DNA of 64,000 nt. Source: an uncultured Gammaproteobacteria bacterium (GTDB lineage: Bacteria > Patescibacteriota > Microgenomatia > UBA8517). The notes below the pieces were generated by a model. It was given only the letters and a program-made list of their open reading frames with translations, did not search any database and had not been told where the DNA came from. The first letter of the stretch is position 1. The number at the start of each line of letters is the position of its first letter. The translations under genes were made by a program, and so were the position numbers. Positions 1 through 64,000 of the stretch are shown here, piece by piece. The stretch is from assembly GCA_964524515.1 (NCBI GenBank), contig CAZGEA010000001.1, positions 361,522 to 425,521 on the forward strand, given 5' to 3'.

Positions 1-140
1 AATAACTTTTTCTTCATTATGGGCTGAAACTACAACTGCGACTGTAAACCTCTTTATCATAATTTAGGGTATATTAATCTCAAAATTATATTCAAGCAAT
101 ATGGTGTTGACTAACAGTGTGTCATGTATATAATGAAAAA

Positions 141-1367
141 ATGAACAACATAAAAAGATTTTTTATCTTAATTGCTATAGTCTTCACAGCAAACATCTTA
201 GTTACAAATTCAATTAGTGCACAAGTTCCACCTCTTGCCAATCCTTCATTTGAAACACAAGCCGGATCTGCAAATGAAGCACTAAGCTGGTTTCCATTTC
301 AAAATGGTTACACCAGAGTTCAAACTGCAAAAACAGGAACTTGGGGAATTAAACTATCAAACACACAAACAAACACTTATTCAGGAATTTATCAAAGAGT
401 TAATTTTAATCAAACAACTGCAAAACCAATCTTTATTGGAGGATATGTTAAGGGACAAAACATTATAAATTCATCAAATGGATATTTTGGAGCATCACTT
501 TATTTGGAAATTGTTCATACAGATGGCACTATTACTTACTGGAATACAATTGCAAACTATGGTTCATTTGATTGGCGTTGGGTAGGAGTCAACACTGCAA
601 CATTGCCATCAAATGAAAAACCAATAAGCCACATCTTTGTAGTCCCCATGTTAGGGCTTGCTCGAGGAACAGCTTTTTTTGATGACATAAAAGTTCAAGA
701 ATACGAACCAACCAGTGGTGCAGTTACCATAATGGTAGATGATGGCGAAATTTCAACTTATACAGATATTCTTCCTGCATTAAATACATTTGGATTCAAA
801 GGATCAGCTGCCATAATATCTGGCGCAATCGGCGACGATGGACAAATGACAAAAGCTCAGCTAGTTGACCTTCAAAATAAAGGTTGGGAAATCGTATCCC
901 ACAGCGTAAATCATGATGATATGACTACTCTTTCAAATACTAGAATAAAAACTGAATTAAACACTTCAAAAAGAACACTCGAAAGAGCAGGTTTGTCAGT
1001 TCAAAACTTCGCTCTCCCATTTGGAGCTTACAATGGATTTATTTTAGGTGAAGCCCAAGCAGGAGGATACAAATCAGTTAGAGCTTATGAACAAGGCGAT
1101 AATCCAAAAGGGCTATTTCCATTTGATGTAAAAGTTAGAGGTCTATTAAATACAACACCAATTTCAGAAGTAGAATCATGGCTAAGTAACGCAAAAAATA
1201 ACAAGAAATGGACCATCCTAACTCTTCACAGAATTGCTCCATCAAGTGATGATGCATATTTCCTTACATCAGCTCAACTTAAAACTATAATACAAAAAGT
1301 CAAAGACTCAGGTCTACCTGTTATTACATACAAAGAAGGTATCTCCCAATTCGCCACAGCTCAATAA
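141..1367 (+). CDS. Secreted polysaccharide deacetylase (NodB-type) with an N-terminal beta-rich domain
   Basis: The ORF track starts at GTG 117. The first ATG at 141 gives a signal peptide (MNNIKRFFILIAIVFTANILV...SAQ). The C-terminal half carries NodB-like motifs (TIMVDDGEIS...; VSHSVNHDDM). Confidence 0.65.
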   Translation: MNNIKRFFILIAIVFTANILVTNSISAQVPPLANPSFETQAGSANEALSWFPFQNGYTRVQTAKTGTWGIKLSNTQTNTYSGIYQRVNFNQTTAKPIFIGGYVKGQNIINSSNGYFGASLYLEIVHTDGTITYWNTIANYGSFDWRWVGVNTATLPSNEKPISHIFVVPMLGLARGTAFFDDIKVQEYEPTSGAVTIMVDDGEISTYTDILPALNTFGFKGSAAIISGAIGDDGQMTKAQLVDLQNKGWEIVSHSVNHDDMTTLSNTRIKTELNTSKRTLERAGLSVQNFALPFGAYNGFILGEAQAGGYKSVRAYEQGDNPKGLFPFDVKVRGLLNTTPISEVESWLSNAKNNKKWTILTLHRIAPSSDDAYFLTSAQLKTIIQKVKDSGLPVITYKEGISQFATAQ

Positions 1368-1451
1368 ATAGTTTAATAATAACTAACTATATACTTTGAT
1401 ACAGTTGACAAGACAACAGCAATCTCCTGTATGATGAATTATATTTAATTA

Positions 1452-2801
1452 ATGAGGAAAATTCTGCCCAGCCTCATAGTGGTAGGTGCAATATCAGCCC
1501 TTGTGGTGACTGTCACAAATGCTTACTTCTCTGATCGCGAAACTTCATCAAACAATCTATTTCAAACTGGAAAAATCGATTTAAAAATTGACAATGAAAG
1601 CTATTACAATGGTGCAGTCTCTGCAAATACTTCTTGGGAAAAAGATGATTTACCTGGTCATTTGTTTTTCGATTTCAATGATGTAAAGCCATCTGATTGG
1701 GGTGAGGATACAATTTCATTACATGTTGATGATAATGAAGCCTGGGCATGTATGAAAACATCGCTTACTAAAAATATTGATAACACTTGCACTGAACCAG
1801 AAAAAATTGATGACCCAAATTGTTTAGAGGGAGAAAATGCCACAAACAGTGGAGAATTAGCAAACAATATTAATTTTATGTTTTGGATTGACGATGGAGA
1901 TAATGTACTTGAACAAGGTGAATTTGACAATAATATTATAGCTCAAGGTCCAGCTAGCCAAGTTCTAAACAGTAATATCATACTTGCAGATTCAAGTTTA
2001 AATCGTGTAGGTGCAGTTGGTGAAGGACTTTTTCCAAATATAACCTATTTTATAGCAAAAGCATGGTGCTTTGGTTCACTCTCACCTAATCCACTACCTG
2101 AAGGTCAAGGAGTAAATCCTACAATAAACTCAGGTATTTTATGTAACGGATCAAATCTAAATAATTCAACACAATCTGATATTTTAAATGCAGATATTGA
2201 GTTCACTGCATATCAACACAGAAACAATCCAAACTTTTTATGTTTCCCTTCAAGTCCAACTCCTACTCCTACTGCTACTGCAACACCAATAGCATGTGCC
2301 AATGTCTGGGCAGATACTGTAGTTAGCGCTAACCAAGGTACAAGAAAAAATGGTACAGCAGTGTTAGCCACCCGATCAAACCCAACTACAGCATTAGTAG
2401 CTCAAACTTTAGGAAATATCTACGATAGCCCAGTAACTGAAGGAACTTTTTATAGCTTAGGATTTAAACTAGCTACACCAAATGTTGGTGGAAGCATAGT
2501 TGTTTCATTTACCAATCCAATACTTAATGGCCCAGGAAATGATTTAAAAATATATGAAGTTACAGGTGGATCAATCAATTCTCCATATCCTGATGAATTA
2601 ATTAAAATCGAAGCAAGTCCTGATGGAATCACCTATACAACTCTTGCAGCTTCAGCAGCTCGTGATGCAACAGTTGATTTGGGGATACTAACTCAAGCCA
2701 AATTTGTGCGAATTACTGATGTTTCTCCACTTGCTCCATTTGAGTCAACCGCAGATGCCTATGATCTCGACGGAGTTCAAGCCCTTTGCGGTCAACTTTA
2801 A
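1452..2801 (+). CDS. Camelysin/TasA-family secreted protein with a SipW-cognate-class signal peptide
   Basis: The N-terminus (...VTNAYFSDRETSSNNLFQTGKIDLKID) matches the CalY/TasA pattern (AFFSDKE..NTFAAGTLDL). It has a Pro/Thr linker and a C-terminal domain. An SD-like sequence lies upstream. Confidence 0.75.
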   Translation: MRKILPSLIVVGAISALVVTVTNAYFSDRETSSNNLFQTGKIDLKIDNESYYNGAVSANTSWEKDDLPGHLFFDFNDVKPSDWGEDTISLHVDDNEAWACMKTSLTKNIDNTCTEPEKIDDPNCLEGENATNSGELANNINFMFWIDDGDNVLEQGEFDNNIIAQGPASQVLNSNIILADSSLNRVGAVGEGLFPNITYFIAKAWCFGSLSPNPLPEGQGVNPTINSGILCNGSNLNNSTQSDILNADIEFTAYQHRNNPNFLCFPSSPTPTPTATATPIACANVWADTVVSANQGTRKNGTAVLATRSNPTTALVAQTLGNIYDSPVTEGTFYSLGFKLATPNVGGSIVVSFTNPILNGPGNDLKIYEVTGGSINSPYPDELIKIEASPDGITYTTLAASAARDATVDLGILTQAKFVRITDVSPLAPFESTADAYDLDGVQALCGQL

Positions 2802-2833
2802 TAAATTTATTTTTTTGAAGGAGGTGATTATGA

Positions 2834-3760
2834 ATGAAAAGACTATTAACTAGTATTCTAACAATTGGTGTAATCGCATCTGTTGCAGTTGGCGCCACTC
2901 GTGCCTTCTTCTCAGATCGAGAAACTTCAACTGGAAACGTTTTATCAGCAGGTTCTATCGATCTAAAGGTTGATAGCACTGCTCACTATGCAGGTCTTGT
3001 GTGTAGTTTAGGAGGACTTTGGGTAGAAGACACAATTGGTGTATCCAATAATACTCGTCCAGAATTACTAAACACAGTATGTACTGGTACTTGGGAATCT
3101 AAAGATTTAACAAATGAAAAATTCTTTAATCTAACAGATATCAAACCAGGTGATATGGGAGAAAACACATTATCTTTAACAGTACAAGATAATGATGCTT
3201 GGGCATGTATTCAAATCAACAATTTACAAAACAACGAAAATACACTTGTTGATCCAGAAGCAGAAGCAGGAGATGTAACCAATGATCCAAACGGTGGAGA
3301 ATTAGCTCAAAACTTATACTTTACTGCATGGCTCGATCAGGGAACAACACCTGGTTGGCAAAATTCTGACAACGATCCAAATACACCTATAGATCCAACT
3401 GAAGGAGATAATATTTGGCAAGGCAATACAGCTGAACCATTATTATTCACCAATCAGCAAGGTCCAGCATCTGATGTATTAGGAGGGCAAACATACAAAT
3501 TGGCAGATTCAACAACTGGCTTCGGTCCATTAGTAGGTTTACAAACTAACTATATTGGATTAGCTTGGTGTGGAGGTCAGTTTGATGCAGTAGCAATGGG
3601 ATTAGGTAATTTAGTCTGTAATGGATCATTTATGGGTAATAACACTCAAACTGATAGCATTACAGCAGATTTATCAATCTATGTTGAACAAGCAAGAAAC
3701 AATCCAAATTTCACTTGTGCATCATTAGCAAGCCCAATTCCAGTTCCAACAGGAATATAA
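2834..3760 (+). CDS. Camelysin/TasA-family secreted protein (paralog)
   Basis: N-terminus is MKRLL...GATRAFFSDRETSTGNVLSAGSIDLKVD. There is a strong SD (gaaggaggtga) 7 nt upstream. It shares conserved blocks with the preceding gene (WACM/WACI, QGPAS.VL, RNNPNF.C). Confidence 0.8.
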   Translation: MKRLLTSILTIGVIASVAVGATRAFFSDRETSTGNVLSAGSIDLKVDSTAHYAGLVCSLGGLWVEDTIGVSNNTRPELLNTVCTGTWESKDLTNEKFFNLTDIKPGDMGENTLSLTVQDNDAWACIQINNLQNNENTLVDPEAEAGDVTNDPNGGELAQNLYFTAWLDQGTTPGWQNSDNDPNTPIDPTEGDNIWQGNTAEPLLFTNQQGPASDVLGGQTYKLADSTTGFGPLVGLQTNYIGLAWCGGQFDAVAMGLGNLVCNGSFMGNNTQTDSITADLSIYVEQARNNPNFTCASLASPIPVPTGI

Positions 3761-3773
3761 TTGGCAATTTTCT

Positions 3774-3840
3774 CTCCCGCTCATCGGGAGGGAAGCCCGG
3801 GGATATTTATAAATAGTTAAAATAAATATATCCGGGCTTC
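3774..3840 (+). promoter_or_regulatory. Two GC-rich stem-loops between the second TasA-like gene and sipW (CTCCCG/CGGGAG, then 9-bp GAAGCCCGG/CCGGGCTTC)
   Basis: Perfect inverted repeats read directly from the sequence. There is no trailing T-run, so this is not a canonical intrinsic terminator. It could be an attenuator or an RNA-stability element. Confidence 0.4.
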
Positions 3841-3845
3841 TAAAT

Positions 3846-4511
3846 ATGTTAAAACTTACTGTCTCATATAAAATTGCAAAAATAATTTTCGCATTCTATG
3901 GCCTAATTTTGGGCTTACTAATCTTTTCATTCTTAGCAAAAAATGGTTATTTAAATTCCTCTTATAAATTATTAATCGTATTGTCAGGTTCCATGGAGCC
4001 ACAAATAAAAACTGGAAGTTTGGTAATAACTAAGTCAGAAAAAAATTACAAAATACAAGATGTTATAGCTTTTGAATCTTCAAATAATGATCTTGTAACT
4101 CACAGAATTGAAGGAATAACCAATTCCGGTTTTGTAACAAAAGGAGATGCAAACAACACCACTGATCCAGGTGAAATTTTAAATAACCAAGTAAAAGGAA
4201 AAGTAATTTTTACTATTCCATATTTAGGTCGCGTTGCAAACATCTCAAAAAATCCAAAAGGTTTCATTGCTGTAGTTATTATTCCAGCAACAATAATAGT
4301 TTATGAAGAATTAGTAAAAATAAAAAAAGAAATAGCAAATTTTATAAAAACCAAAAAATTAAAAAATAATAAATCAAACAGCATGCCAAATTTTGCAATA
4401 TTAGTTCCATTCATAGCTCTTGCATTCATGTACACAATAGCAACCAATGCTTATTATTCAGACTCAGAAAAAAGCACGCAAAATTCATTTACAGCATCAA
4501 ACAATTTTTAA
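3846..4511 (+). CDS. sipW: Signal peptidase I, SipW/archaeal type (S26B)
   Basis: N-terminal TM. Catalytic-Ser box LSGSMEP. HRIEG and KGDAN boxes typical of SipW-type peptidases. C-terminal TM. It lies within the TasA-like operon. Confidence 0.8.
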   Translation: MLKLTVSYKIAKIIFAFYGLILGLLIFSFLAKNGYLNSSYKLLIVLSGSMEPQIKTGSLVITKSEKNYKIQDVIAFESSNNDLVTHRIEGITNSGFVTKGDANNTTDPGEILNNQVKGKVIFTIPYLGRVANISKNPKGFIAVVIIPATIIVYEELVKIKKEIANFIKTKKLKNNKSNSMPNFAILVPFIALAFMYTIATNAYYSDSEKSTQNSFTASNNF

Positions 4512-4512
4512 A

Positions 4513-5478
4513 ATGTATAAGAAAAAAATATTAATACTATTACTAATTTTAGTTCCACTTTTATCATATCTTGGAGTGACAATTGCAAATGCACAAAACA
4601 CATTTGCATCGGGAGCTATAACCATATCATTTAACAATTCCCCTATTTCAGGCCCAATTTTTAGTGTTGAAAATATGCTACCAGGTGATTGTGTGGAAAA
4701 AAATATTACAATTCAAAATAGCACTAATTCACAAAAAGAAATAAAAATAAAATCAGAAAATATCACACAATCTGGAAATTTAGCGACAGTTCTAAATTTT
4801 GAAATTAAAAAAAATAATTCAACAATTATTTATTCAACTAACAATTTAAATAATTTTTTCAATCTCACATCAACAACACTTACAAACATTCCAACAAACA
4901 CAATCGAATCATTTACTTTTAAAATTTGTTTTGATCCAAATGCAGATAACAGTTATCAAAATAAATTCACAAAATTTGATTTAATATTTATAACTGATGG
5001 AAATAACCAAACATCAATCCCCGCCCAATGCCTTGAAAAAGGAAGAAAAATAGAAAATATAATAATAGGAACTGAAAAAAATGATAATATCCGTGGAACT
5101 TCCAAAAAAGATTACATTAATGGGTTTAGTGGCGATGACAAAATTACAGGAACTTCAGATGATGATTGTATTTGGGGCGGCGAAGGAAATGACGAATTAG
5201 ATGGAGGGTCAGGAGAAGACTACATTTGGGGAGAGGAAGGAAACGACATAATTGATGGTAGAAGTGGAAACGATATAATCTATTCAGGAAATGGAGACGA
5301 CACTATTGATGCTGGAGCTGGAGAAGATAACGTTTGGAGCGAAAATGGTAACGACAGTATCAAAGCAGGTCCTGGAAATGACAAAGTAGATTCAGGTGAT
5401 GACTCAGATTCAATTAACGGAAATACAGGAAAAGACAAATGTACAAACGGAGAAACAATTACAAATTGTGAAGAGTAA
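4513..5478 (+). CDS. Secreted camelysin/TasA-like N-domain fused to RTX-type (hemolysin-type) Ca-binding repeats
   Basis: Start moved to ATG 4513 (MYKKKILILLL... signal). The NAQNTFASGAITIS motif resembles the mature TasA/CalY N-terminus. The C-terminus carries about 10 GxGxDxI nonapeptide repeats (GGEGNDELDGGSGEDYIWG...). Confidence 0.65.
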   Translation: MYKKKILILLLILVPLLSYLGVTIANAQNTFASGAITISFNNSPISGPIFSVENMLPGDCVEKNITIQNSTNSQKEIKIKSENITQSGNLATVLNFEIKKNNSTIIYSTNNLNNFFNLTSTTLTNIPTNTIESFTFKICFDPNADNSYQNKFTKFDLIFITDGNNQTSIPAQCLEKGRKIENIIIGTEKNDNIRGTSKKDYINGFSGDDKITGTSDDDCIWGGEGNDELDGGSGEDYIWGEEGNDIIDGRSGNDIIYSGNGDDTIDAGAGEDNVWSENGNDSIKAGPGNDKVDSGDDSDSINGNTGKDKCTNGETITNCEE

Positions 5479-5481
5479 TAA

Positions 5482-5868
5482 TTAACTAATTCCCAAATAT
5501 CCTTTAATTTTAGTTACAATTTCATGAGGTGTTAGGTTAGCTTTCAATAAATACTCTTTTGCTCCAGCCTCTAATACTTTCTTTTCTTCCTCTGGTTGGC
5601 TTAAATTTGTCAAAAATAACGTTGGAACATTAACATTTAATTCCTTGAGTTTAAAAAATAAATCAATTCCAGATAATTTTGGCATCATTACATCCATTAC
5701 AATAAAATCAATTTTATTCTCCTGAGCTTTTTTTAATCCTTCCATTCCATCTTGAGCAACAATCAATTCAAATCCATCTAAACTAAATTTAGTCGAATAC
5801 ATTTTAATCAAAAGAGGATCATCTTCAACTAAAAGTATTATTTTTTTATTATTTTGATTATCTTGCAT
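5482..5868 (-). CDS. Single-domain response regulator (CheY-like receiver)
   Basis: LLVEDDPLL, VMDVMMP.LSGIDL and conserved Lys (EYLLK) receiver motifs. Confidence 0.8.
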   Translation of the reverse strand: MQDNQNNKKIILLVEDDPLLIKMYSTKFSLDGFELIVAQDGMEGLKKAQENKIDFIVMDVMMPKLSGIDLFFKLKELNVNVPTLFLTNLSQPEEEKKVLEAGAKEYLLKANLTPHEIVTKIKGYLGIS

Positions 5869-5880
5869 AGAAATAACATA

Positions 5881-7239
5881 TTACCCCAAAACTATTGGGA
5901 GTTCAAACCAAAAAATCGAACCTTTCCCAGTTTCACTTTCAAAACCAATCACCCCACCAAACTTTTCAACTAACAATTTAGAAATATACAAACCAAGCCC
6001 TGTTCCCATAACTTTCCCTTCAGATGATTCTGCTCTAAAAAACTTCTGAAACAACTTTGCTTTATCAGCCTCATTCATTCCAGGTCCAGTATCAGATATT
6101 TCAACCCGAACAGTCTTAGGATTTGTATTAAAAAGTTTAACGTTCACAGATCCTTGGTCAGTATATTTAATTGCATTACTAATCAAGTTTGAAACTACTT
6201 CATATATTCTATCTCGGTCAACATATGCCAAATCAGAAACATTCTCGGTCTGACTATAATTTAATGCCAATTTCTTATCCTGCGCTTGAATCTTATATTC
6301 ATTCACAACTGTTGAACAAACATTAGCTAAATTTACATTCCCCATTTCAAAAGTTAATCTTCCTTCTTCAATTCGCGAAATATTAAGCATGTTATTAACT
6401 AATCTAATCAACCGATCATTACCTGATAAAGCCTCTCCCACAAAATCCTTCATAGATACTGTCATCTCCCCTGCATCGCCCTCTGAAATCATTGATAAAT
6501 AGCCTTTAATAGCTGTCATTGGAGCTCGTAGCTCATGCGCTGCAACACTCAAAAATTCATCTTTGCGCTTATCAAGTTCTTTTAGTTTTTTATTAGCATT
6601 TTGCAAATCCTGATACAAAGTGACACGATTAATTGCAAGTGCAAACACATTTCCAATTTCAGATAGTACTCGCATCTCAAACGATGAAAATTCGCCTTCC
6701 TTTCTCTGCGAAAAAAGTGAATATACTCCTATTACTTCAGTACCAAACAAAATTGGATAAGCAAAAATTGCATTAATCTTTGAATTCACAGCAATACCAA
6801 TTGCTTCATTCCAGTGCTCTTTTGGAATCCAAGTTCCATATACATCACTCACATTTAACGAAGTCACCATTTTTTTAGATTGAGCAGCTTTTAAAAATAA
6901 ATTCTCGTATGAATTGTCAGGAATAACCAGGCTCTCAATAGGCAAATTTATAAGCTTAAAAATTTCCTGATCAAAAGCAAATTTCGTAGTTGCAACGACT
7001 TGAAGTTGATCCAAATTATGATTCATTAAAGCAACCATTCCAGATTCAAATTTCAAATCAGACGTAATCACATCAATAAATTTTTGAGATACTTCTTTTT
7101 GTTCATAACTACCAACTACTATTTGATACAACTTCTGCAAAACAGTCATTACTTGATTTGAAACAACTAATTCTAAATTTTTCTTATATAATTCCTTTGC
7201 TACAGATTCATACTGAGTTGAAGAACTTTGAGGATTCAT
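5881..7239 (-). CDS. Sensor histidine kinase with N-terminal GAF-like domain (cytoplasmic)
   Basis: HisKA H-box AAHELRAPMTAIKGY. HATPase_c N, G1 and G2 boxes (NLISNAIKYT, DTGPGM, GTGLGL). No TM segments. Confidence 0.8.
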   Translation of the reverse strand: MNPQSSSTQYESVAKELYKKNLELVVSNQVMTVLQKLYQIVVGSYEQKEVSQKFIDVITSDLKFESGMVALMNHNLDQLQVVATTKFAFDQEIFKLINLPIESLVIPDNSYENLFLKAAQSKKMVTSLNVSDVYGTWIPKEHWNEAIGIAVNSKINAIFAYPILFGTEVIGVYSLFSQRKEGEFSSFEMRVLSEIGNVFALAINRVTLYQDLQNANKKLKELDKRKDEFLSVAAHELRAPMTAIKGYLSMISEGDAGEMTVSMKDFVGEALSGNDRLIRLVNNMLNISRIEEGRLTFEMGNVNLANVCSTVVNEYKIQAQDKKLALNYSQTENVSDLAYVDRDRIYEVVSNLISNAIKYTDQGSVNVKLFNTNPKTVRVEISDTGPGMNEADKAKLFQKFFRAESSEGKVMGTGLGLYISKLLVEKFGGVIGFESETGKGSIFWFELPIVLG

Positions 7240-7262
7240 TTAATAATTTTACTATAATAAAG

Positions 7263-7541
7263 TTACAAAAGTATCTGGGGAATTGAACTTCGATCTACGC
7301 GATCAAGTACACGCTTTATTGCATCTTTACATACTTCAACTGAAGCTTGCCCAAAAAGATTTTGATATTGAATTACTAATTTCTCCAAAACAAGTTTACC
7401 ATCACCTGTCACACTTACTTTATTATTATTAATAATCAATCCAGATACTTTTTCAGCTTCACTCCAAGCAAGCGGCCCAACAACCCTTTCCTGTTCTTTT
7501 ATTATTGCATGAGCTAAAGTTAAAAATTGATCTTCGTTCAT
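7263..7541 (-). CDS. Hypothetical small protein
   Basis: ORF only. No recognised motifs. Confidence 0.3.
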   Translation of the reverse strand: MNEDQFLTLAHAIIKEQERVVGPLAWSEAEKVSGLIINNNKVSVTGDGKLVLEKLVIQYQNLFGQASVEVCKDAIKRVLDRVDRSSIPQILL

Positions 7542-7542
7542 A

Positions 7543-8364
7543 CTATTTAATTGATTTATTTGTCAATTCATCAAATACAGTATTCAATCGTAAAAGCGCC
7601 ATTACCATCAAAAAATATGACACTAGATACATTAAATCTACAACTTCACCAGGGCCCATTTCTCCATATCGAGATATATATAAAAAAGCAAAATCTGAAA
7701 AATATTGCACTGCAAGTGCAAAAAGAATAAACAAAACTTTATTTCTCATAATCCCTCCAAGGATCTGCCTTGATAAGACATATGCCACCAATGCAATTGA
7801 TACATATATCGCTTGACCAAATGGATATCCAAAATCTAAAAATATCGTCAGAATTGGAGTCTCACTGAATTCATAACCCTTAAGGAAAAAGAAATAAGAA
7901 GAAACTAACAAAACCAAAGGAATTAATAATACAATTATTTTACTCTTAACAGATTTAATAGATGTACCAGCACCTGACACTTTTGCCAAATAATAAGCAC
8001 CCATTATATACAAAGGAATACTTCCAAAATATCCTATATCACCCAAAGAAGGATAAGGAACAACAATATGAAAAAAGAAATTATATGCAGAATAAACAAG
8101 TTGACCAAATTCCTGAGCAATAAGTCCTAATGAAAACATTAAAATCGATTTACCCATTAAACTTTTAAATCCACCCCATTTAAATGAAATTTTTATTCCA
8201 TAAATTGCGCCAACAAATGCCACAACCCCATACAAAGCACTAAATAGTTGTTTTTGATCTAAATTAGAATTATAGAGTTGAAGATATAGCCACCATAAGC
8301 TAAATATGGCAAAAAGAAATATCACAAATTTGGCACTCATTTCTTTTTTGATAGTTTGCAACAC
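7543..8364 (-). CDS. Polytopic membrane protein (about 8 TM), function unknown
   Basis: Multiple hydrophobic helices. No catalytic motif recognised. Confidence 0.45.
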   Translation of the reverse strand: MLQTIKKEMSAKFVIFLFAIFSLWWLYLQLYNSNLDQKQLFSALYGVVAFVGAIYGIKISFKWGGFKSLMGKSILMFSLGLIAQEFGQLVYSAYNFFFHIVVPYPSLGDIGYFGSIPLYIMGAYYLAKVSGAGTSIKSVKSKIIVLLIPLVLLVSSYFFFLKGYEFSETPILTIFLDFGYPFGQAIYVSIALVAYVLSRQILGGIMRNKVLFILFALAVQYFSDFAFLYISRYGEMGPGEVVDLMYLVSYFLMVMALLRLNTVFDELTNKSIK

Positions 8365-8424
8365 TTATTAAGATTATCTATAGGAAGAGATGAAGTCAAG
8401 TCAAATAATATAAGATATAATTTA

Positions 8425-9315
8425 ATGATCATGATTAACTTCCAACCACTCACACTAAAAGATCAACAACTGATAAAAAAATTCACGGAACAATTTCCAC
8501 CTTATTCAGATTTCAATTTTACAAGTTTATGGAGCTACAATACAAATGAAGATTTCAGTTTTTTCCTAGATAATGAAAAGCTAATTATCCAACTAAGAAA
8601 CTATATTACAAATAAAAAAATTTATTCGATATTATCAAAAAAACTAGACATCAACACAATTATTAAAATCACTGATAATGAAAATAATATTAAACAACTC
8701 AATCTTGTTCCTGAAGACAGTTTAAATGATGAAATAAAAGCAAATAATAATCTATTAATCACAGAAGATAGAGATAATTTTGACTACGTAATATCAACCG
8801 AAGCAACATCTGTACTTCAAGGATCACACTACGACAACAAAAGGCAACACATTCATCAATTCAAAAGATTATATCCAGATTGTTTTATTAAGATATCAAA
8901 ATGTGATAACCAAATTGAACATTCTCATATTAGAAGTTTATTTGATGTATGGGCTGCAAAAAAAACAGGTGACTCCGACACATCTCATGAAAAAATTGCA
9001 CTAAACAGACTACTTAATTCACCAAACTTACCAATAAATTTAATAGGAATATGGGACAAAGAAAGACTAATTGGATTTACTATTGATGAAAAAATTGATA
9101 ACTACGTACTCGGACACTTTATGAAAGCAGATACTTCATATAGATACATTTATGATATGTTACTTTTTCAATCTGCAAGTTACTGGAAAAATATGGGTTG
9201 TCACTATATTAATTATGAACAGGATCTAGGCATCGAAGGATTAAGAAAAACAAAATCTTCATGGCACCCAATAAAATTCTTAAAAAAATATACAATTACA
9301 TTAAATGAAATTTGA
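8425..9315 (+). CDS. Hypothetical protein, possibly DUF2156/GNAT-like
   Basis: The track ORF starts at TTG 8356; the first ATG in frame is near 8425. Weak resemblance to the C-terminal domain of aminoacyl-phosphatidylglycerol synthases. Low certainty. Confidence 0.3.
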   Translation: MIMINFQPLTLKDQQLIKKFTEQFPPYSDFNFTSLWSYNTNEDFSFFLDNEKLIIQLRNYITNKKIYSILSKKLDINTIIKITDNENNIKQLNLVPEDSLNDEIKANNNLLITEDRDNFDYVISTEATSVLQGSHYDNKRQHIHQFKRLYPDCFIKISKCDNQIEHSHIRSLFDVWAAKKTGDSDTSHEKIALNRLLNSPNLPINLIGIWDKERLIGFTIDEKIDNYVLGHFMKADTSYRYIYDMLLFQSASYWKNMGCHYINYEQDLGIEGLRKTKSSWHPIKFLKKYTITLNEI

Positions 9316-10174
9316 ATTAATTATAGCAATTATGTCTGGAATTGGCAGCCTAATTGGATGGGGTCTAGTTGATTTCTTCTCTGCAAATGCACTCAAAAAA
9401 AATAAAATGAGCGAAGCACAAGCCACATTTGTACTTTATTTAATAACTTCCACCATTCTCTGGACGATTGTAGCCCTCACTATGAAAAATTTGCCACACA
9501 TATCCCCTATATCAATAATCCAGGTCTCAATTTTTGCATTTCTAAATGTTGCAGCATATTTACTTTTCTTTAGTGCTTTAAAAATTGGAACCCTAGGGAC
9601 TATAAGTACAATCTTTGCAACTTACTCAGTTGGTGCATCATTTATTTCAATACTGTTTTTTAATGAACAAACCACTCCACTTCGATTACTATCGCTATTA
9701 ATCGTTTTTGTTGGAATAGCAGCAGTTTGCATCCAAGATTATAAATCTTTTAAACTTATAAAGGGATTTCGCTTAGCAATAATTGCTGCAATACTTTTAT
9801 CTATTTTTTTTCCTTTCTTAGACTCATTTCTTTCAAACAATTCAGGTGGAATATTTTGGGCAGCTCTGATTAATTCAATTATGACAATCTTCTTCCTCAT
9901 TTATCTTCTATCCAAAAAAGAAAAAATGACAAACATAACAAAAAAGGCAAGAGTGATGATTTTTGCAGGGATCGCAAATGCAGTTGGAGTTATCTCACTA
10001 AATTGGGGGTTTGAATCAACTTCATTAACTAGTGTAATCGTTGTTGTGTCCTCAGCTGTTCCACTTGTCTCCGCTACGCTTGGATATTATTTCTTTAAAG
10101 AAAGACTACATATAATTCAATATATCGGCATTATTATAATAGTCTCAGGAATGGCTCTTCTTTTTAGTTCCTAA
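9305..10174 (+). CDS. EamA/DMT-family transporter (10 TM, two EamA halves)
   Basis: Duplicated 5-TM architecture with the characteristic Gly-rich helices. Confidence 0.65.
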   Translation: MKFELIIAIMSGIGSLIGWGLVDFFSANALKKNKMSEAQATFVLYLITSTILWTIVALTMKNLPHISPISIIQVSIFAFLNVAAYLLFFSALKIGTLGTISTIFATYSVGASFISILFFNEQTTPLRLLSLLIVFVGIAAVCIQDYKSFKLIKGFRLAIIAAILLSIFFPFLDSFLSNNSGGIFWAALINSIMTIFFLIYLLSKKEKMTNITKKARVMIFAGIANAVGVISLNWGFESTSLTSVIVVVSSAVPLVSATLGYYFFKERLHIIQYIGIIIIVSGMALLFSS

Positions 10175-10176
10175 GA

Positions 10177-10584
10177 TTACATAGGATATTCCAATCCACG
10201 CTTAACTATATTTAATTCATGCTTCCCATAACCGAACGTATCTTTTACAAATTTTAACAATACTTCAATTTTATCCTCAAAATCATTACATGAATACAAA
10301 TCCATAGTAAAGAAAGCTTTTTTTGCAAACGTATGAATTGCAATATGTGACTCAGCAATTAACACAAATCCAGTAATTCCACCTGGGTCTTTCCCTGACG
10401 CAGTCTCGTCTGCATTTATCACAATTGGAGCACTTAATTTATGCATTCCAATAATTCCAGGTAAATCATTCAAAAATTTAAATACCAATTTCATATCATT
10501 TAATCTTTCTGGGTCTGACTCATAAGCATCAAGCATTAAATGAAGACCAAATGTGGTTTTGTTATTTTCTATAGGAAAATCCAT
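10177..10584 (-). CDS. speH: S-adenosylmethionine decarboxylase proenzyme (class 1B, SpeH type)
   Basis: The self-processing site LIAESHIAIHTF (ES|H, Ser becomes pyruvoyl) and overall arrangement match archaeal/Bacillus AdoMetDC. Confidence 0.8.
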   Translation of the reverse strand: MDFPIENNKTTFGLHLMLDAYESDPERLNDMKLVFKFLNDLPGIIGMHKLSAPIVINADETASGKDPGGITGFVLIAESHIAIHTFAKKAFFTMDLYSCNDFEDKIEVLLKFVKDTFGYGKHELNIVKRGLEYPM

Positions 10585-10615
10585 AAAGTATTTTATTAAA
10601 TATTATAATCTATTA

Positions 10616-10666
10616 CAACCAAAAAGAGAGAAGTACTCTCAAATATTTGGGCAGTATCTTCTCTCT
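10616..10666 (-). terminator. Intrinsic terminator downstream of the major pilin gene
   Basis: 9-bp stem AGAGAGAAG/CTTCTCTCT with a roughly 25-nt loop, followed on the minus strand by a TTTTT run. Hand-derived coordinates may be off by 1-2 nt. Confidence 0.5.
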
Positions 10667-10674
10667 AGTTGTTT

Positions 10675-11175
10675 TTAGCGCTGAACCGTTATCGCTCCCG
10701 CTAATTCTCCAGTTGCACTTGCAACGAGTCTACCATTTGCATCTCTATAGATGAAATACATAGTATTTGCATCATCTCCAGTTGATGGATCTTTTGGAAT
10801 TGCAGCAATATATGTAGGAACTACTAATTCCTGTTGTCCAACTGCAGCTTCAATCTCTCCAGCACCTGCTAAATCAAAACATGGTGTCGTATCTCCTATA
10901 CAAGTAGAAGTTGATGGAAAACTGTTAACAAGTGGATCAGTATCAGTATCTGGCAAATTACCATTATGCTCTGCAGCAAACTGATAAATTGCATTTGTTA
11001 TTCCCAATAAATCCGCTCTTCTTTGTGAATCGCGAGCTTGGGCAAATTGTCTACCAGGGTTTACGGCGACCAAAACAATGGCTGCCAAAATTCCAATAAT
11101 TCCGATAACAACCAAAAGTTCGATTAATGTAAAACCTTGTTTATTTTTTATTTTCATATTTTTTTCGCTATTCAC
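10675..11175 (-). CDS. Type IV pilin (major pilin candidate) with prepilin cleavage/methylation motif
   Basis: KQG|FTLIELLVVIGIIGILAAI class III signal with Glu at +5. C-terminal Cys pair (CIGDTTPC) consistent with a D-region disulfide. A strong terminator follows. Confidence 0.85.
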   Translation of the reverse strand: MNSEKNMKIKNKQGFTLIELLVVIGIIGILAAIVLVAVNPGRQFAQARDSQRRADLLGITNAIYQFAAEHNGNLPDTDTDPLVNSFPSTSTCIGDTTPCFDLAGAGEIEAAVGQQELVVPTYIAAIPKDPSTGDDANTMYFIYRDANGRLVASATGELAGAITVQR

Positions 11176-11231
11176 CCCCTTTTTTAAGTATTAACAATTA
11201 ATACTAACATAGTATTTATATATAAAGTCAA

Positions 11232-11474
11232 TCATTTAATATTTATATCAATATAACTCCTCTCAAACGCATTTTTAAACGCTTGATCAAGATGCTTTCT
11301 GTCAACAGATGTAGTGGACACTGGTGGAATCTCATTGGAATTTTGAGTTAAATCATTAACTGTATTAATGGATTTCAAAAACACATTTAAAGTAAATCCA
11401 ATCATAGCTGCCGAAATAAAAATCAGCACTACCAAGACCACGTAATAAGTATTAATTTTTTGAAAATTTTTCAT
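11232..11474 (-). CDS. Small single-TM protein in the pilus cluster
   Basis: ORF with one TM. Overlaps the next gene by 23 nt. Confidence 0.35.
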   Translation of the reverse strand: MKNFQKINTYYVVLVVLIFISAAMIGFTLNVFLKSINTVNDLTQNSNEIPPVSTTSVDRKHLDQAFKNAFERSYIDINIK

Positions 11475-11991
11475 TTACATACAAAAAACCATTATATTGC
11501 ATCAAGATTTGATTATCAGCAGTTTGTGTAACTTTCACTTGAACTGGCCTTATAAAATAAGAAAGTAACTCAATCTTTTTAAGTGTCTCATTTATTTGTA
11601 TCCAATCACCCTTCAAACTCATAGTAATAGGAAATCCTAAATATCCAGTCTTATCTTTAACTGGAACTTCATTTGCAAAGGAAAAACTATTTAAAACTTG
11701 TCCATTTTTAATCTCATCAATTTGATTTACAAAATCAACCACACTTGTTTCATTCGGATAAAAGGCACTAAGTTTTTCTATTTGTGGTTTCAACATTTCA
11801 ATGTCAGACCTTATTGCATCTTGGCTAACTGGAATATTTTGAGCCAAATCAATTTTAATTTTCTGTAAATCATGTGCTGCCGCTGTTAATCTATTTAAAA
11901 CTACAATCAAAAACAAAACAGCAATACCATCAACCACTCCAAGTAAAATTGCTCTAAATCCAAAGTCTGATAATAATTGTTTTATTTTCAT
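11452..11991 (-). CDS. PilO-like type IV pilus assembly protein
   Basis: N-terminal TM plus a coiled segment, about 180 aa. Position between the pilin and PilM/N. Topology-based call. Confidence 0.5.
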   Translation of the reverse strand: MKIKQLLSDFGFRAILLGVVDGIAVLFLIVVLNRLTAAAHDLQKIKIDLAQNIPVSQDAIRSDIEMLKPQIEKLSAFYPNETSVVDFVNQIDEIKNGQVLNSFSFANEVPVKDKTGYLGFPITMSLKGDWIQINETLKKIELLSYFIRPVQVKVTQTADNQILMQYNGFLYVNEKFSKN

Positions 11992-12012
11992 GTTAAAAAA
12001 ATGTATATATTT

Positions 12013-13431
12013 TCATTTTAATTTAATTGCTCCAGAATTTGATGCACTATTTGTCAAATACAAAAAATTCATTTGAAAATCCAAATTTGTTACTTTTTCA
12101 AAACTAGAAACTGGGATTCTAACCAAACTTATATTTGCATCATTTTCCAAATCATCTCTAAATTTTGCCAGGGAACTTCTCGATCCAGATATTCCTTCAA
12201 GCAACACTATTCCTGTTTCCATATTAATATCATATGACAAAATACTTACATCATTTGGTTTTAAATTTGTAATTTTATTAATCACATCTTGAGGATAAAA
12301 AATCGAAGATGAAATTTTAACTGTCATCTGAGATAGTTTATTGATCGTTGTAATTTGTGTCACTATGTCAGCAGATAATGCTGATTTCTGCCTTTCTTCA
12401 AGTGATTTTTCAGCTATATATTTTTGCCCTGCAATCGTTGAAAAAACTATAATCGAACTAAAAAATGTTATCCAAACAACAAATGAAAAAATCATCATCA
12501 ATGACCAAGTCTGAAAACTCATTCTCTTGCTCTCATATTTACGCACCCACTCAGGAGGAAGCAAATTAATAGAATATGGATCAAGGGGCTCTCTGGCTTC
12601 CCTGTATTGCATCGAACGAGAAAGCAAAAATTGCTCTGTTAATTTAGTAACTCCAAATTTTGGCAAGAAAAAATAAGAAATTGGATATTTTACACTTGTT
12701 TTAATCTCATTTATAAATTCATCATCCAAATTTCCACAACTGATTATGCTTTGAAATTCAAGAGAAGTAAAATGATTTAAAATTAAAGATGCAGTACGAG
12801 AAATCATTTTAGAATCATTTCCTGAAATTGTTGTACTAGTTTTAACAGATCCACTATCAGTCAAAACCAAAAGTGTTTCTTCGGGTTTTCTATAAATAAG
12901 CAAGTTCGCGCCTTTTGCGCTTTCAATTAATCTCAATAGAGAAAGTGATGGAGTCTCCACTAAAATTGGCATTAATCCTGCAATATCACAAGATTGTACA
13001 TATGATGACAAGATATCTTTCAAAACAGAAACAGTCAAAATATTAAATTCATTTTTGTTTTCAGTTGTCCCAATTATTTTCCAATCCATAACATTCAGTG
13101 TCTTTTGAGGCAAAAATTCATTTGTTGCCCAAACAACAGCCTCTTGAAGTTCATTCAAATTAAGATGGGATGGTAATTGAATTGTTTTAGTAAAAGTTGC
13201 AAACTCAGGTATGATAATTCCAACTGCCCTCTCCCCAATCTTATATTTTTTCCAAAGCTGGCTCAAAAAAACAGCCATTTTTGAAACATCAGCAACTTTT
13301 GATTGGGAAATAAGATTTTCAGGAATTAACTCAGTGGCTTGTACCAAAACTTTACCTTTATCAGGCGAGAGCAGAAAAATCTCAATACTCTTAGGGCTAA
13401 ACACTAATGAAACGAAACGTTTTTTGTACAT
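12013..13431 (-). CDS. PilM-PilN fusion (actin-like ATPase fold fused to a TM-anchored PilN-like domain)
   Basis: N-terminal about 300 aa PilM-like region. Central TM (WSLMMIFSFVVWITFFSSIIVF). C-terminal periplasmic domain. Confidence 0.6.
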   Translation of the reverse strand: MYKKRFVSLVFSPKSIEIFLLSPDKGKVLVQATELIPENLISQSKVADVSKMAVFLSQLWKKYKIGERAVGIIIPEFATFTKTIQLPSHLNLNELQEAVVWATNEFLPQKTLNVMDWKIIGTTENKNEFNILTVSVLKDILSSYVQSCDIAGLMPILVETPSLSLLRLIESAKGANLLIYRKPEETLLVLTDSGSVKTSTTISGNDSKMISRTASLILNHFTSLEFQSIISCGNLDDEFINEIKTSVKYPISYFFLPKFGVTKLTEQFLLSRSMQYREAREPLDPYSINLLPPEWVRKYESKRMSFQTWSLMMIFSFVVWITFFSSIIVFSTIAGQKYIAEKSLEERQKSALSADIVTQITTINKLSQMTVKISSSIFYPQDVINKITNLKPNDVSILSYDINMETGIVLLEGISGSRSSLAKFRDDLENDANISLVRIPVSSFEKVTNLDFQMNFLYLTNSASNSGAIKLK

Positions 13432-13460
13432 TGGCAGGTTATAACTATTATACTAAATAA

Positions 13461-14807
13461 ATGAAAATAGATCTGCCCAACAAAAACAAAAAAGGTCAGG
13501 TTCTAATAGGCCTTACTGTCTCAATTGCCGTGCTCGCTATTTTGACAGAAGTAGTAATTTCCCTAGTCTACACTTCATATCAAATTCTCGCATTTACACA
13601 AGCCAGGACTAACGCAAAGTTTATTGCACTAAACGAAATAGAGATAATTAAAAACTTACCTTACAATTCAATTGGAACAGTTGGAGGAATTCCAACAGGT
13701 GTTTTAAGCCAATCAAAAACGACAATCAGAAACGGATTAACTTATACAATTTCAACAAGTGTAATCTATATTGACGATCAATTTGACTCAATTGCACCAA
13801 CTGATCTATTGCCAACTGATTACAAAAGAGCTCGTGTCGAAGTCAGCTGGCCAGGATTAGCACAATCCAAAACAAACCCAGTAGTTTTAGTTACTGACAT
13901 TGCGCCAAAAGGAGTTGAAACAACAAATGGGGGAGGAACATTATCAATTCTAGTCTTTGATTCAAGTGGATTACCATTATCACAAGCCAATGTACACATT
14001 GTGGCAAGTACAGTAAACCCAGCTGTTGATTTAAATTTAAAAACTGCAACAGATGGACGAGTAATACTTCCAGGTGCTCCAGCCTGCAATGGATGTTACC
14101 AAATTACAGTAACCAAATCAGGTTACTCAACTGATCGCACGTATTCAAGCTCAGAAGTTACAAATCCAAATAAACCACACCAAACAATAATCGCAAGCAA
14201 TCTGACAGAAGTCAGTTTCTCAATTGATCTTTTATCATCAATAAATGTCACTTCCACTTATGGTAGTCAAAATAATTTCGCCGTTTACCCAAATAGAGGC
14301 TTTGCCCTTCAAGGTACAAAACAAATTGGCACAGATTCCCTAAATAATCCTGTATACAAATACAAAAACGGATTCCAAACTGATAGTCTTGGAAATTTAA
14401 CAATTTCAAACCTAGAATGGGATACCTATCAATTCACATCCTCTGATTCAGCAACTCTTGATTTGGAAGCAGTTAATCCAACAATCCCATTAATAATGTA
14501 CCCAAATACTCAAACACAATTTACGTTCGCCCAAACAAGTCATACTGCAAACTCTCTACGCGTTCAATTCTTAGGTTCTGGGGGTTCACCAATTGCCTCA
14601 GTTGCAGCAACACTTTCTCAATCATCAATTCCAATTGCCACACAATCAAGTGGATTATCAACAGATCCAAATTTTGGACAAGTATACTTTCCATCTCTAT
14701 CATCTGGAATCTATACTATTGATGCAACAGCATCTGGCTATCTTCCATATTCTGCTGTTGCAACTGTATCAGGCCAAACAGTAGAAAATATAAATTTAAC
14801 CCAATGA
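13461..14807 (+). CDS. Large pilus-associated protein with pilin-like N-terminal hydrophobic segment and carboxypeptidase-regulatory-like beta domains
   Basis: The N-terminal KGQVLIGLTVSIAVLAIL helix lacks the canonical E+5. The Ig-like/CarbopepD_reg-like middle region suggests a minor pilin or tip-associated protein. Confidence 0.45.
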   Translation: MKIDLPNKNKKGQVLIGLTVSIAVLAILTEVVISLVYTSYQILAFTQARTNAKFIALNEIEIIKNLPYNSIGTVGGIPTGVLSQSKTTIRNGLTYTISTSVIYIDDQFDSIAPTDLLPTDYKRARVEVSWPGLAQSKTNPVVLVTDIAPKGVETTNGGGTLSILVFDSSGLPLSQANVHIVASTVNPAVDLNLKTATDGRVILPGAPACNGCYQITVTKSGYSTDRTYSSSEVTNPNKPHQTIIASNLTEVSFSIDLLSSINVTSTYGSQNNFAVYPNRGFALQGTKQIGTDSLNNPVYKYKNGFQTDSLGNLTISNLEWDTYQFTSSDSATLDLEAVNPTIPLIMYPNTQTQFTFAQTSHTANSLRVQFLGSGGSPIASVAATLSQSSIPIATQSSGLSTDPNFGQVYFPSLSSGIYTIDATASGYLPYSAVATVSGQTVENINLTQ

Positions 14808-15409
14808 AAAAAAACAAAGGATTTACACTAGTTGAAGTAGCCATAGGTGGCGCTATGATGGTTGCAATTGGAGGTGCGATTGCAGGCCTTCAATACATTA
14901 TGATTCAAAACCAACTCTCAATTTTTGGTGGTACAACCAAAGTTGAATATGCAAATTCAACTGCCCGTGAACTAGTAAGAGAAATACGAACCGCAAGAGA
15001 CGGGGACAATGGGGCATATGTCATCGAAGCTGCATCAGCAAATTCAATCACTTTCTATACTGATTCTGATTTTGATGGCAAAGCTGAAAAAATTAGATAT
15101 TTTTTAAGTGGAACTGATCTTAAAAAAGGAATCATAAAACCTGTTGGCTACCCAGTAACTTATCCAACCAATACTGAAATAATAAAAACCACTGCAGAAA
15201 ATGTAAGAAACTCTTCCACCCCAATCTTTTATTATTTCAATAGCAGTTTCCCAACAGATACAATAAATAATCCATTAAATTCACCAATTGATATCTCAAA
15301 AATTGCAATGATTCAAATATATTTAAGAATAAATCCAAAAAACGATCCCAAATCAGATTACATTGTCGATTCAGCAGCTGAAATTAGAACAATCAAAAAC
15401 AATCTTTAA
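14804..15409 (+). CDS. Minor pilin with prepilin-type N-terminal motif
   Basis: KG|FTLVEVAIGGAMMVAIGGAIA. Overlaps neighbours in ATGA/TAATG fashion (operonic). Confidence 0.75.
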   Translation: MKKNKGFTLVEVAIGGAMMVAIGGAIAGLQYIMIQNQLSIFGGTTKVEYANSTARELVREIRTARDGDNGAYVIEAASANSITFYTDSDFDGKAEKIRYFLSGTDLKKGIIKPVGYPVTYPTNTEIIKTTAENVRNSSTPIFYYFNSSFPTDTINNPLNSPIDISKIAMIQIYLRINPKNDPKSDYIVDSAAEIRTIKNNL

Positions 15410-16782
15410 TGTTAAAAAATAAAAGAGGATCAATCACACCAGCCTTAATGATTATTGTTGGTGCGTTTTCAATTGTGATTTATGGTTTATTGTTTGTACT
15501 CACTTCTCAGCTTGATTTTTCAAATCGCCAAATAGCAGGGGAGGAAGCTTTATCAATTGCCGAAGCAGGAATTAATTATTACAGATGGCATTTAGCTCAT
15601 GCCCCAACTGATTTCAAAGATGGCCAAACGTCACTTGGCCCATATGAGCACGACTACACTGATCCCCAAGGAACAAAAATAGGAAAATTCAGCCTAAACA
15701 TTATTGCTCCAATAAATGGATCAGCAATTGTTACAATCGAATCAACGGGATGGAGCCTAAGATTTCCCACAGTTAAAAGAAAAATTAAAGCACAATACGG
15801 CAAAGCCTCACTTGCCAGATATTCATTTTTACAAAATGCTTCAGCTTGGTATGGATCAGGTATTACAGTTAACGGTGACATACATTCAAATACAGGTATA
15901 AGAATGGACGGGATAAATACAGCCAAAGTAACAAGTGCTGTTGCAACTTATACATGTGGAACAGAAACAGGTTGCTCACCTGCTACCAATAGGCCAGGAG
16001 TCTGGGGAGCAGGACCAAACAGTTATCTTTGGCAATTCCCAATCCCTTCAGTTGATTTCAATGCAATTTCTTTTGATTTTCAAAATATGAAAACAGCAGC
16101 ACAATCATCAGGTTTATATTTAGGTCCATCTGGGCAACGTGGCTATCATTTAATATTTTCTTCAAACGGAACATTTCAAGTACGCCGAGTCACCAACACA
16201 TCAAACTATACTTCATACACACCAGAAGATGGTTGTCTTAACAGAGCTGAAAATATAAGTTCAGAAACAAATATTGGAACATACAATGTTTCAAATGTTC
16301 CTATATTTTTTGCAGAAGATCAGTTGTGGGTTGAAGGTGTTGTAAAAGGAAAAATATCAGTAGTGTCAGCACGTTTTCCAATTGATAATTACTCAATGGA
16401 TATTTGGGTTCCAAATAATCTAAATTATGTTGCGTATGATCACACAAATAATTTAGGCTTAATTGCTCAAGGAGATATTTATTTTGGTAGAAATATCCCC
16501 ACAAACTTTAGAATTGATGGCGCACTTATGGCTCAAAAAGGAAAAATAATAAGACATGGTTATATTTCAGGATGCGGATCAGGAAGTTGGTCAGTTAAAA
16601 ATTCACTAACAATAAACGGTAGCTTAATCTCATACAACAAATCATATTGGAATTTTGGTTCACCTCCTTCATCAGGATTCACAACAAGAAATATAAACTA
16701 CGATGCAGATTTACTTTTTATGCCGCCTCCATATTTTCCAACATCAGGGGAATACGAATTCATAAGCTGGGCTGAAGAATAA
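15409..16782 (+). CDS. PilX/PilY-like large minor pilin or pilus-tip protein
   Basis: N-terminal TM helix (RGSITPALMIIVGAFSIVIYGLLFVL) followed by an about 420-aa domain. Translationally coupled to the upstream minor pilin. Confidence 0.5.
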   Translation: MLKNKRGSITPALMIIVGAFSIVIYGLLFVLTSQLDFSNRQIAGEEALSIAEAGINYYRWHLAHAPTDFKDGQTSLGPYEHDYTDPQGTKIGKFSLNIIAPINGSAIVTIESTGWSLRFPTVKRKIKAQYGKASLARYSFLQNASAWYGSGITVNGDIHSNTGIRMDGINTAKVTSAVATYTCGTETGCSPATNRPGVWGAGPNSYLWQFPIPSVDFNAISFDFQNMKTAAQSSGLYLGPSGQRGYHLIFSSNGTFQVRRVTNTSNYTSYTPEDGCLNRAENISSETNIGTYNVSNVPIFFAEDQLWVEGVVKGKISVVSARFPIDNYSMDIWVPNNLNYVAYDHTNNLGLIAQGDIYFGRNIPTNFRIDGALMAQKGKIIRHGYISGCGSGSWSVKNSLTINGSLISYNKSYWNFGSPPSSGFTTRNINYDADLLFMPPPYFPTSGEYEFISWAEE

Positions 16783-16783
16783 A

Positions 16784-17470
16784 CTATTGATTCTGACTTA
16801 CACAAGATCCATCTCCAATTATTGTTTTGTATTGGCTTTTTTGATTCCACTCCGTGCAATCACGAGCTTCAATTACACCAGGTGGATAGCTGGATGTTGG
16901 AGTTGCCGTTGGGCTATTTCCACCACCAACAAATGCATCACCGCAATATGATAAAAGCCAATGTTTACACCATGATGGAGCAGATGGGGGAAAAGTTGGC
17001 CCAGGTGTGGCACTTCCTCCACCGCCTCCGCCTCCACTACCGCCACCTCCACCAGTTTCCCCTCCACCTCCGCCTCCACCAACTCCTGGAGTGGCAGTAG
17101 CAAAATATTGACCTACAGGCTCACCACCAGTTTGAAAAACTTGCCCTAACAATTCATCACTATTTGTAATTCCAGATTTACCTACTCCATCGTCAATCAA
17201 ATAACCATCAAAATTTCCAGAATTTGTTTTTAAATATTCCAAAAAAGCATTTACTTTATCTGGAGTCCAAAGTTCAGTATGTCCATCTGGAAATTTAACC
17301 AAACCATTTCTAGAAAATATTATTGTGTTCCCTGCTTTATCAGTTATTCTGATTTCATCATTTACTAAATTCGAATTATTTATACCGGTTTTTGGAGAAA
17401 AAACAAAAACTATCAAAGCCAAAAATCCAACAATAAAACCAACTATTAAATATTTTGAATTTATTTTCAT
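16784..17470 (-). CDS. Secreted Gly-rich, Cys-containing protein, function unknown
   Basis: Signal/TM at the N-terminus. A poly-Gly tract (GGGGGGETGGGGGSGGGGGGG). Six Cys in the C-terminal 70 aa. Confidence 0.4.
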   Translation of the reverse strand: MKINSKYLIVGFIVGFLALIVFVFSPKTGINNSNLVNDEIRITDKAGNTIIFSRNGLVKFPDGHTELWTPDKVNAFLEYLKTNSGNFDGYLIDDGVGKSGITNSDELLGQVFQTGGEPVGQYFATATPGVGGGGGGGETGGGGGSGGGGGGGSATPGPTFPPSAPSWCKHWLLSYCGDAFVGGGNSPTATPTSSYPPGVIEARDCTEWNQKSQYKTIIGDGSCVSQNQ

Positions 17471-18681
17471 TTTTTACCCACCTGATCCTGTAATCCACCA
17501 ATAATTCCATAAATTGGAGCGATCATAATAATAACCATTCCACCAACAACCACACCAATTAAAAGCATCAAAACTGGCTCCAATAAACTCGTAGCCCTTT
17601 TTATTGAATATTCAACTTCATTTTCATAAAAAACAGCCATTTCCTCCAATATTTCATCCAAAGTTCCAGTTTTCTCTCCAGCTTTAATTGTTTGAATCAT
17701 AATAGCTGGAAAAAGTTTCACTTCTTTTGATAAAACAGATGAAAGTGATTCTCCTTTTGAAACTCCTTCACTAAATCTATTTGCTGCTGCACGCACCTTT
17801 TGATCAGATAATCCCTGGGCAGACACATCAAGCGCATTAGTAATTGCAACTCCGCTTCGAAGTAATGTTGATAAAGTTCTAGCAAATCGTGCAATATCGA
17901 TTTGATGAATAACAGTTGAAACATAAGGTAATTTTAAAAAATAATTCAAAAAAATCATTCTAGTTTTTCTAATATAAAAAAGCATAAACAGGAAAAATCC
18001 TGAAAAAACAGCAGCAGCAATTGTAAGTGCTGTATTGTGTCCAATAAAATCTCCTACCGTCAAAACAATTTTAGTAGGCAAAGGCAGGGGAGTATCTAAT
18101 TTCAAAAATACACTCGAAATTCGAGGTAATACAAACAACATCATGATTGCAGCGTTTCCAAGCATTGCCAAAATAATAACTGCTGGATACATCATGGCTC
18201 CTCTGATTTTTTGAGTTAAATCATAACTTGCAGTTAATTGTTTTGTTAAATATTCAAAAGATTTCTGGAGCGTTCCCGATTCCTCCCCCACTTTTATCAT
18301 TGTCAAAAAAATTGGGTCAAAATCATTTTTATATTGTGATAATACTGAAGTTAAATTTTTCCCTTTTTGAGTTTGAAATGACAAATCAGCCAAAATCTTT
18401 TTCATTTTCCCCTTTTTAGTCTCAGCACGCATAATATCAAGCGCCTCAGGAAGTGATAATCCAGATCGAATCATTGTGGCCATAAACCTACAAAAAAGTA
18501 CTTTTTCAGACAAACTCACATGCCCCGAATCCCCTCCTCCACCATCAGATGACTTAAGTGAAAAAATAGTAATTCCAGTAGATTTTAACGCTGCAAACGC
18601 TTCATCTTTATTTGTTGCTTGAATTGTATCCTCAACCAATTCACCTTTTAAATTTGTTCCCTTGTAAATAAAAATTGCCAT
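17467..18681 (-). CDS. pilC: Type IV pilus platform protein PilC (GspF family)
   Basis: Two GspF-like repeats and three TM segments. Adjacent to and coupled with PilB. Confidence 0.85.
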   Translation of the reverse strand: MAIFIYKGTNLKGELVEDTIQATNKDEAFAALKSTGITIFSLKSSDGGGGDSGHVSLSEKVLFCRFMATMIRSGLSLPEALDIMRAETKKGKMKKILADLSFQTQKGKNLTSVLSQYKNDFDPIFLTMIKVGEESGTLQKSFEYLTKQLTASYDLTQKIRGAMMYPAVIILAMLGNAAIMMLFVLPRISSVFLKLDTPLPLPTKIVLTVGDFIGHNTALTIAAAVFSGFFLFMLFYIRKTRMIFLNYFLKLPYVSTVIHQIDIARFARTLSTLLRSGVAITNALDVSAQGLSDQKVRAAANRFSEGVSKGESLSSVLSKEVKLFPAIMIQTIKAGEKTGTLDEILEEMAVFYENEVEYSIKRATSLLEPVLMLLIGVVVGGMVIIMIAPIYGIIGGLQDQVGKK

Positions 18682-18682
18682 A

Positions 18683-20359
18683 TTAATCCTCCATTACAGC
18701 TCTCAATACTTCTTCAATTGTTGTAAGCCCAGATGCAACTTTATCCAATCCATCTTGCATCATTGTAATCATACCCTCTAAAACTGCCTGTTTTTTAATT
18801 AAATCACTTGAAGATCGAGCAGTAATCAACTTTCTTATCGGTTCACTCAGTGCCAAAACTTCCACAACAGAAAGCCGGCCTGCATATCCTGTGTTATGAC
18901 ACCTATCACATCCCTTACCTTTATAAAATTTTTGATTTGAAACATCATGCCCTTCTTCAGTTAATCTATGCATAATACCTTCACTTGGAATATAAGGGGC
19001 CAAACAATTCTGACAAGATCTTCGCACCAATCTTTGCGCAACAATTGCATTCGTAGTAGAAGCTACCAAATAACCTTCAACTCCCATATCAAGTAAACGC
19101 GGAATTGCTCCAGATGCATCATTTGTATGAAGTGTTGATAACACCAAATGTCCAGTTAATGCTGAATTAACTGCAATCTGTGCAGTTTCTTTGTCTCTAA
19201 TTTCTCCAACCATCATAATATTTGGATCATGACGCAAAAGTGCTCTCAATCCTGCAGCAAAATCCATTCCAGCTTTTTGATTAACCTGAATTTGAGTTAC
19301 ACGCCCAATTCCATACTCAATAGGATCTTCAATCGTACAAATTTTAACTTTTACTGTATTTAAAATATTCAAAACTGAATATAAAGTAGTAGTTTTACCG
19401 CTTCCTGTTGGCCCAGTCACTAAAAGCATTCCATGAGGTTTATAAATATTCTCGCGAATTAGCTCCAAGTTATGTCCTGTCACTCCGAGCTCTTCAAGCG
19501 ATAGTGGACGCGTTGATTCAGCCAAAAGCCTTGCAACTACATTCTCACCATAAAACCCTGGAATTACAGATATACGAAGTGCAATGACATCATCATCAAT
19601 TTTAAATTTATAACGTCCATCTTGAGGAATTCTATGTTCATCAATTTTCAAATTCGAAACGATTTTAATACGCGCTATGAGTGCCGTTTCAATGCCCCGT
19701 GGAAGTTTAATAATATCCCTCAATACTCCATCAATTCTAAATCTTATAATTACATCATATTGAGCAGTCTCAATATGAACATCAGATGCACGCTCGGCTG
19801 CTGCATATTCTAAAATAGTATCAAAAACTTTAATTATCGGAAGCATTTCTGCAGCCTTTGTTGGATCTTCAACAACACCCGCTTTTTTTAGATTCTCTTC
19901 AATTACCCGATCAAATTCAGCAGAAATATTTTTCTTATATTGACCAAGTGCACGCCGTATATCCTCATCAGTCGCATAATAAGGTAAAACGTTCTGCCCT
20001 GTATGACGCCTCGCAAATTCCAAGGCTTCAAAATCAGCAGGATCTTCCATTGCAAGCTTAATCCCCTCCTGAGTCTTGTCAAAAGAAACCATTCTATAAC
20101 TTCTAGCCAACTTTTCAGGAACTAAATTCAAAACATCTTGAGGAATAACAACTTTACCAACATTTGCAAACGGAGCATGCAAATAATCTGCGATCAATTT
20201 TCCAAGCGCATCCTCACTAATTAATCCACGAAAAATTAAAACATCGTCAATCTCACGTCCCAAATCATTTGCCGATTGAAGACTATCATCAAAGTCAGCT
20301 TCTTTGACATATCCAGCATGAACAAGAATTTGTTTTAATTCGGCAGGAGCTATTTTCAT
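18683..20359 (-). CDS. pilB: Type IV pilus assembly ATPase PilB (GspE family)
   Basis: Walker A GPTGSGKTT. Asp and His boxes. Tetracysteine CQNC...CDRC zinc motif. N-terminal GspII_E-like domain. Confidence 0.9.
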   Translation of the reverse strand: MKIAPAELKQILVHAGYVKEADFDDSLQSANDLGREIDDVLIFRGLISEDALGKLIADYLHAPFANVGKVVIPQDVLNLVPEKLARSYRMVSFDKTQEGIKLAMEDPADFEALEFARRHTGQNVLPYYATDEDIRRALGQYKKNISAEFDRVIEENLKKAGVVEDPTKAAEMLPIIKVFDTILEYAAAERASDVHIETAQYDVIIRFRIDGVLRDIIKLPRGIETALIARIKIVSNLKIDEHRIPQDGRYKFKIDDDVIALRISVIPGFYGENVVARLLAESTRPLSLEELGVTGHNLELIRENIYKPHGMLLVTGPTGSGKTTTLYSVLNILNTVKVKICTIEDPIEYGIGRVTQIQVNQKAGMDFAAGLRALLRHDPNIMMVGEIRDKETAQIAVNSALTGHLVLSTLHTNDASGAIPRLLDMGVEGYLVASTTNAIVAQRLVRRSCQNCLAPYIPSEGIMHRLTEEGHDVSNQKFYKGKGCDRCHNTGYAGRLSVVEVLALSEPIRKLITARSSSDLIKKQAVLEGMITMMQDGLDKVASGLTTIEEVLRAVMED

Positions 20360-20392
20360 ACAATTATAAGATCACTTAAGACCCTACAATCA

Positions 20393-20899
20393 TTATAAAG
20401 CTCTTATGCCAGATGCTACAAATCTGAGGCTATCACGCGGTCCATCGCAAGTATATAAAGTTATTATTTCATCCTGACTTGCTGCAATTACACTTTTATC
20501 TGATGGCTTGACACTCTTAGTGTTTAAAATCACATATTTAAACATTTGATTATTTGAATAAACATAAACCAAATCACCACTAACCAATTCAGGAAGCCTT
20601 GCAAAAAAATCAACCTTATTATGAGCAAACAAAACCTGATTTCCATTCTTTCCAGGAAGTCCAGATTCCGCTCCCCAAGAAACATAATCATCATGAACTT
20701 CCCAATAACCATCAACTATTTGAGCAATCTTAACTGGTAAATCAATATCAATCTTTGGAATCACGACTCTTATTGGATAATTAGTTTCCGCTTGAACTGA
20801 AGTCTCAACAGCTTTTACCTTTGTTGTTTCAGTAATTTTCAAAAAAAACAAAGAAGACAAAAAAATAATAATAGTCAAAAAAAATATTATTTTCCTCAT
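20393..20899 (-). CDS. Sortase-family transpeptidase
   Basis: N-terminal TM. Conserved His (VLFAHN), catalytic Cys in the TLYTCDG (TLxTC) box, and a downstream Arg (RFVASG). Confidence 0.75.
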   Translation of the reverse strand: MRKIIFFLTIIIFLSSLFFLKITETTKVKAVETSVQAETNYPIRVVIPKIDIDLPVKIAQIVDGYWEVHDDYVSWGAESGLPGKNGNQVLFAHNKVDFFARLPELVSGDLVYVYSNNQMFKYVILNTKSVKPSDKSVIAASQDEIITLYTCDGPRDSLRFVASGIRAL

Positions 20900-20901
20900 T
20901 T

Positions 20902-22005
20902 TTATCTCTCTTTTGCTTCAAAAAATAATTGCGATGACCCTAAAAACACAATTGAAGCTCCAAACAAAATACCTGTTAACAAATTTTGGTTAATTCCTGT
21001 AAAAGATAAACCTAAAACTGATGGATTATTAGAAGAATTGCTTACATTTGATGTACCGCCTCTAGAATCGTTATTTGAATTAGAATTAGAATTTTGCTGC
21101 CCAGGATCACTCACACCAGGATCCAAAGGATCACCCGGGTCAGAGACATGATAGCAGTCACAATTTACATGAACAAATGAACTATTTGCTTCATTCTCCA
21201 CTTCAACATTTACAAAAATATCTCCTGTTTTAATTATAGAATCCCCCATTAAACCATCAATCTCATTAAAACTAGTATTCAAATCCAAATTAAGATTATT
21301 TTCTATTTTTAAATTATTATTTACTGTAATCTTATTTTTTTGATTTGTACTAACATTAATACTGTTAACACTATTGGCGCCATTACCACTCACACTTAAA
21401 CTAAGACTGTTGTTTGAATTTGCTGGCATAATAATCGCAGATTGATTTACAGATTTATTTGAAATGTTAACTTTTGCACTTATATTTCCTGTGGTGATTA
21501 AAGCAGACCCCTGATTACCATTTACTTTATTTAATCCAGTATTTATATTGCCACTTATATTAGTTGTTATTAATGCATTATTATTTTGGTTTAAATTATT
21601 TTGATTAGAACTATCAATTTTTACATTTTGCTGTGATCCTTCGCCATTTCCAATAACTTTAACATCCTGACCATTACTACATTTACAATCATTTTCAGTT
21701 ATTTGATTTGAATTTAAAGAATTAGATACCTCAACCTGTGTTTTTGCATTCCCAGTTTCAATACTACTATCTCCTTGGCTATTTGTAACAAAATTATTGC
21801 CTGTATTTGAATTTACATTTACATTATTTTCAACTTTTGCCTCATTACTTTGGGTAACATTTGAAGTTTGTTCATTTATAGTTGTTACTTGAGAACTAGA
21901 ATTCTCACCATTACCAGATACTTGAATCTCCATCGCATAAATAGCTAATGGAAAATTAAAAAATAAAAATATTGAAGCTACTAAACTAAATACTTTGCGT
22001 CCCAT
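20902..22005 (-). CDS. Secreted Asn/Ser-rich repeat protein with C-terminal hydrophobic anchor and charged tail (possible sortase substrate)
   Basis: Signal peptide. Repeat modules containing ..TGNAKT..V.N..NSN....CKC / ..VNCDC.. The C-terminus is ...GLSFTGINQNLLTGILFGASIVFLGSSQLFFEAKER. Confidence 0.6.
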   Translation of the reverse strand: MGRKVFSLVASIFLFFNFPLAIYAMEIQVSGNGENSSSQVTTINEQTSNVTQSNEAKVENNVNVNSNTGNNFVTNSQGDSSIETGNAKTQVEVSNSLNSNQITENDCKCSNGQDVKVIGNGEGSQQNVKIDSSNQNNLNQNNNALITTNISGNINTGLNKVNGNQGSALITTGNISAKVNISNKSVNQSAIIMPANSNNSLSLSVSGNGANSVNSINVSTNQKNKITVNNNLKIENNLNLDLNTSFNEIDGLMGDSIIKTGDIFVNVEVENEANSSFVHVNCDCYHVSDPGDPLDPGVSDPGQQNSNSNSNNDSRGGTSNVSNSSNNPSVLGLSFTGINQNLLTGILFGASIVFLGSSQLFFEAKER

Positions 22006-24253
22006 TGCCGCCTTTCTTGGGCAATTTGGACTTCTTTACAAATCTAAACGAAAGATACGAAATAGCAACAGGAATTAATAGAATAAACCAAGCCAAATTA
22101 AGAGTAACTGTTCTGCTTCCAGCAACCACTGCTGAATCTGAATTATCAACTACTTGTGAACTATCATTGTTAGCTGCACCCAACACCTCATTATTGTCTT
22201 GTGCTAAACCTCCAAAATTCAAAACTTTATTATTATTTGGTTTTTTGCTAACAGTAATCACATTGTCAGCATTACCATTTGATGTATTGCTAGAATTACT
22301 ACTTGTTGATGTGTTAGATGAATTACTACTGTTTGAATTATTTGACGCACCACCAATAGCTTGATTGTTGTTTGAAGATTCAGTTACTGTATTTGTTTGT
22401 TCCTTAGTTTGCCCAGGAGCCACAAAGTTACCAAGCCATGACCCAAATACATTAACAACAGTTACCAACAAATTACCATCTCCAGCGATATTATTGTTAA
22501 CAAAGTTAACTATATTTGCAACTATATTTGCGTCGCCTGTTGTAATATTTGAATCTCCACCTGTATTTCGGCTTGCATCATTGTTGCCAGTATTTGCATC
22601 CAAATTTATATTATTAATAATATGTGCATTATTTGTCTGTGACAATTCATTATTTGTAACGCTTTCTTGATTTGCAGAATTATTACTATTTGCCCCGTTT
22701 CCATTATTTGATGCCATTACATGACCATTTTCATCTACAGTAATCTCCATTTGAGGGCTTCCGGCAACATTTGATCCATCAGGTGAACCCATAATTCTTC
22801 CAACCCATTTTCCAGCTTCATTAACAATTACCAACCACCAATTGCCACCAGTCAAATTATTATTTGCTACATTAATTACTTGTGCAGCCACTGATGAATT
22901 TCCAGTTGTCACTCCATTATTTCCATTCGTGTTTCGATCAACTTCATTTTGTCCAGTTGATGCATTGAAATTCAAATTATTTTCAATTACGGCATTATTA
23001 TTCTGAGTCAATGAATTTGTATTTGAAGAATTTGCACTTGCACTATTATTACTTTCTGATCCATTTTGATTATTTGCAGCTATTGGATTTATGCCAAGTG
23101 CAGCAAGTGCCTCAGGAGTCAAAATAATATCACCATCCAAATTTCCATATACATTAACAACTCCGTAAGTTACTTTTCCAGCTAAATTGTTATTAGCAAA
23201 ATTCAAAATATTTGCAGATACATTTGCGTCCCCTGTTGTAATGTTTGAATCTCCACCTGTATTTCGATTTGCATCATTGCTTCCAGAATCAGAAGTTAAA
23301 TACACGTTATTCTCAAGTGTCGCTTCGTTATTTTGAAAGGTAATATTATTTTGTTCATTTGTTGTATTTGCACTATTATTTGAATTTGCACCATTTCCAG
23401 TATTTTGAGCCACACCACTTCCCAAATTACATCCCGAAATACAATTTGATGTATTTCCAAAATCAAGAATTAAATCACCTTTTTGGTCATCAGCTACATT
23501 AAATTCATAAACTGAAACTCCGGCAACATTTGTATTTACAGTATTAATTAATGTTCCACTTGTATTTGCATCTCCAGTTGTAATTTTATTATCAGAACCA
23601 GTATTTCGAGATGTTGAATTCTCACCAGTTACAGTAGATGCACCTAAATTATTTACTACAGTTGCACTATTTTGCTGATCCAAAACATTTGTAGATGATG
23701 AATTTGAATCTGCCGAATTAGCAGATCCTGCTCCATTACCTTGATTTACAACAATTGATCCGTCTGTTTGCCCAGGTGTAACAACTGCAGCACTATTATT
23801 TGCATCAACTGCTGCAATAACACTTGTAGTTGCATTTCCAGTATCAATTGTCGAACCACTTCCATTATTTGAATTTTGGTTTCCACTTCCTGTTTCAGTT
23901 ACTGGCACATAAGTTGAACTAGGAGTTACAGTTGGTTGTACTTGGTTATTATTGTCAGTTGCAATGGAAGTGGGAGTTGCTGTTGGTGCATTTGCTGGTT
24001 TAACTGTAGCAACTGGAGTTGGAGTAACAATTGGATTAGCAGTTGCAATTGGTGCAGGTGTTGGAACATAAGTTGGATGAGGTGTACTAATTGGTGCAAT
24101 AGTTGGAACAGCTGGTGCAGTGGCAACTGGTGGGGCTGTTGGAATAGGTGCAGGTGTTGGAATCTCAACTTGAGCAAAAACAAAACTTCCGCTTTGCACA
24201 AACAAAGTTACTATCAATATAAAACTTGTTATTATTTTTTTAATTTTTTTCAT
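21986..24253 (-). CDS. Giant (755 aa) secreted Asn/Thr/Gly-rich repeat surface protein
   Basis: Signal peptide plus a Pro/Thr/Ala linker. At least four modules of RNTGGDSNITTGDAN(V/I).ANI.NF.NNN.AG... spaced about 80-90 aa apart. C-terminal TM plus KK-rich tail. Confidence 0.65.
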   Translation of the reverse strand: MKKIKKIITSFILIVTLFVQSGSFVFAQVEIPTPAPIPTAPPVATAPAVPTIAPISTPHPTYVPTPAPIATANPIVTPTPVATVKPANAPTATPTSIATDNNNQVQPTVTPSSTYVPVTETGSGNQNSNNGSGSTIDTGNATTSVIAAVDANNSAAVVTPGQTDGSIVVNQGNGAGSANSADSNSSSTNVLDQQNSATVVNNLGASTVTGENSTSRNTGSDNKITTGDANTSGTLINTVNTNVAGVSVYEFNVADDQKGDLILDFGNTSNCISGCNLGSGVAQNTGNGANSNNSANTTNEQNNITFQNNEATLENNVYLTSDSGSNDANRNTGGDSNITTGDANVSANILNFANNNLAGKVTYGVVNVYGNLDGDIILTPEALAALGINPIAANNQNGSESNNSASANSSNTNSLTQNNNAVIENNLNFNASTGQNEVDRNTNGNNGVTTGNSSVAAQVINVANNNLTGGNWWLVIVNEAGKWVGRIMGSPDGSNVAGSPQMEITVDENGHVMASNNGNGANSNNSANQESVTNNELSQTNNAHIINNINLDANTGNNDASRNTGGDSNITTGDANIVANIVNFVNNNIAGDGNLLVTVVNVFGSWLGNFVAPGQTKEQTNTVTESSNNNQAIGGASNNSNSSNSSNTSTSSNSSNTSNGNADNVITVSKKPNNNKVLNFGGLAQDNNEVLGAANNDSSQVVDNSDSAVVAGSRTVTLNLAWFILLIPVAISYLSFRFVKKSKLPKKGGNGTQSI

Positions 24254-24362
24254 TACTATCTAATTTTTGCGTTGCCCTAACTTACAAAGACTCTAAATTT
24301 ATTTTTGGATTCTCAGTGTGGGGCTTGAAGTGTAAAGCCCCGCACTTCGATTCCATAAGTTC

Positions 24363-25718
24363 TTATCTAACTCCCAAAGCTCCGAGTAAATCGGATAAAT
24401 TGAAAGTAAAATTCAAACTAACTCCTCCCATATGGGAAGGCATATCGTGATCAGATTCTGAACCGTAAACGTTAGAATTTCCTGAAGTTTCAGCACTTGC
24501 TATAACTTCTGAATTTCCTGTTTCGATTGCTGGATCGCTCTCACTATATCCTGTCTCTTTCTTTGCTGTATTTTCTCCAGTATTAGAGAATGCATCGAAA
24601 TCGTTAGTTACACAATCGTGTCCTCTTCTGTAACCATCGAATAGTGCTTCAAATCCAAAAGATTCTCCACAAGCATTTTCTTGGAAGATATTTTTAGAAT
24701 CTGTGAGCTCGGCATTGATAGCGTTGTCGCTTTCATATCCGTTTCCATCAACTTTTGCGTATACGTCTGTTAAACAATCACAATCGACATTTGCCCAGTT
24801 GAAATTGGCTGCAGTGTCAGCAAGAACTGCTGTCTTTGCATTTCCAGTATCAATTGAGGTGTCGCCTCCTGTGTTCTTAGATGCTTCGTTCCAACCTGTG
24901 TTGGCAGATGCATCAAGATAGTTAGCGATGTCAGAATTGTTGTACTGTTGAAGAGTCATATCTCGGTCAAGATATAAATCAATATTGTTGTCTGTTTCGG
25001 CACCGTTTCCAGTAACGATTAAGTCAACTGTTGATCCATTTCCGTTTCCACCTACATTTGCCCAATTTGAGTTAGCCTCATTGGATACTTGAACTCCTGT
25101 CCAAGCAGTTCCTGTAGATATAGAATTATCTCCTCCAGTATTTTTATTTAACTCATTGTCTCCTGTTGAACTGTCTGCGTTTATTTTATTTTTAACATCT
25201 GCATTGTTCTCTTGAGCAACTACAGTTTTGTTAGAAAGTTCTAAATTAGCAGAGTTATCACTTTCGTATCCGTTATTAGCCACCTTAATTAAAGCGTCTG
25301 TATCACAGTTACAATTCTCAACATTTAAAACATTGCTGTTTAATTCATTTTTTACATCGACTACAGTTTTGGAGTCTCCTGTATCAATTGAACTATTTCC
25401 ACCAGTGTTTTTATTTGCTGAATTTCCTCCTGTATTAGAACTTACGTTGATATCATTTTTGACATCAGCATCATTCTTTTGAGATACAACGGTTTCTTGA
25501 GTTTGCGCCACAGATGCGCCGTTTGTTGAATTAGCACCGTTACCAGTAATCTGAATAACAGTTGATCCTCCATCAGTTGCAAAAGCAACAGATACAGGAG
25601 CTGCCAAATTTCCAACTAAAGCGAAAGCTGCGAAAGCTGTTGTTAATTTTTTTCTAAATGTCATTTCATTTTTCACCTCCGCACTAATGAGAAGTTTCGA
25701 AATAAATTTCGAAAGCAC
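24363..25718 (-). CDS. Secreted repeat surface protein (451 aa), same module family, with CxC pairs
   Basis: Three modules of KNTGG(D/N).SI.TG.(A/S)KT...N.AN.NWANV.C.C...V..NGYESDN. Signal peptide present. Confidence 0.65.
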   Translation of the reverse strand: MLSKFISKLLISAEVKNEMTFRKKLTTAFAAFALVGNLAAPVSVAFATDGGSTVIQITGNGANSTNGASVAQTQETVVSQKNDADVKNDINVSSNTGGNSANKNTGGNSSIDTGDSKTVVDVKNELNSNVLNVENCNCDTDALIKVANNGYESDNSANLELSNKTVVAQENNADVKNKINADSSTGDNELNKNTGGDNSISTGTAWTGVQVSNEANSNWANVGGNGNGSTVDLIVTGNGAETDNNIDLYLDRDMTLQQYNNSDIANYLDASANTGWNEASKNTGGDTSIDTGNAKTAVLADTAANFNWANVDCDCLTDVYAKVDGNGYESDNAINAELTDSKNIFQENACGESFGFEALFDGYRRGHDCVTNDFDAFSNTGENTAKKETGYSESDPAIETGNSEVIASAETSGNSNVYGSESDHDMPSHMGGVSLNFTFNLSDLLGALGVR

Positions 25719-25938
25719 TTCTTTCTCAAATTTCCGTTCTCGCTATAAAACGAAAACGGAGGCCTTTCAATCCAAAAGAATTTTTCTCTAAAAAAAACTT
25801 TTAGGTTGATAAGCCTCCGGTTTGCGGTCAGCGAATCATTCAATTACTTTAACCCATATTACTAATAATTGGGCTAATACAGACTATATATACACAATTT
25901 TTTTCAGCCTTGTCAATATGCAATTACAGGATATGTAA

Positions 25939-26130
25939 TCAATTTTTATGTCGTGCCAATGTATTTCCTGTTTTTCGGATGTTGCGAACTGTAATTTGAG
26001 TAACGTTTCCTTCTTGTACATAAATCTCAATACTACCGTAACTTTTTACAGATTTAAGTGCCTTCTTTATTTCAATAAGAAGTGTCTCTGATATTTTTGA
26101 AGTTGAATATTCTCTTGTTGTTGATATCAT
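25939..26130 (-). CDS. Hypothetical small protein
   Basis: ORF only. Confidence 0.3.
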   Translation of the reverse strand: MISTTREYSTSKISETLLIEIKKALKSVKSYGSIEIYVQEGNVTQITVRNIRKTGNTLARHKN

Positions 26131-26151
26131 TTATGTTTACCGAAACACTAC

Positions 26152-26724
26152 TTATTGCAAGCTGATTTCAATTTCTTGCTTTTCACCTTTAATTTCCCCA
26201 ACATGGATTACAAAATCACGAACTCCATCGTTTACTGGAAATCCGATTCTTGAATATTTTGTAGAAATTGCCTGCACCTCAACTGGATCATTGTGAATAT
26301 CAGGAGCTAATAACTCATCATTACCTTTGATTGATAACCTAACATAATCACGAGTGTTAATTTGAACTGCTTTGTTTAAACTATTTGTAATTTTCAAATT
26401 TATAGTTAAAAAAGTTCTTCCATTTGCTGCAGTTGCTTTTTGACCTTTAACAATTATCTCATCACTTAACTCAGCTTTTTCCAAAACAAATTTTATATCT
26501 GAAGTCGTTGATGTTGCAGATACGGGAAAACTAAATTCTTTATTAATATCTCTTGAGGCATAAACTGAGCTTGATGCAGGAGGTGTTGTTTGTGAAGAAG
26601 TTGGTCGAACAAATAATTTGCTAAAAGCGACAAATATACCAATTATTACTATAAGTCCAATTACAGCAAAAATTATATTTTTATTTCGAAATTTATTCAT
26701 TTTATTAAAACTATGCAATAACAA
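26152..26724 (-). CDS. Membrane-anchored hypothetical protein
   Basis: N-terminal TM, then a Ser/Thr-rich linker, then a beta-rich domain. Confidence 0.4.
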   Translation of the reverse strand: MLLHSFNKMNKFRNKNIIFAVIGLIVIIGIFVAFSKLFVRPTSSQTTPPASSSVYASRDINKEFSFPVSATSTTSDIKFVLEKAELSDEIIVKGQKATAANGRTFLTINLKITNSLNKAVQINTRDYVRLSIKGNDELLAPDIHNDPVEVQAISTKYSRIGFPVNDGVRDFVIHVGEIKGEKQEIEISLQ

Positions 26725-26783
26725 TTTTGGGGGCAGAAATCACTTATCAATTAAACTTCCGTATACTACTAAGTTAATTAAGA

Positions 26784-28124
26784 CTAGTCAAGAGGTACAA
26801 CACGAGATATCACAACTGATGAAATTCTATTCTTAATATCTTCCAAAATTTTATTCAAAATACTGGGCAATTCAGATGCATTTGTGGCGTTAAAATAGCC
26901 TCCAGGAGTTCCATAATCATTTAAAACTTTCTGCACTTGGCATGTAAAAACATCTCGCTGATCAAATACAGTAACTGAATAAGCATCAGTTGATGGGTTT
27001 CTAATTCCAGTAAAATTCCCTGATCGTCCATCGTAATTTTGGCTATCAAACTGGCTAGCTGGAAATGTTTTTGTGGTATCAGCTACAGTACAAGCCAAAA
27101 ACTGCATTGCGGCTGATGAACATGCATAATAAGCATTGTTATTATAATAATAAGGTGCACCTGTATTATTGGTTTTATAATCCGGATATTCCCATTCTTT
27201 CAAAAAACAATCCCAACCATAAGGGTTTGATTGACAATAATCCTGCCCCGTTGCACTAATTGGATATGCAGGGCAAAAACCATCAGTTGTTGGATTAATT
27301 TTATCTGGATAGCCCCATTTAGTAACTTTTGGTGCACATTTAGCATATGGAATTCTAGAATTAGACACTCCATCAGTAATAACAATTTCAACATGCTTTG
27401 CAGAATCATTTGATGCATTACTATCAAAATAATCCTGTGCAAGAGTGAACCCTGTTCCCACACTTGTTGAATCAATTAATTTTCGACAAGCACTCGAAGT
27501 TGCCCAAGTTGATCCAAACTCAGAATTTATTTTATTTTTAGCAAATTCAAAATCAGTAGTTGGCGCAATTAGAACTGATCCATCTACACCATAAACTCCA
27601 ACACCTAATTTAAAATTAGCCTCAGTACTATTTTTAACTCCATCAATAAATGAAATTGCGGCTGCCTTTTGTGCATCAAAACGAGTTTGTGAACTTCCAG
27701 GAGAAGCTGCCTGATCCATACTACTTGTACAATCCAATGACAAAAATATTTCCACACTTGGTTTATTAGTTGTATTTGATTGCACAGCTTGAAGTTTGGA
27801 GACTGCAAATCCACGACGTGCTGAAACACTCAATGTATCAGTTGAACCACCAGTGTTTTTAGTATCATAAGTAATATCACCAACTGTTTTAGTTCCATAA
27901 TCAGAAGATGTTAATGTTCCTTGTGTTGATTTTTTAAGCAAATTATTCAAATACGATTCAGAGGCGTAGGTTGAAACTGCAATATCAGATGCTGATCTGT
28001 TGCGAGTTATAGACAAAAGAACACGCGATCCTCCAATTGCTAATACAAAAGTAGCAAGAACAGCAATAAACATCACATAAATTAAAGTTACAATTCCTTG
28101 ATTTTTAATATTTATTTTCTTCAT
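26784..28124 (-). CDS. Membrane-anchored von Willebrand factor A (VWA) domain protein, pilus-associated (TadG/tip-adhesin-like)
   Basis: N-terminal TM similar to pseudopilin/TadE-like helices. MIDAS motif LSLDCTSSMD. Heads an operon of three pseudopilins. Confidence 0.65.
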   Translation of the reverse strand: MKKINIKNQGIVTLIYVMFIAVLATFVLAIGGSRVLLSITRNRSASDIAVSTYASESYLNNLLKKSTQGTLTSSDYGTKTVGDITYDTKNTGGSTDTLSVSARRGFAVSKLQAVQSNTTNKPSVEIFLSLDCTSSMDQAASPGSSQTRFDAQKAAAISFIDGVKNSTEANFKLGVGVYGVDGSVLIAPTTDFEFAKNKINSEFGSTWATSSACRKLIDSTSVGTGFTLAQDYFDSNASNDSAKHVEIVITDGVSNSRIPYAKCAPKVTKWGYPDKINPTTDGFCPAYPISATGQDYCQSNPYGWDCFLKEWEYPDYKTNNTGAPYYYNNNAYYACSSAAMQFLACTVADTTKTFPASQFDSQNYDGRSGNFTGIRNPSTDAYSVTVFDQRDVFTCQVQKVLNDYGTPGGYFNATNASELPSILNKILEDIKNRISSVVISRVVPLD

Positions 28125-28128
28125 AATT

Positions 28129-28689
28129 TTATCTTCCAGGTCCTACCCCTCCACCACAGTTATTCCCAGTACAAGGTCCAGGTGTCGGACAAAAAAATGT
28201 TGTAACAGTTGGCGTGGGCTGTGCACCAGATTGATTTCCCAAAAATTGCAATTTTCTCTTTGATACAACCATTCTCAATCTATCATTTTGAGTTGAAGAT
28301 GAAGCAAGTTCAAAATCAATTGTTATTTCATAGCTTGGATAATCAGATTCAGCTGAATAATCTCTTACTTCAAAATCAGTAACCAAAACCTCCATTGCAG
28401 TTAATGATTCTCCATTCCTTGTTAATTTTTGATTCTCAAGTTTATAAATAACATTTGAATCCAAATCCAAAACTCCACCTGACCATTTAACATCATTAGC
28501 CCAACGGACGTTATTCGACATATCCTGCATAATATCGTTTTTAGTCTGCTCCAAAACTTGAGTTCTTCTAGTTCTGGTATCAGCAGAATAAAGAAGCAAA
28601 AATATCGAACTAGTTGTTAAAAATATCAATATAGAAACAGAAATTCCAATCAACAATTCAATGAGGGTGAAACCTTGTTTTTTATTCAT
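28129..28689 (-). CDS. Pseudopilin / minor pilin (prepilin-type N-terminus)
   Basis: KQG|FTLIELLIGISVSILIFL. Confidence 0.7.
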   Translation of the reverse strand: MNKKQGFTLIELLIGISVSILIFLTTSSIFLLLYSADTRTRRTQVLEQTKNDIMQDMSNNVRWANDVKWSGGVLDLDSNVIYKLENQKLTRNGESLTAMEVLVTDFEVRDYSAESDYPSYEITIDFELASSSTQNDRLRMVVSKRKLQFLGNQSGAQPTPTVTTFFCPTPGPCTGNNCGGGVGPGR

Positions 28690-29234
28690 TTTGCCAAATG
28701 CTCCTTCAATACCAAATAATCACTTGTAATAGTTTTAGGCTTCCCCAATTCATCCCAAACAACTTCAGCTGTAATTACTTTTGCATCCAAATTCTCCACA
28801 GATCCATTAGGGCACAAATTTGTTAATACATCCCTCTTCACTAAATTATATTTAGGATCAAAACATGCATATTTAATAAAAATATTTCGATCAAATCTTG
28901 TTTCAAGCCCAATATCTTGGCCGATTTTAAGACCCCAAACAGTTTTTCCATTACCAATTCCTCTTTGAATTATTTGATATGAAGAATCACTTGATGAACA
29001 ACAATTCCAATCAGAAAGTAACACGTTATAAGCCACTTCAACTCCTTCTTGTAAAAGTGAAGCTGCACTTCCTTCATATTTTGATCTCTCAGTTCTTTTG
29101 AGTAAAAAACTAATCATTGGAATTACAGCCAAAATAATCAAAGCAAATATTGCAATTGATAACAATGCCTCAATAAGTATCGACCCGCGCTTTTTATTTT
29201 TAATTTTCATTTTTCTATTGATAATATGTCTCAA
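28686..29234 (-). CDS. Pseudopilin-like protein
   Basis: RGS|ILIEALLSIAIFALIILAVIPM, a prepilin-like helix with Glu at +5. Confidence 0.55.
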   Translation of the reverse strand: MRHIINRKMKIKNKKRGSILIEALLSIAIFALIILAVIPMISFLLKRTERSKYEGSAASLLQEGVEVAYNVLLSDWNCCSSSDSSYQIIQRGIGNGKTVWGLKIGQDIGLETRFDRNIFIKYACFDPKYNLVKRDVLTNLCPNGSVENLDAKVITAEVVWDELGKPKTITSDYLVLKEHLAK

Positions 29235-29658
29235 CGACTCCGGTTGAAGAAACAGTCAAATGCATTAACTTGCCGTATTTATTTTTAAGTAAAATTGTGG
29301 TCGGACTTGAATAATAACCAGTTCCAGGTTCAAACCAAATTTGAAAATCTTGAGCAAATTCAACTGTATTTTCTAGACTTTTTTTAGATAATGTCCCTTG
29401 CACTAAGCTACTCTTATATTTTAATTCATAACCGCGTTTGTCTGTATTTGAAACAATTCCCCACTGTGCCCTGTCTCTCCCTTCTCTGGAAAAGACATGA
29501 GCCAATCTCAAATCATCTGATAATCCTTCAAGTGAAGCTTTCAAAGCCTGTGTTGATTGTGAACGAGAGTAAGAAAAAAACAATGCAAAGCCAACCATAG
29601 CAAGAATGGTTATAACTAGTAAAAGCTCGATAAGGCTTTGGGCAGATAATCTTTTCAT
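29215..29658 (-). CDS. Pseudopilin-like protein
   Basis: LSAQSLIELLLVITILAMVGFALFF, prepilin-like with Glu at +5. Confidence 0.5.
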   Translation of the reverse strand: MKRLSAQSLIELLLVITILAMVGFALFFSYSRSQSTQALKASLEGLSDDLRLAHVFSREGRDRAQWGIVSNTDKRGYELKYKSSLVQGTLSKKSLENTVEFAQDFQIWFEPGTGYYSSPTTILLKNKYGKLMHLTVSSTGVVETYYQ

Positions 29659-30122
29659 TCAACAAACTTTACAAATGCAGGTGTAGAAATAATTTTTACA
29701 GAATCTTTATCAAAATTAGTCCTAATACTTTCCTCAATTAATGAAATATGAGCCTCACCTTCACTGCGCCCCGTAACAGTTATTTCACCAATCGTAGTTT
29801 TACCACTAAACGGTTTTTTAAAACTAACTGTAATTGGATTGACCAATACACTTTTTGAATCAGACAAAATTCCGAATTCAAGTTTAGATAAAATATCAGA
29901 TGCATCAGATTCAAATTCAGAAACAACACGAATTGTAACCGGAACACCAACTTTAGATTCAATTTCCTTAGGTTCAAACCAAATTCTCAAATTTGGTTGT
30001 TTTGAAGCTTGAGAATTAAAACGAACATTTATAGGTTTTGACAAAAACACTATAAAAAATGGAAGAATAGCGACAATGATAAATACAGGCAAGAGTATTT
30101 TTAAAAAACCTAAGTTGTTCAC
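29655..30122 (-). CDS. Membrane-anchored protein at the end of the pseudopilin operon
   Basis: N-terminal TM. No motif recognised. Confidence 0.4.
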   Translation of the reverse strand: MNNLGFLKILLPVFIIVAILPFFIVFLSKPINVRFNSQASKQPNLRIWFEPKEIESKVGVPVTIRVVSEFESDASDILSKLEFGILSDSKSVLVNPITVSFKKPFSGKTTIGEITVTGRSEGEAHISLIEESIRTNFDKDSVKIISTPAFVKFVE

Positions 30123-30150
30123 ACAAATATACTATCACGAAAAATATCAA

Positions 30151-30453
30151 TTAGTATACAATTTTCAAAAAATGATTTCGATCAATCACATTTCCATTCA
30201 CAGGAATCTTATATTCCCAAGAAATAACAGATAAAATTGAAGCTCCAACTCTAAGCCCGGTAAATGATCCAGGCCCTTCAAAAAAATCGATTTCTGAAAT
30301 ATCTTTTATTTCTAAATTTTGTTTTTTAAGGCATGAAATTATAAATTCCAAAACTTTTTTATTTTTTAACTTTTCATCATTCATTTCAAATTGAACATCA
30401 TCTATTGCAATTTTAATATTATCTTTTTTAGAAGTATCAATAAATAATTTCAT
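30151..30453 (-). CDS. tsaB: Short TsaB/YeaZ-like protein (N-terminal half only, 100 aa)
   Basis: Conserved FEGPGSFTGLRVGASI motif of TsaB. Adjacent tsaE. Length is well under half of typical TsaB. Confidence 0.6.
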   Translation of the reverse strand: MKLFIDTSKKDNIKIAIDDVQFEMNDEKLKNKKVLEFIISCLKKQNLEIKDISEIDFFEGPGSFTGLRVGASILSVISWEYKIPVNGNVIDRNHFLKIVY

Positions 30454-30456
30454 AAT

Positions 30457-30882
30457 TTATTTTATTGTAATTATGTGTGAGTCACCATCAATATCAAAAT
30501 TAATCCATTTTGTCTCAATTGGAAAAACATCTGATGCTTTATCAGCCCATTCAATCAATGTAACGCAATCTTTATTCTGCCATTCATCAGTAATACCCAA
30601 AGTAGATATTTCATGGTTAATATTTTCTTCAAATCTATAAAAATCTAGATGATTTAAATATTTAATATTTTTTATATTTTCTATATTATATTTTCTATAT
30701 AAAATAAAAGTTGGAGAAACAATCCTCTCTATTCCAAAATATTGAGCAAATCCCTGCACAAAGGTTGTTTTACCAGCCCCTAAATCCCCAACCAATGCAA
30801 AAATCTCTCCTCCTATACAAGAAGATGCAATTTTTTTGCCGATTTCAAAAGTTTCGATGGGAGAATTTGTTTTATATTCCAT
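30457..30882 (-). CDS. tsaE: tRNA t6A biosynthesis ATPase TsaE (YjeE)
   Basis: P-loop ALVGDLGAGKTTFVQGFAQYFG. Aligns to the E. coli TsaE core. Confidence 0.8.
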   Translation of the reverse strand: MEYKTNSPIETFEIGKKIASSCIGGEIFALVGDLGAGKTTFVQGFAQYFGIERIVSPTFILYRKYNIENIKNIKYLNHLDFYRFEENINHEISTLGITDEWQNKDCVTLIEWADKASDVFPIETKWINFDIDGDSHIITIK

Positions 30883-31253
30883 AAAAATACTGCAGAAATA
30901 CTTGCTCCAATTGTATCAAATCCCACGTCCCTGAGTGCTGGAGAGCGTCCCGGAACAAGTGACTGATGAAATTCATCACTTACAGCATATAAAACTGTAA
31001 TAATAAAGGCTCCAAATATTGCATAAATTTTTTTATATTGATATGCAATAAAACTTCGATACCACAACAAAAACAAAATTCCATAAACAGTAATATGAGC
31101 AGTCTTTTTAACAAAAAAGTCCTCCCAGTAATCACTTGATGCAGAAGGCAACACCCGCGAAGATAATAAAAAAATTACACTCATCCAAACCAAAGCCTGA
31201 AACAAAGTCATTATTTTATCAAAATTCTTAACTTTTTCGGGCATAGTATTCAT
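30813..31253 (-). CDS. VanZ-family membrane protein
   Basis: VanZ-like helices and SDEFHQ..VPGR..D..D..G motifs. The 3' end overlaps the tsaE start by about 70 nt. Confidence 0.6.
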   Translation of the reverse strand: MNTMPEKVKNFDKIMTLFQALVWMSVIFLLSSRVLPSASSDYWEDFFVKKTAHITVYGILFLLWYRSFIAYQYKKIYAIFGAFIITVLYAVSDEFHQSLVPGRSPALRDVGFDTIGASISAVFLWNIKQILPSKLLKSAKKLHLLV

Positions 31254-31962
31254 TATATACTTTTACAATTATAACAATTGCACTAAATATAATTAATGCT
31301 ACTCCAATAAAAACAAAAAAATAAGATAATAAATTTGAATTAGTTTTTGAATTTATTTCCATCACAGGGGGTAAAGTATTATTCAATTCATGAGGACGAT
31401 CCGTTGCCACAATATTATTTTCTTCAATTTTTTCAGATAAATCAGATAAAACTGCGGGAATCAAAGTTGGGTTTTCAGTTACTATTGCAGTTGGTAAAAC
31501 AGTTGGAGTAATAGTTGTAATATTTGTAGCAATTGGAGTAGTTTCTATTCTTTTTACAAAATTTATTTTTACACTATTTGAATTATCTTGTGCCAAATTA
31601 CCAGATTGAGTGTATCTTAAAATTTTAATATCATATTCACCTGACAACAAAACTCTTCCACGAATATTAGTTTCTACTTCTTTTGAATCAATTTTTACTG
31701 GTAAATAGCTTTTAAAATCACCGCCGCTATACCAACCAAATCCATTCCATGTCTCACCAGTGTTTATTTTTAAATAATTTGTTGCCTTTTTTGCACCCTT
31801 TATTAAAACTTTCAATTCAAATTCAAAATTTTCTTGGCTGACAGGGTATGAGGTAATATTTACATCAACTGCATGGATAATTGATGCAGTTAAAAATAAA
31901 TTAATAATTGATATGCAGATAAAAAGTATCCAAATTCGAATTATCATGATCCACACGAACAT
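31228..31962 (-). CDS. Hypothetical bitopic membrane protein (N-terminal and C-terminal TM)
   Basis: Signal/TM, a beta-rich domain, a Thr/Pro linker, and a C-terminal TM with a basic tail. Confidence 0.4.
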   Translation of the reverse strand: MFVWIMIIRIWILFICISIINLFLTASIIHAVDVNITSYPVSQENFEFELKVLIKGAKKATNYLKINTGETWNGFGWYSGGDFKSYLPVKIDSKEVETNIRGRVLLSGEYDIKILRYTQSGNLAQDNSNSVKINFVKRIETTPIATNITTITPTVLPTAIVTENPTLIPAVLSDLSEKIEENNIVATDRPHELNNTLPPVMEINSKTNSNLLSYFFVFIGVALIIFSAIVIIVKVYNEYYARKS

Positions 31963-33046
31963 ATCTCAAAAGGCATCCATTTACCCCAGAATAACTTCCT
32001 CTAAACAAATCTCCAGCGGCTACTGCTTTAACCTCAGTTGAACCATAACTATCAATATCAATTCCATTATGAAAATTATAAATGCGAGAAACCCAACTAT
32101 TCCTAGTTGCCCAAGTTGATCCATAACCTTGAGTGAATTTAATTTTAGGCATTATTGGCCAATTCCAGCTCCCCGTTGGATTAAACGAATCTCCATCGCC
32201 TGATCCACAAGATGAACCAGAACAATTCTCAAAATCAACAGATTTAAGATATGAAAAAGGACTTTTAGTCACGCCATTTTCCGAAACTATAAAATGCAAA
32301 TGCCTACCTCCAGAATTACAAGATGGCCCGTCAATAATAGATGCAATCTTATTACCTTCATTTACATGACCTACTTTAGATTCCTTTCCACGACCGGCAA
32401 TAATTGCCTGAATAGCTTCTAATTCTGCGCGAGTTGAAGCTAAAAGCTGTTGATATTTTTTCTCATCATTTCTAGTAACTGCCAAAAGTTGTGTTTTAGC
32501 TTTTTTCTGACCATCAATCGTTGCTCTTTGTTCTTCGAGTTTTTTACTTAAAACTTCAAACTCAGTTTTATTATCTTTATAAGTATTTTGAGCTGCTTGA
32601 AGTCTTACCAAAAGTGATTGATCAGCCAATTGCAATTTAATTAAATAATTAAATCGATTAACCAAATCCCGCAAATCCGCACTCATCAAAAAATGATAAA
32701 TTGGGTCATTAACTCGAACTATTTTATAAGTTTCAGTAACGCGGTTTGAATAAGCCTTTTCAAGATTAGAAAGTGAACCTTCAAGTTGGTCGATTCTTCC
32801 TCCTAATAATTTTATTTGTTCCTGTGTTTGATCAATTTTAGCTTGAGTCAACAAAATTTGAGCATCAAACTGTGCAATTTGATTTGATAAAGTATCAGCT
32901 TGTGATTGAAGATTTTGTATTTGTTTAGAATAAGTTTCAATTTGCTTAGTCAAATCATTCAACTTATCAGAATCCTGAGCAAATATAACACTAGGAACCA
33001 AAAAAATACTAACTAGAAAACAAGAAATAATTAATAAAATTTTCAT
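31901..33046 (-). CDS. M23-family peptidase with EnvC-like N-terminal coiled coil
   Basis: Long Gln/Leu coiled coil. GGRHLHFIVSENG (HxH box) and FHNGIDID (HxxxD box) are present but in reverse order relative to canonical LytM. Sits immediately upstream of ftsX. Confidence 0.65.
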   Translation of the reverse strand: MKILLIISCFLVSIFLVPSVIFAQDSDKLNDLTKQIETYSKQIQNLQSQADTLSNQIAQFDAQILLTQAKIDQTQEQIKLLGGRIDQLEGSLSNLEKAYSNRVTETYKIVRVNDPIYHFLMSADLRDLVNRFNYLIKLQLADQSLLVRLQAAQNTYKDNKTEFEVLSKKLEEQRATIDGQKKAKTQLLAVTRNDEKKYQQLLASTRAELEAIQAIIAGRGKESKVGHVNEGNKIASIIDGPSCNSGGRHLHFIVSENGVTKSPFSYLKSVDFENCSGSSCGSGDGDSFNPTGSWNWPIMPKIKFTQGYGSTWATRNSWVSRIYNFHNGIDIDSYGSTEVKAVAAGDLFRGSYSGVNGCLLRYVRVDHDNSNLDTFYLHINY

Positions 33047-33957
33047 CGCCTTTTAGGCATCGACCTGGAAATCGCAATGGTGCTTGCAAACAATGCAAGT
33101 AAAAATGAAACACCTAATTCACAAGCCAAAATAAACAAAAGTAATACGAAAAACTCAGATGGCTTTCGAGGAATTACTTCCAATACTCCCAAATATTTAT
33201 TAATACTCGATGATGAATAAAGTAGTAAAACAAAAGTCGAAAACCAACCCAAAAATGCACCAACTAATCCATAATATAAAGCTTCAATAACAAGTGGAGA
33301 ACTAATAAACCCACTTCTCGCTCCAATCAAAGATAACGTATCAATTTCTTCTTTTCTTGATGCAATTCTTATTCCCAAAACTATTACCAAAACCAAAGAA
33401 GATGAAGCTGCCAAAACAATACAAAAACCAACACCAATAATTTTAATAGTATAAGAAATCGATTTAAGTCTATCAATTGCACTAGAAATCGTTGATTGTC
33501 CACCCACATTTGCTGTAAAACCAACACTTTCCACAACCTGTTCCTTTTTAATCTCTTCCAATATTTTTGTCGCATTCTCAAGTTCTTTCAATGAAAACTC
33601 CAAACTAGCAGGAAAAGAAGATGGACTTACAAGTTCCCCCAATACTGGGTTATCAGCAGTAGCTTTCTTGTAAATATCCAATGCTGATTCACGCGTTACA
33701 TATTTAACATCACGAACCCTATCATCCTTTTGCAATTTCGCCTGCAAACTTTCAATCGCATCTTGTTTTGCATCAGTTTTTATAAATGCAATTACTTGTG
33801 GTCTAGTCTCAAAATAATTAAGTGCACGAGAAGATGCATAAACAAAAACTACAACCGTAGTTGCAACAAAAAAAGTGATCATCAATGAAAATACAGCTGC
33901 AAAAGCCTGAAAAGGAGCACGTCTAATGTAGTAAAAACTTGTTTTAAAATGATTCAT
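33043..33957 (-). CDS. ftsX: Cell-division ABC permease-like protein FtsX
   Basis: 4-TM FtsX topology with a large first extracytoplasmic loop. Coupled to ftsE. Confidence 0.8.
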   Translation of the reverse strand: MNHFKTSFYYIRRAPFQAFAAVFSLMITFFVATTVVVFVYASSRALNYFETRPQVIAFIKTDAKQDAIESLQAKLQKDDRVRDVKYVTRESALDIYKKATADNPVLGELVSPSSFPASLEFSLKELENATKILEEIKKEQVVESVGFTANVGGQSTISSAIDRLKSISYTIKIIGVGFCIVLAASSSLVLVIVLGIRIASRKEEIDTLSLIGARSGFISSPLVIEALYYGLVGAFLGWFSTFVLLLYSSSSINKYLGVLEVIPRKPSEFFVLLLFILACELGVSFLLALFASTIAISRSMPKRR

Positions 33958-34623
33958 CTATTTGTGTATGTAATCCTTGTTTATTCTACCGTCTTTTAAT
34001 TCAATTACTCTTTTTTTCATTTTTTCCAATAATGCCTTGTTGTGTGTTGTAACCAAAATTGTTTTACCTTCATTATTTATTTTAACCAACAAATCAACAA
34101 TAGTCATTGACGTTTCCCAATCAAGGTTTCCAGTAGGCTCATCAGCAAAAATAATTGAAGGGTTAATTACAACAGCACGCGCAAGTGCTGCTCTTTGAAG
34201 TTCACCACCTGATAATTGAGATGGAAATAAATTCGCCCTATCACTCAATCCAACAAGTTTTAATACATGATCAATTCTAGATTTCCATTCTTTTTTGGGA
34301 ACTGATGAAATGGCGAGTGCCACTTCAACATTCTCACTAATTGTCCTGTCATAAATCAATCTATAATCTTGAAAAACCAATCCAATTCTCTGTCTTAAAT
34401 CGGGAACTTTCGATCTTGGAATTGTTGTAATATCATGATTATCAATAAAAATTTTTCCAGTGGTAGGTAAAAATTCACGAACAAGAAGCCTAAAAAGTGT
34501 TGTTTTTCCAGCTCCTGATGGACCTACAATAAAAACAAATTCCCCGTCTTCGATTTTAAACGAAATATCCCGAAGAGCAACAATTTTTCCAAATACTTTT
34601 GATACTGATCTAAATTCAATCAT
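33958..34623 (-). CDS. ftsE: Cell-division ATP-binding protein FtsE
   Basis: Walker A GPSGAGKTT. ABC signature LSGGELQR. Walker B IIFADEPT. H-loop. Length 221 aa. Confidence 0.9.
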   Translation of the reverse strand: MIEFRSVSKVFGKIVALRDISFKIEDGEFVFIVGPSGAGKTTLFRLLVREFLPTTGKIFIDNHDITTIPRSKVPDLRQRIGLVFQDYRLIYDRTISENVEVALAISSVPKKEWKSRIDHVLKLVGLSDRANLFPSQLSGGELQRAALARAVVINPSIIFADEPTGNLDWETSMTIVDLLVKINNEGKTILVTTHNKALLEKMKKRVIELKDGRINKDYIHK

Positions 34624-34639
34624 TAGAAATTATTAGAGG

Positions 34640-35053
34640 TTATTCTAAAATCTTAATCTTTCCAACATCCATTAGCCAACCAGCTTTTTTAGCAGCAATG
34701 GTTTGTCCCCATACTTGTACATTTTTACCAGCATAAGAAGAAAGATCGATAACTGTTGAAGTCAAATAAACATTCTGAGAATCTCCACCTGGCCTAATTA
34801 ATTTATGAGTTCCCTCACCTGAAATTCCACCTTCCTGAAGCGTTCCTTGCGCTGTATCAGTAAATGCAGTAGTGTCTGACAATCCAGTTTCGCGATTTGA
34901 ATTAGTAGTTACTGATGGAGCAGTCTTATCCCCTAAAACTTTACTACTAGAAAAAACAACCTTAGATAATAAAAATCCTGATCCAATTCCAGCACCCAAA
35001 ACAAGAACAGTCAATACCAAAGCTAAATTCTTTAATGACTTTGAGGTTGCCAT
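34640..35053 (-). CDS. Hypothetical secreted/anchored protein
   Basis: N-terminal TM. No motifs. Confidence 0.4.
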   Translation of the reverse strand: MATSKSLKNLALVLTVLVLGAGIGSGFLLSKVVFSSSKVLGDKTAPSVTTNSNRETGLSDTTAFTDTAQGTLQEGGISGEGTHKLIRPGGDSQNVYLTSTVIDLSSYAGKNVQVWGQTIAAKKAGWLMDVGKIKILE

Positions 35054-35111
35054 ATACCCACTATATCATATTACAAATATTTTTTGCTAGATTTAGAAGA
35101 AACTGCAATAA

Positions 35112-36188
35112 CTACTTCAACTTTAGCTCAGCTTCAACAAACAAATCCAAATCTCCATCCAAAACAGATACTGTATCAGAGGTTTCAGCATCAGTTCTCA
35201 AATCTTTAATCATTTTATAAGGATGGAGTACGTATGATCTAATCTGGGTTCCCCATGATGCAGGTCGATAGCTTCCCTTTATTGCCTCTTTTGCCAATTT
35301 CATTTCTTCTTGTTTACGAATCCACAATTTTGATCGCAAAAGTCCAAGAGCGATTTTTCTATTTTGTTCTTGGAATCGCTCAGTCTGAGCAGTAACCACA
35401 ATTCCCGATGGCTTATGAGTTAATCTCACTGCAGTTGATACTTTATTAACGTTTTGTCCACCATGCCCACCGGCTCTATAAAATTGAATTTCCAAATCTT
35501 CATCTTTTATTTCAATATCAGGCATATCAACTTCACTTACTTCAGGTAACACTTCAACCAACGCAAACGAAGTTTGACGCAAATTATCAGCATTAAATGG
35601 AGATTGACGTACTAATCTATGAGTTCCAGATTCTCTTTTAAAATAACCATATACATATTGTCCTGTAATTTTAATTGTAACGCTTTTTATGCCAGCCTCC
35701 TCACCTCGAGTTTCATCAATCAAATCCCAGTTCCAACCTTTTCTCTCACAATACCTTATATACATTCTAAAAAGCATCGAAGACCAATCCATTGCTTCAG
35801 TTCCACCCTGCCCGGCATGAATTGAAACTATTGCATTGTGATTATCATATTCACCACTTAAGTAAAGTTGCAAACTAAGTTTGTGAATCCTCAATTCAAT
35901 TTTAGAAAGTTCAGACTCAATTTCTTCTGGATTTTGGGCTTCACTTGCCAACTCACTCAAAATTGAAATTTCATCTTTCAATGAAACTAATTCAGCCAAT
36001 TCTTTCTTAATAGCATCAATTTCCTGCATTACAGATCGTGCTTTATTCTGATCACTCCAAAGATTAGGATTCAAAGTTTCAACTTCCAGCTCTTTTAATC
36101 TTTTATTTTTTGCATCAATATCCACAGTCTTCTCAAACGAAGAAAACGCAACTAACGCATCATCTATTCTTTTTTGAATTTCATACAT
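35112..36188 (-). CDS. prfB: Peptide chain release factor 2
   Basis: SPF tripeptide (RQSPFNA), GGQ motif ([10 protein letters not shown]). Full-length single ORF, so no +1 frameshift is needed. Confidence 0.9.
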
Positions 36189-36246
36189 ATGGAAAGTATA
36201 AATGCTAAATCAAATTTATTCCATTCTTACGGTAAATAATCTTGAT

Positions 36247-36714
36247 TTATGGAGTACAAATTGCAAATTTTGCTTTCTTGGCATCTGTTGGTGTTAATTT
36301 TGAATATGATTCAATTACACTTTGATAACTAGGAGTTGTTGAATCCTGTGCTTTTATATTTGAGATTTCACCAGTAGTCTCCAGTGCATCAACCAATCGA
36401 TCACGGCTAATTCCCAAAACTGCAGCAATCGGCTTAGGAGGATTTTTCCATCCTAATGTTTCCGTAAGGATAGTTCTTCCGGCTACCAAAAAAAATCCTT
36501 CAATTATTAATGTAAGTAAAAATCCAAGCAATACTCCCAACGCCGCACCATGGAAAGACCATTCAATAAAATGTCTTCTCACTTGTGCCATCGTAATAAC
36601 TAAAAAGAACAACAAAATAACAATTGCAATTGCCTGCCAAATTGCAGGGTATATAGTTACTGATCCAATGTGGACTTCATACTGACGAAATATGGGGCTT
36701 ATTGCAGGAATCAT
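36247..36714 (-). CDS. Hypothetical membrane protein (3-4 TM)
   Basis: Hydrophobic helices only. Confidence 0.4.
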   Translation of the reverse strand: MIPAISPIFRQYEVHIGSVTIYPAIWQAIAIVILLFFLVITMAQVRRHFIEWSFHGAALGVLLGFLLTLIIEGFFLVAGRTILTETLGWKNPPKPIAAVLGISRDRLVDALETTGEISNIKAQDSTTPSYQSVIESYSKLTPTDAKKAKFAICTP

Positions 36715-36725
36715 AGCTATTAGCT

Positions 36726-37376
36726 TTATTCTACAACTTCTTCATCTTCAATAATTTCAGATGACTGTGAAGTTCCACTACTTGATCCTGTTTGTTTAGT
36801 ACTTGGTGCAAATGAAAAACTAGCAGTTACAGCATCCATCAAATCTGATGATTTACTATCAGTTCCTGCTGAAAATAAATACATCACACCTTGATCAATA
36901 AACAATATTAATGATTTATTATTTGTGCTATCCATATATTCACTTGCAGATACACCACCAATATTTACTGAACCCGTTAATTTTGCACTTTTATAATCAC
37001 TTTCTGCACTTGTAATCCATGAGGCAATTGATTTTGATTTTGTATCAAAAACAGAAACTGTAAGCTCAGTATTTGAATTACTCACTGACACTTTCGAATA
37101 ATAAGAACTATCTGTTGCTGGAGTTATGTCAGTAACGCTATACCCTGCTGGATATTTAAAACTAAAACCAGATTCATCAGTATAACTTTGAGTTGAAGAG
37201 TCAGTTTTACTGTCTGTATCTGCCACCTCACTATTATCACTTTCCAATGTCGTAAGTTCTGTTTTGTCATTATCTTTTGAATTATTATTTCTAGAAATCA
37301 TTACAAAACCAAATGCACCTGCAACCGAAACTACTAAAAATATAATTACTAAAATTATTGCATTACTTTTTGACAT
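36726..37376 (-). CDS. Secreted Ser/Thr/Asp-rich hypothetical protein
   Basis: N-terminal TM/signal. Low-complexity acidic Ser-rich regions. Confidence 0.4.
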   Translation of the reverse strand: MSKSNAIILVIIFLVVSVAGAFGFVMISRNNNSKDNDKTELTTLESDNSEVADTDSKTDSSTQSYTDESGFSFKYPAGYSVTDITPATDSSYYSKVSVSNSNTELTVSVFDTKSKSIASWITSAESDYKSAKLTGSVNIGGVSASEYMDSTNNKSLILFIDQGVMYLFSAGTDSKSSDLMDAVTASFSFAPSTKQTGSSSGTSQSSEIIEDEEVVE

Positions 37377-37419
37377 GCTTATTTATTCAATATATCATGA
37401 AACAAACCAAGTTAACAAA

Positions 37420-37866
37420 ATGAAAAAAGCCATCATTCTAATTTCAATAATATTAATTAGTCTTTCTGCTTCAACCAAAACAGCAAATGCAGCCAAAAGA
37501 TTAATCCCAAGAGCAAAAACTTCTACTTCTTCAACAACCACAAAAACAACTACCAATTCTTCAGGAAAAATTGGTGTGAGTGTAAAATTCCGAGGAGACA
37601 GACGTGCAATTGTTGTTAACTTTTCCAGTTTAGAAAAAGCATCTAAAGTAACCTACACCTTAAGCTATAATGCAAAAACGGGATACCAAGGAGCCTCAGG
37701 TTCTGTTTCAACAACTGGTGGAGCAGTATCAAGAGAAATCATCTTTGGAACTTGCTCAGGTGGAACTTGTAGATACGACACAAATATAACAAATGCAGTT
37801 TTTTCTGTTAAATATACCCTCACAAACGGAAAAACATACGTCAAAAACTTCAGATTAAAAGTATAA
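37420..37866 (+). CDS. Small secreted hypothetical protein
   Basis: The track ORF starts upstream. The ATG at about 37420 gives a signal peptide (MKKAIILISIILISLSAS...ANA). Confidence 0.45.
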   Translation: MKKAIILISIILISLSASTKTANAAKRLIPRAKTSTSSTTTKTTTNSSGKIGVSVKFRGDRRAIVVNFSSLEKASKVTYTLSYNAKTGYQGASGSVSTTGGAVSREIIFGTCSGGTCRYDTNITNAVFSVKYTLTNGKTYVKNFRLKV

Positions 37867-37886
37867 AAAATTAAATTAACAAAAAA

Positions 37887-38597
37887 TTATTGTGTTGCTT
37901 TTGCAGTTGGAGTTGGTGATGAACTTGGCTTTGCAGTTGGAGTGCTAGATGCTTTTGCAGTTGGCGTAGAACTTGCAGATGTAGCTGATCCTTTCCTAGG
38001 TCCTGTTGTGATTTCAATGTTTGCGCCACCTGTTGGAGTCCCCTCTCTTGAGACTACTGCTGTATAAATAGTTTTCAACTTTGTTTCAAGTTCTGTTATT
38101 GTTGCAATTGAAACAGATTTCAAATAAACAATTTCAGTTTGTGTTGAAGACTGAGATGAAGCGTTTCCTGCAGTTATATCAGAATATCCCAAAGACTTTA
38201 ATTGTGTTTGTAAATAAGCAGCCTCACCTGGAACTCCAGTTCCATTTAAAATTTTTATTGCAATTTCACTTTTATCAACAGGTTTGGCAGTTGCAGTAGA
38301 AGAAGCAGTTGCAATTGGGGTTGTTGTTGCTGTTTCAGCTTGTGGAGTTGAAATACTATTTACACCAGCAACATCAGGTTCTTGATTTACTGCTTGATCA
38401 ATGTCAGGTGATTGACCAGCACCTCGAAATACAAAAAAAGCCAATCCTCCTAAAACTAAAACAAAAATTGGAATAATAATAAAAAGAACTGGAACTTGAG
38501 TTTTATTTTTTCTATTTGGTTCATTAACAGGAAACCCTACCGCTTCAGGTGATTGTGGTTGAAAGTTTGAATTATCGTTTTGTTGTCCTTGTTCCAT
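37887..38597 (-). CDS. Membrane-anchored protein with Thr/Ala-rich linker and LytR_C-like C-terminal domain
   Basis: One TM. The C-terminal 'IAIKILNGTGVPGEA...LKSLGY' resembles the LytR_C regulatory domain. Weak. Confidence 0.4.
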   Translation of the reverse strand: MEQGQQNDNSNFQPQSPEAVGFPVNEPNRKNKTQVPVLFIIIPIFVLVLGGLAFFVFRGAGQSPDIDQAVNQEPDVAGVNSISTPQAETATTTPIATASSTATAKPVDKSEIAIKILNGTGVPGEAAYLQTQLKSLGYSDITAGNASSQSSTQTEIVYLKSVSIATITELETKLKTIYTAVVSREGTPTGGANIEITTGPRKGSATSASSTPTAKASSTPTAKPSSSPTPTAKATQ

Positions 38598-38694
38598 TAT
38601 ATTTGCTCACGAGTATAACCATCTAAATGCCCTTATGTCAATATAACCTAAATCTTTTCCCAAAGATATCCGCTCTTTTACACTACACAATTTA

Positions 38695-48098: not shown

Positions 48099-50879
48099 TT
48101 ATTGCAATTGAGGATAATGGCACTTCTTCCATTTTTTACCACTTCCACACCAACATGGATCATTTCGCCCTAATGTTTCTTTCTTAGAATCAGATTTACT
48201 TTTACCTTTTGGAATAAGCATTTCACCAGATTCAGCAACTTGCATTGGGCTTTCAGAAACCAAACCAGTATTATCAGATGAATCAACATTTGTTCGCGCA
48301 ATATCAAGTGGAATCTCGCTATGAACTTGCCTGACTGGTGCCAATCGAAGTAATCTGTGTCCAACTTCTTCATCAATTCTGTCAATTAACCCTTCAAACA
48401 ATCCAAAAGCCTCGTTTTTATATTCAACCAAAGGATCCCTTTGCCCATAAGCTCGAAGCCTAATTCCCTCTCGCAAATCCTCAAGAGTATCCAAATGTTC
48501 AATCCATAATTTATCAATCGATCCCAAATAAGCCTCTTTTTCAACCAACCTCATAATCTTTGATCCCAATTGTTTCTCGCGAATTGTAACTGCTTCATCA
48601 ATAGTTTCCACTAAAAATTCTTTAGTACTATCAACACTTTCAAATTTCTGAATTCTTTGAGCCAATTCTTTTATTGAATGCTCAGGAAGTGGAATAATGT
48701 CCGCAAAAGATATTGCAATTTTTTGAGATATTTCACTATTTAATTTCCAATCTTCTTTCTTTTTATTTTTCTCCAATCCTTTTGAATATAAATCCTCAGG
48801 AATCGATGATAATAAAATTCGCTCTACATGATTTTTTAATTTTCCAACAACTTCTTCACCTAAATTCTCAGAGGACAAGACTCTTTTTCGAAGTTTATAA
48901 ATAATATCTCGTTGATTATTATTAACATCATCATAATCAACAACTGATTTACGACTATCAAAATGAAATCCTTCAACTTTTATTTGAGCACCTTCAATTG
49001 CACGAGAAATTAAAGGATTTTCAATTGGCTGATCATCAGGTAATTGCAATCTATCCATTACACTTTTCAATCTATCTCCTCCAAATATTCTCATCAAATC
49101 ATCTTCCAAACACAAGAAAAATTGCGATGATCCAGGGTCTCCTTGTCGTCCTGCACGCCCTCGCAACTGGTTATCAATACGTCTTGATTCATGTCGCTCA
49201 GTACCCAGTACATGTAATCCTCCAGCATTTTTTACTCTCTCATGATTATCAATCCATTTTTTATAATCTTTTGATTTCTCATAATCAGATCTGCTCATTA
49301 ATGGATCTCGCTCAGGCATTGATCCACCCAAAACAATATCAACTCCACGCCCTGCCATATTAGTCGCAACAGTTACTGCTCCTGGCTTTCCAGCATCAGC
49401 CAAAACTTTAGCTTCACTTTCGTGATTTTTAGCATTTAACACATTATGAGGAATTTTCTTTCGTTTCAAATATTCACTAATAATCTCGTTCTTCTCAATA
49501 GATGTGGTTCCCACTAGAACTGGCTGTCCCTCTTTGTTTCTTCTTAAAATATCCTCAGCAATAGCACCATATTTTGCTTGAAGTGTTTTATAAACCGAAT
49601 CCTGTTCATCTTTTCTCTGAATTGATCTATGTGTTGGAATAACCAAAACCTCCAAATTATAAATTTTCTTAAATTCAGAAGCTTCAGTTGCAGCAGTTCC
49701 AGTCATTCCAGATAAATGCTCATACATTCTAAAATAATTCTGGAAAGAAATAGTAGCCAATGTTTTACTTTCCTGCTGAATTGTCACTCCCTCTTTTGCC
49801 TCAACTGATTGATGAAGTCCATCACTCCAACGACGACCAAACATGAGCCGTCCTGTAAATTCATCAACAATAATTACTTGTCCATCTTTTACTACATAAT
49901 CGCGATCTCGAATATAAAGTCCTCGTGCACGAAGAGCATTCTCAACATGGTGAATCGCTTCAAAATCTTTTTCATATAAATTATCAACGCCTAATAACTT
50001 TTCAATTTTCTCAATTCCTCGCTCAGTCAAACTTGCACTTTTAAACTTCTCATCAATTGTAAAATCAGTTTCAGAATCAAGTTTGTCAATTAATTTTGCA
50101 AAACTAAAATATTTATCTGTAGGTTCACTATCCGGAGCTGAAATAATAAGTGGAGTACGCGCTTCATCAATCAAAATAGAATCAACCTCATCAACAATTG
50201 CAAAATAGTGCCCCCTCTGACTCATTTCCTCCAACGAGGAGACCATGTTGTCTCTCAAATAATCAAATCCAAATTCATTATTAGTTCCATATGTAATATC
50301 TGTGGCATATGCTTCACGTCTTGTGGATGGCTTCAAATGAGAAAGTCTCTCATCTCCATGTGAATTATCAATAAATTTTGGATCATAAACATAAGATTTA
50401 AGTTCTTGAACAATTGCTCCAACTGTCATCCCAAGCATTGCAAAAACAGGACCATTCCATCCAGCATCACGACGAGCCAAATAATCATTAACAGTTACCA
50501 AATGAGAACCATTTCCAGATAATGCTCGAAGGTATAATGCAGGAACAGCAGATAAAGTTTTCCCTTCTCCCGTTTTTTGCTCAGCTACGTTTCCTTCAAA
50601 CAATGCAATCGAAGCCAACAACTGCTCATCATAATGTCTCATTCCAAGAGTTCTATTTGTAGCTTCCCGAACTAAAGCAAATGCTTCAGGTAAAATACTT
50701 TCCAATTTTTCGCCCTTTTTAAATCTCTCTTTAAATTCTGAAGTCTTTTTTGCAAAATCACGGTCCTTAAGCTTAACAATTGAAGTCTCTAATTCATTAA
50801 TCTTTACAACCAATTTTTGATATCTATCTATCTCCCTTTGGTTAATATCAACTACTGACCTAAATAATTTACCAATCAT
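48099..50879 (-). CDS. secA: Preprotein translocase ATPase SecA
   Basis: DEAD-like motor motifs, preprotein cross-linking and scaffold domains, C-terminal zinc finger CWCGSGKKWKKCH. Length 926 aa. Confidence 0.95.
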   Translation of the reverse strand: MIGKLFRSVVDINQREIDRYQKLVVKINELETSIVKLKDRDFAKKTSEFKERFKKGEKLESILPEAFALVREATNRTLGMRHYDEQLLASIALFEGNVAEQKTGEGKTLSAVPALYLRALSGNGSHLVTVNDYLARRDAGWNGPVFAMLGMTVGAIVQELKSYVYDPKFIDNSHGDERLSHLKPSTRREAYATDITYGTNNEFGFDYLRDNMVSSLEEMSQRGHYFAIVDEVDSILIDEARTPLIISAPDSEPTDKYFSFAKLIDKLDSETDFTIDEKFKSASLTERGIEKIEKLLGVDNLYEKDFEAIHHVENALRARGLYIRDRDYVVKDGQVIIVDEFTGRLMFGRRWSDGLHQSVEAKEGVTIQQESKTLATISFQNYFRMYEHLSGMTGTAATEASEFKKIYNLEVLVIPTHRSIQRKDEQDSVYKTLQAKYGAIAEDILRRNKEGQPVLVGTTSIEKNEIISEYLKRKKIPHNVLNAKNHESEAKVLADAGKPGAVTVATNMAGRGVDIVLGGSMPERDPLMSRSDYEKSKDYKKWIDNHERVKNAGGLHVLGTERHESRRIDNQLRGRAGRQGDPGSSQFFLCLEDDLMRIFGGDRLKSVMDRLQLPDDQPIENPLISRAIEGAQIKVEGFHFDSRKSVVDYDDVNNNQRDIIYKLRKRVLSSENLGEEVVGKLKNHVERILLSSIPEDLYSKGLEKNKKKEDWKLNSEISQKIAISFADIIPLPEHSIKELAQRIQKFESVDSTKEFLVETIDEAVTIREKQLGSKIMRLVEKEAYLGSIDKLWIEHLDTLEDLREGIRLRAYGQRDPLVEYKNEAFGLFEGLIDRIDEEVGHRLLRLAPVRQVHSEIPLDIARTNVDSSDNTGLVSESPMQVAESGEMLIPKGKSKSDSKKETLGRNDPCWCGSGKKWKKCHYPQLQ

Positions 50880-50958
50880 AATCGTCCACCATTATACCTT
50901 CACTTTGAAAGTTAAGCCACTTGGAAAAATTACACAAGTAGGCATATAATATCTTCAA

Positions 50959-51429
50959 GTGATAAAAAACAAACAAGAAGCAAGTTCACATTCAAAACTC
51001 TTTAGATCAAATTCCGATAAAGTAATCGGTGGGGTCTGTGGAGGTTTAGGCCAATATTTCGATATTGATTCCACCTTAATTAGAATAATCTTTGTTCTTT
51101 TGGCAGTTTTCGGTGGAGGCGGCATTTTAGCTTATTTTATTTTGTGGATCATAGTACCAGCAAATGGTTCAATTTTAGATAATCCAGAGGATGTAATTAA
51201 AGAAAACGCAAAAGAATTTAAAGAGAAAGTCTCTTCATTCACTAAAGATTTTAGAAATTCAAAAAACAACGACAATTCAAAATCTGTATTTGCAGCTTTA
51301 ATAATAATTTTTGGAGTAATTTTACTTTTGAAAAATTTTGGCTACTTAACTTTTTTCGATTTCGGTCGTCTATGGCCAATATTTGTAATTTTCCTTGGAT
51401 TTATTATTCTTAATAAAAACAAAAAATAA
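50959..51429 (+). CDS. PspC-domain membrane protein
   Basis: DKVIGGVCGGLGQYFDIDSTLIRIIFVLL PspC motif plus TM segments. Confidence 0.7.
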   Translation: MIKNKQEASSHSKLFRSNSDKVIGGVCGGLGQYFDIDSTLIRIIFVLLAVFGGGGILAYFILWIIVPANGSILDNPEDVIKENAKEFKEKVSSFTKDFRNSKNNDNSKSVFAALIIIFGVILLLKNFGYLTFFDFGRLWPIFVIFLGFIILNKNKK

Positions 51430-51433
51430 ATTC

Positions 51434-52096
51434 CTAACTCTTCATTACAAAAACAATATTGCTTTTCAAAGTTGGATGAACAACTTCGATTTTTTCAAAC
51501 ATTTTCTCAAGTCTAGATAAAGATTTCATGGCTTTTGGTCTTTTCTCCCCATAATAAAGTCTATTTATAATTGACCAATCTGATATTTCCTTTAAATTTT
51601 CATAAAAATCATCTGTATCAAAAATTTCTGGATACTCAGTTCCTTGATATAAATCAACACAAACTAAATCAAACTTTTGTTTTTCTTTTTTTTGTTTTTT
51701 TACAAACTCAAAAGCATCATCAATTATGATTTCAACTGTGTCGGGATTAAGTCCCAAATATTTCTTTCCCATTTCAACAATTTGTAAATCAATATCAACT
51801 CCTACAATTTTGCTATCTGGAAATCTTTTTCGAAGCATCCATGCCAAATCTCCTCCCCCTAATCCCAAAATCAATATTTTATTTGGAATACTTTTATTAA
51901 TTTCTTGAAATTTATTAAGTGTTTCAGACCAAACTTCTCTAACCAATTTTCCAGACTGCATAATTCCATCAACTCTAATTGAAATTCCTGATCCCCAAAC
52001 GTCCTCTACTTTTATTTCACCATTATACTGTGATTTAACTTTCTCAAGTACACTTTTTCCTTTTAAAAATTTGCTAATCAAATCATTTGTTTTCAT
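51434..52096 (-). CDS. Spermidine-synthase-family (SpeE-like) SAM-dependent methyltransferase/aminopropyltransferase
   Basis: ILILGLGGGD Rossmann motif plus VDIDL and VDLYQG blocks similar to spermine/spermidine synthases. Shorter than canonical SpeE. Confidence 0.45.
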   Translation of the reverse strand: MKTNDLISKFLKGKSVLEKVKSQYNGEIKVEDVWGSGISIRVDGIMQSGKLVREVWSETLNKFQEINKSIPNKILILGLGGGDLAWMLRKRFPDSKIVGVDIDLQIVEMGKKYLGLNPDTVEIIIDDAFEFVKKQKKEKQKFDLVCVDLYQGTEYPEIFDTDDFYENLKEISDWSIINRLYYGEKRPKAMKSLSRLEKMFEKIEVVHPTLKSNIVFVMKS

Positions 52097-52157
52097 CTAG
52101 AATTATATTCTATCAAATATACTTTAATTCGGTAACTTTTCGGGTATAATTAAATCC

Positions 52158-53309
52158 ATGACTCCACTTTCTGAATTAATGCGACCCAAATCATTAGATG
52201 ATTTTGTAGGACAAGAAAATATTGCTGGGAAAAACGGTTTTATTAGAAAACTAATTAGCTCTCAAAAAATTCCATCACTTATTTTTTGGGGTCCTCCAGG
52301 AACTGGCAAAACAACTTTAGCTCGCATAATCGCAAATCATTTAAAACGTGATTTTTATGAATTTTCTGCTGTTAACACATCAAGCAAAGATATCCAAAAA
52401 ATAATTCCAAAAACAAATGATAATCCACCAATTGTTTTTATTGATGAAATTCACAGATTCAACAAAGCACAACAAGATCGGCTTTTACCAAGCGTTGAAA
52501 AAGGAAATATAATTTTAATTGGAGCAACTACTGAAAACCCATCATTTGAAGTAATAAGTGCACTTTTATCAAGATCTCGAGTGGTAATATTATCAAAACA
52601 TTCAACCTCAAATTTAGAAACAATTCTCCAAATTGCGCTCATTAAAATAAATAGAAAAATAACAAACAAAGCAAAAAAATTTCTAATCGAATCATCAAAT
52701 GGTGATGCGAGAGTTATGTTAAATGTAATTGAAATCGCATCAAATATTTCAAAAAATAAAACTTTAAAAATAAAAAATATTGAAAATTCACTTCAAAGAA
52801 GACAATTAGATTTTGATAAAAATGGCGAAGAATTTTACAATGTCATCTCAGCATTTATTAAATCAATGAGAGCAAGCCAGCCAGATGCTGCACTTTATTA
52901 TCTTGCAAGAATGATTGAGGCAGGCCAAGATCCACTATATATTGCCCGTAGAATGGTCATTTTTGCATCCGAAGATATTGGAATGGCACAACCAACAGCT
53001 TTAGTTGTTGCAAATGAAGTGTTCAAATCTTGCGAAGTAATTGGGCTCCCTGAATGTGCAATTAATTTAGCTCACGGGGTGGTCTATCTATCAACAGCTA
53101 AAAAAGATAGAAGTGCATATGATGGATTATTTGAGGCTTTAGATGATGTAAAAAAATTTGGCAACTTACCAGTTCCATTAAATATTAGAAACGCCCCAAC
53201 AAAATTAATGAAAGATTTAAATTATGGAAAAGATTATCAAATGTATGATAAAAAAAGTTATCTTCCTGAAAAATTAAAAGACAAAAAATATTTTAAAAAT
53301 CAGCAATGA
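52158..53309 (+). CDS. rarA: AAA+ recombination factor RarA/MgsA
   Basis: Walker A GPPGTGKTTLA, Walker B FIDEIHRFNK, sensor-1 and MgsA C-terminal helical domain. Confidence 0.85.
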   Translation: MTPLSELMRPKSLDDFVGQENIAGKNGFIRKLISSQKIPSLIFWGPPGTGKTTLARIIANHLKRDFYEFSAVNTSSKDIQKIIPKTNDNPPIVFIDEIHRFNKAQQDRLLPSVEKGNIILIGATTENPSFEVISALLSRSRVVILSKHSTSNLETILQIALIKINRKITNKAKKFLIESSNGDARVMLNVIEIASNISKNKTLKIKNIENSLQRRQLDFDKNGEEFYNVISAFIKSMRASQPDAALYYLARMIEAGQDPLYIARRMVIFASEDIGMAQPTALVVANEVFKSCEVIGLPECAINLAHGVVYLSTAKKDRSAYDGLFEALDDVKKFGNLPVPLNIRNAPTKLMKDLNYGKDYQMYDKKSYLPEKLKDKKYFKNQQ

Positions 53310-53884
53310 ATAAATACAAAAAAACTGTAAATTTTTTATTTGAAACTGGATCACTTAGAAAAATCCCTAGATCTCACATGCAAACACTTTTAACAAACGA
53401 TCTATCAGATAATATCGCATCTCATTCTTTTAGAGTATCTATTATTGCTTTGTTCTTGGCAAAAATGGAAAAAGCAAATACTGAAAAAGTTCTCACAATG
53501 GCATTGTTTCATGATCTATCTGAAAGTAGAAGTGGCGATCAAAATTGGGTCCACAAAAAGTACGTCAAAGTTTATGAAGACGAAATAATCTCTGATCAAA
53601 TAAAATCACTCCCATATTCCATATACCTAGGAAAAATAATAAACGAATATGTCCAAAGAAAAACAAAAGAATCTCAAATTGCCAAAGATGCTGACTTACT
53701 AGACCAAATTTTGTTACTAAAGGAATATTCACTTCAAGGAAACAAAGAAGCGGATAATTGGATAAAAGGAAAAGAACAACTAAAAAGACTTGTAACTAAA
53801 TCAGCCAAAAAATTAGCAGATGAAATATTTAATCAAAATCCACATGAATGGTGGACTAATCTTTGGACTTCCGAAAGAAGATAA
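53306..53884 (+). CDS. HD-domain hydrolase (YfbR-like 5'-deoxynucleotidase family)
   Basis: HSFRV...LFHDLSE...D metal-binding pattern. Confidence 0.6.
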   Translation: MNKYKKTVNFLFETGSLRKIPRSHMQTLLTNDLSDNIASHSFRVSIIALFLAKMEKANTEKVLTMALFHDLSESRSGDQNWVHKKYVKVYEDEIISDQIKSLPYSIYLGKIINEYVQRKTKESQIAKDADLLDQILLLKEYSLQGNKEADNWIKGKEQLKRLVTKSAKKLADEIFNQNPHEWWTNLWTSERR

Positions 53885-53886
53885 TT

Positions 53887-56124
53887 CTAAATATTTACAA
53901 TTTTTAATCTAAGTGAATTTAAAACAACTGAAATTGATGATGCAGCCATAGCAAAAGCAGAAACAGCAGGTGACAAGCTAATTCCAATAGGATACAAAAT
54001 TCCCATAGCAACTGGAATCAAAATAACATTATATCCAAATGCCCAAATCAAATTTTCCTTTATTATTCTCATTGATTTTTTTGATAATTTTATTGCAGTT
54101 ATTACTGTTCGAATATCTTTATTTAGTAATGTAATTCCAGCAGATTCAATTGCAACATCAGTCCCAGTTCCCATTGCAATTCCAACGTCAGCTGCTGCCA
54201 ATGCAGGTGCATCATTCACTCCATCACCAACAAAAGCGGTAATTCCAGATCTTTTCAATTCTTCAATTTTATTTGCTTTTTGATCTGGCATAACATCAGA
54301 TAATACATTTTCAATTCCAAGTTGATGAGCAATCGCGTTTGCTGCTATTTTATTATCCCCAGTTATCATCGTCACACCGATTTTTTGCTTTTTCAAAGTT
54401 TCAATTGCCTCAAAACTTTCCTTTTTTAAACTGTCAGAAATTGCAATAATACCAATAATTTTGGTGTTATCAGAAAGCAAAACTACAGTCTTCCCATCAC
54501 TTTGCAATTTCTCAATTTCTTGATTTACTAAATCGGTTTTAATATTGTAAGATGTCATCAAACTTAAATTTCCCAGAAGATAATTATTATTTATTATTTC
54601 CCCCTTCACTCCTTTTCCACTAATTGATTCAAAATTCATAAGCTTTTCTATTTCTATTTTTTCTTGATTTGCATAATTTACAATCGCCTCACCAAGTGGA
54701 TGTTCACTTCCCGACTCAAGTGTTGCAGCTATTCCCAAAATTCCACCAGTACTAAATTCAGTATCAGAACTTCTTACAATGTCAGTGACAGTTGGCTTAC
54801 CAATTGTAAGTGTCCCAGTTTTATCAAATGCAATATTTTGCACCTTATACAAAGTTTCCAAACTTTCTGCATTTTTGATTAATATTCCATGCGAAGCAGC
54901 TCGTCCAGTTGCAACCATTATCGCAGTAGGTGTTGCCAATCCCAATGCACAAGGACATGCAATAACCAACACAGCAATCATATTATTCAATGCCTGTACA
55001 GGATTTCCCAAATCAAACCAAATTACAAAAGTTAAAACTGCTATAACTAAAACAATTGGTACAAAATACGAAGAAACTAAATCTGCAAGTCGTGCAATTG
55101 GTGCTCTTGAAGCCTGCGCCTCAGAAACCATTTTTACAATTCTAGATAGCATCGTATCGCGCCCAATTCCAGTAGTCTTCATTAAAAAACTACCTTGTTT
55201 ATTAATAGTTGATCCAATAACAATACTACCCATACTTTTAAGAGTTGGCATGCTTTCTCCAGTTATCATACTTTCATCAACATAGCTCTCTCCTTCAATT
55301 AATTCACCATCAACTGGAATTTTCTCTCCAGGCCGCACACGAATCACATCCCCCAAAAGTACTTCTGATATTAAAATATCAATCTCTTGACCATTCCTCA
55401 CTACTCTTGCAGTTTTAGCTTGCATTCCCAAAAGTTTTTTAATTGCACCCCCCGTTTGATCTTTTGCTGAAGCTTCCAAAAATCTTCCAAGTAAAATTAA
55501 AGCAATAACAAGTGAAGAAGTATCAAAATACATAGTCATCGGCATCCCAATTTTCTCAATAAAATCTGGAAATATAACAAAGGGAATTGAATAAAAAAAT
55601 GCAGCAGATGTTCCCAGTGTTATCAAAGTATCCATACTTGCAGTTCTATTTCGAAGTCCTGACCAAGTTGCAAGATATAGATCTCTCGCTGCCCAAAACT
55701 GGACTATTCCAGCTAAAACAAACAGCACATATGGCTCTGTCAAAATCATTGGAACAAATCCAAACCATTTAGGAAAACTTCCCAAAAAAACAAAAAAAGA
55801 AATTATCAAAGAAACAATTACTTTTATTTTTAATTTTTTAAGTTCTTCCTTTTTAGCTTTTTCTTTTTCAGTTTGCATTTGATCTTGTGCATTTTGGAGA
55901 TCTGCAGATTCATCTAAAGTAATCGTTTTATACCCTGCACTTTCAATCGCATTTGAAACATCACGATCTGAACAATTCTCATTCATGTCAACAATCGCCT
56001 CTTCAGAGGCATAATTAACATTTGCAGAAATTACACCATTTGTCCTAGATAATTTTTTCTCAATTAACCTTGCACATGATGCACAATGCATTCCAATAAT
56101 TGGATATGTTTTTTTAATTGTCAT
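53887..56124 (-). CDS. copA: Copper-translocating P1B-type ATPase
   Basis: N-terminal HMA domain GMHCASCA. CPC motif (IACPCALGLATP). DKTGTLT phosphorylation site. GDGVNDAP hinge. Eight TM. Confidence 0.9.
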   Translation of the reverse strand: MTIKKTYPIIGMHCASCARLIEKKLSRTNGVISANVNYASEEAIVDMNENCSDRDVSNAIESAGYKTITLDESADLQNAQDQMQTEKEKAKKEELKKLKIKVIVSLIISFFVFLGSFPKWFGFVPMILTEPYVLFVLAGIVQFWAARDLYLATWSGLRNRTASMDTLITLGTSAAFFYSIPFVIFPDFIEKIGMPMTMYFDTSSLVIALILLGRFLEASAKDQTGGAIKKLLGMQAKTARVVRNGQEIDILISEVLLGDVIRVRPGEKIPVDGELIEGESYVDESMITGESMPTLKSMGSIVIGSTINKQGSFLMKTTGIGRDTMLSRIVKMVSEAQASRAPIARLADLVSSYFVPIVLVIAVLTFVIWFDLGNPVQALNNMIAVLVIACPCALGLATPTAIMVATGRAASHGILIKNAESLETLYKVQNIAFDKTGTLTIGKPTVTDIVRSSDTEFSTGGILGIAATLESGSEHPLGEAIVNYANQEKIEIEKLMNFESISGKGVKGEIINNNYLLGNLSLMTSYNIKTDLVNQEIEKLQSDGKTVVLLSDNTKIIGIIAISDSLKKESFEAIETLKKQKIGVTMITGDNKIAANAIAHQLGIENVLSDVMPDQKANKIEELKRSGITAFVGDGVNDAPALAAADVGIAMGTGTDVAIESAGITLLNKDIRTVITAIKLSKKSMRIIKENLIWAFGYNVILIPVAMGILYPIGISLSPAVSAFAMAASSISVVLNSLRLKIVNI

Positions 56125-56185
56125 TGTTTCTTTCCAAAGAAAAACCAGTAAATCAAAAAAATAACAATAAATCCAATAATTGTAA

Positions 56186-56464
56186 CTACTGTTTTTTCCA
56201 TATTTGCATTACTTCATTTATTACATGATCTTCCTGTCCATTTTTAATAGAAGATGCGACACATGTTTTCAAGTGATTTTCCAAAATTAAATCACTAGTC
56301 TTTTTAAGTGCTGCTTCAACTGCATTTATTTGATGGACCACATCAATACAATATTCTTGGTCCTCAACCATTCTAATTACTTTGTCCAAATGTCCTCGAG
56401 TAATTTTTAATCGATGAGCTATTTTTCTCTGAATTGATTTATCCCTTGGGATTCCTTTTGGCAT
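56186..56464 (-). CDS. csoR: CsoR/RcnR-family metal-sensing transcriptional repressor
   Basis: 92 aa, alpha-helical. Conserved R.(K/R)..GH...V and C...H ligand positions (ITRGHLDKV; YCIDVVHQ; C at the end of helix 3). Confidence 0.75.
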   Translation of the reverse strand: MPKGIPRDKSIQRKIAHRLKITRGHLDKVIRMVEDQEYCIDVVHQINAVEAALKKTSDLILENHLKTCVASSIKNGQEDHVINEVMQIWKKQ

Positions 56465-56478
56465 ATTATTTATTTTAT

Positions 56479-56500
56479 ATCCCCCCTATAGGGATTGACA
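56479..56500. promoter_or_regulatory. Candidate CsoR operator (ATCCCCCCTATAGGGAT) overlapping a TTGACA -35 box in the copA/csoR divergent intergenic region
   Basis: GC-rich pseudo-palindrome ATCCC-N-TATAGGGAT in an AT-rich spacer. TTGACA lies immediately 3' with GATACT at 17-nt spacing. Confidence 0.4.
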
Positions 56501-56534
56501 ATATACTAACCAAGAGTGATACTAATGTCAACAC

Positions 56535-57521
56535 ATGAATCAAATTTGGATTGCATTTTTAACAGGATTAACAGCAGGTGGAATTTCATGCCTTGCAGTT
56601 CAAGGAGGATTACTCGCCTCATCTCTTGCCCAAGCTGAAGAAAACAAAAAACAAACTTCAACAATTGTATTTTTAATAAGTAAAATCGCAATCTACACAA
56701 TTGCAGGATTTCTTTTAGGATTATTTGGACAGAATCTAAGTATTACTCCAAATCTTCAAGGATGGCTACAAATTTTTGCAGGACTTTATATGTTAGCTAC
56801 TGTTGCCAATTTACTAAATATTCATCCTATTTTTAGATATGTGGTAATCCAACCACCAAAATGGATATATAAATTAATTAAAAATGAATCACAAAAGAAA
56901 TTTGTAGGTCCCGCATTATTAGGGGCACTTACAATATTAATTCCATGTGGAATCACGCAGGCAGTGATGATTTTGGCAATCGGAACCGGAAATCCAATTT
57001 TATCTGCAGCCATAATGTTTGCATTTACTCTTGGAACTAGTCCAATATTTTTAGGGCTTGGTCTATCAGGTGGATTACTATTAAAAAACCCAAAATTTAA
57101 ACTTGTTGCAGCTACATTAATTTTTATTTTAGGAATAAATTCAATTAGTGCAGGAAATGGATTAAGAGGCTCAATCCACACTATCCCAAATTACTGGAAA
57201 GCAATTTTTGAGTCACAAGAAAAAAACATTGACGTTAGCGCACAAACCACAAATGGTTTTCAATTAGTCACAATTAATGTAACTTCAAATGGTTACAAAT
57301 CATCAGCAAATACTCTTACAAAAGGAGTGCCAGTTAAATTAAAATTAGTTTCAAACAATGCAGCAGGATGCGCACGAGCATTTACGATTCCCTCACTTAA
57401 TATTTCCAAAATATTACCAGTAAACGGTGAAGAAGAAATAGAATTTACTCCAACTCAAACAGGAAGATTAGCCTTCAGTTGCAATATGGGAATGTTCACA
57501 GGATCCTTTCAAGTAATTTAA
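56535..57521 (+). CDS. Polytopic membrane protein with C-terminal cupredoxin-like/metal-binding beta domain, in the copper cluster
   Basis: About 6 TM with Gly-rich helices. The C-terminal soluble domain carries conserved Cys/His/Met (AAGCARAF...FSCNMGMFTGSF). Confidence 0.5.
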   Translation: MNQIWIAFLTGLTAGGISCLAVQGGLLASSLAQAEENKKQTSTIVFLISKIAIYTIAGFLLGLFGQNLSITPNLQGWLQIFAGLYMLATVANLLNIHPIFRYVVIQPPKWIYKLIKNESQKKFVGPALLGALTILIPCGITQAVMILAIGTGNPILSAAIMFAFTLGTSPIFLGLGLSGGLLLKNPKFKLVAATLIFILGINSISAGNGLRGSIHTIPNYWKAIFESQEKNIDVSAQTTNGFQLVTINVTSNGYKSSANTLTKGVPVKLKLVSNNAAGCARAFTIPSLNISKILPVNGEEEIEFTPTQTGRLAFSCNMGMFTGSFQVI

Positions 57522-57523
57522 AT

Positions 57524-57748
57524 ATGTTTAATATTTTCAAAAAAACAAAACAAGAAAATTCTAAAATATACAAAATAAAAGGTATGGATTGCGCTTCATG
57601 TGCAATGATAATAGAAAGTGATTTAGAAGACGCAGGAATTAAAGCAAAATGCAGCTACGCCAAAGAGATATTGGAAATCGAAGGTGATCACGATAAAGAA
57701 AAAGTTGAAGAATTGGTAAAAAAATCAGGCTACAATATTATTTCTTAA
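57524..57748 (+). CDS. copZ: Heavy-metal-associated (HMA) domain copper chaperone, CopZ-like
   Basis: The track start is TTG 57479; the ATG at about 57524 gives a 74-aa protein with the GMDCASCA metal-binding loop. Confidence 0.75.
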   Translation: MFNIFKKTKQENSKIYKIKGMDCASCAMIIESDLEDAGIKAKCSYAKEILEIEGDHDKEKVEELVKKSGYNIIS

Positions 57749-59015
57749 TCACTTCTTTACCCATCCATTTTTGAAGAACTTTTGGAATCCTTATTGATCC
57801 ATCTTCGGTCTGATAATTCTCCATTATAGCTACAATTGTTCGTCCAATGGCAAATGCCGTTGCATCATTCATATGAACGAATTGATTCTCACCATCGTTT
57901 CTGCGAACCTTTGTATTTAATCTTCGCGATTGATAATCAGTCATCAAATCAGATGTGTGAGTTTCCCGGTATTTATTCTGTCCCGGCATCCAAGTCTCAA
58001 TATCAATTTGCCGATAATCTGGTCCTCCCATATCTCCTGTACAAATTGCAACAATTTGATAAGGCAATTCCAAACTTTGCATTAAATATTCCTGAATAGC
58101 CACAAAAAAATCCTGTTCTTTAATTGATTCCTCAGGTAATGAAAAAGATTCCATTTCAACCTTATCAAATTGATGCATACGAATTATTCCCTTTGTATCT
58201 TTTCCATAACTTCCAGCCTCCTCACGAAAAGCAGGAGAAAAACCAACATATCTAATTGGCATTTGAGATTCTGGAATTGTCTGGTCCATATGAATTGGTC
58301 CCAAAGTATGTTCAGCAGATCCAACTAAATACAAATCAGATTGCGGAATATAATATCTCTCTTCAATTGGCTGAAGTCGTGCCATTTTCTCCATTACTGT
58401 TGGCTTTATCATTACAGGAGGTACAACTGGTATAAAAGTTTTTTCTTCAACTCCTACAGATTTAGCAATTTCACTTAAAATATCTTTATTGGTCAAAGTA
58501 TCAAAAACAAATTGCACCAATGCAAACTCCATTCTTGCCAAATCACCCATTAAATATGCAAACCTAGAAGCTGTAACTTCAGTTGCAGTTTTGGTATCAA
58601 TTACACCAAGTTTCTCACCCAATTCCAAATGATCTTTTGGTTCAAAATCAAATTTAGTAGGCTCTCCCCATGTTCTAATTACTTTATTTTCAGATTCATC
58701 TTTTCCTATTGGAGTGTCAGATGATATTAAATTAGGGATACTATATAAAATCTCTTGATACTTAGATTCTATTTTTTCAAGTTCATCTTCATTTTCTTTT
58801 AACTCAATTTTTAATTTCTTACCTTCTTCAATTTGATCTTTTGCTTTTGCAATCTGGTTTCTCTTTTCTCTTAAATCCTGAGTAGTTGTAATTAAAGCTC
58901 TTCTTTTCTCATCATATTCCAAAAGTTCATCAATCAATGCAACTTCTTTATTTTTAAGTGCCATCACTTTCTTTAACTCCTCAATATTTTCTCTTATGTA
59001 TTTAATATCAATCAT
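57738..59015 (-). CDS. serS: Seryl-tRNA synthetase
   Basis: N-terminal coiled-coil arm. Class II motifs 1-3 (e.g. FREE..S..G..R.HQF.KVE; GRTIVAIMENYQ). Confidence 0.9.
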   Translation of the reverse strand: MIDIKYIRENIEELKKVMALKNKEVALIDELLEYDEKRRALITTTQDLREKRNQIAKAKDQIEEGKKLKIELKENEDELEKIESKYQEILYSIPNLISSDTPIGKDESENKVIRTWGEPTKFDFEPKDHLELGEKLGVIDTKTATEVTASRFAYLMGDLARMEFALVQFVFDTLTNKDILSEIAKSVGVEEKTFIPVVPPVMIKPTVMEKMARLQPIEERYYIPQSDLYLVGSAEHTLGPIHMDQTIPESQMPIRYVGFSPAFREEAGSYGKDTKGIIRMHQFDKVEMESFSLPEESIKEQDFFVAIQEYLMQSLELPYQIVAICTGDMGGPDYRQIDIETWMPGQNKYRETHTSDLMTDYQSRRLNTKVRRNDGENQFVHMNDATAFAIGRTIVAIMENYQTEDGSIRIPKVLQKWMGKEVIKK

Positions 59016-59024
59016 ATTTGAGTA

Positions 59025-59597
59025 TTATAAACCTAAATCTCCAGCAATTGCTTGCATAGCAGTTAATGTAATTTGAATGAATTCTTGAATAGGAATTTGA
59101 AGTCTTCCTTCACATTCTTTTATTTGTGATCGATTAACGCCCGCTGCAAAACTTTTCTCATCCCATTTTTTAAGAATTGTCTCAACTGTCACAGCAGATA
59201 ATTTTTTCTCAGGTTTAACCAAAGCACATGCAACAATCAGTCCTGTAAGCTCATCACAACAATAAAGTGCCCACTGCATGGGAGTAACTGGTTCCGGGTT
59301 TCCTTTTACATATCCCCATCCATGAGATAAAATCGCATCTTCGATATCTTTGTCAAATTCAATCTCTCGAATCCAATCCGTAACTAATCGAGTATGTGTA
59401 TCTGGTTCTTTTTGAGTTATTTCCCAATCAGCATCATGTAGTAATCCTGAAATTGCCCATTTGTCAGCTTCATCTGTATGTCCTAACCTTTTGGCAAGTG
59501 CTGCCATTGTAGCTTCAACTGCATAACAATGTCGTCTTAAATTCTGATTTTGAATATTTTTATGAAGTAATTCAATTGCCTGTTCTCGAGTTATCAT
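59025..59597 (-). CDS. HD-domain protein
   Basis: HCYAV...LLHDADWE HD motif. Confidence 0.55.
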   Translation of the reverse strand: MITREQAIELLHKNIQNQNLRRHCYAVEATMAALAKRLGHTDEADKWAISGLLHDADWEITQKEPDTHTRLVTDWIREIEFDKDIEDAILSHGWGYVKGNPEPVTPMQWALYCCDELTGLIVACALVKPEKKLSAVTVETILKKWDEKSFAAGVNRSQIKECEGRLQIPIQEFIQITLTAMQAIAGDLGL

Positions 59598-61132
59598 TTA
59601 TCTTTTTTATTTTTATTAACCAATTTAAAATATTCAGGATACAAATCTTCAACACTCTCATCAATTTTTCTCTTCATCTGAGGAAAAAGTGTTGCCTCAC
59701 GTGCCGATAATCCTTCCAAAAACCAAAATACACGCTCGCTTTGGCCATACCCTGAAGTTGGTGGCATTCCATATTCAAGCATTTCAACATAATCAATATC
59801 CATCATTTGAGCTTCATCGTCTCCCGCCTCACGAGCTTTCTGTTGTGCCAAAAATCTCTCATACTGATCAACTGGGTCATTAAGCTCAGAATATCCATTT
59901 CCAAGTTCCGATCCGGCCAATATAACCTGAAACCTCTCAGTTGTTTCACTATTTTTCTCCATTGATTTAGCAAGTGGAGATATAAATTTAGGAGTATTAA
60001 CCAAAAACGCAGGTCCAGCAATAGTTTTGCGAATTATCTTCCATAAATTATCAACTATACGAGCCTTATTTGATTCACCTTCCAAAACTATTCCATTTTC
60101 TTTTAATTTATCCTTCATTTTTGATATATCATCGCCAATTATATCTATTCCCAATTTTTCTTTAATAATTTCAACGTAATCAATTTCGTCCCATTCATCA
60201 GCCAAATCAAATTCCATTCCATGTGCCGCAAATTTTGTCTTCCCGTAAACTTTTTGAGAGATTTCACTAAACAATTCACGAACTAATTTCATATTATCCC
60301 GATAGTTTGCATATGCCCAATACCATTCAAGCTGATAATATTCCTGCAAATGTTCATCATCAATTCCTTCATTTCGAAAATTAGGCCCCAATGTAAAAAC
60401 TTTTTCAAACCCACCACCTATTAACCTTTTTTGATAAAGCTCAGTTGAAATTCTCAAATAAAACTTCTCATCCAATGCATTGTGGTATGTTTCAAAAGGT
60501 TTCGCATCTGCACCCCCCGTAATGTGTTCCATTACTGGAGTTTCAACTTCTATAAAACCATTACGACTCATAAACTCCCTAGATACTTGCCAAAATTTTG
60601 CTTTCCGAGTAAAAATTTCCCGTCTTCCTGAATTCATAATCAAATCCAAATAACGCTTACGATAAATTAATTCCTGATCAGTCAATCCTTCCCATTTTTC
60701 AGGCAATGGGCGAAGTGATTTAACTAACAATTTAATCATAAGTGGAGAAACAGAAGTCTCACCTCTCACTGTTTTAATTACTCGTCCATGAATTTCAACA
60801 AAATCTCCAATATCCAAAAATTTCAAATCACGAAAACCAATTGATTGATCATCCTTATTGGTTTCCAAATTCATCTCATTCTTTTGAATAAAAACTTGAA
60901 TCTCACCATCTTCATCTGCCAAATTTGCAAAAACAACATTGCCATGTTCACGCCACGACATAATACGACCTGCAATAACTACATTTTTATTTTCAAATTT
61001 TTGAAAATCAATTAAAATCTCTCCAGATTTATTGGTTCGAGATGATTTAGAAGGATAGGGATTAATTCCCAAATCCCGAAGTTTTTGAAGTTTAGATAAA
61101 CGAGTTTCTCGAAGTTCTTTTAGTGACGACAT
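59594..61132 (-). CDS. lysS: Lysyl-tRNA synthetase, class II
   Basis: N-terminal OB anticodon-binding domain. Class II motifs (FRNEG; GGADAKPF; ELGNGYSELNDP). Confidence 0.9.
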   Translation of the reverse strand: MSSLKELRETRLSKLQKLRDLGINPYPSKSSRTNKSGEILIDFQKFENKNVVIAGRIMSWREHGNVVFANLADEDGEIQVFIQKNEMNLETNKDDQSIGFRDLKFLDIGDFVEIHGRVIKTVRGETSVSPLMIKLLVKSLRPLPEKWEGLTDQELIYRKRYLDLIMNSGRREIFTRKAKFWQVSREFMSRNGFIEVETPVMEHITGGADAKPFETYHNALDEKFYLRISTELYQKRLIGGGFEKVFTLGPNFRNEGIDDEHLQEYYQLEWYWAYANYRDNMKLVRELFSEISQKVYGKTKFAAHGMEFDLADEWDEIDYVEIIKEKLGIDIIGDDISKMKDKLKENGIVLEGESNKARIVDNLWKIIRKTIAGPAFLVNTPKFISPLAKSMEKNSETTERFQVILAGSELGNGYSELNDPVDQYERFLAQQKAREAGDDEAQMMDIDYVEMLEYGMPPTSGYGQSERVFWFLEGLSAREATLFPQMKRKIDESVEDLYPEYFKLVNKNKKDK

Positions 61133-61171
61133 GGCATAAGTATAGCCTGAGGGTAAAATAAAGACAATTAC

Positions 61172-61645
61172 TTACTTAATAGCTACGATTTCGTAAACTA
61201 TTTTTCCAGCTGGAGCTTCAACTTCAACTTTTTCTCCCTCTTTTTTACCAATCAAAGATTGGCCAAGAGGTGAAGTGTGAGAAATTTTCTTTTCAGCAGG
61301 ATCAGCTTCCCACTCACCAACGATATTGTACATAAATTCTTTTCCATTAACTTTTACAGTCACAGAAGTTCCTACCCCAACTTGATTGGAGCCAGCTTTC
61401 TCACCTTCCACAACCATAGCACTTTTCAAAACTTCTTCTAATTCGCTAATTCTTCCATCTAAAAATTCAAGCTCTTCACGAGCATTGGTGTAATCACTAT
61501 TTTCAGATAAATCACCCTGTGAGGATGCAAAAGACAAGCGCTCCACGAGTTTTGGTCGCTTTTCATTTTTCAATTCATTGAATTCAATTTGCAAAGCATC
61601 AAAGCCTTCTTGTGTTAATTCAACTGTTTTATTATTTGGATTCAT
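61172..61645 (-). CDS. greA: Transcription elongation factor GreA
   Basis: N-terminal coiled coil with the acidic tip (GDLSENSDY), C-terminal FKBP-like domain. Length 157 aa. Confidence 0.85.
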   Translation of the reverse strand: MNPNNKTVELTQEGFDALQIEFNELKNEKRPKLVERLSFASSQGDLSENSDYTNAREELEFLDGRISELEEVLKSAMVVEGEKAGSNQVGVGTSVTVKVNGKEFMYNIVGEWEADPAEKKISHTSPLGQSLIGKKEGEKVEVEAPAGKIVYEIVAIK

Positions 61646-61905
61646 ATATTTTTATTAAGTTAATTCTAAATTTACTTTTAAACAAAACTATCAAACATGC
61701 TCCGAAGAGGATACCAATTCGGATCCCTAAAATCAATATCTATTATGAATGGATTTCTTTATAAATAGGGAAGCAGTTTAAGCAGTTTCTTGTGTTCATT
61801 TAAGGAGTAAATTCTTTATTTAACAGAGTGTATATTACCTTATTTTAGAGTTCATGTCAAGGTCTTGACACGCTATGTGCACAATAGACTACTATAGTTA
61901 TATAA

Positions 61906-62865
61906 ATGAAGATTAAACCTGTTCATCTTCTAACAGTAACCACAAGCTTGCTTTTGCTCTCTGCTTTTAGCCAAACAAACACAGTTCGTGGAGCCTCAGC
62001 AAATCATATAGTAATATCAGAAATTCAAGTTGGAGCAGGAGACAATGACTTTGTCGAGCTTTACAATCCAACAGATTCAAATGTTAGCCTTTCAGGCTGG
62101 AGGCTAAGCAAAAAAGTGAATTCAGAAACATCCCTTGTAGCCTCAATGTCAGGCACAATAGCCTCAAAAGGATATTTTTTAATCTCAAATAAAGATGGAA
62201 GTGCATCCCCTTCAGCTGATTTAACCTACGCAAGCTCAATAGCTGACAATAATACAATTTTACTTTACTCAGATGCAGGCACGAGCCTAATTGACAAAGT
62301 AGGAATGGGAACGGCACTCGATTTTGAATCAACCCAATCAGCAATGCCCGCAAACGGAAAAAGCATTGAAAGAAAAGCAAATTCAGCCTCAAACGCTGAT
62401 TCTATGATGATCACAGGAACTGATGAATTTATGGGCAATGCAGAGGATACAGACAATAATGGAGTTGATTTTGTACTAAGAGAAATCCCTGAGCCTCAAA
62501 ACTCCCAGTCAACACATGAGCCAATTGCCACAGCCACCCCAAGCCCAACAGCAACTGCTACAGCTACAGTAACACCAACAACAACTCCTACAAATACCCC
62601 AACTTCCTCCCCTACACCCACTGTCAGTCCCACAGCCACCCCCACTGCGACAGCTACAGTTACTCCAACTGTCACACCAACTGCAACACCAACTGCGAGT
62701 ACAACACCATCGGCGACACCTTCAAGCACTCCACAATCAACTATTTTCCCTTCACCTTTTGAAGGTTATTCCTTCCAATGCAAAGTTACATACCACACAT
62801 TTAGATCGCGATGGTTCTTCATCTCAGTTCCCCAAATTTTCTGTGGATTAGTCAAAAACAAATAA
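61906..62865 (+). CDS. Secreted lamin-tail-domain (LTD) protein with long Pro/Thr/Ala linker
   Basis: Signal peptide. LTD signature (IVISEIQVGAGDNDFVELYNPTDSNVSLSGWRLS). About 90-aa PT-rich linker. Short Cys-containing C-terminus. Confidence 0.65.
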   Translation: MKIKPVHLLTVTTSLLLLSAFSQTNTVRGASANHIVISEIQVGAGDNDFVELYNPTDSNVSLSGWRLSKKVNSETSLVASMSGTIASKGYFLISNKDGSASPSADLTYASSIADNNTILLYSDAGTSLIDKVGMGTALDFESTQSAMPANGKSIERKANSASNADSMMITGTDEFMGNAEDTDNNGVDFVLREIPEPQNSQSTHEPIATATPSPTATATATVTPTTTPTNTPTSSPTPTVSPTATPTATATVTPTVTPTATPTASTTPSATPSSTPQSTIFPSPFEGYSFQCKVTYHTFRSRWFFISVPQIFCGLVKNK

Positions 62866-62932
62866 GATTGATATAATAGGCATCATTTTCCTGTCCCCTG
62901 TACATTAATCAAATTCAACAAGGAACTCTCAA

Positions 62933-63331
62933 ATGTATGAAATGTTCAACATTTTTCGAAAGAAAACTAGTTTAATTGTTTATGTAAGCAAAGATGGCTT
63001 AACTATAAAAATACATTCAGTCAAAAATTGTAGCGAAATAAACTTAGTTAATAAGCCACACCTAAGATCAGGTAGTCAAAAATTCAGAAGTCTTTCACCG
63101 TATGGTGATTTCTCTGGAAAATTTGTTCTACAATTCAAAGATTATTTAATCGAAATTCGTTGTTTCTCAACTCAAAACATCAAAAGAAACTATCAAAAAA
63201 CATTTTACATAAAAATTTGGAGATCATATAGCAAAAAATTTGCATATTATGAACTTGTATTAGTCAGAAAAGAAGCAGAAGCACTAATCAAATTTTTCAA
63301 AGAATACTGGAGTGAATGTGAACTAACATAA
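62933..63331 (+). CDS. Hypothetical protein
   Basis: ORF only. Confidence 0.35.
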   Translation: MYEMFNIFRKKTSLIVYVSKDGLTIKIHSVKNCSEINLVNKPHLRSGSQKFRSLSPYGDFSGKFVLQFKDYLIEIRCFSTQNIKRNYQKTFYIKIWRSYSKKFAYYELVLVRKEAEALIKFFKEYWSECELT

Positions 63332-63366
63332 AAAAAATCCCCAGGAAAACCAAAAAATTCCTGGGG
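63331..63366 (-). terminator. Intrinsic terminator (9-bp stem CCCCAGGAA/TTCCTGGGG) for the minus-strand gene 63391..63795
   Basis: Perfect stem with a 10-nt loop. On the minus strand it is followed by a TTTTTTT run (the A-run at 63331-63337 on the plus strand). It also lies between convergent genes. Confidence 0.5.
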
Positions 63367-63390
63367 CTTCTTCCATAAAATTAATAATCT

Positions 63391-63795
63391 CTAAATCAGA
63401 GATTCCTTATTTTCATTAACCGTTCCAATAATCTCTTTAGCTTCTTCAAGGTTATCTGCATATTTAATTCTATTTTTCAAAAACACATGATCTGGAATGC
63501 TCAATATTTTCTTTATTCTTTCACTTACCTTAATAACAACAATACACGACAAATAATTTAAAAGGTGAAAGCCAGAAACTATTTTCCCCCAACTAGATAC
63601 ATTTAACTGAAAATCCTCATCTTTAACATCAAAGGTCACAATAGAGGGAATGAGTTGAATCTTTTCTTGGGTAATTAATTCTACAGATTTTTTTTCAACT
63701 TCCAAAACTGTATCAATCGAAATTTTTCCATGGTACTCATTATATAAAATCCCGTCTTCAATCCAAACTTTATAAGATCCTTCCTGACTTGTCAT
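63391..63795 (-). CDS. Hypothetical protein
   Basis: ORF only. No TM. Confidence 0.4.
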   Translation of the reverse strand: MTSQEGSYKVWIEDGILYNEYHGKISIDTVLEVEKKSVELITQEKIQLIPSIVTFDVKDEDFQLNVSSWGKIVSGFHLLNYLSCIVVIKVSERIKKILSIPDHVFLKNRIKYADNLEEAKEIIGTVNENKESLI

Positions 63796-63947
63796 TTGTA
63801 AAATTATATATTATTTAATTAATCTTATTCAAAATTTACAAAAATCCAATGGAAACAAAAAAAGCGAGTGACCCCATTGGAATTCGCCATGCAAAACAAT
63901 CTCCACAATTAGCATTATCGAACCCAAGGAAAACGAGCGAAGCGAGT

Positions 63948-64000
63948 GACCCCATTGGAATTCGAATCCAAGTTCCCAGAATGAGAATCTGGTGTCCTAG
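63948..64000 (-). tRNA. tRNA-Glu (anticodon CUC), 3' two-thirds; the 5' part lies beyond the window edge
   Basis: On the minus strand: anticodon arm CCAGA-TTCTCAT-TCTGG (U33, anticodon CTC, A37), a 4-nt variable loop GAAC, T-arm TTGGA-TTCGAAT-TCCAA (canonical T-loop), acceptor 3' strand TGGGGTC plus discriminator A. CCA is not encoded. Confidence 0.5.

Follow-up and report, generated by a model that had tools for sequence, protein, structure and literature searches.

Many biofilms have TasA-like fibres as their chief protein scaffold. For most organisms little is known of how such fibres begin; of how they end and are attached to the cell, little is known even for Bacillus and Clostridium.

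In the B. subtilis tapA-sipW-tasA system (PDB 8AUR), the genes of the substrates lie together with that of a dedicated ER-type signal peptidase. Their cognate signal has A↓(A/Y/F)F.D at its end (the arrow marks cleavage), and the mature part that follows is a donor strand, in TasA mature residues 28-38, whose deletion impairs fibres (PMC9674648). A donor-only accessory protein, TapA, starts the polymer; its N-terminal ~14 residues suffice, residues 44-57 alone sustaining biofilm formation (PMC10151520). The locus described here is similar in each of these respects, with a predicted donor-only element in the place of TapA, and also in the beta-sandwich fold of its subunits. It differs in its candidate initiator, a 19-residue in-frame addition to the peptidase's C-terminus (in relatives of the cassette it bears a lamin-tail domain, LTD, whereas TapA bears an Ig domain); in having a pair of putative subunits, paralogs of each other, of which one bears a CBM32-like domain; in their negligible identity to TasA beyond the N-terminus; and in a donor-less RTX protein as putative terminal subunit. 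We know of no such donor-less RTX terminal component in Bacillus.

Initiator and terminator subunits have a precedent in the haloarchaeal Tafi system (PMC11821415, PMC12337348), also a TasA-superfamily donor-strand fibre locus, with pilins (TafA/E), an initiator/tip (TafC), a terminator/anchor (TafF) and a peptidase (TafD). The likeness is one of parts (dedicated peptidase, distinct initiator, distinct acceptor-type terminator), and no sequence relationship is claimed. The host here is bacterial (CPR), and export is by Sec rather than Tat; in place of a two-domain tip protein, the proposed initiator is a bare strand on the peptidase, and the proposed terminator ends in an RTX beta-roll, whereas TafF, the acceptor of the last donor strand, has a TM helix at its C-terminus.

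The C. perfringens sipW-bsaA-bsaB-bsaC locus, like this one, combines a SipW with several TasA-like paralogs, often with an adjacent sortase. Secretion there is tied to type IV pili, and heteropolymers, with an LPXTG paralog as anchor, have been suggested. No equivalent of the VWA protein BsaC is found in the present cassette.

Organization of the cassette

The window (the whole stretch analysed, 64,000 nt) contains four genes, here called P1, P2, sipW and P4 (Table 1). The P4 gene is taken to begin at the ATG at 4513, the realistic start within ORF 4447-5478. On balance, these genes probably make up a self-contained kit for a donor-strand-exchange fibre of the TasA superfamily, with P1 and P2 as subunits, a TapA-like initiator borne by SipW, and P4 as an acceptor-only terminator. 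This supports the fibre operon proposed in the preliminary description, which had overlooked that SipW has a cognate signal and donor strand of its own. Comparative genomics bears out the gene set as well: the order subunits, SipW (with donor module), P4 recurs in 51 of 56 related loci. Since, in addition, a profile of the donor strand (the donor HMM, below) matches only 3 of the 300 window ORFs, the cassette is not a chance arrangement.

Table 1. Features of the cassette, in positions of the window.
Feature	Position (nt)	Residues (aa)	Strand	Length or remark	Basis
P1, TasA-like, putative fibre subunit	1452..2801		+	449 aa	
P1 signal	1452-1523	1-24	+		
P1 donor strand, predicted	1524-1556	Y25-N35	+		
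P1 jelly-roll core		up to ~265	+	then PT linker	
P1 C-terminal discoidin/CBM32-like domain	2289-2798	~280-449	+		
P2, TasA-like, putative fibre subunit	2834..3760		+	308 aa; P1 paralog without lectin-like domain	
P2 signal	2834-2905	1-24	+		
P2 donor strand, predicted	2906-2938	F25-N35	+		
Two neighbouring stable hairpins, P2-sipW intergenic	3774..3841		+		RNA folding
SipW, whole ORF	3846-4511		+	221 aa	
SipW catalytic part	3846..4382		+		TIGR02228, alignment, hydropathy and charge
SipW TM1		8-34	+		
SipW ectodomain	3990-3992 (Ser49); 4101-4103 (His86)	Ser49, His86, Asp101, Asp107	+		
SipW TM2		137-157	+		
SipW Lys-rich cytoplasmic loop		154-180	+	net +5	
SipW C-terminal extension	4383..4511		+	in-frame	TIGR04088, donor HMM
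SipW third hydrophobic segment		180-202	+	ends in TNA	
SipW tail donor motif YYSDSEKSTQNSFTASNNF	4452-4508	203-221	+	then stop codon	
P4, donor-less TasA-like domain and RTX beta-roll	4513..5478		+	321 aa	
P4 signal	4513-4593	1-27	+	ends in ANA	
P4 beta-sandwich	4594-5007	28 to ~165	+		
P4 RTX	5056-5463	~182-317	+	14 nonapeptides; Cys-capped C-terminus	

The SipW peptidase and its C-terminal tail

SipW scores 103.9 bits on TIGR02228 (ER/archaeal-type signal peptidase I; cutoff 51.85), a model that matches all 65 aligned SipW homologs. S49, H86, R87, D101, N103 and D107 are invariant in this 65-sequence alignment, with the catalytic Ser in SM.P, His in THR and Asp in GDAN..D, in agreement with the earlier proposal that a SipW-type peptidase follows the two paralogs. 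On NF046067, the equivalog model for Bacillus SipW, it reaches 105.9 bits, under the cutoff of 190. Judged by its sequence, it is the same type of enzyme as Bacillus SipW but falls outside the Bacillus ortholog group, and it has an extra third membrane segment (TM3) and a tail.

Hydropathy and charge give three hydrophobic segments and a +5 loop. After this Lys-rich loop and the third TM segment, the ORF closes with a cognate cleavage/donor-strand motif, TNA↓YYSDSEKSTQNSFTASNNF, which scores 21.8 bits on TIGR04088 (cutoff 19) at aa 199-218. Because this curated model is too short for the tails of SipW homologs (it finds 2 tails among the 65 at E<=0.01), the donor HMM was built, trained only on the subunit N-termini of relatives. 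Its three matches among the window ORFs are P2 (52.7 bits), P1 and the SipW tail (20.9 bits), and there were no false positives at >=10 bits among 6367 ORFs. An origin of the tail by frameshift or misassembly is ruled out, as the fusion is in-frame in 27 independent loci, and both a second assembly (L001) and a relative with 98% identity have the identical tail.

No globular domain follows the motif. The tail pairs a subunit-like donor N-terminus, predicted to be SipW-processed, with the absence of an acceptor sandwich, and it may be a TapA-like initiator reduced to 19 residues, without homology to the TapA Ig domain. SipW would then carry its own substrate: TM3 reads as a signal peptide, and cleavage at A202↓Y203, in cis or in trans, would free a 19-residue peptide consisting of a donor strand only.

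It is also conceivable, if unlikely, that the tail stays uncleaved, so that the strand is tethered to the membrane through TM3 and the peptidase serves as the fibre's anchor and nucleation site. The in-frame fusion is kept in 27 of the 51 loci in which sipW immediately precedes the P4 gene, which would suit such a role, and C. perfringens BsaA oligomers are membrane-anchored through an unknown component (PMC11580942). However, all fused tails have small residues at -1 and -3, conserved just as in true substrates, and an uncleaved strand would lie flush with the membrane, with no spacer toward the groove of a subunit. In 17 of the 51 loci, moreover, a gene of its own, lying between sipW and the RTX gene, encodes the module, usually with an LTD; its product is a secreted protein with an ordinary signal peptide (in L004, L012, L016 and others: signal, donor, PT linker, LTD). 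The TM and LPXTG anchors of donor-less relatives (below) would also sit at the other end of the fibre. Release of the tail as an initiator is the preferred reading.

P4 and the donor-less family

The third secreted protein had been described as a TasA-like N-terminus fused to about 10 RTX nonapeptides. The fusion stands: P4 scores 24.7 bits on PF12389 (cutoff 22.5) and 111.5 bits on PF00353 (HemolysinCabind). The repeats number 14, and an AF2 model has 15 beta-roll strands with 9-residue spacing and pLDDT above 90. The protein is not SipW-cognate, its signal being of the ordinary AxA type with an ANA↓Q site. TIGR04088 matches neither P4 nor any of 51 P4 family members, and the donor HMM likewise has no match among P4 and its relatives, whether in the 56 loci or in 150 library representatives. 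The FFSDxETS donor strand is lacking; the domain begins directly after the signal peptide, and the hhalign register agrees.

Like known RTX beta-rolls (MpAFP region IV, 3P4G; CyaA block V), that of P4 is built of GGxGxD nonapeptides with a C-terminal cap, and Ca2+-dependent folding outside the cell would be expected. Unlike RTX adhesins, which have a C-terminal T1SS signal, P4 has an N-terminal Sec signal and occurs without a T1SS, belongs to a lineage without an outer membrane, and joins its roll to a TasA-like acceptor domain. A score of 68 bits on NF033943, against a cutoff of 1000, leaves the repeat module as the only feature in common with RTX toxins. The combination, unfamiliar when first noticed, is no one-off: P4-type RTX fusions form a family in ~48 species-level genomes of Microgenomates-group CPR bacteria.

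The missing donor strand is probably the key to the role of P4. Cut at ANA↓Q, the protein would begin at the point at which a donor strand would otherwise stop. It would end the polymer, since it could accept a strand but not give one, and would put a Ca2+-stiffened RTX beta-roll at the fibre end. The donor-less TasA-like family comprises 869 clusters at 50% identity. Among 150 donor-less P4-domain relatives, 46 have a C-terminal TM, as does TafF, and 7 have LPXTG; some lie in cassettes of this kind (L088) or beside a sortase (L090). These endings suggest that the acceptor-only end is probably the cell-proximal or anchoring end. P4 has the subunit-like acceptor domain but neither a TM nor an LPXTG anchor at its C-terminus, so the end that it would cap could face the cell or point away from it.

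One argument for a different role is the fold of the mature N-terminus (TFASGAITISF), whose strands are folded back in the AF2 model with low confidence (pLDDT 47-70) and might be permanently self-complementing. P4 could then be secreted to act on its own, outside the fibre, as a Ca2+-binding adhesin or a surface-layer-like protein, and be merely co-transcribed, as its ordinary signal peptide and the best structural matches of its roll (adhesin and antifreeze domains) would also allow. This seems improbable in view of the position of the gene directly downstream of SipW and the donor module in 51 of 56 loci, the existence of a whole domain family that lacks the donor strand yet has the acceptor sandwich, and the presence of anchored relatives in the same cassettes. 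An acceptor-only terminator is the reading preferred here.

Distribution and genomic context

The carrier of the cassette is a tiny-genome (Patescibacteria) bacterium, and this variant, related to TasA/TapA/SipW and to Tafi, is confined to Microgenomates-group CPR bacteria. A literature search on SipW in CPR, SipW fusions and TasA-RTX fusions found no relevant report in the collection of papers searched. The preliminary description had stressed neighbouring type IV pilus and sortase-anchored adhesin genes. A conserved association with type IV pili like that in C. perfringens is rejected, with PilB/PilC within 7 kb in only 3 of 56 loci. The sortase is a more regular neighbour (at least 24 of 56 loci), yet none of the four cassette proteins has a sorting signal.

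The LTD of most relatives has been lost from the SipW tail of the window. Most relatives have 69-330 residues after the motif (LTD and other domains), while the tail here, with 4 residues (8 in a second count) after the donor-HMM match, is the shortest; it might be what is left, decaying and without function, of a fused donor-LTD protein whose domain was lost in a reduced genome. We think this quite unlikely: the motif still scores 20.9-21.8 bits and retains its -1 and -3 residues, independent lineages (L002, L047, L072, L022, P0150, P0172) also have tails of 19-34 residues, a 14-residue TapA peptide is enough in B. subtilis, and the cassette holds no other initiator gene.

The putative subunits P1 and P2

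With 35% identity (E 7e-51), P1 and P2 are paralogs, and both have SipW-cognate signals, as had been proposed: TIGR04088 gives 37.3 and 21.9 bits, both above the cutoff of 19. The expectation that this model and PF12389 (Peptidase_M73) would recognize all three secreted proteins held in part, as TIGR04088 misses P4 and PF12389 finds P4 and P2 (25.6 bits) but scores P1 slightly under its cutoff of 22.5 (21.0 bits). The PF12389 matches of P1, P2 and P4 span the N-terminal ~35-60 residues only, and the name camelysin, in the sense of a protease, finds no support.

P1 and P2 resemble TasA in sequence over the N-terminal ~50 residues only, and searches of PDB sequences with P2 and with a 46-sequence P1-family profile found no TasA. 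The relation to TasA rests on the N-terminal HMM matches together with the fold, which in predicted structures is a jelly-roll/beta-sandwich like that of the TasA fibre protomer; the match of the P1 model to 8AUR is modest (TMt 0.37). N35, K79 and E85 are invariant in the P1 family. An intermolecular isopeptide lock of the BsaA type (N-E-K triad) is not claimed, the invariant Asn of the P1 family being at mature position 11 and that of BsaA at position 8, and most P4 proteins having LPGD in place of KPGD.

That P1 and P2 are instead monomeric secreted proteins, as the name Peptidase_M73 (for a camelysin-type protease) or the lectin-like domain of P1 might suggest, is very improbable: no HExxH or other metalloprotease motif occurs in the cassette protein sequences, the peptidase assignment of camelysin is itself a likely misidentification (PMC11580942), the conserved N-terminal motif corresponds to the structural donor strand of TasA, and the P1 donor segment (aa 21-41) is disordered in the monomer model, as a donor strand should be.

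A proposed fibre model

From the domain identities, motifs, folds, conserved synteny, and presence or absence of donor strands, assembly may be pictured as follows. P1 and P2 would cross the membrane by Sec, and SipW would cleave them after Ala24, exposing an N-terminal donor strand (Y/F-F-S-D-R-E-T-S..N) that would complete the beta-sandwich of the next subunit; the CBM32/discoidin-like lectin domain of P1 would make the shaft multivalently adhesive. The 19-mer freed from SipW would fill the groove of the first subunit and release that subunit's own strand, in the way that TapA acts on TasA with its N-terminal 14 residues, and P4 would close the opposite end.

More tentatively, and with rather more doubt than confidence, the Microgenomates fibre could be polar and fully capped, its length and ends genetically specified, with SipW a self-processing polyprotein that releases the initiator strand at the site of subunit export, and the donor-less TasA-like family a general terminator/anchor of TasA-superfamily fibres with RTX, TM or LPXTG ends. 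If true, this would answer the question of ending and attachment for TasA and BsaA. The cassette would supply a natural minimal initiator peptide physically coupled to its processing enzyme, lectin-decorated shaft subunits, and a subunit family naturally devoid of the donor strand, expected to act as fibre caps or anchors, parts that may serve for engineered protein fibres of set length. Patescibacteria are episymbionts whose host-contact machinery is largely unknown, and for an attachment structure other than pili in these bacteria the cassette is a concrete candidate.

A minor observation concerns the P2-sipW intergenic region. Rfam and tRNA scans of the window gave no relevant match. The RNA fold of 3755-3850 is stable (-34.8 kcal/mol, z -4.5, with none of 200 shuffles equally stable), and a single terminator-like site lies at 3784-3800. 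The hairpins here may possibly act as a partial terminator or mRNA stabiliser, setting the ratio of subunit to accessory proteins.

Composition of the cassette

Four consecutive plus-strand genes (window 1452-5478) encode two paralogous TasA-like proteins (P1 and P2), a signal peptidase (SipW), and a protein joining a TasA-like domain to RTX repeats (P4); together they very probably form a TasA-type fibre cassette. The nearest homologs of each gene are in Patescibacteria/CPR metagenomes, mainly of the Microgenomates group (Woese-, Levy-, Davies-, Gottesman-, Curtiss-, and Woykebacteria), and the exact proteins are also present on a Logan assembly (L001). The G+C content of the region (~30-37%) is that of the remainder of the window. 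Pfam surveys had already noted TasA homologs in Patescibacteria (PMC9245690).

Features of the cassette and its surroundings (window positions)
Feature	Position	Strand	Remarks
Secreted polysaccharide deacetylase	117-1367	same as cassette	directly upstream; extra ~190-aa N-terminal domain
P1	1452-2801	+	449 aa
P1 C-terminal domain	2289-2798		aa 280-449; discoidin/CBM32/F5-8C fold; conserved Cys282 and Cys446
P2	2834-3760	+	308 aa
Hairpin pair	3774-3841		adjacent, very stable (-34.8 kcal/mol, z -4.5); between P2 stop and sipW start
SipW	3846-4511	+	221 aa
P4	4513-5478	+	321 aa; ATG taken is one base past peptidase stop
Two-component pair	5482-7239	-	response regulator without output domain (128 aa), histidine kinase (452 aa); convergent on P4 end
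PilM(-like)	12013-13431	-	type IV pilus (T4P) set
PilC (T2SSF)	17467-18681	-	T4P set
PilB (T2SSE)	18683-20359	-	T4P set
Sortase	20393-20899	-	168 aa
Pilins	28129-29234	-	two N-methyl pilins; T4P set

P1 and P2 are paralogs by sequence comparison (35% identity, E 7e-51), and the SipW-cognate signals that the preliminary description saw on both are recognized by TIGR04088 (37.3 bits for P1, 21.9 for P2; cutoff 19), which also matches 32 of 46 P1-family members. Cleavage would leave Tyr25 (P1) and Phe25 (P2) as N-terminal residues, and mature P2 would comprise aa 25-308. The TasA/camelysin (M73) assignment fared less evenly: PF12389 matches P2 (25.6 bits) and P4 (24.7), but P1 falls below the cutoff (21.0 vs. 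22.5), and on all three proteins the match is confined to the N-terminal 35-60 residues. Sequence searches of PDB entries with P2 or the P1-family profile gave no match to TasA; the case for placing these proteins in the TasA superfamily is accordingly made by the N-terminal motif together with the fold.

The 449-aa P1 ORF (start MRKILPSL, window 1452-1478) agrees with the N-termini of homologs; the public gene call is 440 aa (P0241; L001 3212-4534), with a start that lies 9 codons into the signal peptide. The position of the P1 C-terminal domain is taken in homologs by VWA, SpaA-like (PF19403), or F5/8C domains, and the fibre subunits therefore carry exchangeable adhesive modules. The P1-family alignment shows no variation at Asn35, Lys79 (of a KPxD motif), or Glu85, a sequence pattern reminiscent of the Asn-Lys-Glu isopeptide lock of BsaA, but the Asn occupies another place on the strand. 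At the site equivalent to Lys79, Leu is found in most P4 proteins (L56 in the window's P4).

The peptidase and its C-terminal tail

The peptidase was correctly recognized as SipW-type (TIGR02228, 103.9 bits; cutoff 51.85), although it misses the Bacillus SipW equivalog cutoff (105.9 vs. 190 bits). Ser49 and His86, the proposed catalytic dyad, are invariant in a 65-sequence alignment, as are Arg87, Asp101, Asn103, and Asp107. The condition named in advance as refuting, loss of the Ser/His dyad positions, thus does not apply.

TIGR04088 matches this ORF as well, at aa 199-218 (21.8 bits). Hydrophobic segments lie at three places in SipW (aa 8-34, 137-157, and 179-200), and the loop joining the last two carries a net charge of +5. 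The positive-inside rule predicts that the N-terminus is inside and the catalytic domain outside, with the second segment leading back in, the Lys-rich loop inside, and the third segment leading out; taken together, this loop and third segment resemble a signal peptide's n- and h-regions. After the T-N-A that closes this stretch come YYSDSEKSTQNSFTASNNF and the stop codon. L001 carries the same tail, as does a relative with 98% identity that differs at five positions, all within the catalytic domain; an assembly artefact is thereby ruled out as the source of the tail.

TasA protomers are linked by a donor strand (mature residues 28-38), which is what cleavage leaves of the cognate motif, and its deletion impairs fibres; the TapA N-terminus resembles this strand, and is the proposed source of the first one (PMC9674648). 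A minimal initiator (a donor strand without a sandwich), consisting of the 19-residue donor-strand-only peptide at the SipW C-terminus, is plausible because a B. subtilis strain that secretes no more of TapA than residues 44-57 remains able to form biofilm (PMC10151520). The strand might instead stay uncleaved and tethered to the membrane by the third segment. This is unlikely: in every fused SipW tail residue -1 is Ala or Ser and residue -3 Ala, Ser, or Thr, just as in true substrates, which argues for cleavage.

For comparison, a scan of GTDB species genomes and metagenome contigs yielded 56 loci in which a P4-type gene is present in full length; HMMs were built for the three families, along with a separate donor-motif HMM trained only on the N-termini of the relatives' subunits. 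The gene set recurs, with sipW directly upstream of the P4 gene in 51 loci (in four of the remaining five, the sequence upstream is shorter than 900 nt) and usually one to four donor-bearing TasA-like genes upstream of sipW. Between the SipW catalytic domain and P4, the HMM detects a donor module (signal/TM segment plus donor-strand motif) in at least 44 loci: 27 have it as an in-frame extension of SipW, and 17 as a gene of its own (160-260 aa). Among seven loci with no HMM-detected module, the motif is clear by eye in L006, L048, and L053 and divergent in L014, L049, and L036. The signal/TM segment is followed by the motif [A/S][F/Y/L]F.D.[E/A].S..N.F.AA, a PT-rich linker, and usually a lamin-tail domain (LTD), sometimes other domains. 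A donor-LTD protein is encoded, for example, at L004 7369-8004. The window's tail, with 4 residues past the motif, is the shortest; L002, L047, L072, and L022 have 19-34, and others 69-330. All 115 donor-HMM matches of at least 10 bits, among 6367 six-frame ORFs from all loci, lie in subunits, SipW tails, or separate donor genes; in the 64-kb window P2 scores 52.7, P1 39.7, and the SipW tail 20.9 bits, with nothing else above 5.

In L019 (1797-3488), L021 (5817-7004), and the homologous protein P0218, the donor module carries a whole TasA-like domain past the PT linker, all fused in-frame to SipW. SipW is also fused in-frame to RTX repeats after the donor motif (L063, 6461-7591), and to a donor-less domain plus TM segment (P0421). 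Joining peptidase and substrate in one polyprotein appears to be a repeated theme.

P4 and the donor-less family

The TasA-like/RTX fusion stands (HemolysinCabind, 111.5 bits), but with 14 nonapeptides rather than the roughly 10 first counted; the AF2 model (pLDDT 89.5) has 15 strands at 9-residue spacing. The P4 signal peptide is of the ordinary type, with the site ANA-Q, so that mature P4 would comprise aa 28-321; the mature N-terminus, QNTFASGAITISF, matches TasA 37-47 (TFASGTLDLS), the stretch past the donor strand. Profile-profile alignment with the P1 family (86% probability, E 4.7e-6) aligns the N-terminus of mature P4 with P1 residues ~33-35, with the end of the signal peptide in the place of the P1 donor strand. 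TIGR04088 matches none of 51 P4-family members, and the donor-motif HMM none of the P4 proteins in the 56 loci. As judged from these alignments, P4 is a protein without a donor strand.

An exhaustive search with P4 aa 28-175 gave 869 clusters (50% identity) at E<=1e-3, 83 of them at E<=1e-10. Among the best 150 of the 869, the domain begins at residue ~20-60, directly past the signal peptide, in nearly all, and the donor motif is absent from all; their C-terminal ends are RTX (44), a TM helix with basic tail (46), LPXTG plus TM (7), LTD-like (7), or other or short (46). One TM-ended member (L088, 6729-8066) shares its cassette with SipW, two donor subunits, and one further donor protein; the gene of an LPKTG-ended one (L090) is followed by that of a sortase. 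The donor-less, anchor-ended family matches the architecture proposed for TafF, the putative terminator/anchor of haloarchaeal Tat-fimbriae, in which TafC would be the initiator/tip and TafD the peptidase (PMC11821415, PMC12337348). These anchored relatives suggest that an acceptor-only fibre end would be cell-proximal. P0362 (3678 aa), with 32 matched stretches of the donor-less domain in tandem, would represent the TasA-like fold linked covalently into a chain.

That P4 is simply a co-transcribed adhesin, unrelated to the fibre, seems improbable to about the same degree as an uncleaved SipW tail. The P4-type gene lies directly behind sipW in 51 of the 56 loci. We judge it slightly less likely still that the SipW tail is a remnant: short as it is, it keeps the donor motif.

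Proposed fibre

The cassette would encode a four-part donor-strand-exchange fibre, in which the N-terminal strand left after SipW cleavage would complete the beta-sandwich of the next subunit. Lectin-decorated P1 and P2 would form the shaft, with SipW as the dedicated peptidase for both; the initiator would be SipW-fused and cut down to 19 residues, and the terminator, a sandwich without donor strand, would here end in a Ca2+-binding RTX roll. The full part set would pair every groove and every strand. The initiator and terminator roles, taken jointly, are slightly favored. P1 and P2 as non-polymeric proteins or a protease is very improbable, given that their conserved N-terminal motif serves as the donor strand in TasA. 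P4 has no anchor and the window's initiator no adhesin domain; accordingly, the fibre could be a matrix or tether element that is released, or could be attached via the RTX roll.

Initiators (TapA, AbpB, TafC) and a terminator (TafF) are earlier proposals from other systems. The literature searched contained no SipW described as bearing its own substrate-like signal and donor strand, no fusion of a TasA-like domain to RTX repeats, and no account of the donor-less TasA-like family as such, which is not proof of absence.

Genomic surroundings

The proximity to T4P genes noted earlier holds for the window, where a minus-strand set including a VWA-domain protein spans 12013-20359 and 26784-29234, but only 3 of the 56 loci have PilB/PilC at a distance of 7 kb or less. 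Likewise, the sortase context is real (within 7 kb in at least 24 of 56 loci), but P1, P2, and P4 have no sorting signal. The window's sortase is preceded by 367-aa and 755-aa proteins without Pfam match (20393-24253, minus strand). In L003 and L004 the cassette is bordered by a comparable set (a sortase with proteins of ~400 aa and ~750 aa), which points to a distinct surface structure, assembled by sortase, as a frequent companion of the cassette. The deacetylase is beside the cassette in L004 too (2 of 56 loci overall), and a similar type of response regulator is nearby in 5 of 56.

The hairpin pair upstream of sipW may act as an attenuator or stabilise the mRNA, and would fit higher expression of the subunits than of the accessory genes.

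ARAGORN found no complete tRNA in the 64-kb window; a partial one (63947-64000, minus strand; Rfam RF00005, 31.9 bits) is truncated by its end. Many loci whose gene content is typical of CPR (e.g., L008-L011, L017, L025-L033) are labelled "uncultured Gammaproteobacteria/Pseudomonadales bacterium," and L021 "Nanoarchaeia archaeon"; these MAG labels look like placeholder or wrong taxonomy.

Follow-up and report, generated by a model that had tools for sequence, protein, structure and literature searches.

Within the Candidate Phyla Radiation, Microgenomates are a large lineage of ultra-small bacteria that are uncultured and have tiny genomes, and their cell surface is thought to be key to an attached lifestyle; to our knowledge, almost none of their surface proteins have been identified. 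The 64,000-nucleotide stretch of DNA analyzed here (the window) contains three adjacent repeat-rich genes beside a sortase gene, and raises the question of what such proteins are and how they are held at the cell surface. In a comparative genomic study, nearly all Microgenomates had a sortase, but no substrate was named (PMC6744442).

The three genes, designated A, B and C, are neighbors on the minus strand, as are all features located below, and were listed as ORFs of 451, 755 and 367 amino acids at positions 20902–25718. A previous reading of the sequence alone had described three adjacent ORFs of 1,573 residues combined, in agreement with the ORF list, although at 367–755 residues the proteins are hardly the "giant" ones of that description. 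Asn, Ser, Thr and Gly are abundant in all three, with Asn at 14–19%, which confirms the reported Asn/Thr/Gly richness and adds Ser to it. The sequence-only reading also placed the sortase upstream. The sortase gene does adjoin C, but with respect to transcription its place is downstream of C (20393–20899); the link between the repeat proteins and the sortase itself holds, and is kept across related loci. The genes form a cassette in the order UP, DUF2292, A, B, C and sortase.

The shared core, NTGGDxSIxTG, is part of a longer module, GNGxxSxN...QxNxAxIxNxxxxxNTGxNxAxxNTGGDxxIxTGDAxTxVxVxNxANxNxAxV. A repeat profile seeded with 8 copies recovered 12 in the three proteins, consistent with the at least nine recurrences counted before: three full copies and a fourth split by an insertion in A, four full copies and a weak one in B, and three copies in C, with non-seed copies matching at E 5e-10 to 5e-5. 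Lag autocorrelation gave a period of 89 aa for A (z 12.3), 88 aa for C (z 10.1) and 110–122 aa for B (z about 5), so the repeating unit is 88–89 aa, longer in B, and not the ~40–90 aa first estimated. None of 300 composition-preserving shuffles of the proteins matched the profile. No internal sub-repeat shorter than the module was found by hhalign self-comparison of the profile (E 0.78); a curli-like 22-aa "rung" was rejected on the same value and a lag-22 z of only 2.3. When every other ORF of the 64-kb window was scanned with the profile, the module was absent. Conserved and variable positions alternate (QxNxAxIxNxVxAxA...), as would be expected for a conserved core beneath a variable surface. 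The Cys-x-Cys pair said to follow the core often is real in A and C, but of the 12 modules only four are followed by it, the first and third of each of these two proteins, and B carries CISGC in its place. The conserved Cys pairs close together in sequence (CC, CxC, CxxC), which lie where modules meet, are probably joined in stabilizing disulfides.

The earlier statement that the module fits no known family withstood broader searches. Pfam and NCBIfam scans of A, B, C, their orthologues, longer relatives, UP and a fourth paralogue returned significant matches only to sortase, DUF2292 and VWA models. Sequence searches of the PDB returned no match with either the full-length A-family profile (E ≤ 1) or the repeat profile (E ≤ 10). 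The profile matches 3,434 representative clusters at 50% identity; since the repeat family is large and absent from Pfam, NCBIfam and the PDB, it is a candidate new domain family whose structure would be worth determining. The AlphaFold2 model of A (pLDDT 80.5, pTM 0.72) is all-beta and solenoid-like, in line with the beta-solenoid that the sequence-only reading had suggested looking for by structure prediction. A Foldseek comparison of this model with the PDB gave no match at E ≤ 0.001 (best E 0.12, TM <0.1); the nearest structures, below significance, are solenoids. On the assumption of some four rungs per module, each of roughly 0.48 nm, the rod of A would have 16 rungs and measure about 8 nm. 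From the models, we predict that the modules form a repetitive all-beta rod of the beta-solenoid type, which denotes a structural class and not a homologous family. Known beta-helix adhesins and solenoids (FHA/TPS, autotransporter passengers, RTX beta-rolls and the SufD core) differ from the proteins here in that none is matched significantly by Foldseek; by Pfam, A, B and C lack a TPS domain, an autotransporter barrel and the GGxGxD nonapeptide, and the cell has no outer membrane. The RTX/haemolysin-type beta-roll (PF00353) was rejected on the lack of tandem GGxGxDxUx nonapeptides and a negative Pfam result. Curlin (CsgA/CsgB, PF07012) was likewise rejected: Pfam gave no match at E ≤ 1, and hhalign of the A family against CsgA gave a probability of 0.5%.

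Protein A begins in the ORF list at a GTG at 25718 (451 aa). Its true start is probably the ATG at 25664, giving a protein of 433 aa (24363–25664), the length of its homologues. It consists of a signal peptide and four modules: module 1 (25275–25544, E 1e-34), which ends in NCNC; module 2 (25008–25277, E 3e-33); module 3 (24744–25010, E 9e-38), which ends in DCDC; and module 4 (24450–24746), split by a Cys-flanked insertion of ~20 aa, so that the profile matches it in two parts (E 4e-5 and 2.6e-11). The inserted loop has low pLDDT in the AlphaFold2 model. Neither a hydrophobic C-terminal segment nor an LPXTG-like motif was found in A by sequence reading and orthologue alignment; its C-terminus is conserved and acidic/amphipathic, with the pattern FxFxLxDLLxxLG, and ends ...SLNFTFNLSDLLGALGVR. 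The 428 homologues of A, about 410–450 aa long, are all unnamed and without a Pfam domain, and A had no tblastn match in phage genomes. Since the model of A resembles a complete soluble rod, polymerization is not required.

Protein B (755 aa, 21986–24253) is organized as a signal peptide, a Pro/Thr/Ala-rich segment of ~85 aa, five modules, a Ser/Asn-rich spacer of ~90 aa and a C-terminal transmembrane anchor. Module 1 is degenerate and matches the profile weakly (23765–23971, E 4.8e-5), and modules 2 to 5 match strongly (23480–23740, E 1e-27; 23138–23398, E 5e-28; 22814–23068, E 6e-27; 22445–22702, E 2e-29); a hydrophobic hairpin is inserted after each of the five. In the AlphaFold2 model, the modules exceed pLDDT 90, residues 23–108 and 625–715 are disordered, and residues 721–741 form a helix. 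The anchor, delineated by orthologue conservation and the model (21989–22114), comprises RTVTLNLAW, a hydrophobic helix and a basic tail, KKSKLPKK.... About 45 B orthologues keep the pattern (K/R)x(I/V)xINLAW followed by a transmembrane segment and a basic tail, with N719 invariant and L720 and A721 nearly invariant, and the orthologue alignment shows no LPXTG-like motif ahead of the hydrophobic segment. B has 567 homologues of about 700–800 aa, none with a Pfam domain.

Protein C (367 aa, 20902–22005), whose gene shares its first 20 nt with the end of B, diverges fastest of the three paralogues; its nearest non-identical homologue is 42% identical. By reading of the sequence it opens with a Sec signal peptide, MGRKVFSLVASIFLFFNFPLAIYA, and the modules start right after it: module 1 (21649–21915, E 1e-30) ends in DCKC, module 2 is a degenerate copy outside the profile seed (21385–21651, E 5e-10), and module 3 (21136–21387, E 4e-18) ends in NCDC. 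An Asp/Pro/Ser/Asn-rich spacer leads to the C-terminal VLG-LSFTG, a 21-aa hydrophobic segment and EAKER (20905–21018). The sequence-only reading had regarded GLSFTG-hydrophobic-EAKER as a possible sorting signal, and the orthologue alignment strengthens this view: C orthologues carry LPxTG, a transmembrane segment and YLRLRSGxSP at the aligned position, and the sortase type switches along with the motif, as described below. Among 30 C orthologues with LP-x-[TS]-G, a transmembrane segment and a tail, 28 have LPxTG and two LPISG, and in the window's clade C has LGL[SA]xT[GSN] instead. Two proteins had been said to end in a hydrophobic segment and a basic tail, which fits the anchor of B; the EAKER tail of C is weakly basic, not clearly so. 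C and its orthologues with canonical LPxTG gave no match in NCBIfam or Pfam, including to the curated LPXTG-anchor HMM, a short model that appears insensitive here. Since the NCBIfam models miss even canonical LPxTG orthologues, the sorting-signal call is based on inspection of the sequences. In two related genomes (L015 and L023), C stops right after LGLSATSS and lacks a membrane segment, which is odd for a classical sortase substrate. A sortase-type signal occurs in C alone among the ORFs of the window, and on its sequence C is the predicted sortase substrate of the cassette.

The last gene of the cassette encodes a membrane-anchored sortase of 168 aa, which matches PF04203 (E 6e-20; 71.6 bits, cut-off 26.6) and TIGR01076 (50.5 bits, cut-off 39.35). 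Its catalytic motifs, identified by reading, are LFAHN (His), TLYTC (Cys) and LRFV (Arg). None of the class-specific sortase models of NCBIfam scored above its cut-off, the class C model reaching 42 bits against a cut-off of 160. The sortase is conserved downstream of C in related loci, and its type follows the motif. All eight loci with the variant motif have a sortase of the window's type (phmmer score >100). A sortase was called next to C in 25 of the other 31 loci, in every case of the other type (phmmer score 17–34), and none was called in the remaining six. Because all variants belong to one clade, this co-variation is confounded by phylogeny. The paired shift from LPxTG to LSxTG and from one sortase type to the other amounts to a natural experiment on sortase specificity.

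Compared with LPXTG wall-anchored proteins, C shows the expected signal peptide, repeats, Pro/Ser-rich wall spacer, L(P/S)xTG, hydrophobic segment and short charged tail, and, as in systems with a housekeeping-type sortase, the gene next to it encodes a sortase with the His, Cys and Arg catalytic motifs. The window's C differs in having Ser for Pro, paired with a distinct sortase type that fits no defined class, and in that C always travels with two paralogues without the motif. With only C bearing a sortase-type signal, B an INLAW transmembrane anchor and A no anchor, the three proteins are therefore not equivalent. The sequence-only reading, which treated them as equivalent surface proteins, needs correction on this point: they are differently attached paralogues in a fixed six-gene cassette.

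A search for related loci based on 16 sequences found the cassette in about 50 loci or genomes of Woese-, Chisholm-, Davies-, Levy- and Roizmanbacteria. Neither the gene order nor the protein lengths (about 430, 750 and 380 aa) nor the set of three attachment modes varies among several candidate phyla, and our literature searches found no published description of the cassette or its proteins. This fixed architecture across Microgenomates argues for a structural role in the envelope at least as well as for an adhesin. We rejected a general functional tie between the cassette and the type IV pilus genes beside it, since PilB and PilC follow the sortase only in the window and in its two closest relatives (L004 and L005). 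The first cassette gene, UP (26152–26724), recognized by synteny, encodes a bitopic membrane protein with an N-terminal transmembrane segment and an extracellular domain; its Pfam matches, DUF4352 and DUF5067, are weak and sub-threshold. In nearly all of the about 50 loci, DUF2292 and A are immediately preceded by a UP orthologue, and most keep the DUF2292 gene (63 aa, 25939–26130; PF10055, E 2.2e-8) between UP and A.

Direct folding, not a consensus scan, detected two RNA hairpins flanking A. The gap of ~270 nt between DUF2292 and A holds a long hairpin with a U-rich tract (25752–25826); the 106-nt segment containing it (25735–25840) folds at −38.2 kcal/mol (z −5.7), and none of 200 shuffles was as stable. 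This hairpin either terminates UP–DUF2292 or is a structure in the leader of A mRNA, and a TTGACA-N18-TATATA element can be read upstream of it. Rfam returned only sub-threshold plant miRNA models for it, which we take as chance hairpin matches. A G+C-rich hairpin follows the stop codon of A directly (24306–24355), within the 109-nt A–B gap; it folds at −26.3 kcal/mol (z −5.95), with none of 200 shuffles as stable, and 42 of 44 related loci have stable structure in this gap (median z −5.2). The B–C and C–sortase junctions, unlike the A–B gap, are tight or overlapping. Consensus promoter and terminator scanning gave sites no more frequent than in shuffles. Rather than an attenuator, the structure behind A could be a full terminator, or it could stabilize the mRNA. 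Because A is anchorless, has a long upstream gap of its own and is followed by a conserved 3' hairpin, it is probably made in excess; the hairpin together with the missing anchor suggests that A is the major subunit.

Taken together, these observations indicate that the cassette probably builds a cell-surface structure. We favor, at a probability of roughly 60%, the reading that the paralogues A, B and C are exported as solenoid rods, differently attached, that their genes are the structural genes of a six-gene envelope cassette inherited throughout Microgenomates, and that A docks on its anchored paralogues. Judging from the signal peptides, Sec would export all three. At LSFTG, which is LPxTG in most lineages, C would be cut by the dedicated sortase and joined covalently to the cell wall, and its Pro/Ser/Asn-rich spacer would allow the modules to pass through the wall. 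Motif, conservation and co-variation are observed directly, and the chemistry on C is what the sortase family would predict. B would be held in the membrane by the INLAW helix and basic tail, a topology to which its sequence features point, and its disordered spacer of ~90 residues would lift the five modules to the surface. A, in excess, might then dock on or stack against the modules of B and C through its C-terminal peptide or the solenoid ends, an assembly step that we purely infer, and the outcome would be a fixed surface fibril or coat.

The proposed logic of an anchored paralogue plus a free major subunit would resemble that of long and short chaplins or of CsgB and CsgA, without homology to either. 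In Streptomyces, long chaplins are anchored by sortase via LAxTG, and short ones are secreted free and assemble on them. The likeness is a functional analogy only: in both cases paralogues share one domain and the sortase motif departs from LPxTG (LAxTG there, LSxTG here). However, Pfam finds no chaplin domain here, the module is an 89-aa predicted solenoid as opposed to a 40-aa amyloid-forming peptide, and chaplins have no counterpart to the membrane-tail-anchored paralogue B. Curli (CsgA/CsgB) and Fap differ as well, with repeats of about 20 aa against 89 aa without a sub-repeat here, and no sequence relationship; moreover, the present system has no CsgG/E/F machinery, belongs to a monoderm cell and involves a sortase.

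Other explanations were weighed against this reading. A window with a low GC content of about 33%, encoding proteins with 14–19% Asn, could yield Asn/Ser/Thr/Gly-rich low-complexity ORFs without true repeats or function. Such a compositional artefact is refuted by the periodicity (z 10–12), the failure of all 300 shuffles to match the profile, the confident AlphaFold2 models, the 3,434 matching clusters and the full-length homologues, which number in the hundreds at 40–74% identity with invariant columns. That one sortase adjoins three structural genes would suit a sortase-polymerized pilus like those of Gram-positive bacteria, in which A, B and C would serve as the tip, shaft and base pilins, but this proposal is effectively refuted as well: polymerization needs a sorting motif in each pilin, whereas only C has one; no class C sortase model reaches its cut-off; and the predicted fold is beta-solenoid-like, not CnaA/CnaB Ig-like, with no pilin domain in Pfam.

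An adhesin role for A, B and C toward a host or partner cell is possible. The stronger claim that they are three independent adhesins, which arose by tandem duplication and each bind a host or partner cell alone, using the repeats as stalks or binding surfaces, seems to us unlikely. Adhesin repertoires usually differ in copy number and architecture, whereas here gene order, lengths and three attachment modes are fixed across several candidate phyla; A, being anchorless, cannot be an adhesin alone; and the pilus neighborhood is not conserved. We consider it quite improbable that the proteins form a regular S-layer-like coat, in which the lattice would be built of A, with B tethering it to the membrane and C to the wall. 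Pfam and NCBIfam reveal no SLH or other known S-layer anchoring domain, and Pfam no other known wall-binding domain such as would place the proteins among the S-layers of monoderm bacteria; N-glycosylation sequons are not enriched over composition, lattice formation is without support, and rod-shaped solenoids suit fibrils better than sheets.

Set against these alternatives, the reading of A, B and C as differently attached rods of one envelope cassette also admits a bolder form, which we put forward as speculative and rather doubtful: the cassette may encode a hitherto unrecognized kind of polymer or coat on the cell surface, a hallmark of the Microgenomates, in which free A is templated on a membrane tether with a new conserved C-terminal signal (INLAW and transmembrane segment) and a sortase-fixed wall tether, and in which sortase and substrate switched together from LPxTG to LSxTG in the window's clade. 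If true, this would explain the near-universal sortase of the Microgenomates superphylum, and the structure could correspond to the unexplained surface layer or the non-pilus filaments on ultra-small groundwater cells. The importance would be less if A, B and C were merely another set of wall-anchored repeat proteins without special assembly. The cassette offers a concrete, conserved predicted sortase substrate in C, two partner paralogues and a testable model of their assembly.

Six co-directional genes occupy 20393-26724 of the window, all on the minus strand: UP, which encodes a bitopic membrane protein (26152-26724), a gene for a 63-aa protein called DUF2292 after its domain (25939-26130), the three adjacent paralogues A, B and C, and a sortase gene (20393-20899). 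A is listed at 24363-25718, with the ATG at 25664 as the most likely start, giving 433 aa; B (755 aa) lies at 21986-24253 and C (367 aa) at 20902-22005, with a 20-nt overlap between B and C. By reading of their sequences, all three proteins begin with a Sec-type signal peptide, and their Asn content is 14-19%, with Ser, Thr and Gly also abundant.

The sequence-only reading had described A, B and C as being built from a shared repeat, an observation that profile searching confirmed and sharpened. Seeded with eight module copies, the repeat profile located 12 copies across the three proteins: three in A plus one interrupted by an insertion, four in B plus one degenerate, and three in C, the non-seed copies matching at E values of 5e-10 to 5e-5. 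The NTGGDxSIxTG core is part of a longer module, GNGxxSxN...QxNxAxIxNxxxxxNTGxNxAxxNTGGDxxIxTGDAxTxVxVxNxANxNxAxV. Its periodicity holds, the highest autocorrelation falling at 89 aa in A (z 12.3) and 88 aa in C (z 10.1); the peak in B lies at 110-122 aa (z about 5). Shuffled versions of the proteins gave no repeat-profile match in any of 300 cases, the same profile found no module in other ORFs of the window, and a search for a shorter sub-repeat was negative (lag-22 z 2.3; profile self-alignment E 0.78). Cys pairs directly follow modules 1 and 3 in both A and C, and homologues carry CC, CxC or CxxC at those positions. This variable spacing suggests that the pairs at module boundaries probably form local disulfides rather than a fixed metal site.

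The AF2 model of A, based on a 98-sequence alignment (pLDDT 80.5, pTM 0.72), is all beta outside the signal peptide and a C-terminal stretch of about 30 residues. In the corresponding model of B, the modules exceed pLDDT 90 and are separated by low-confidence linkers; a Pro-rich N-terminal stretch (residues 23-108) and a Ser/Asn-rich stretch (625-715) are disordered, and a terminal helix spans 721-741. The family alignment shows an alternation of variable positions with conserved Asn, Ala, Val, Ile or Gly, which is what a conserved core beneath a freely varying surface looks like at the level of sequence. On the basis of the models and this alternation, we accept a beta-solenoid-type rod as the predicted architecture of A, B and C. 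Membership of any named solenoid family was rejected, and homology to CsgA received an hhalign probability of 0.5%.

A division of labor among the three paralogues in this conserved, sortase-linked cassette is clear. The C-terminus of C reads (V/I)LPxTG, a TM segment and YLRLRSGxSP in most genomes; the clade of the window has LGL[SA]xT[GSN] at the aligned position, and the window itself LSFTG. The motif co-varies with the type of the adjacent sortase, as typed by phmmer score against the window sortase (self-score 365). All eight variant-motif loci have a window-like sortase (scores 105-133). The 31 other loci compared comprise 30 with LP-x-[TS]-G and one in which no motif was found; a sortase was called next to C in 25 of them, in every case of a different type (scores 17-34), and none was called adjacent to C in the other six. 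Neither sortase type reached the cut-off of the class-specific sortase models. The C-terminus of B consists of a conserved (K/R)xIxINLAW motif leading into a TM helix, with a basic tail behind it, and no sortase motif was found in B. A has no hydrophobic C-terminal end and terminates in a conserved peptide, acidic and alternating at first and then amphipathic (..DFDFxFxLxDLLxxLG). The interpretation given in the sequence-only reading is partly supported: C has a sorting signal and an adjacent sortase and, as a search of the window ORFs verified, is alone in carrying such a signal, and A and B lack a sortase motif.

A sorting motif that no membrane stop-transfer segment follows, which is unusual, was seen in two related genomes, L015 (12440-12760) and L023 (9302-12442), where C stops right after LGLSATSS(K/E) and the sortase ORF begins about 20 nt past its end; in L023, B and C are fused in one 1,046-aa ORF. 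Some loci possess, besides the sortase after C, a second one that is related to the window's type; its phmmer score is 75-82, and it lies upstream of the cassette at a distance of a few kb (L015 5869-6399; L017 4141-4671; L024 56-430; L043 2798-3334).

The A/B/C repeat family is undescribed yet very widespread. Pfam and NCBIfam contained no match at E<=1 for any of the three proteins, and none for ten relatives that are longer or unusual; a PDB sequence search returned nothing for the full-length A-family profile (E<=1) or the repeat profile (E<=10), and we found no description of the cassette in the literature. The repeat profile matched 3,434 representative clusters among 1.84 billion proteins, and for 2,207 of these clusters the match reached E<=1e-10; the best 150 listed of the 3,434 mostly have either 4-5 modules in about 400-510 aa or 5 modules in about 720-800 aa. 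Every named homologue belongs to the Microgenomates (Woese-, Levy-, Davies-, Ames-, Gottesman-, Chisholm- and Roizmanbacteria), and almost all carry the label 'hypothetical'. In public records, many contigs that carry the cassette, among them L008, L012, L015, L016 and L022, bear the title 'uncultured Gammaproteobacteria bacterium' or 'Pseudomonadales'; their gene content and their homology to loci of Woesebacteria make them look like mislabeled MAG records.

The gene order UP, DUF2292, A, B, C, sortase is conserved in two long contigs and 50 GTDB species-genome loci, with protein lengths nearly constant between loci. In the window, all on the minus strand, PilB-like (18683-20359) and PilC-like (17467-18681) genes lie downstream of the cassette, and genes for a 446-aa VWA-domain protein (26784-28124) and three N-methyl-motif pseudopilins (28129-29658) lie upstream. 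Only in the window, L004 and L005 is the sortase followed by PilB and PilC, the other loci having unrelated neighbors; the pilus neighborhood is therefore lineage-specific, and the cassette appears to sit inside a pilus cluster only in the window's lineage. Relatives usually carry the cassette elsewhere, for example beside FtsEX, an M23 peptidase and VanZ in L001. A fourth paralogue of about 200 aa, absent from the window, is present in many related loci on the opposite strand, 3' of the sortase (L015 13104-13703; L035 14083-14685; L040 13775-14371; L001 15354-15950); it has a signal peptide and two modules with a CCC/CGC/CPC cluster between them.

After PilC, a 228-aa ORF (16784-17470, minus strand) encodes a protein with a TM segment at its N-terminus, a long tract of poly-Gly (GGGGGGGETGGGGGSGGGGGGGS) and a Pro/Thr-rich, Cys-containing C-terminal part, and has no match in Pfam or NCBIfam. 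Most genes of the window are on the minus strand, and its GC skew is strong, steady and negative, with a cumulative value of -5.0 across the 64 kb, recalling the strand composition disparity named in the title of a report on a complete Microgenomates genome (PMC7143001). ARAGORN found no tRNA genes in the 64 kb.

The gap between DUF2292 and A, about 230-270 nt, contains a near-perfect 75-nt hairpin followed by a U tract (25752-25826, minus strand; GUUUUCGUUUU); the 106-nt stretch around it folds at -38.2 kcal/mol (z -5.7). Rfam returned only sub-threshold plant miRNA precursor models for this hairpin, presumably by chance. It could terminate the UP-DUF2292 transcript or form a leader of the A mRNA. 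Just upstream, near 25884-25913, is a TTGACA-N18-TATATA element. After A, a G+C-rich hairpin with 10 of 11 bp paired (24306-24355) folds at -26.3 kcal/mol (z -5.95), and 42 of 44 related loci hold a stable structure in their A-B gap (median z -5.2). Between B and C, and between C and the sortase, the genes overlap or are separated by a short distance only. Such a layout, with gaps and hairpins flanking one gene and tight junctions after it, typically marks a major subunit expressed at a high level and partners at a lower one, and suggests that A may be such a subunit.

We place A, B and C with a known kind of protein, the wall- and membrane-anchored repeat surface proteins. Closest in logic are the chaplins, whose long forms are sortase-anchored via a variant LAxTG motif and whose short forms are secreted; curli, with CsgB as anchored nucleator and CsgA as free subunit, are also close. 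Beta-solenoid adhesins are closest in architecture. Tests for membership of the curlin, RTX, pilin/class C sortase and SLH/S-layer groups failed. The adhesin role that the sequence-only reading considered plausible is compatible with the variable surface and with how fast C diverges. Yet an architecture that stays invariant across several candidate phyla suits a structural part of the envelope at least equally well.

We favor an envelope-anchored surface structure, to which we assign a probability of about 0.6; templated assembly of A on its anchored paralogues is much less certain. All three proteins would be exported. C would be fixed to the wall by the sortase, presumably covalently, and B to the membrane, both displaying the shared modules beyond disordered spacers. 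A, the free and probably excess paralogue, its modules probably braced by disulfides, would associate with B and with C to build a surface fibril or coat.
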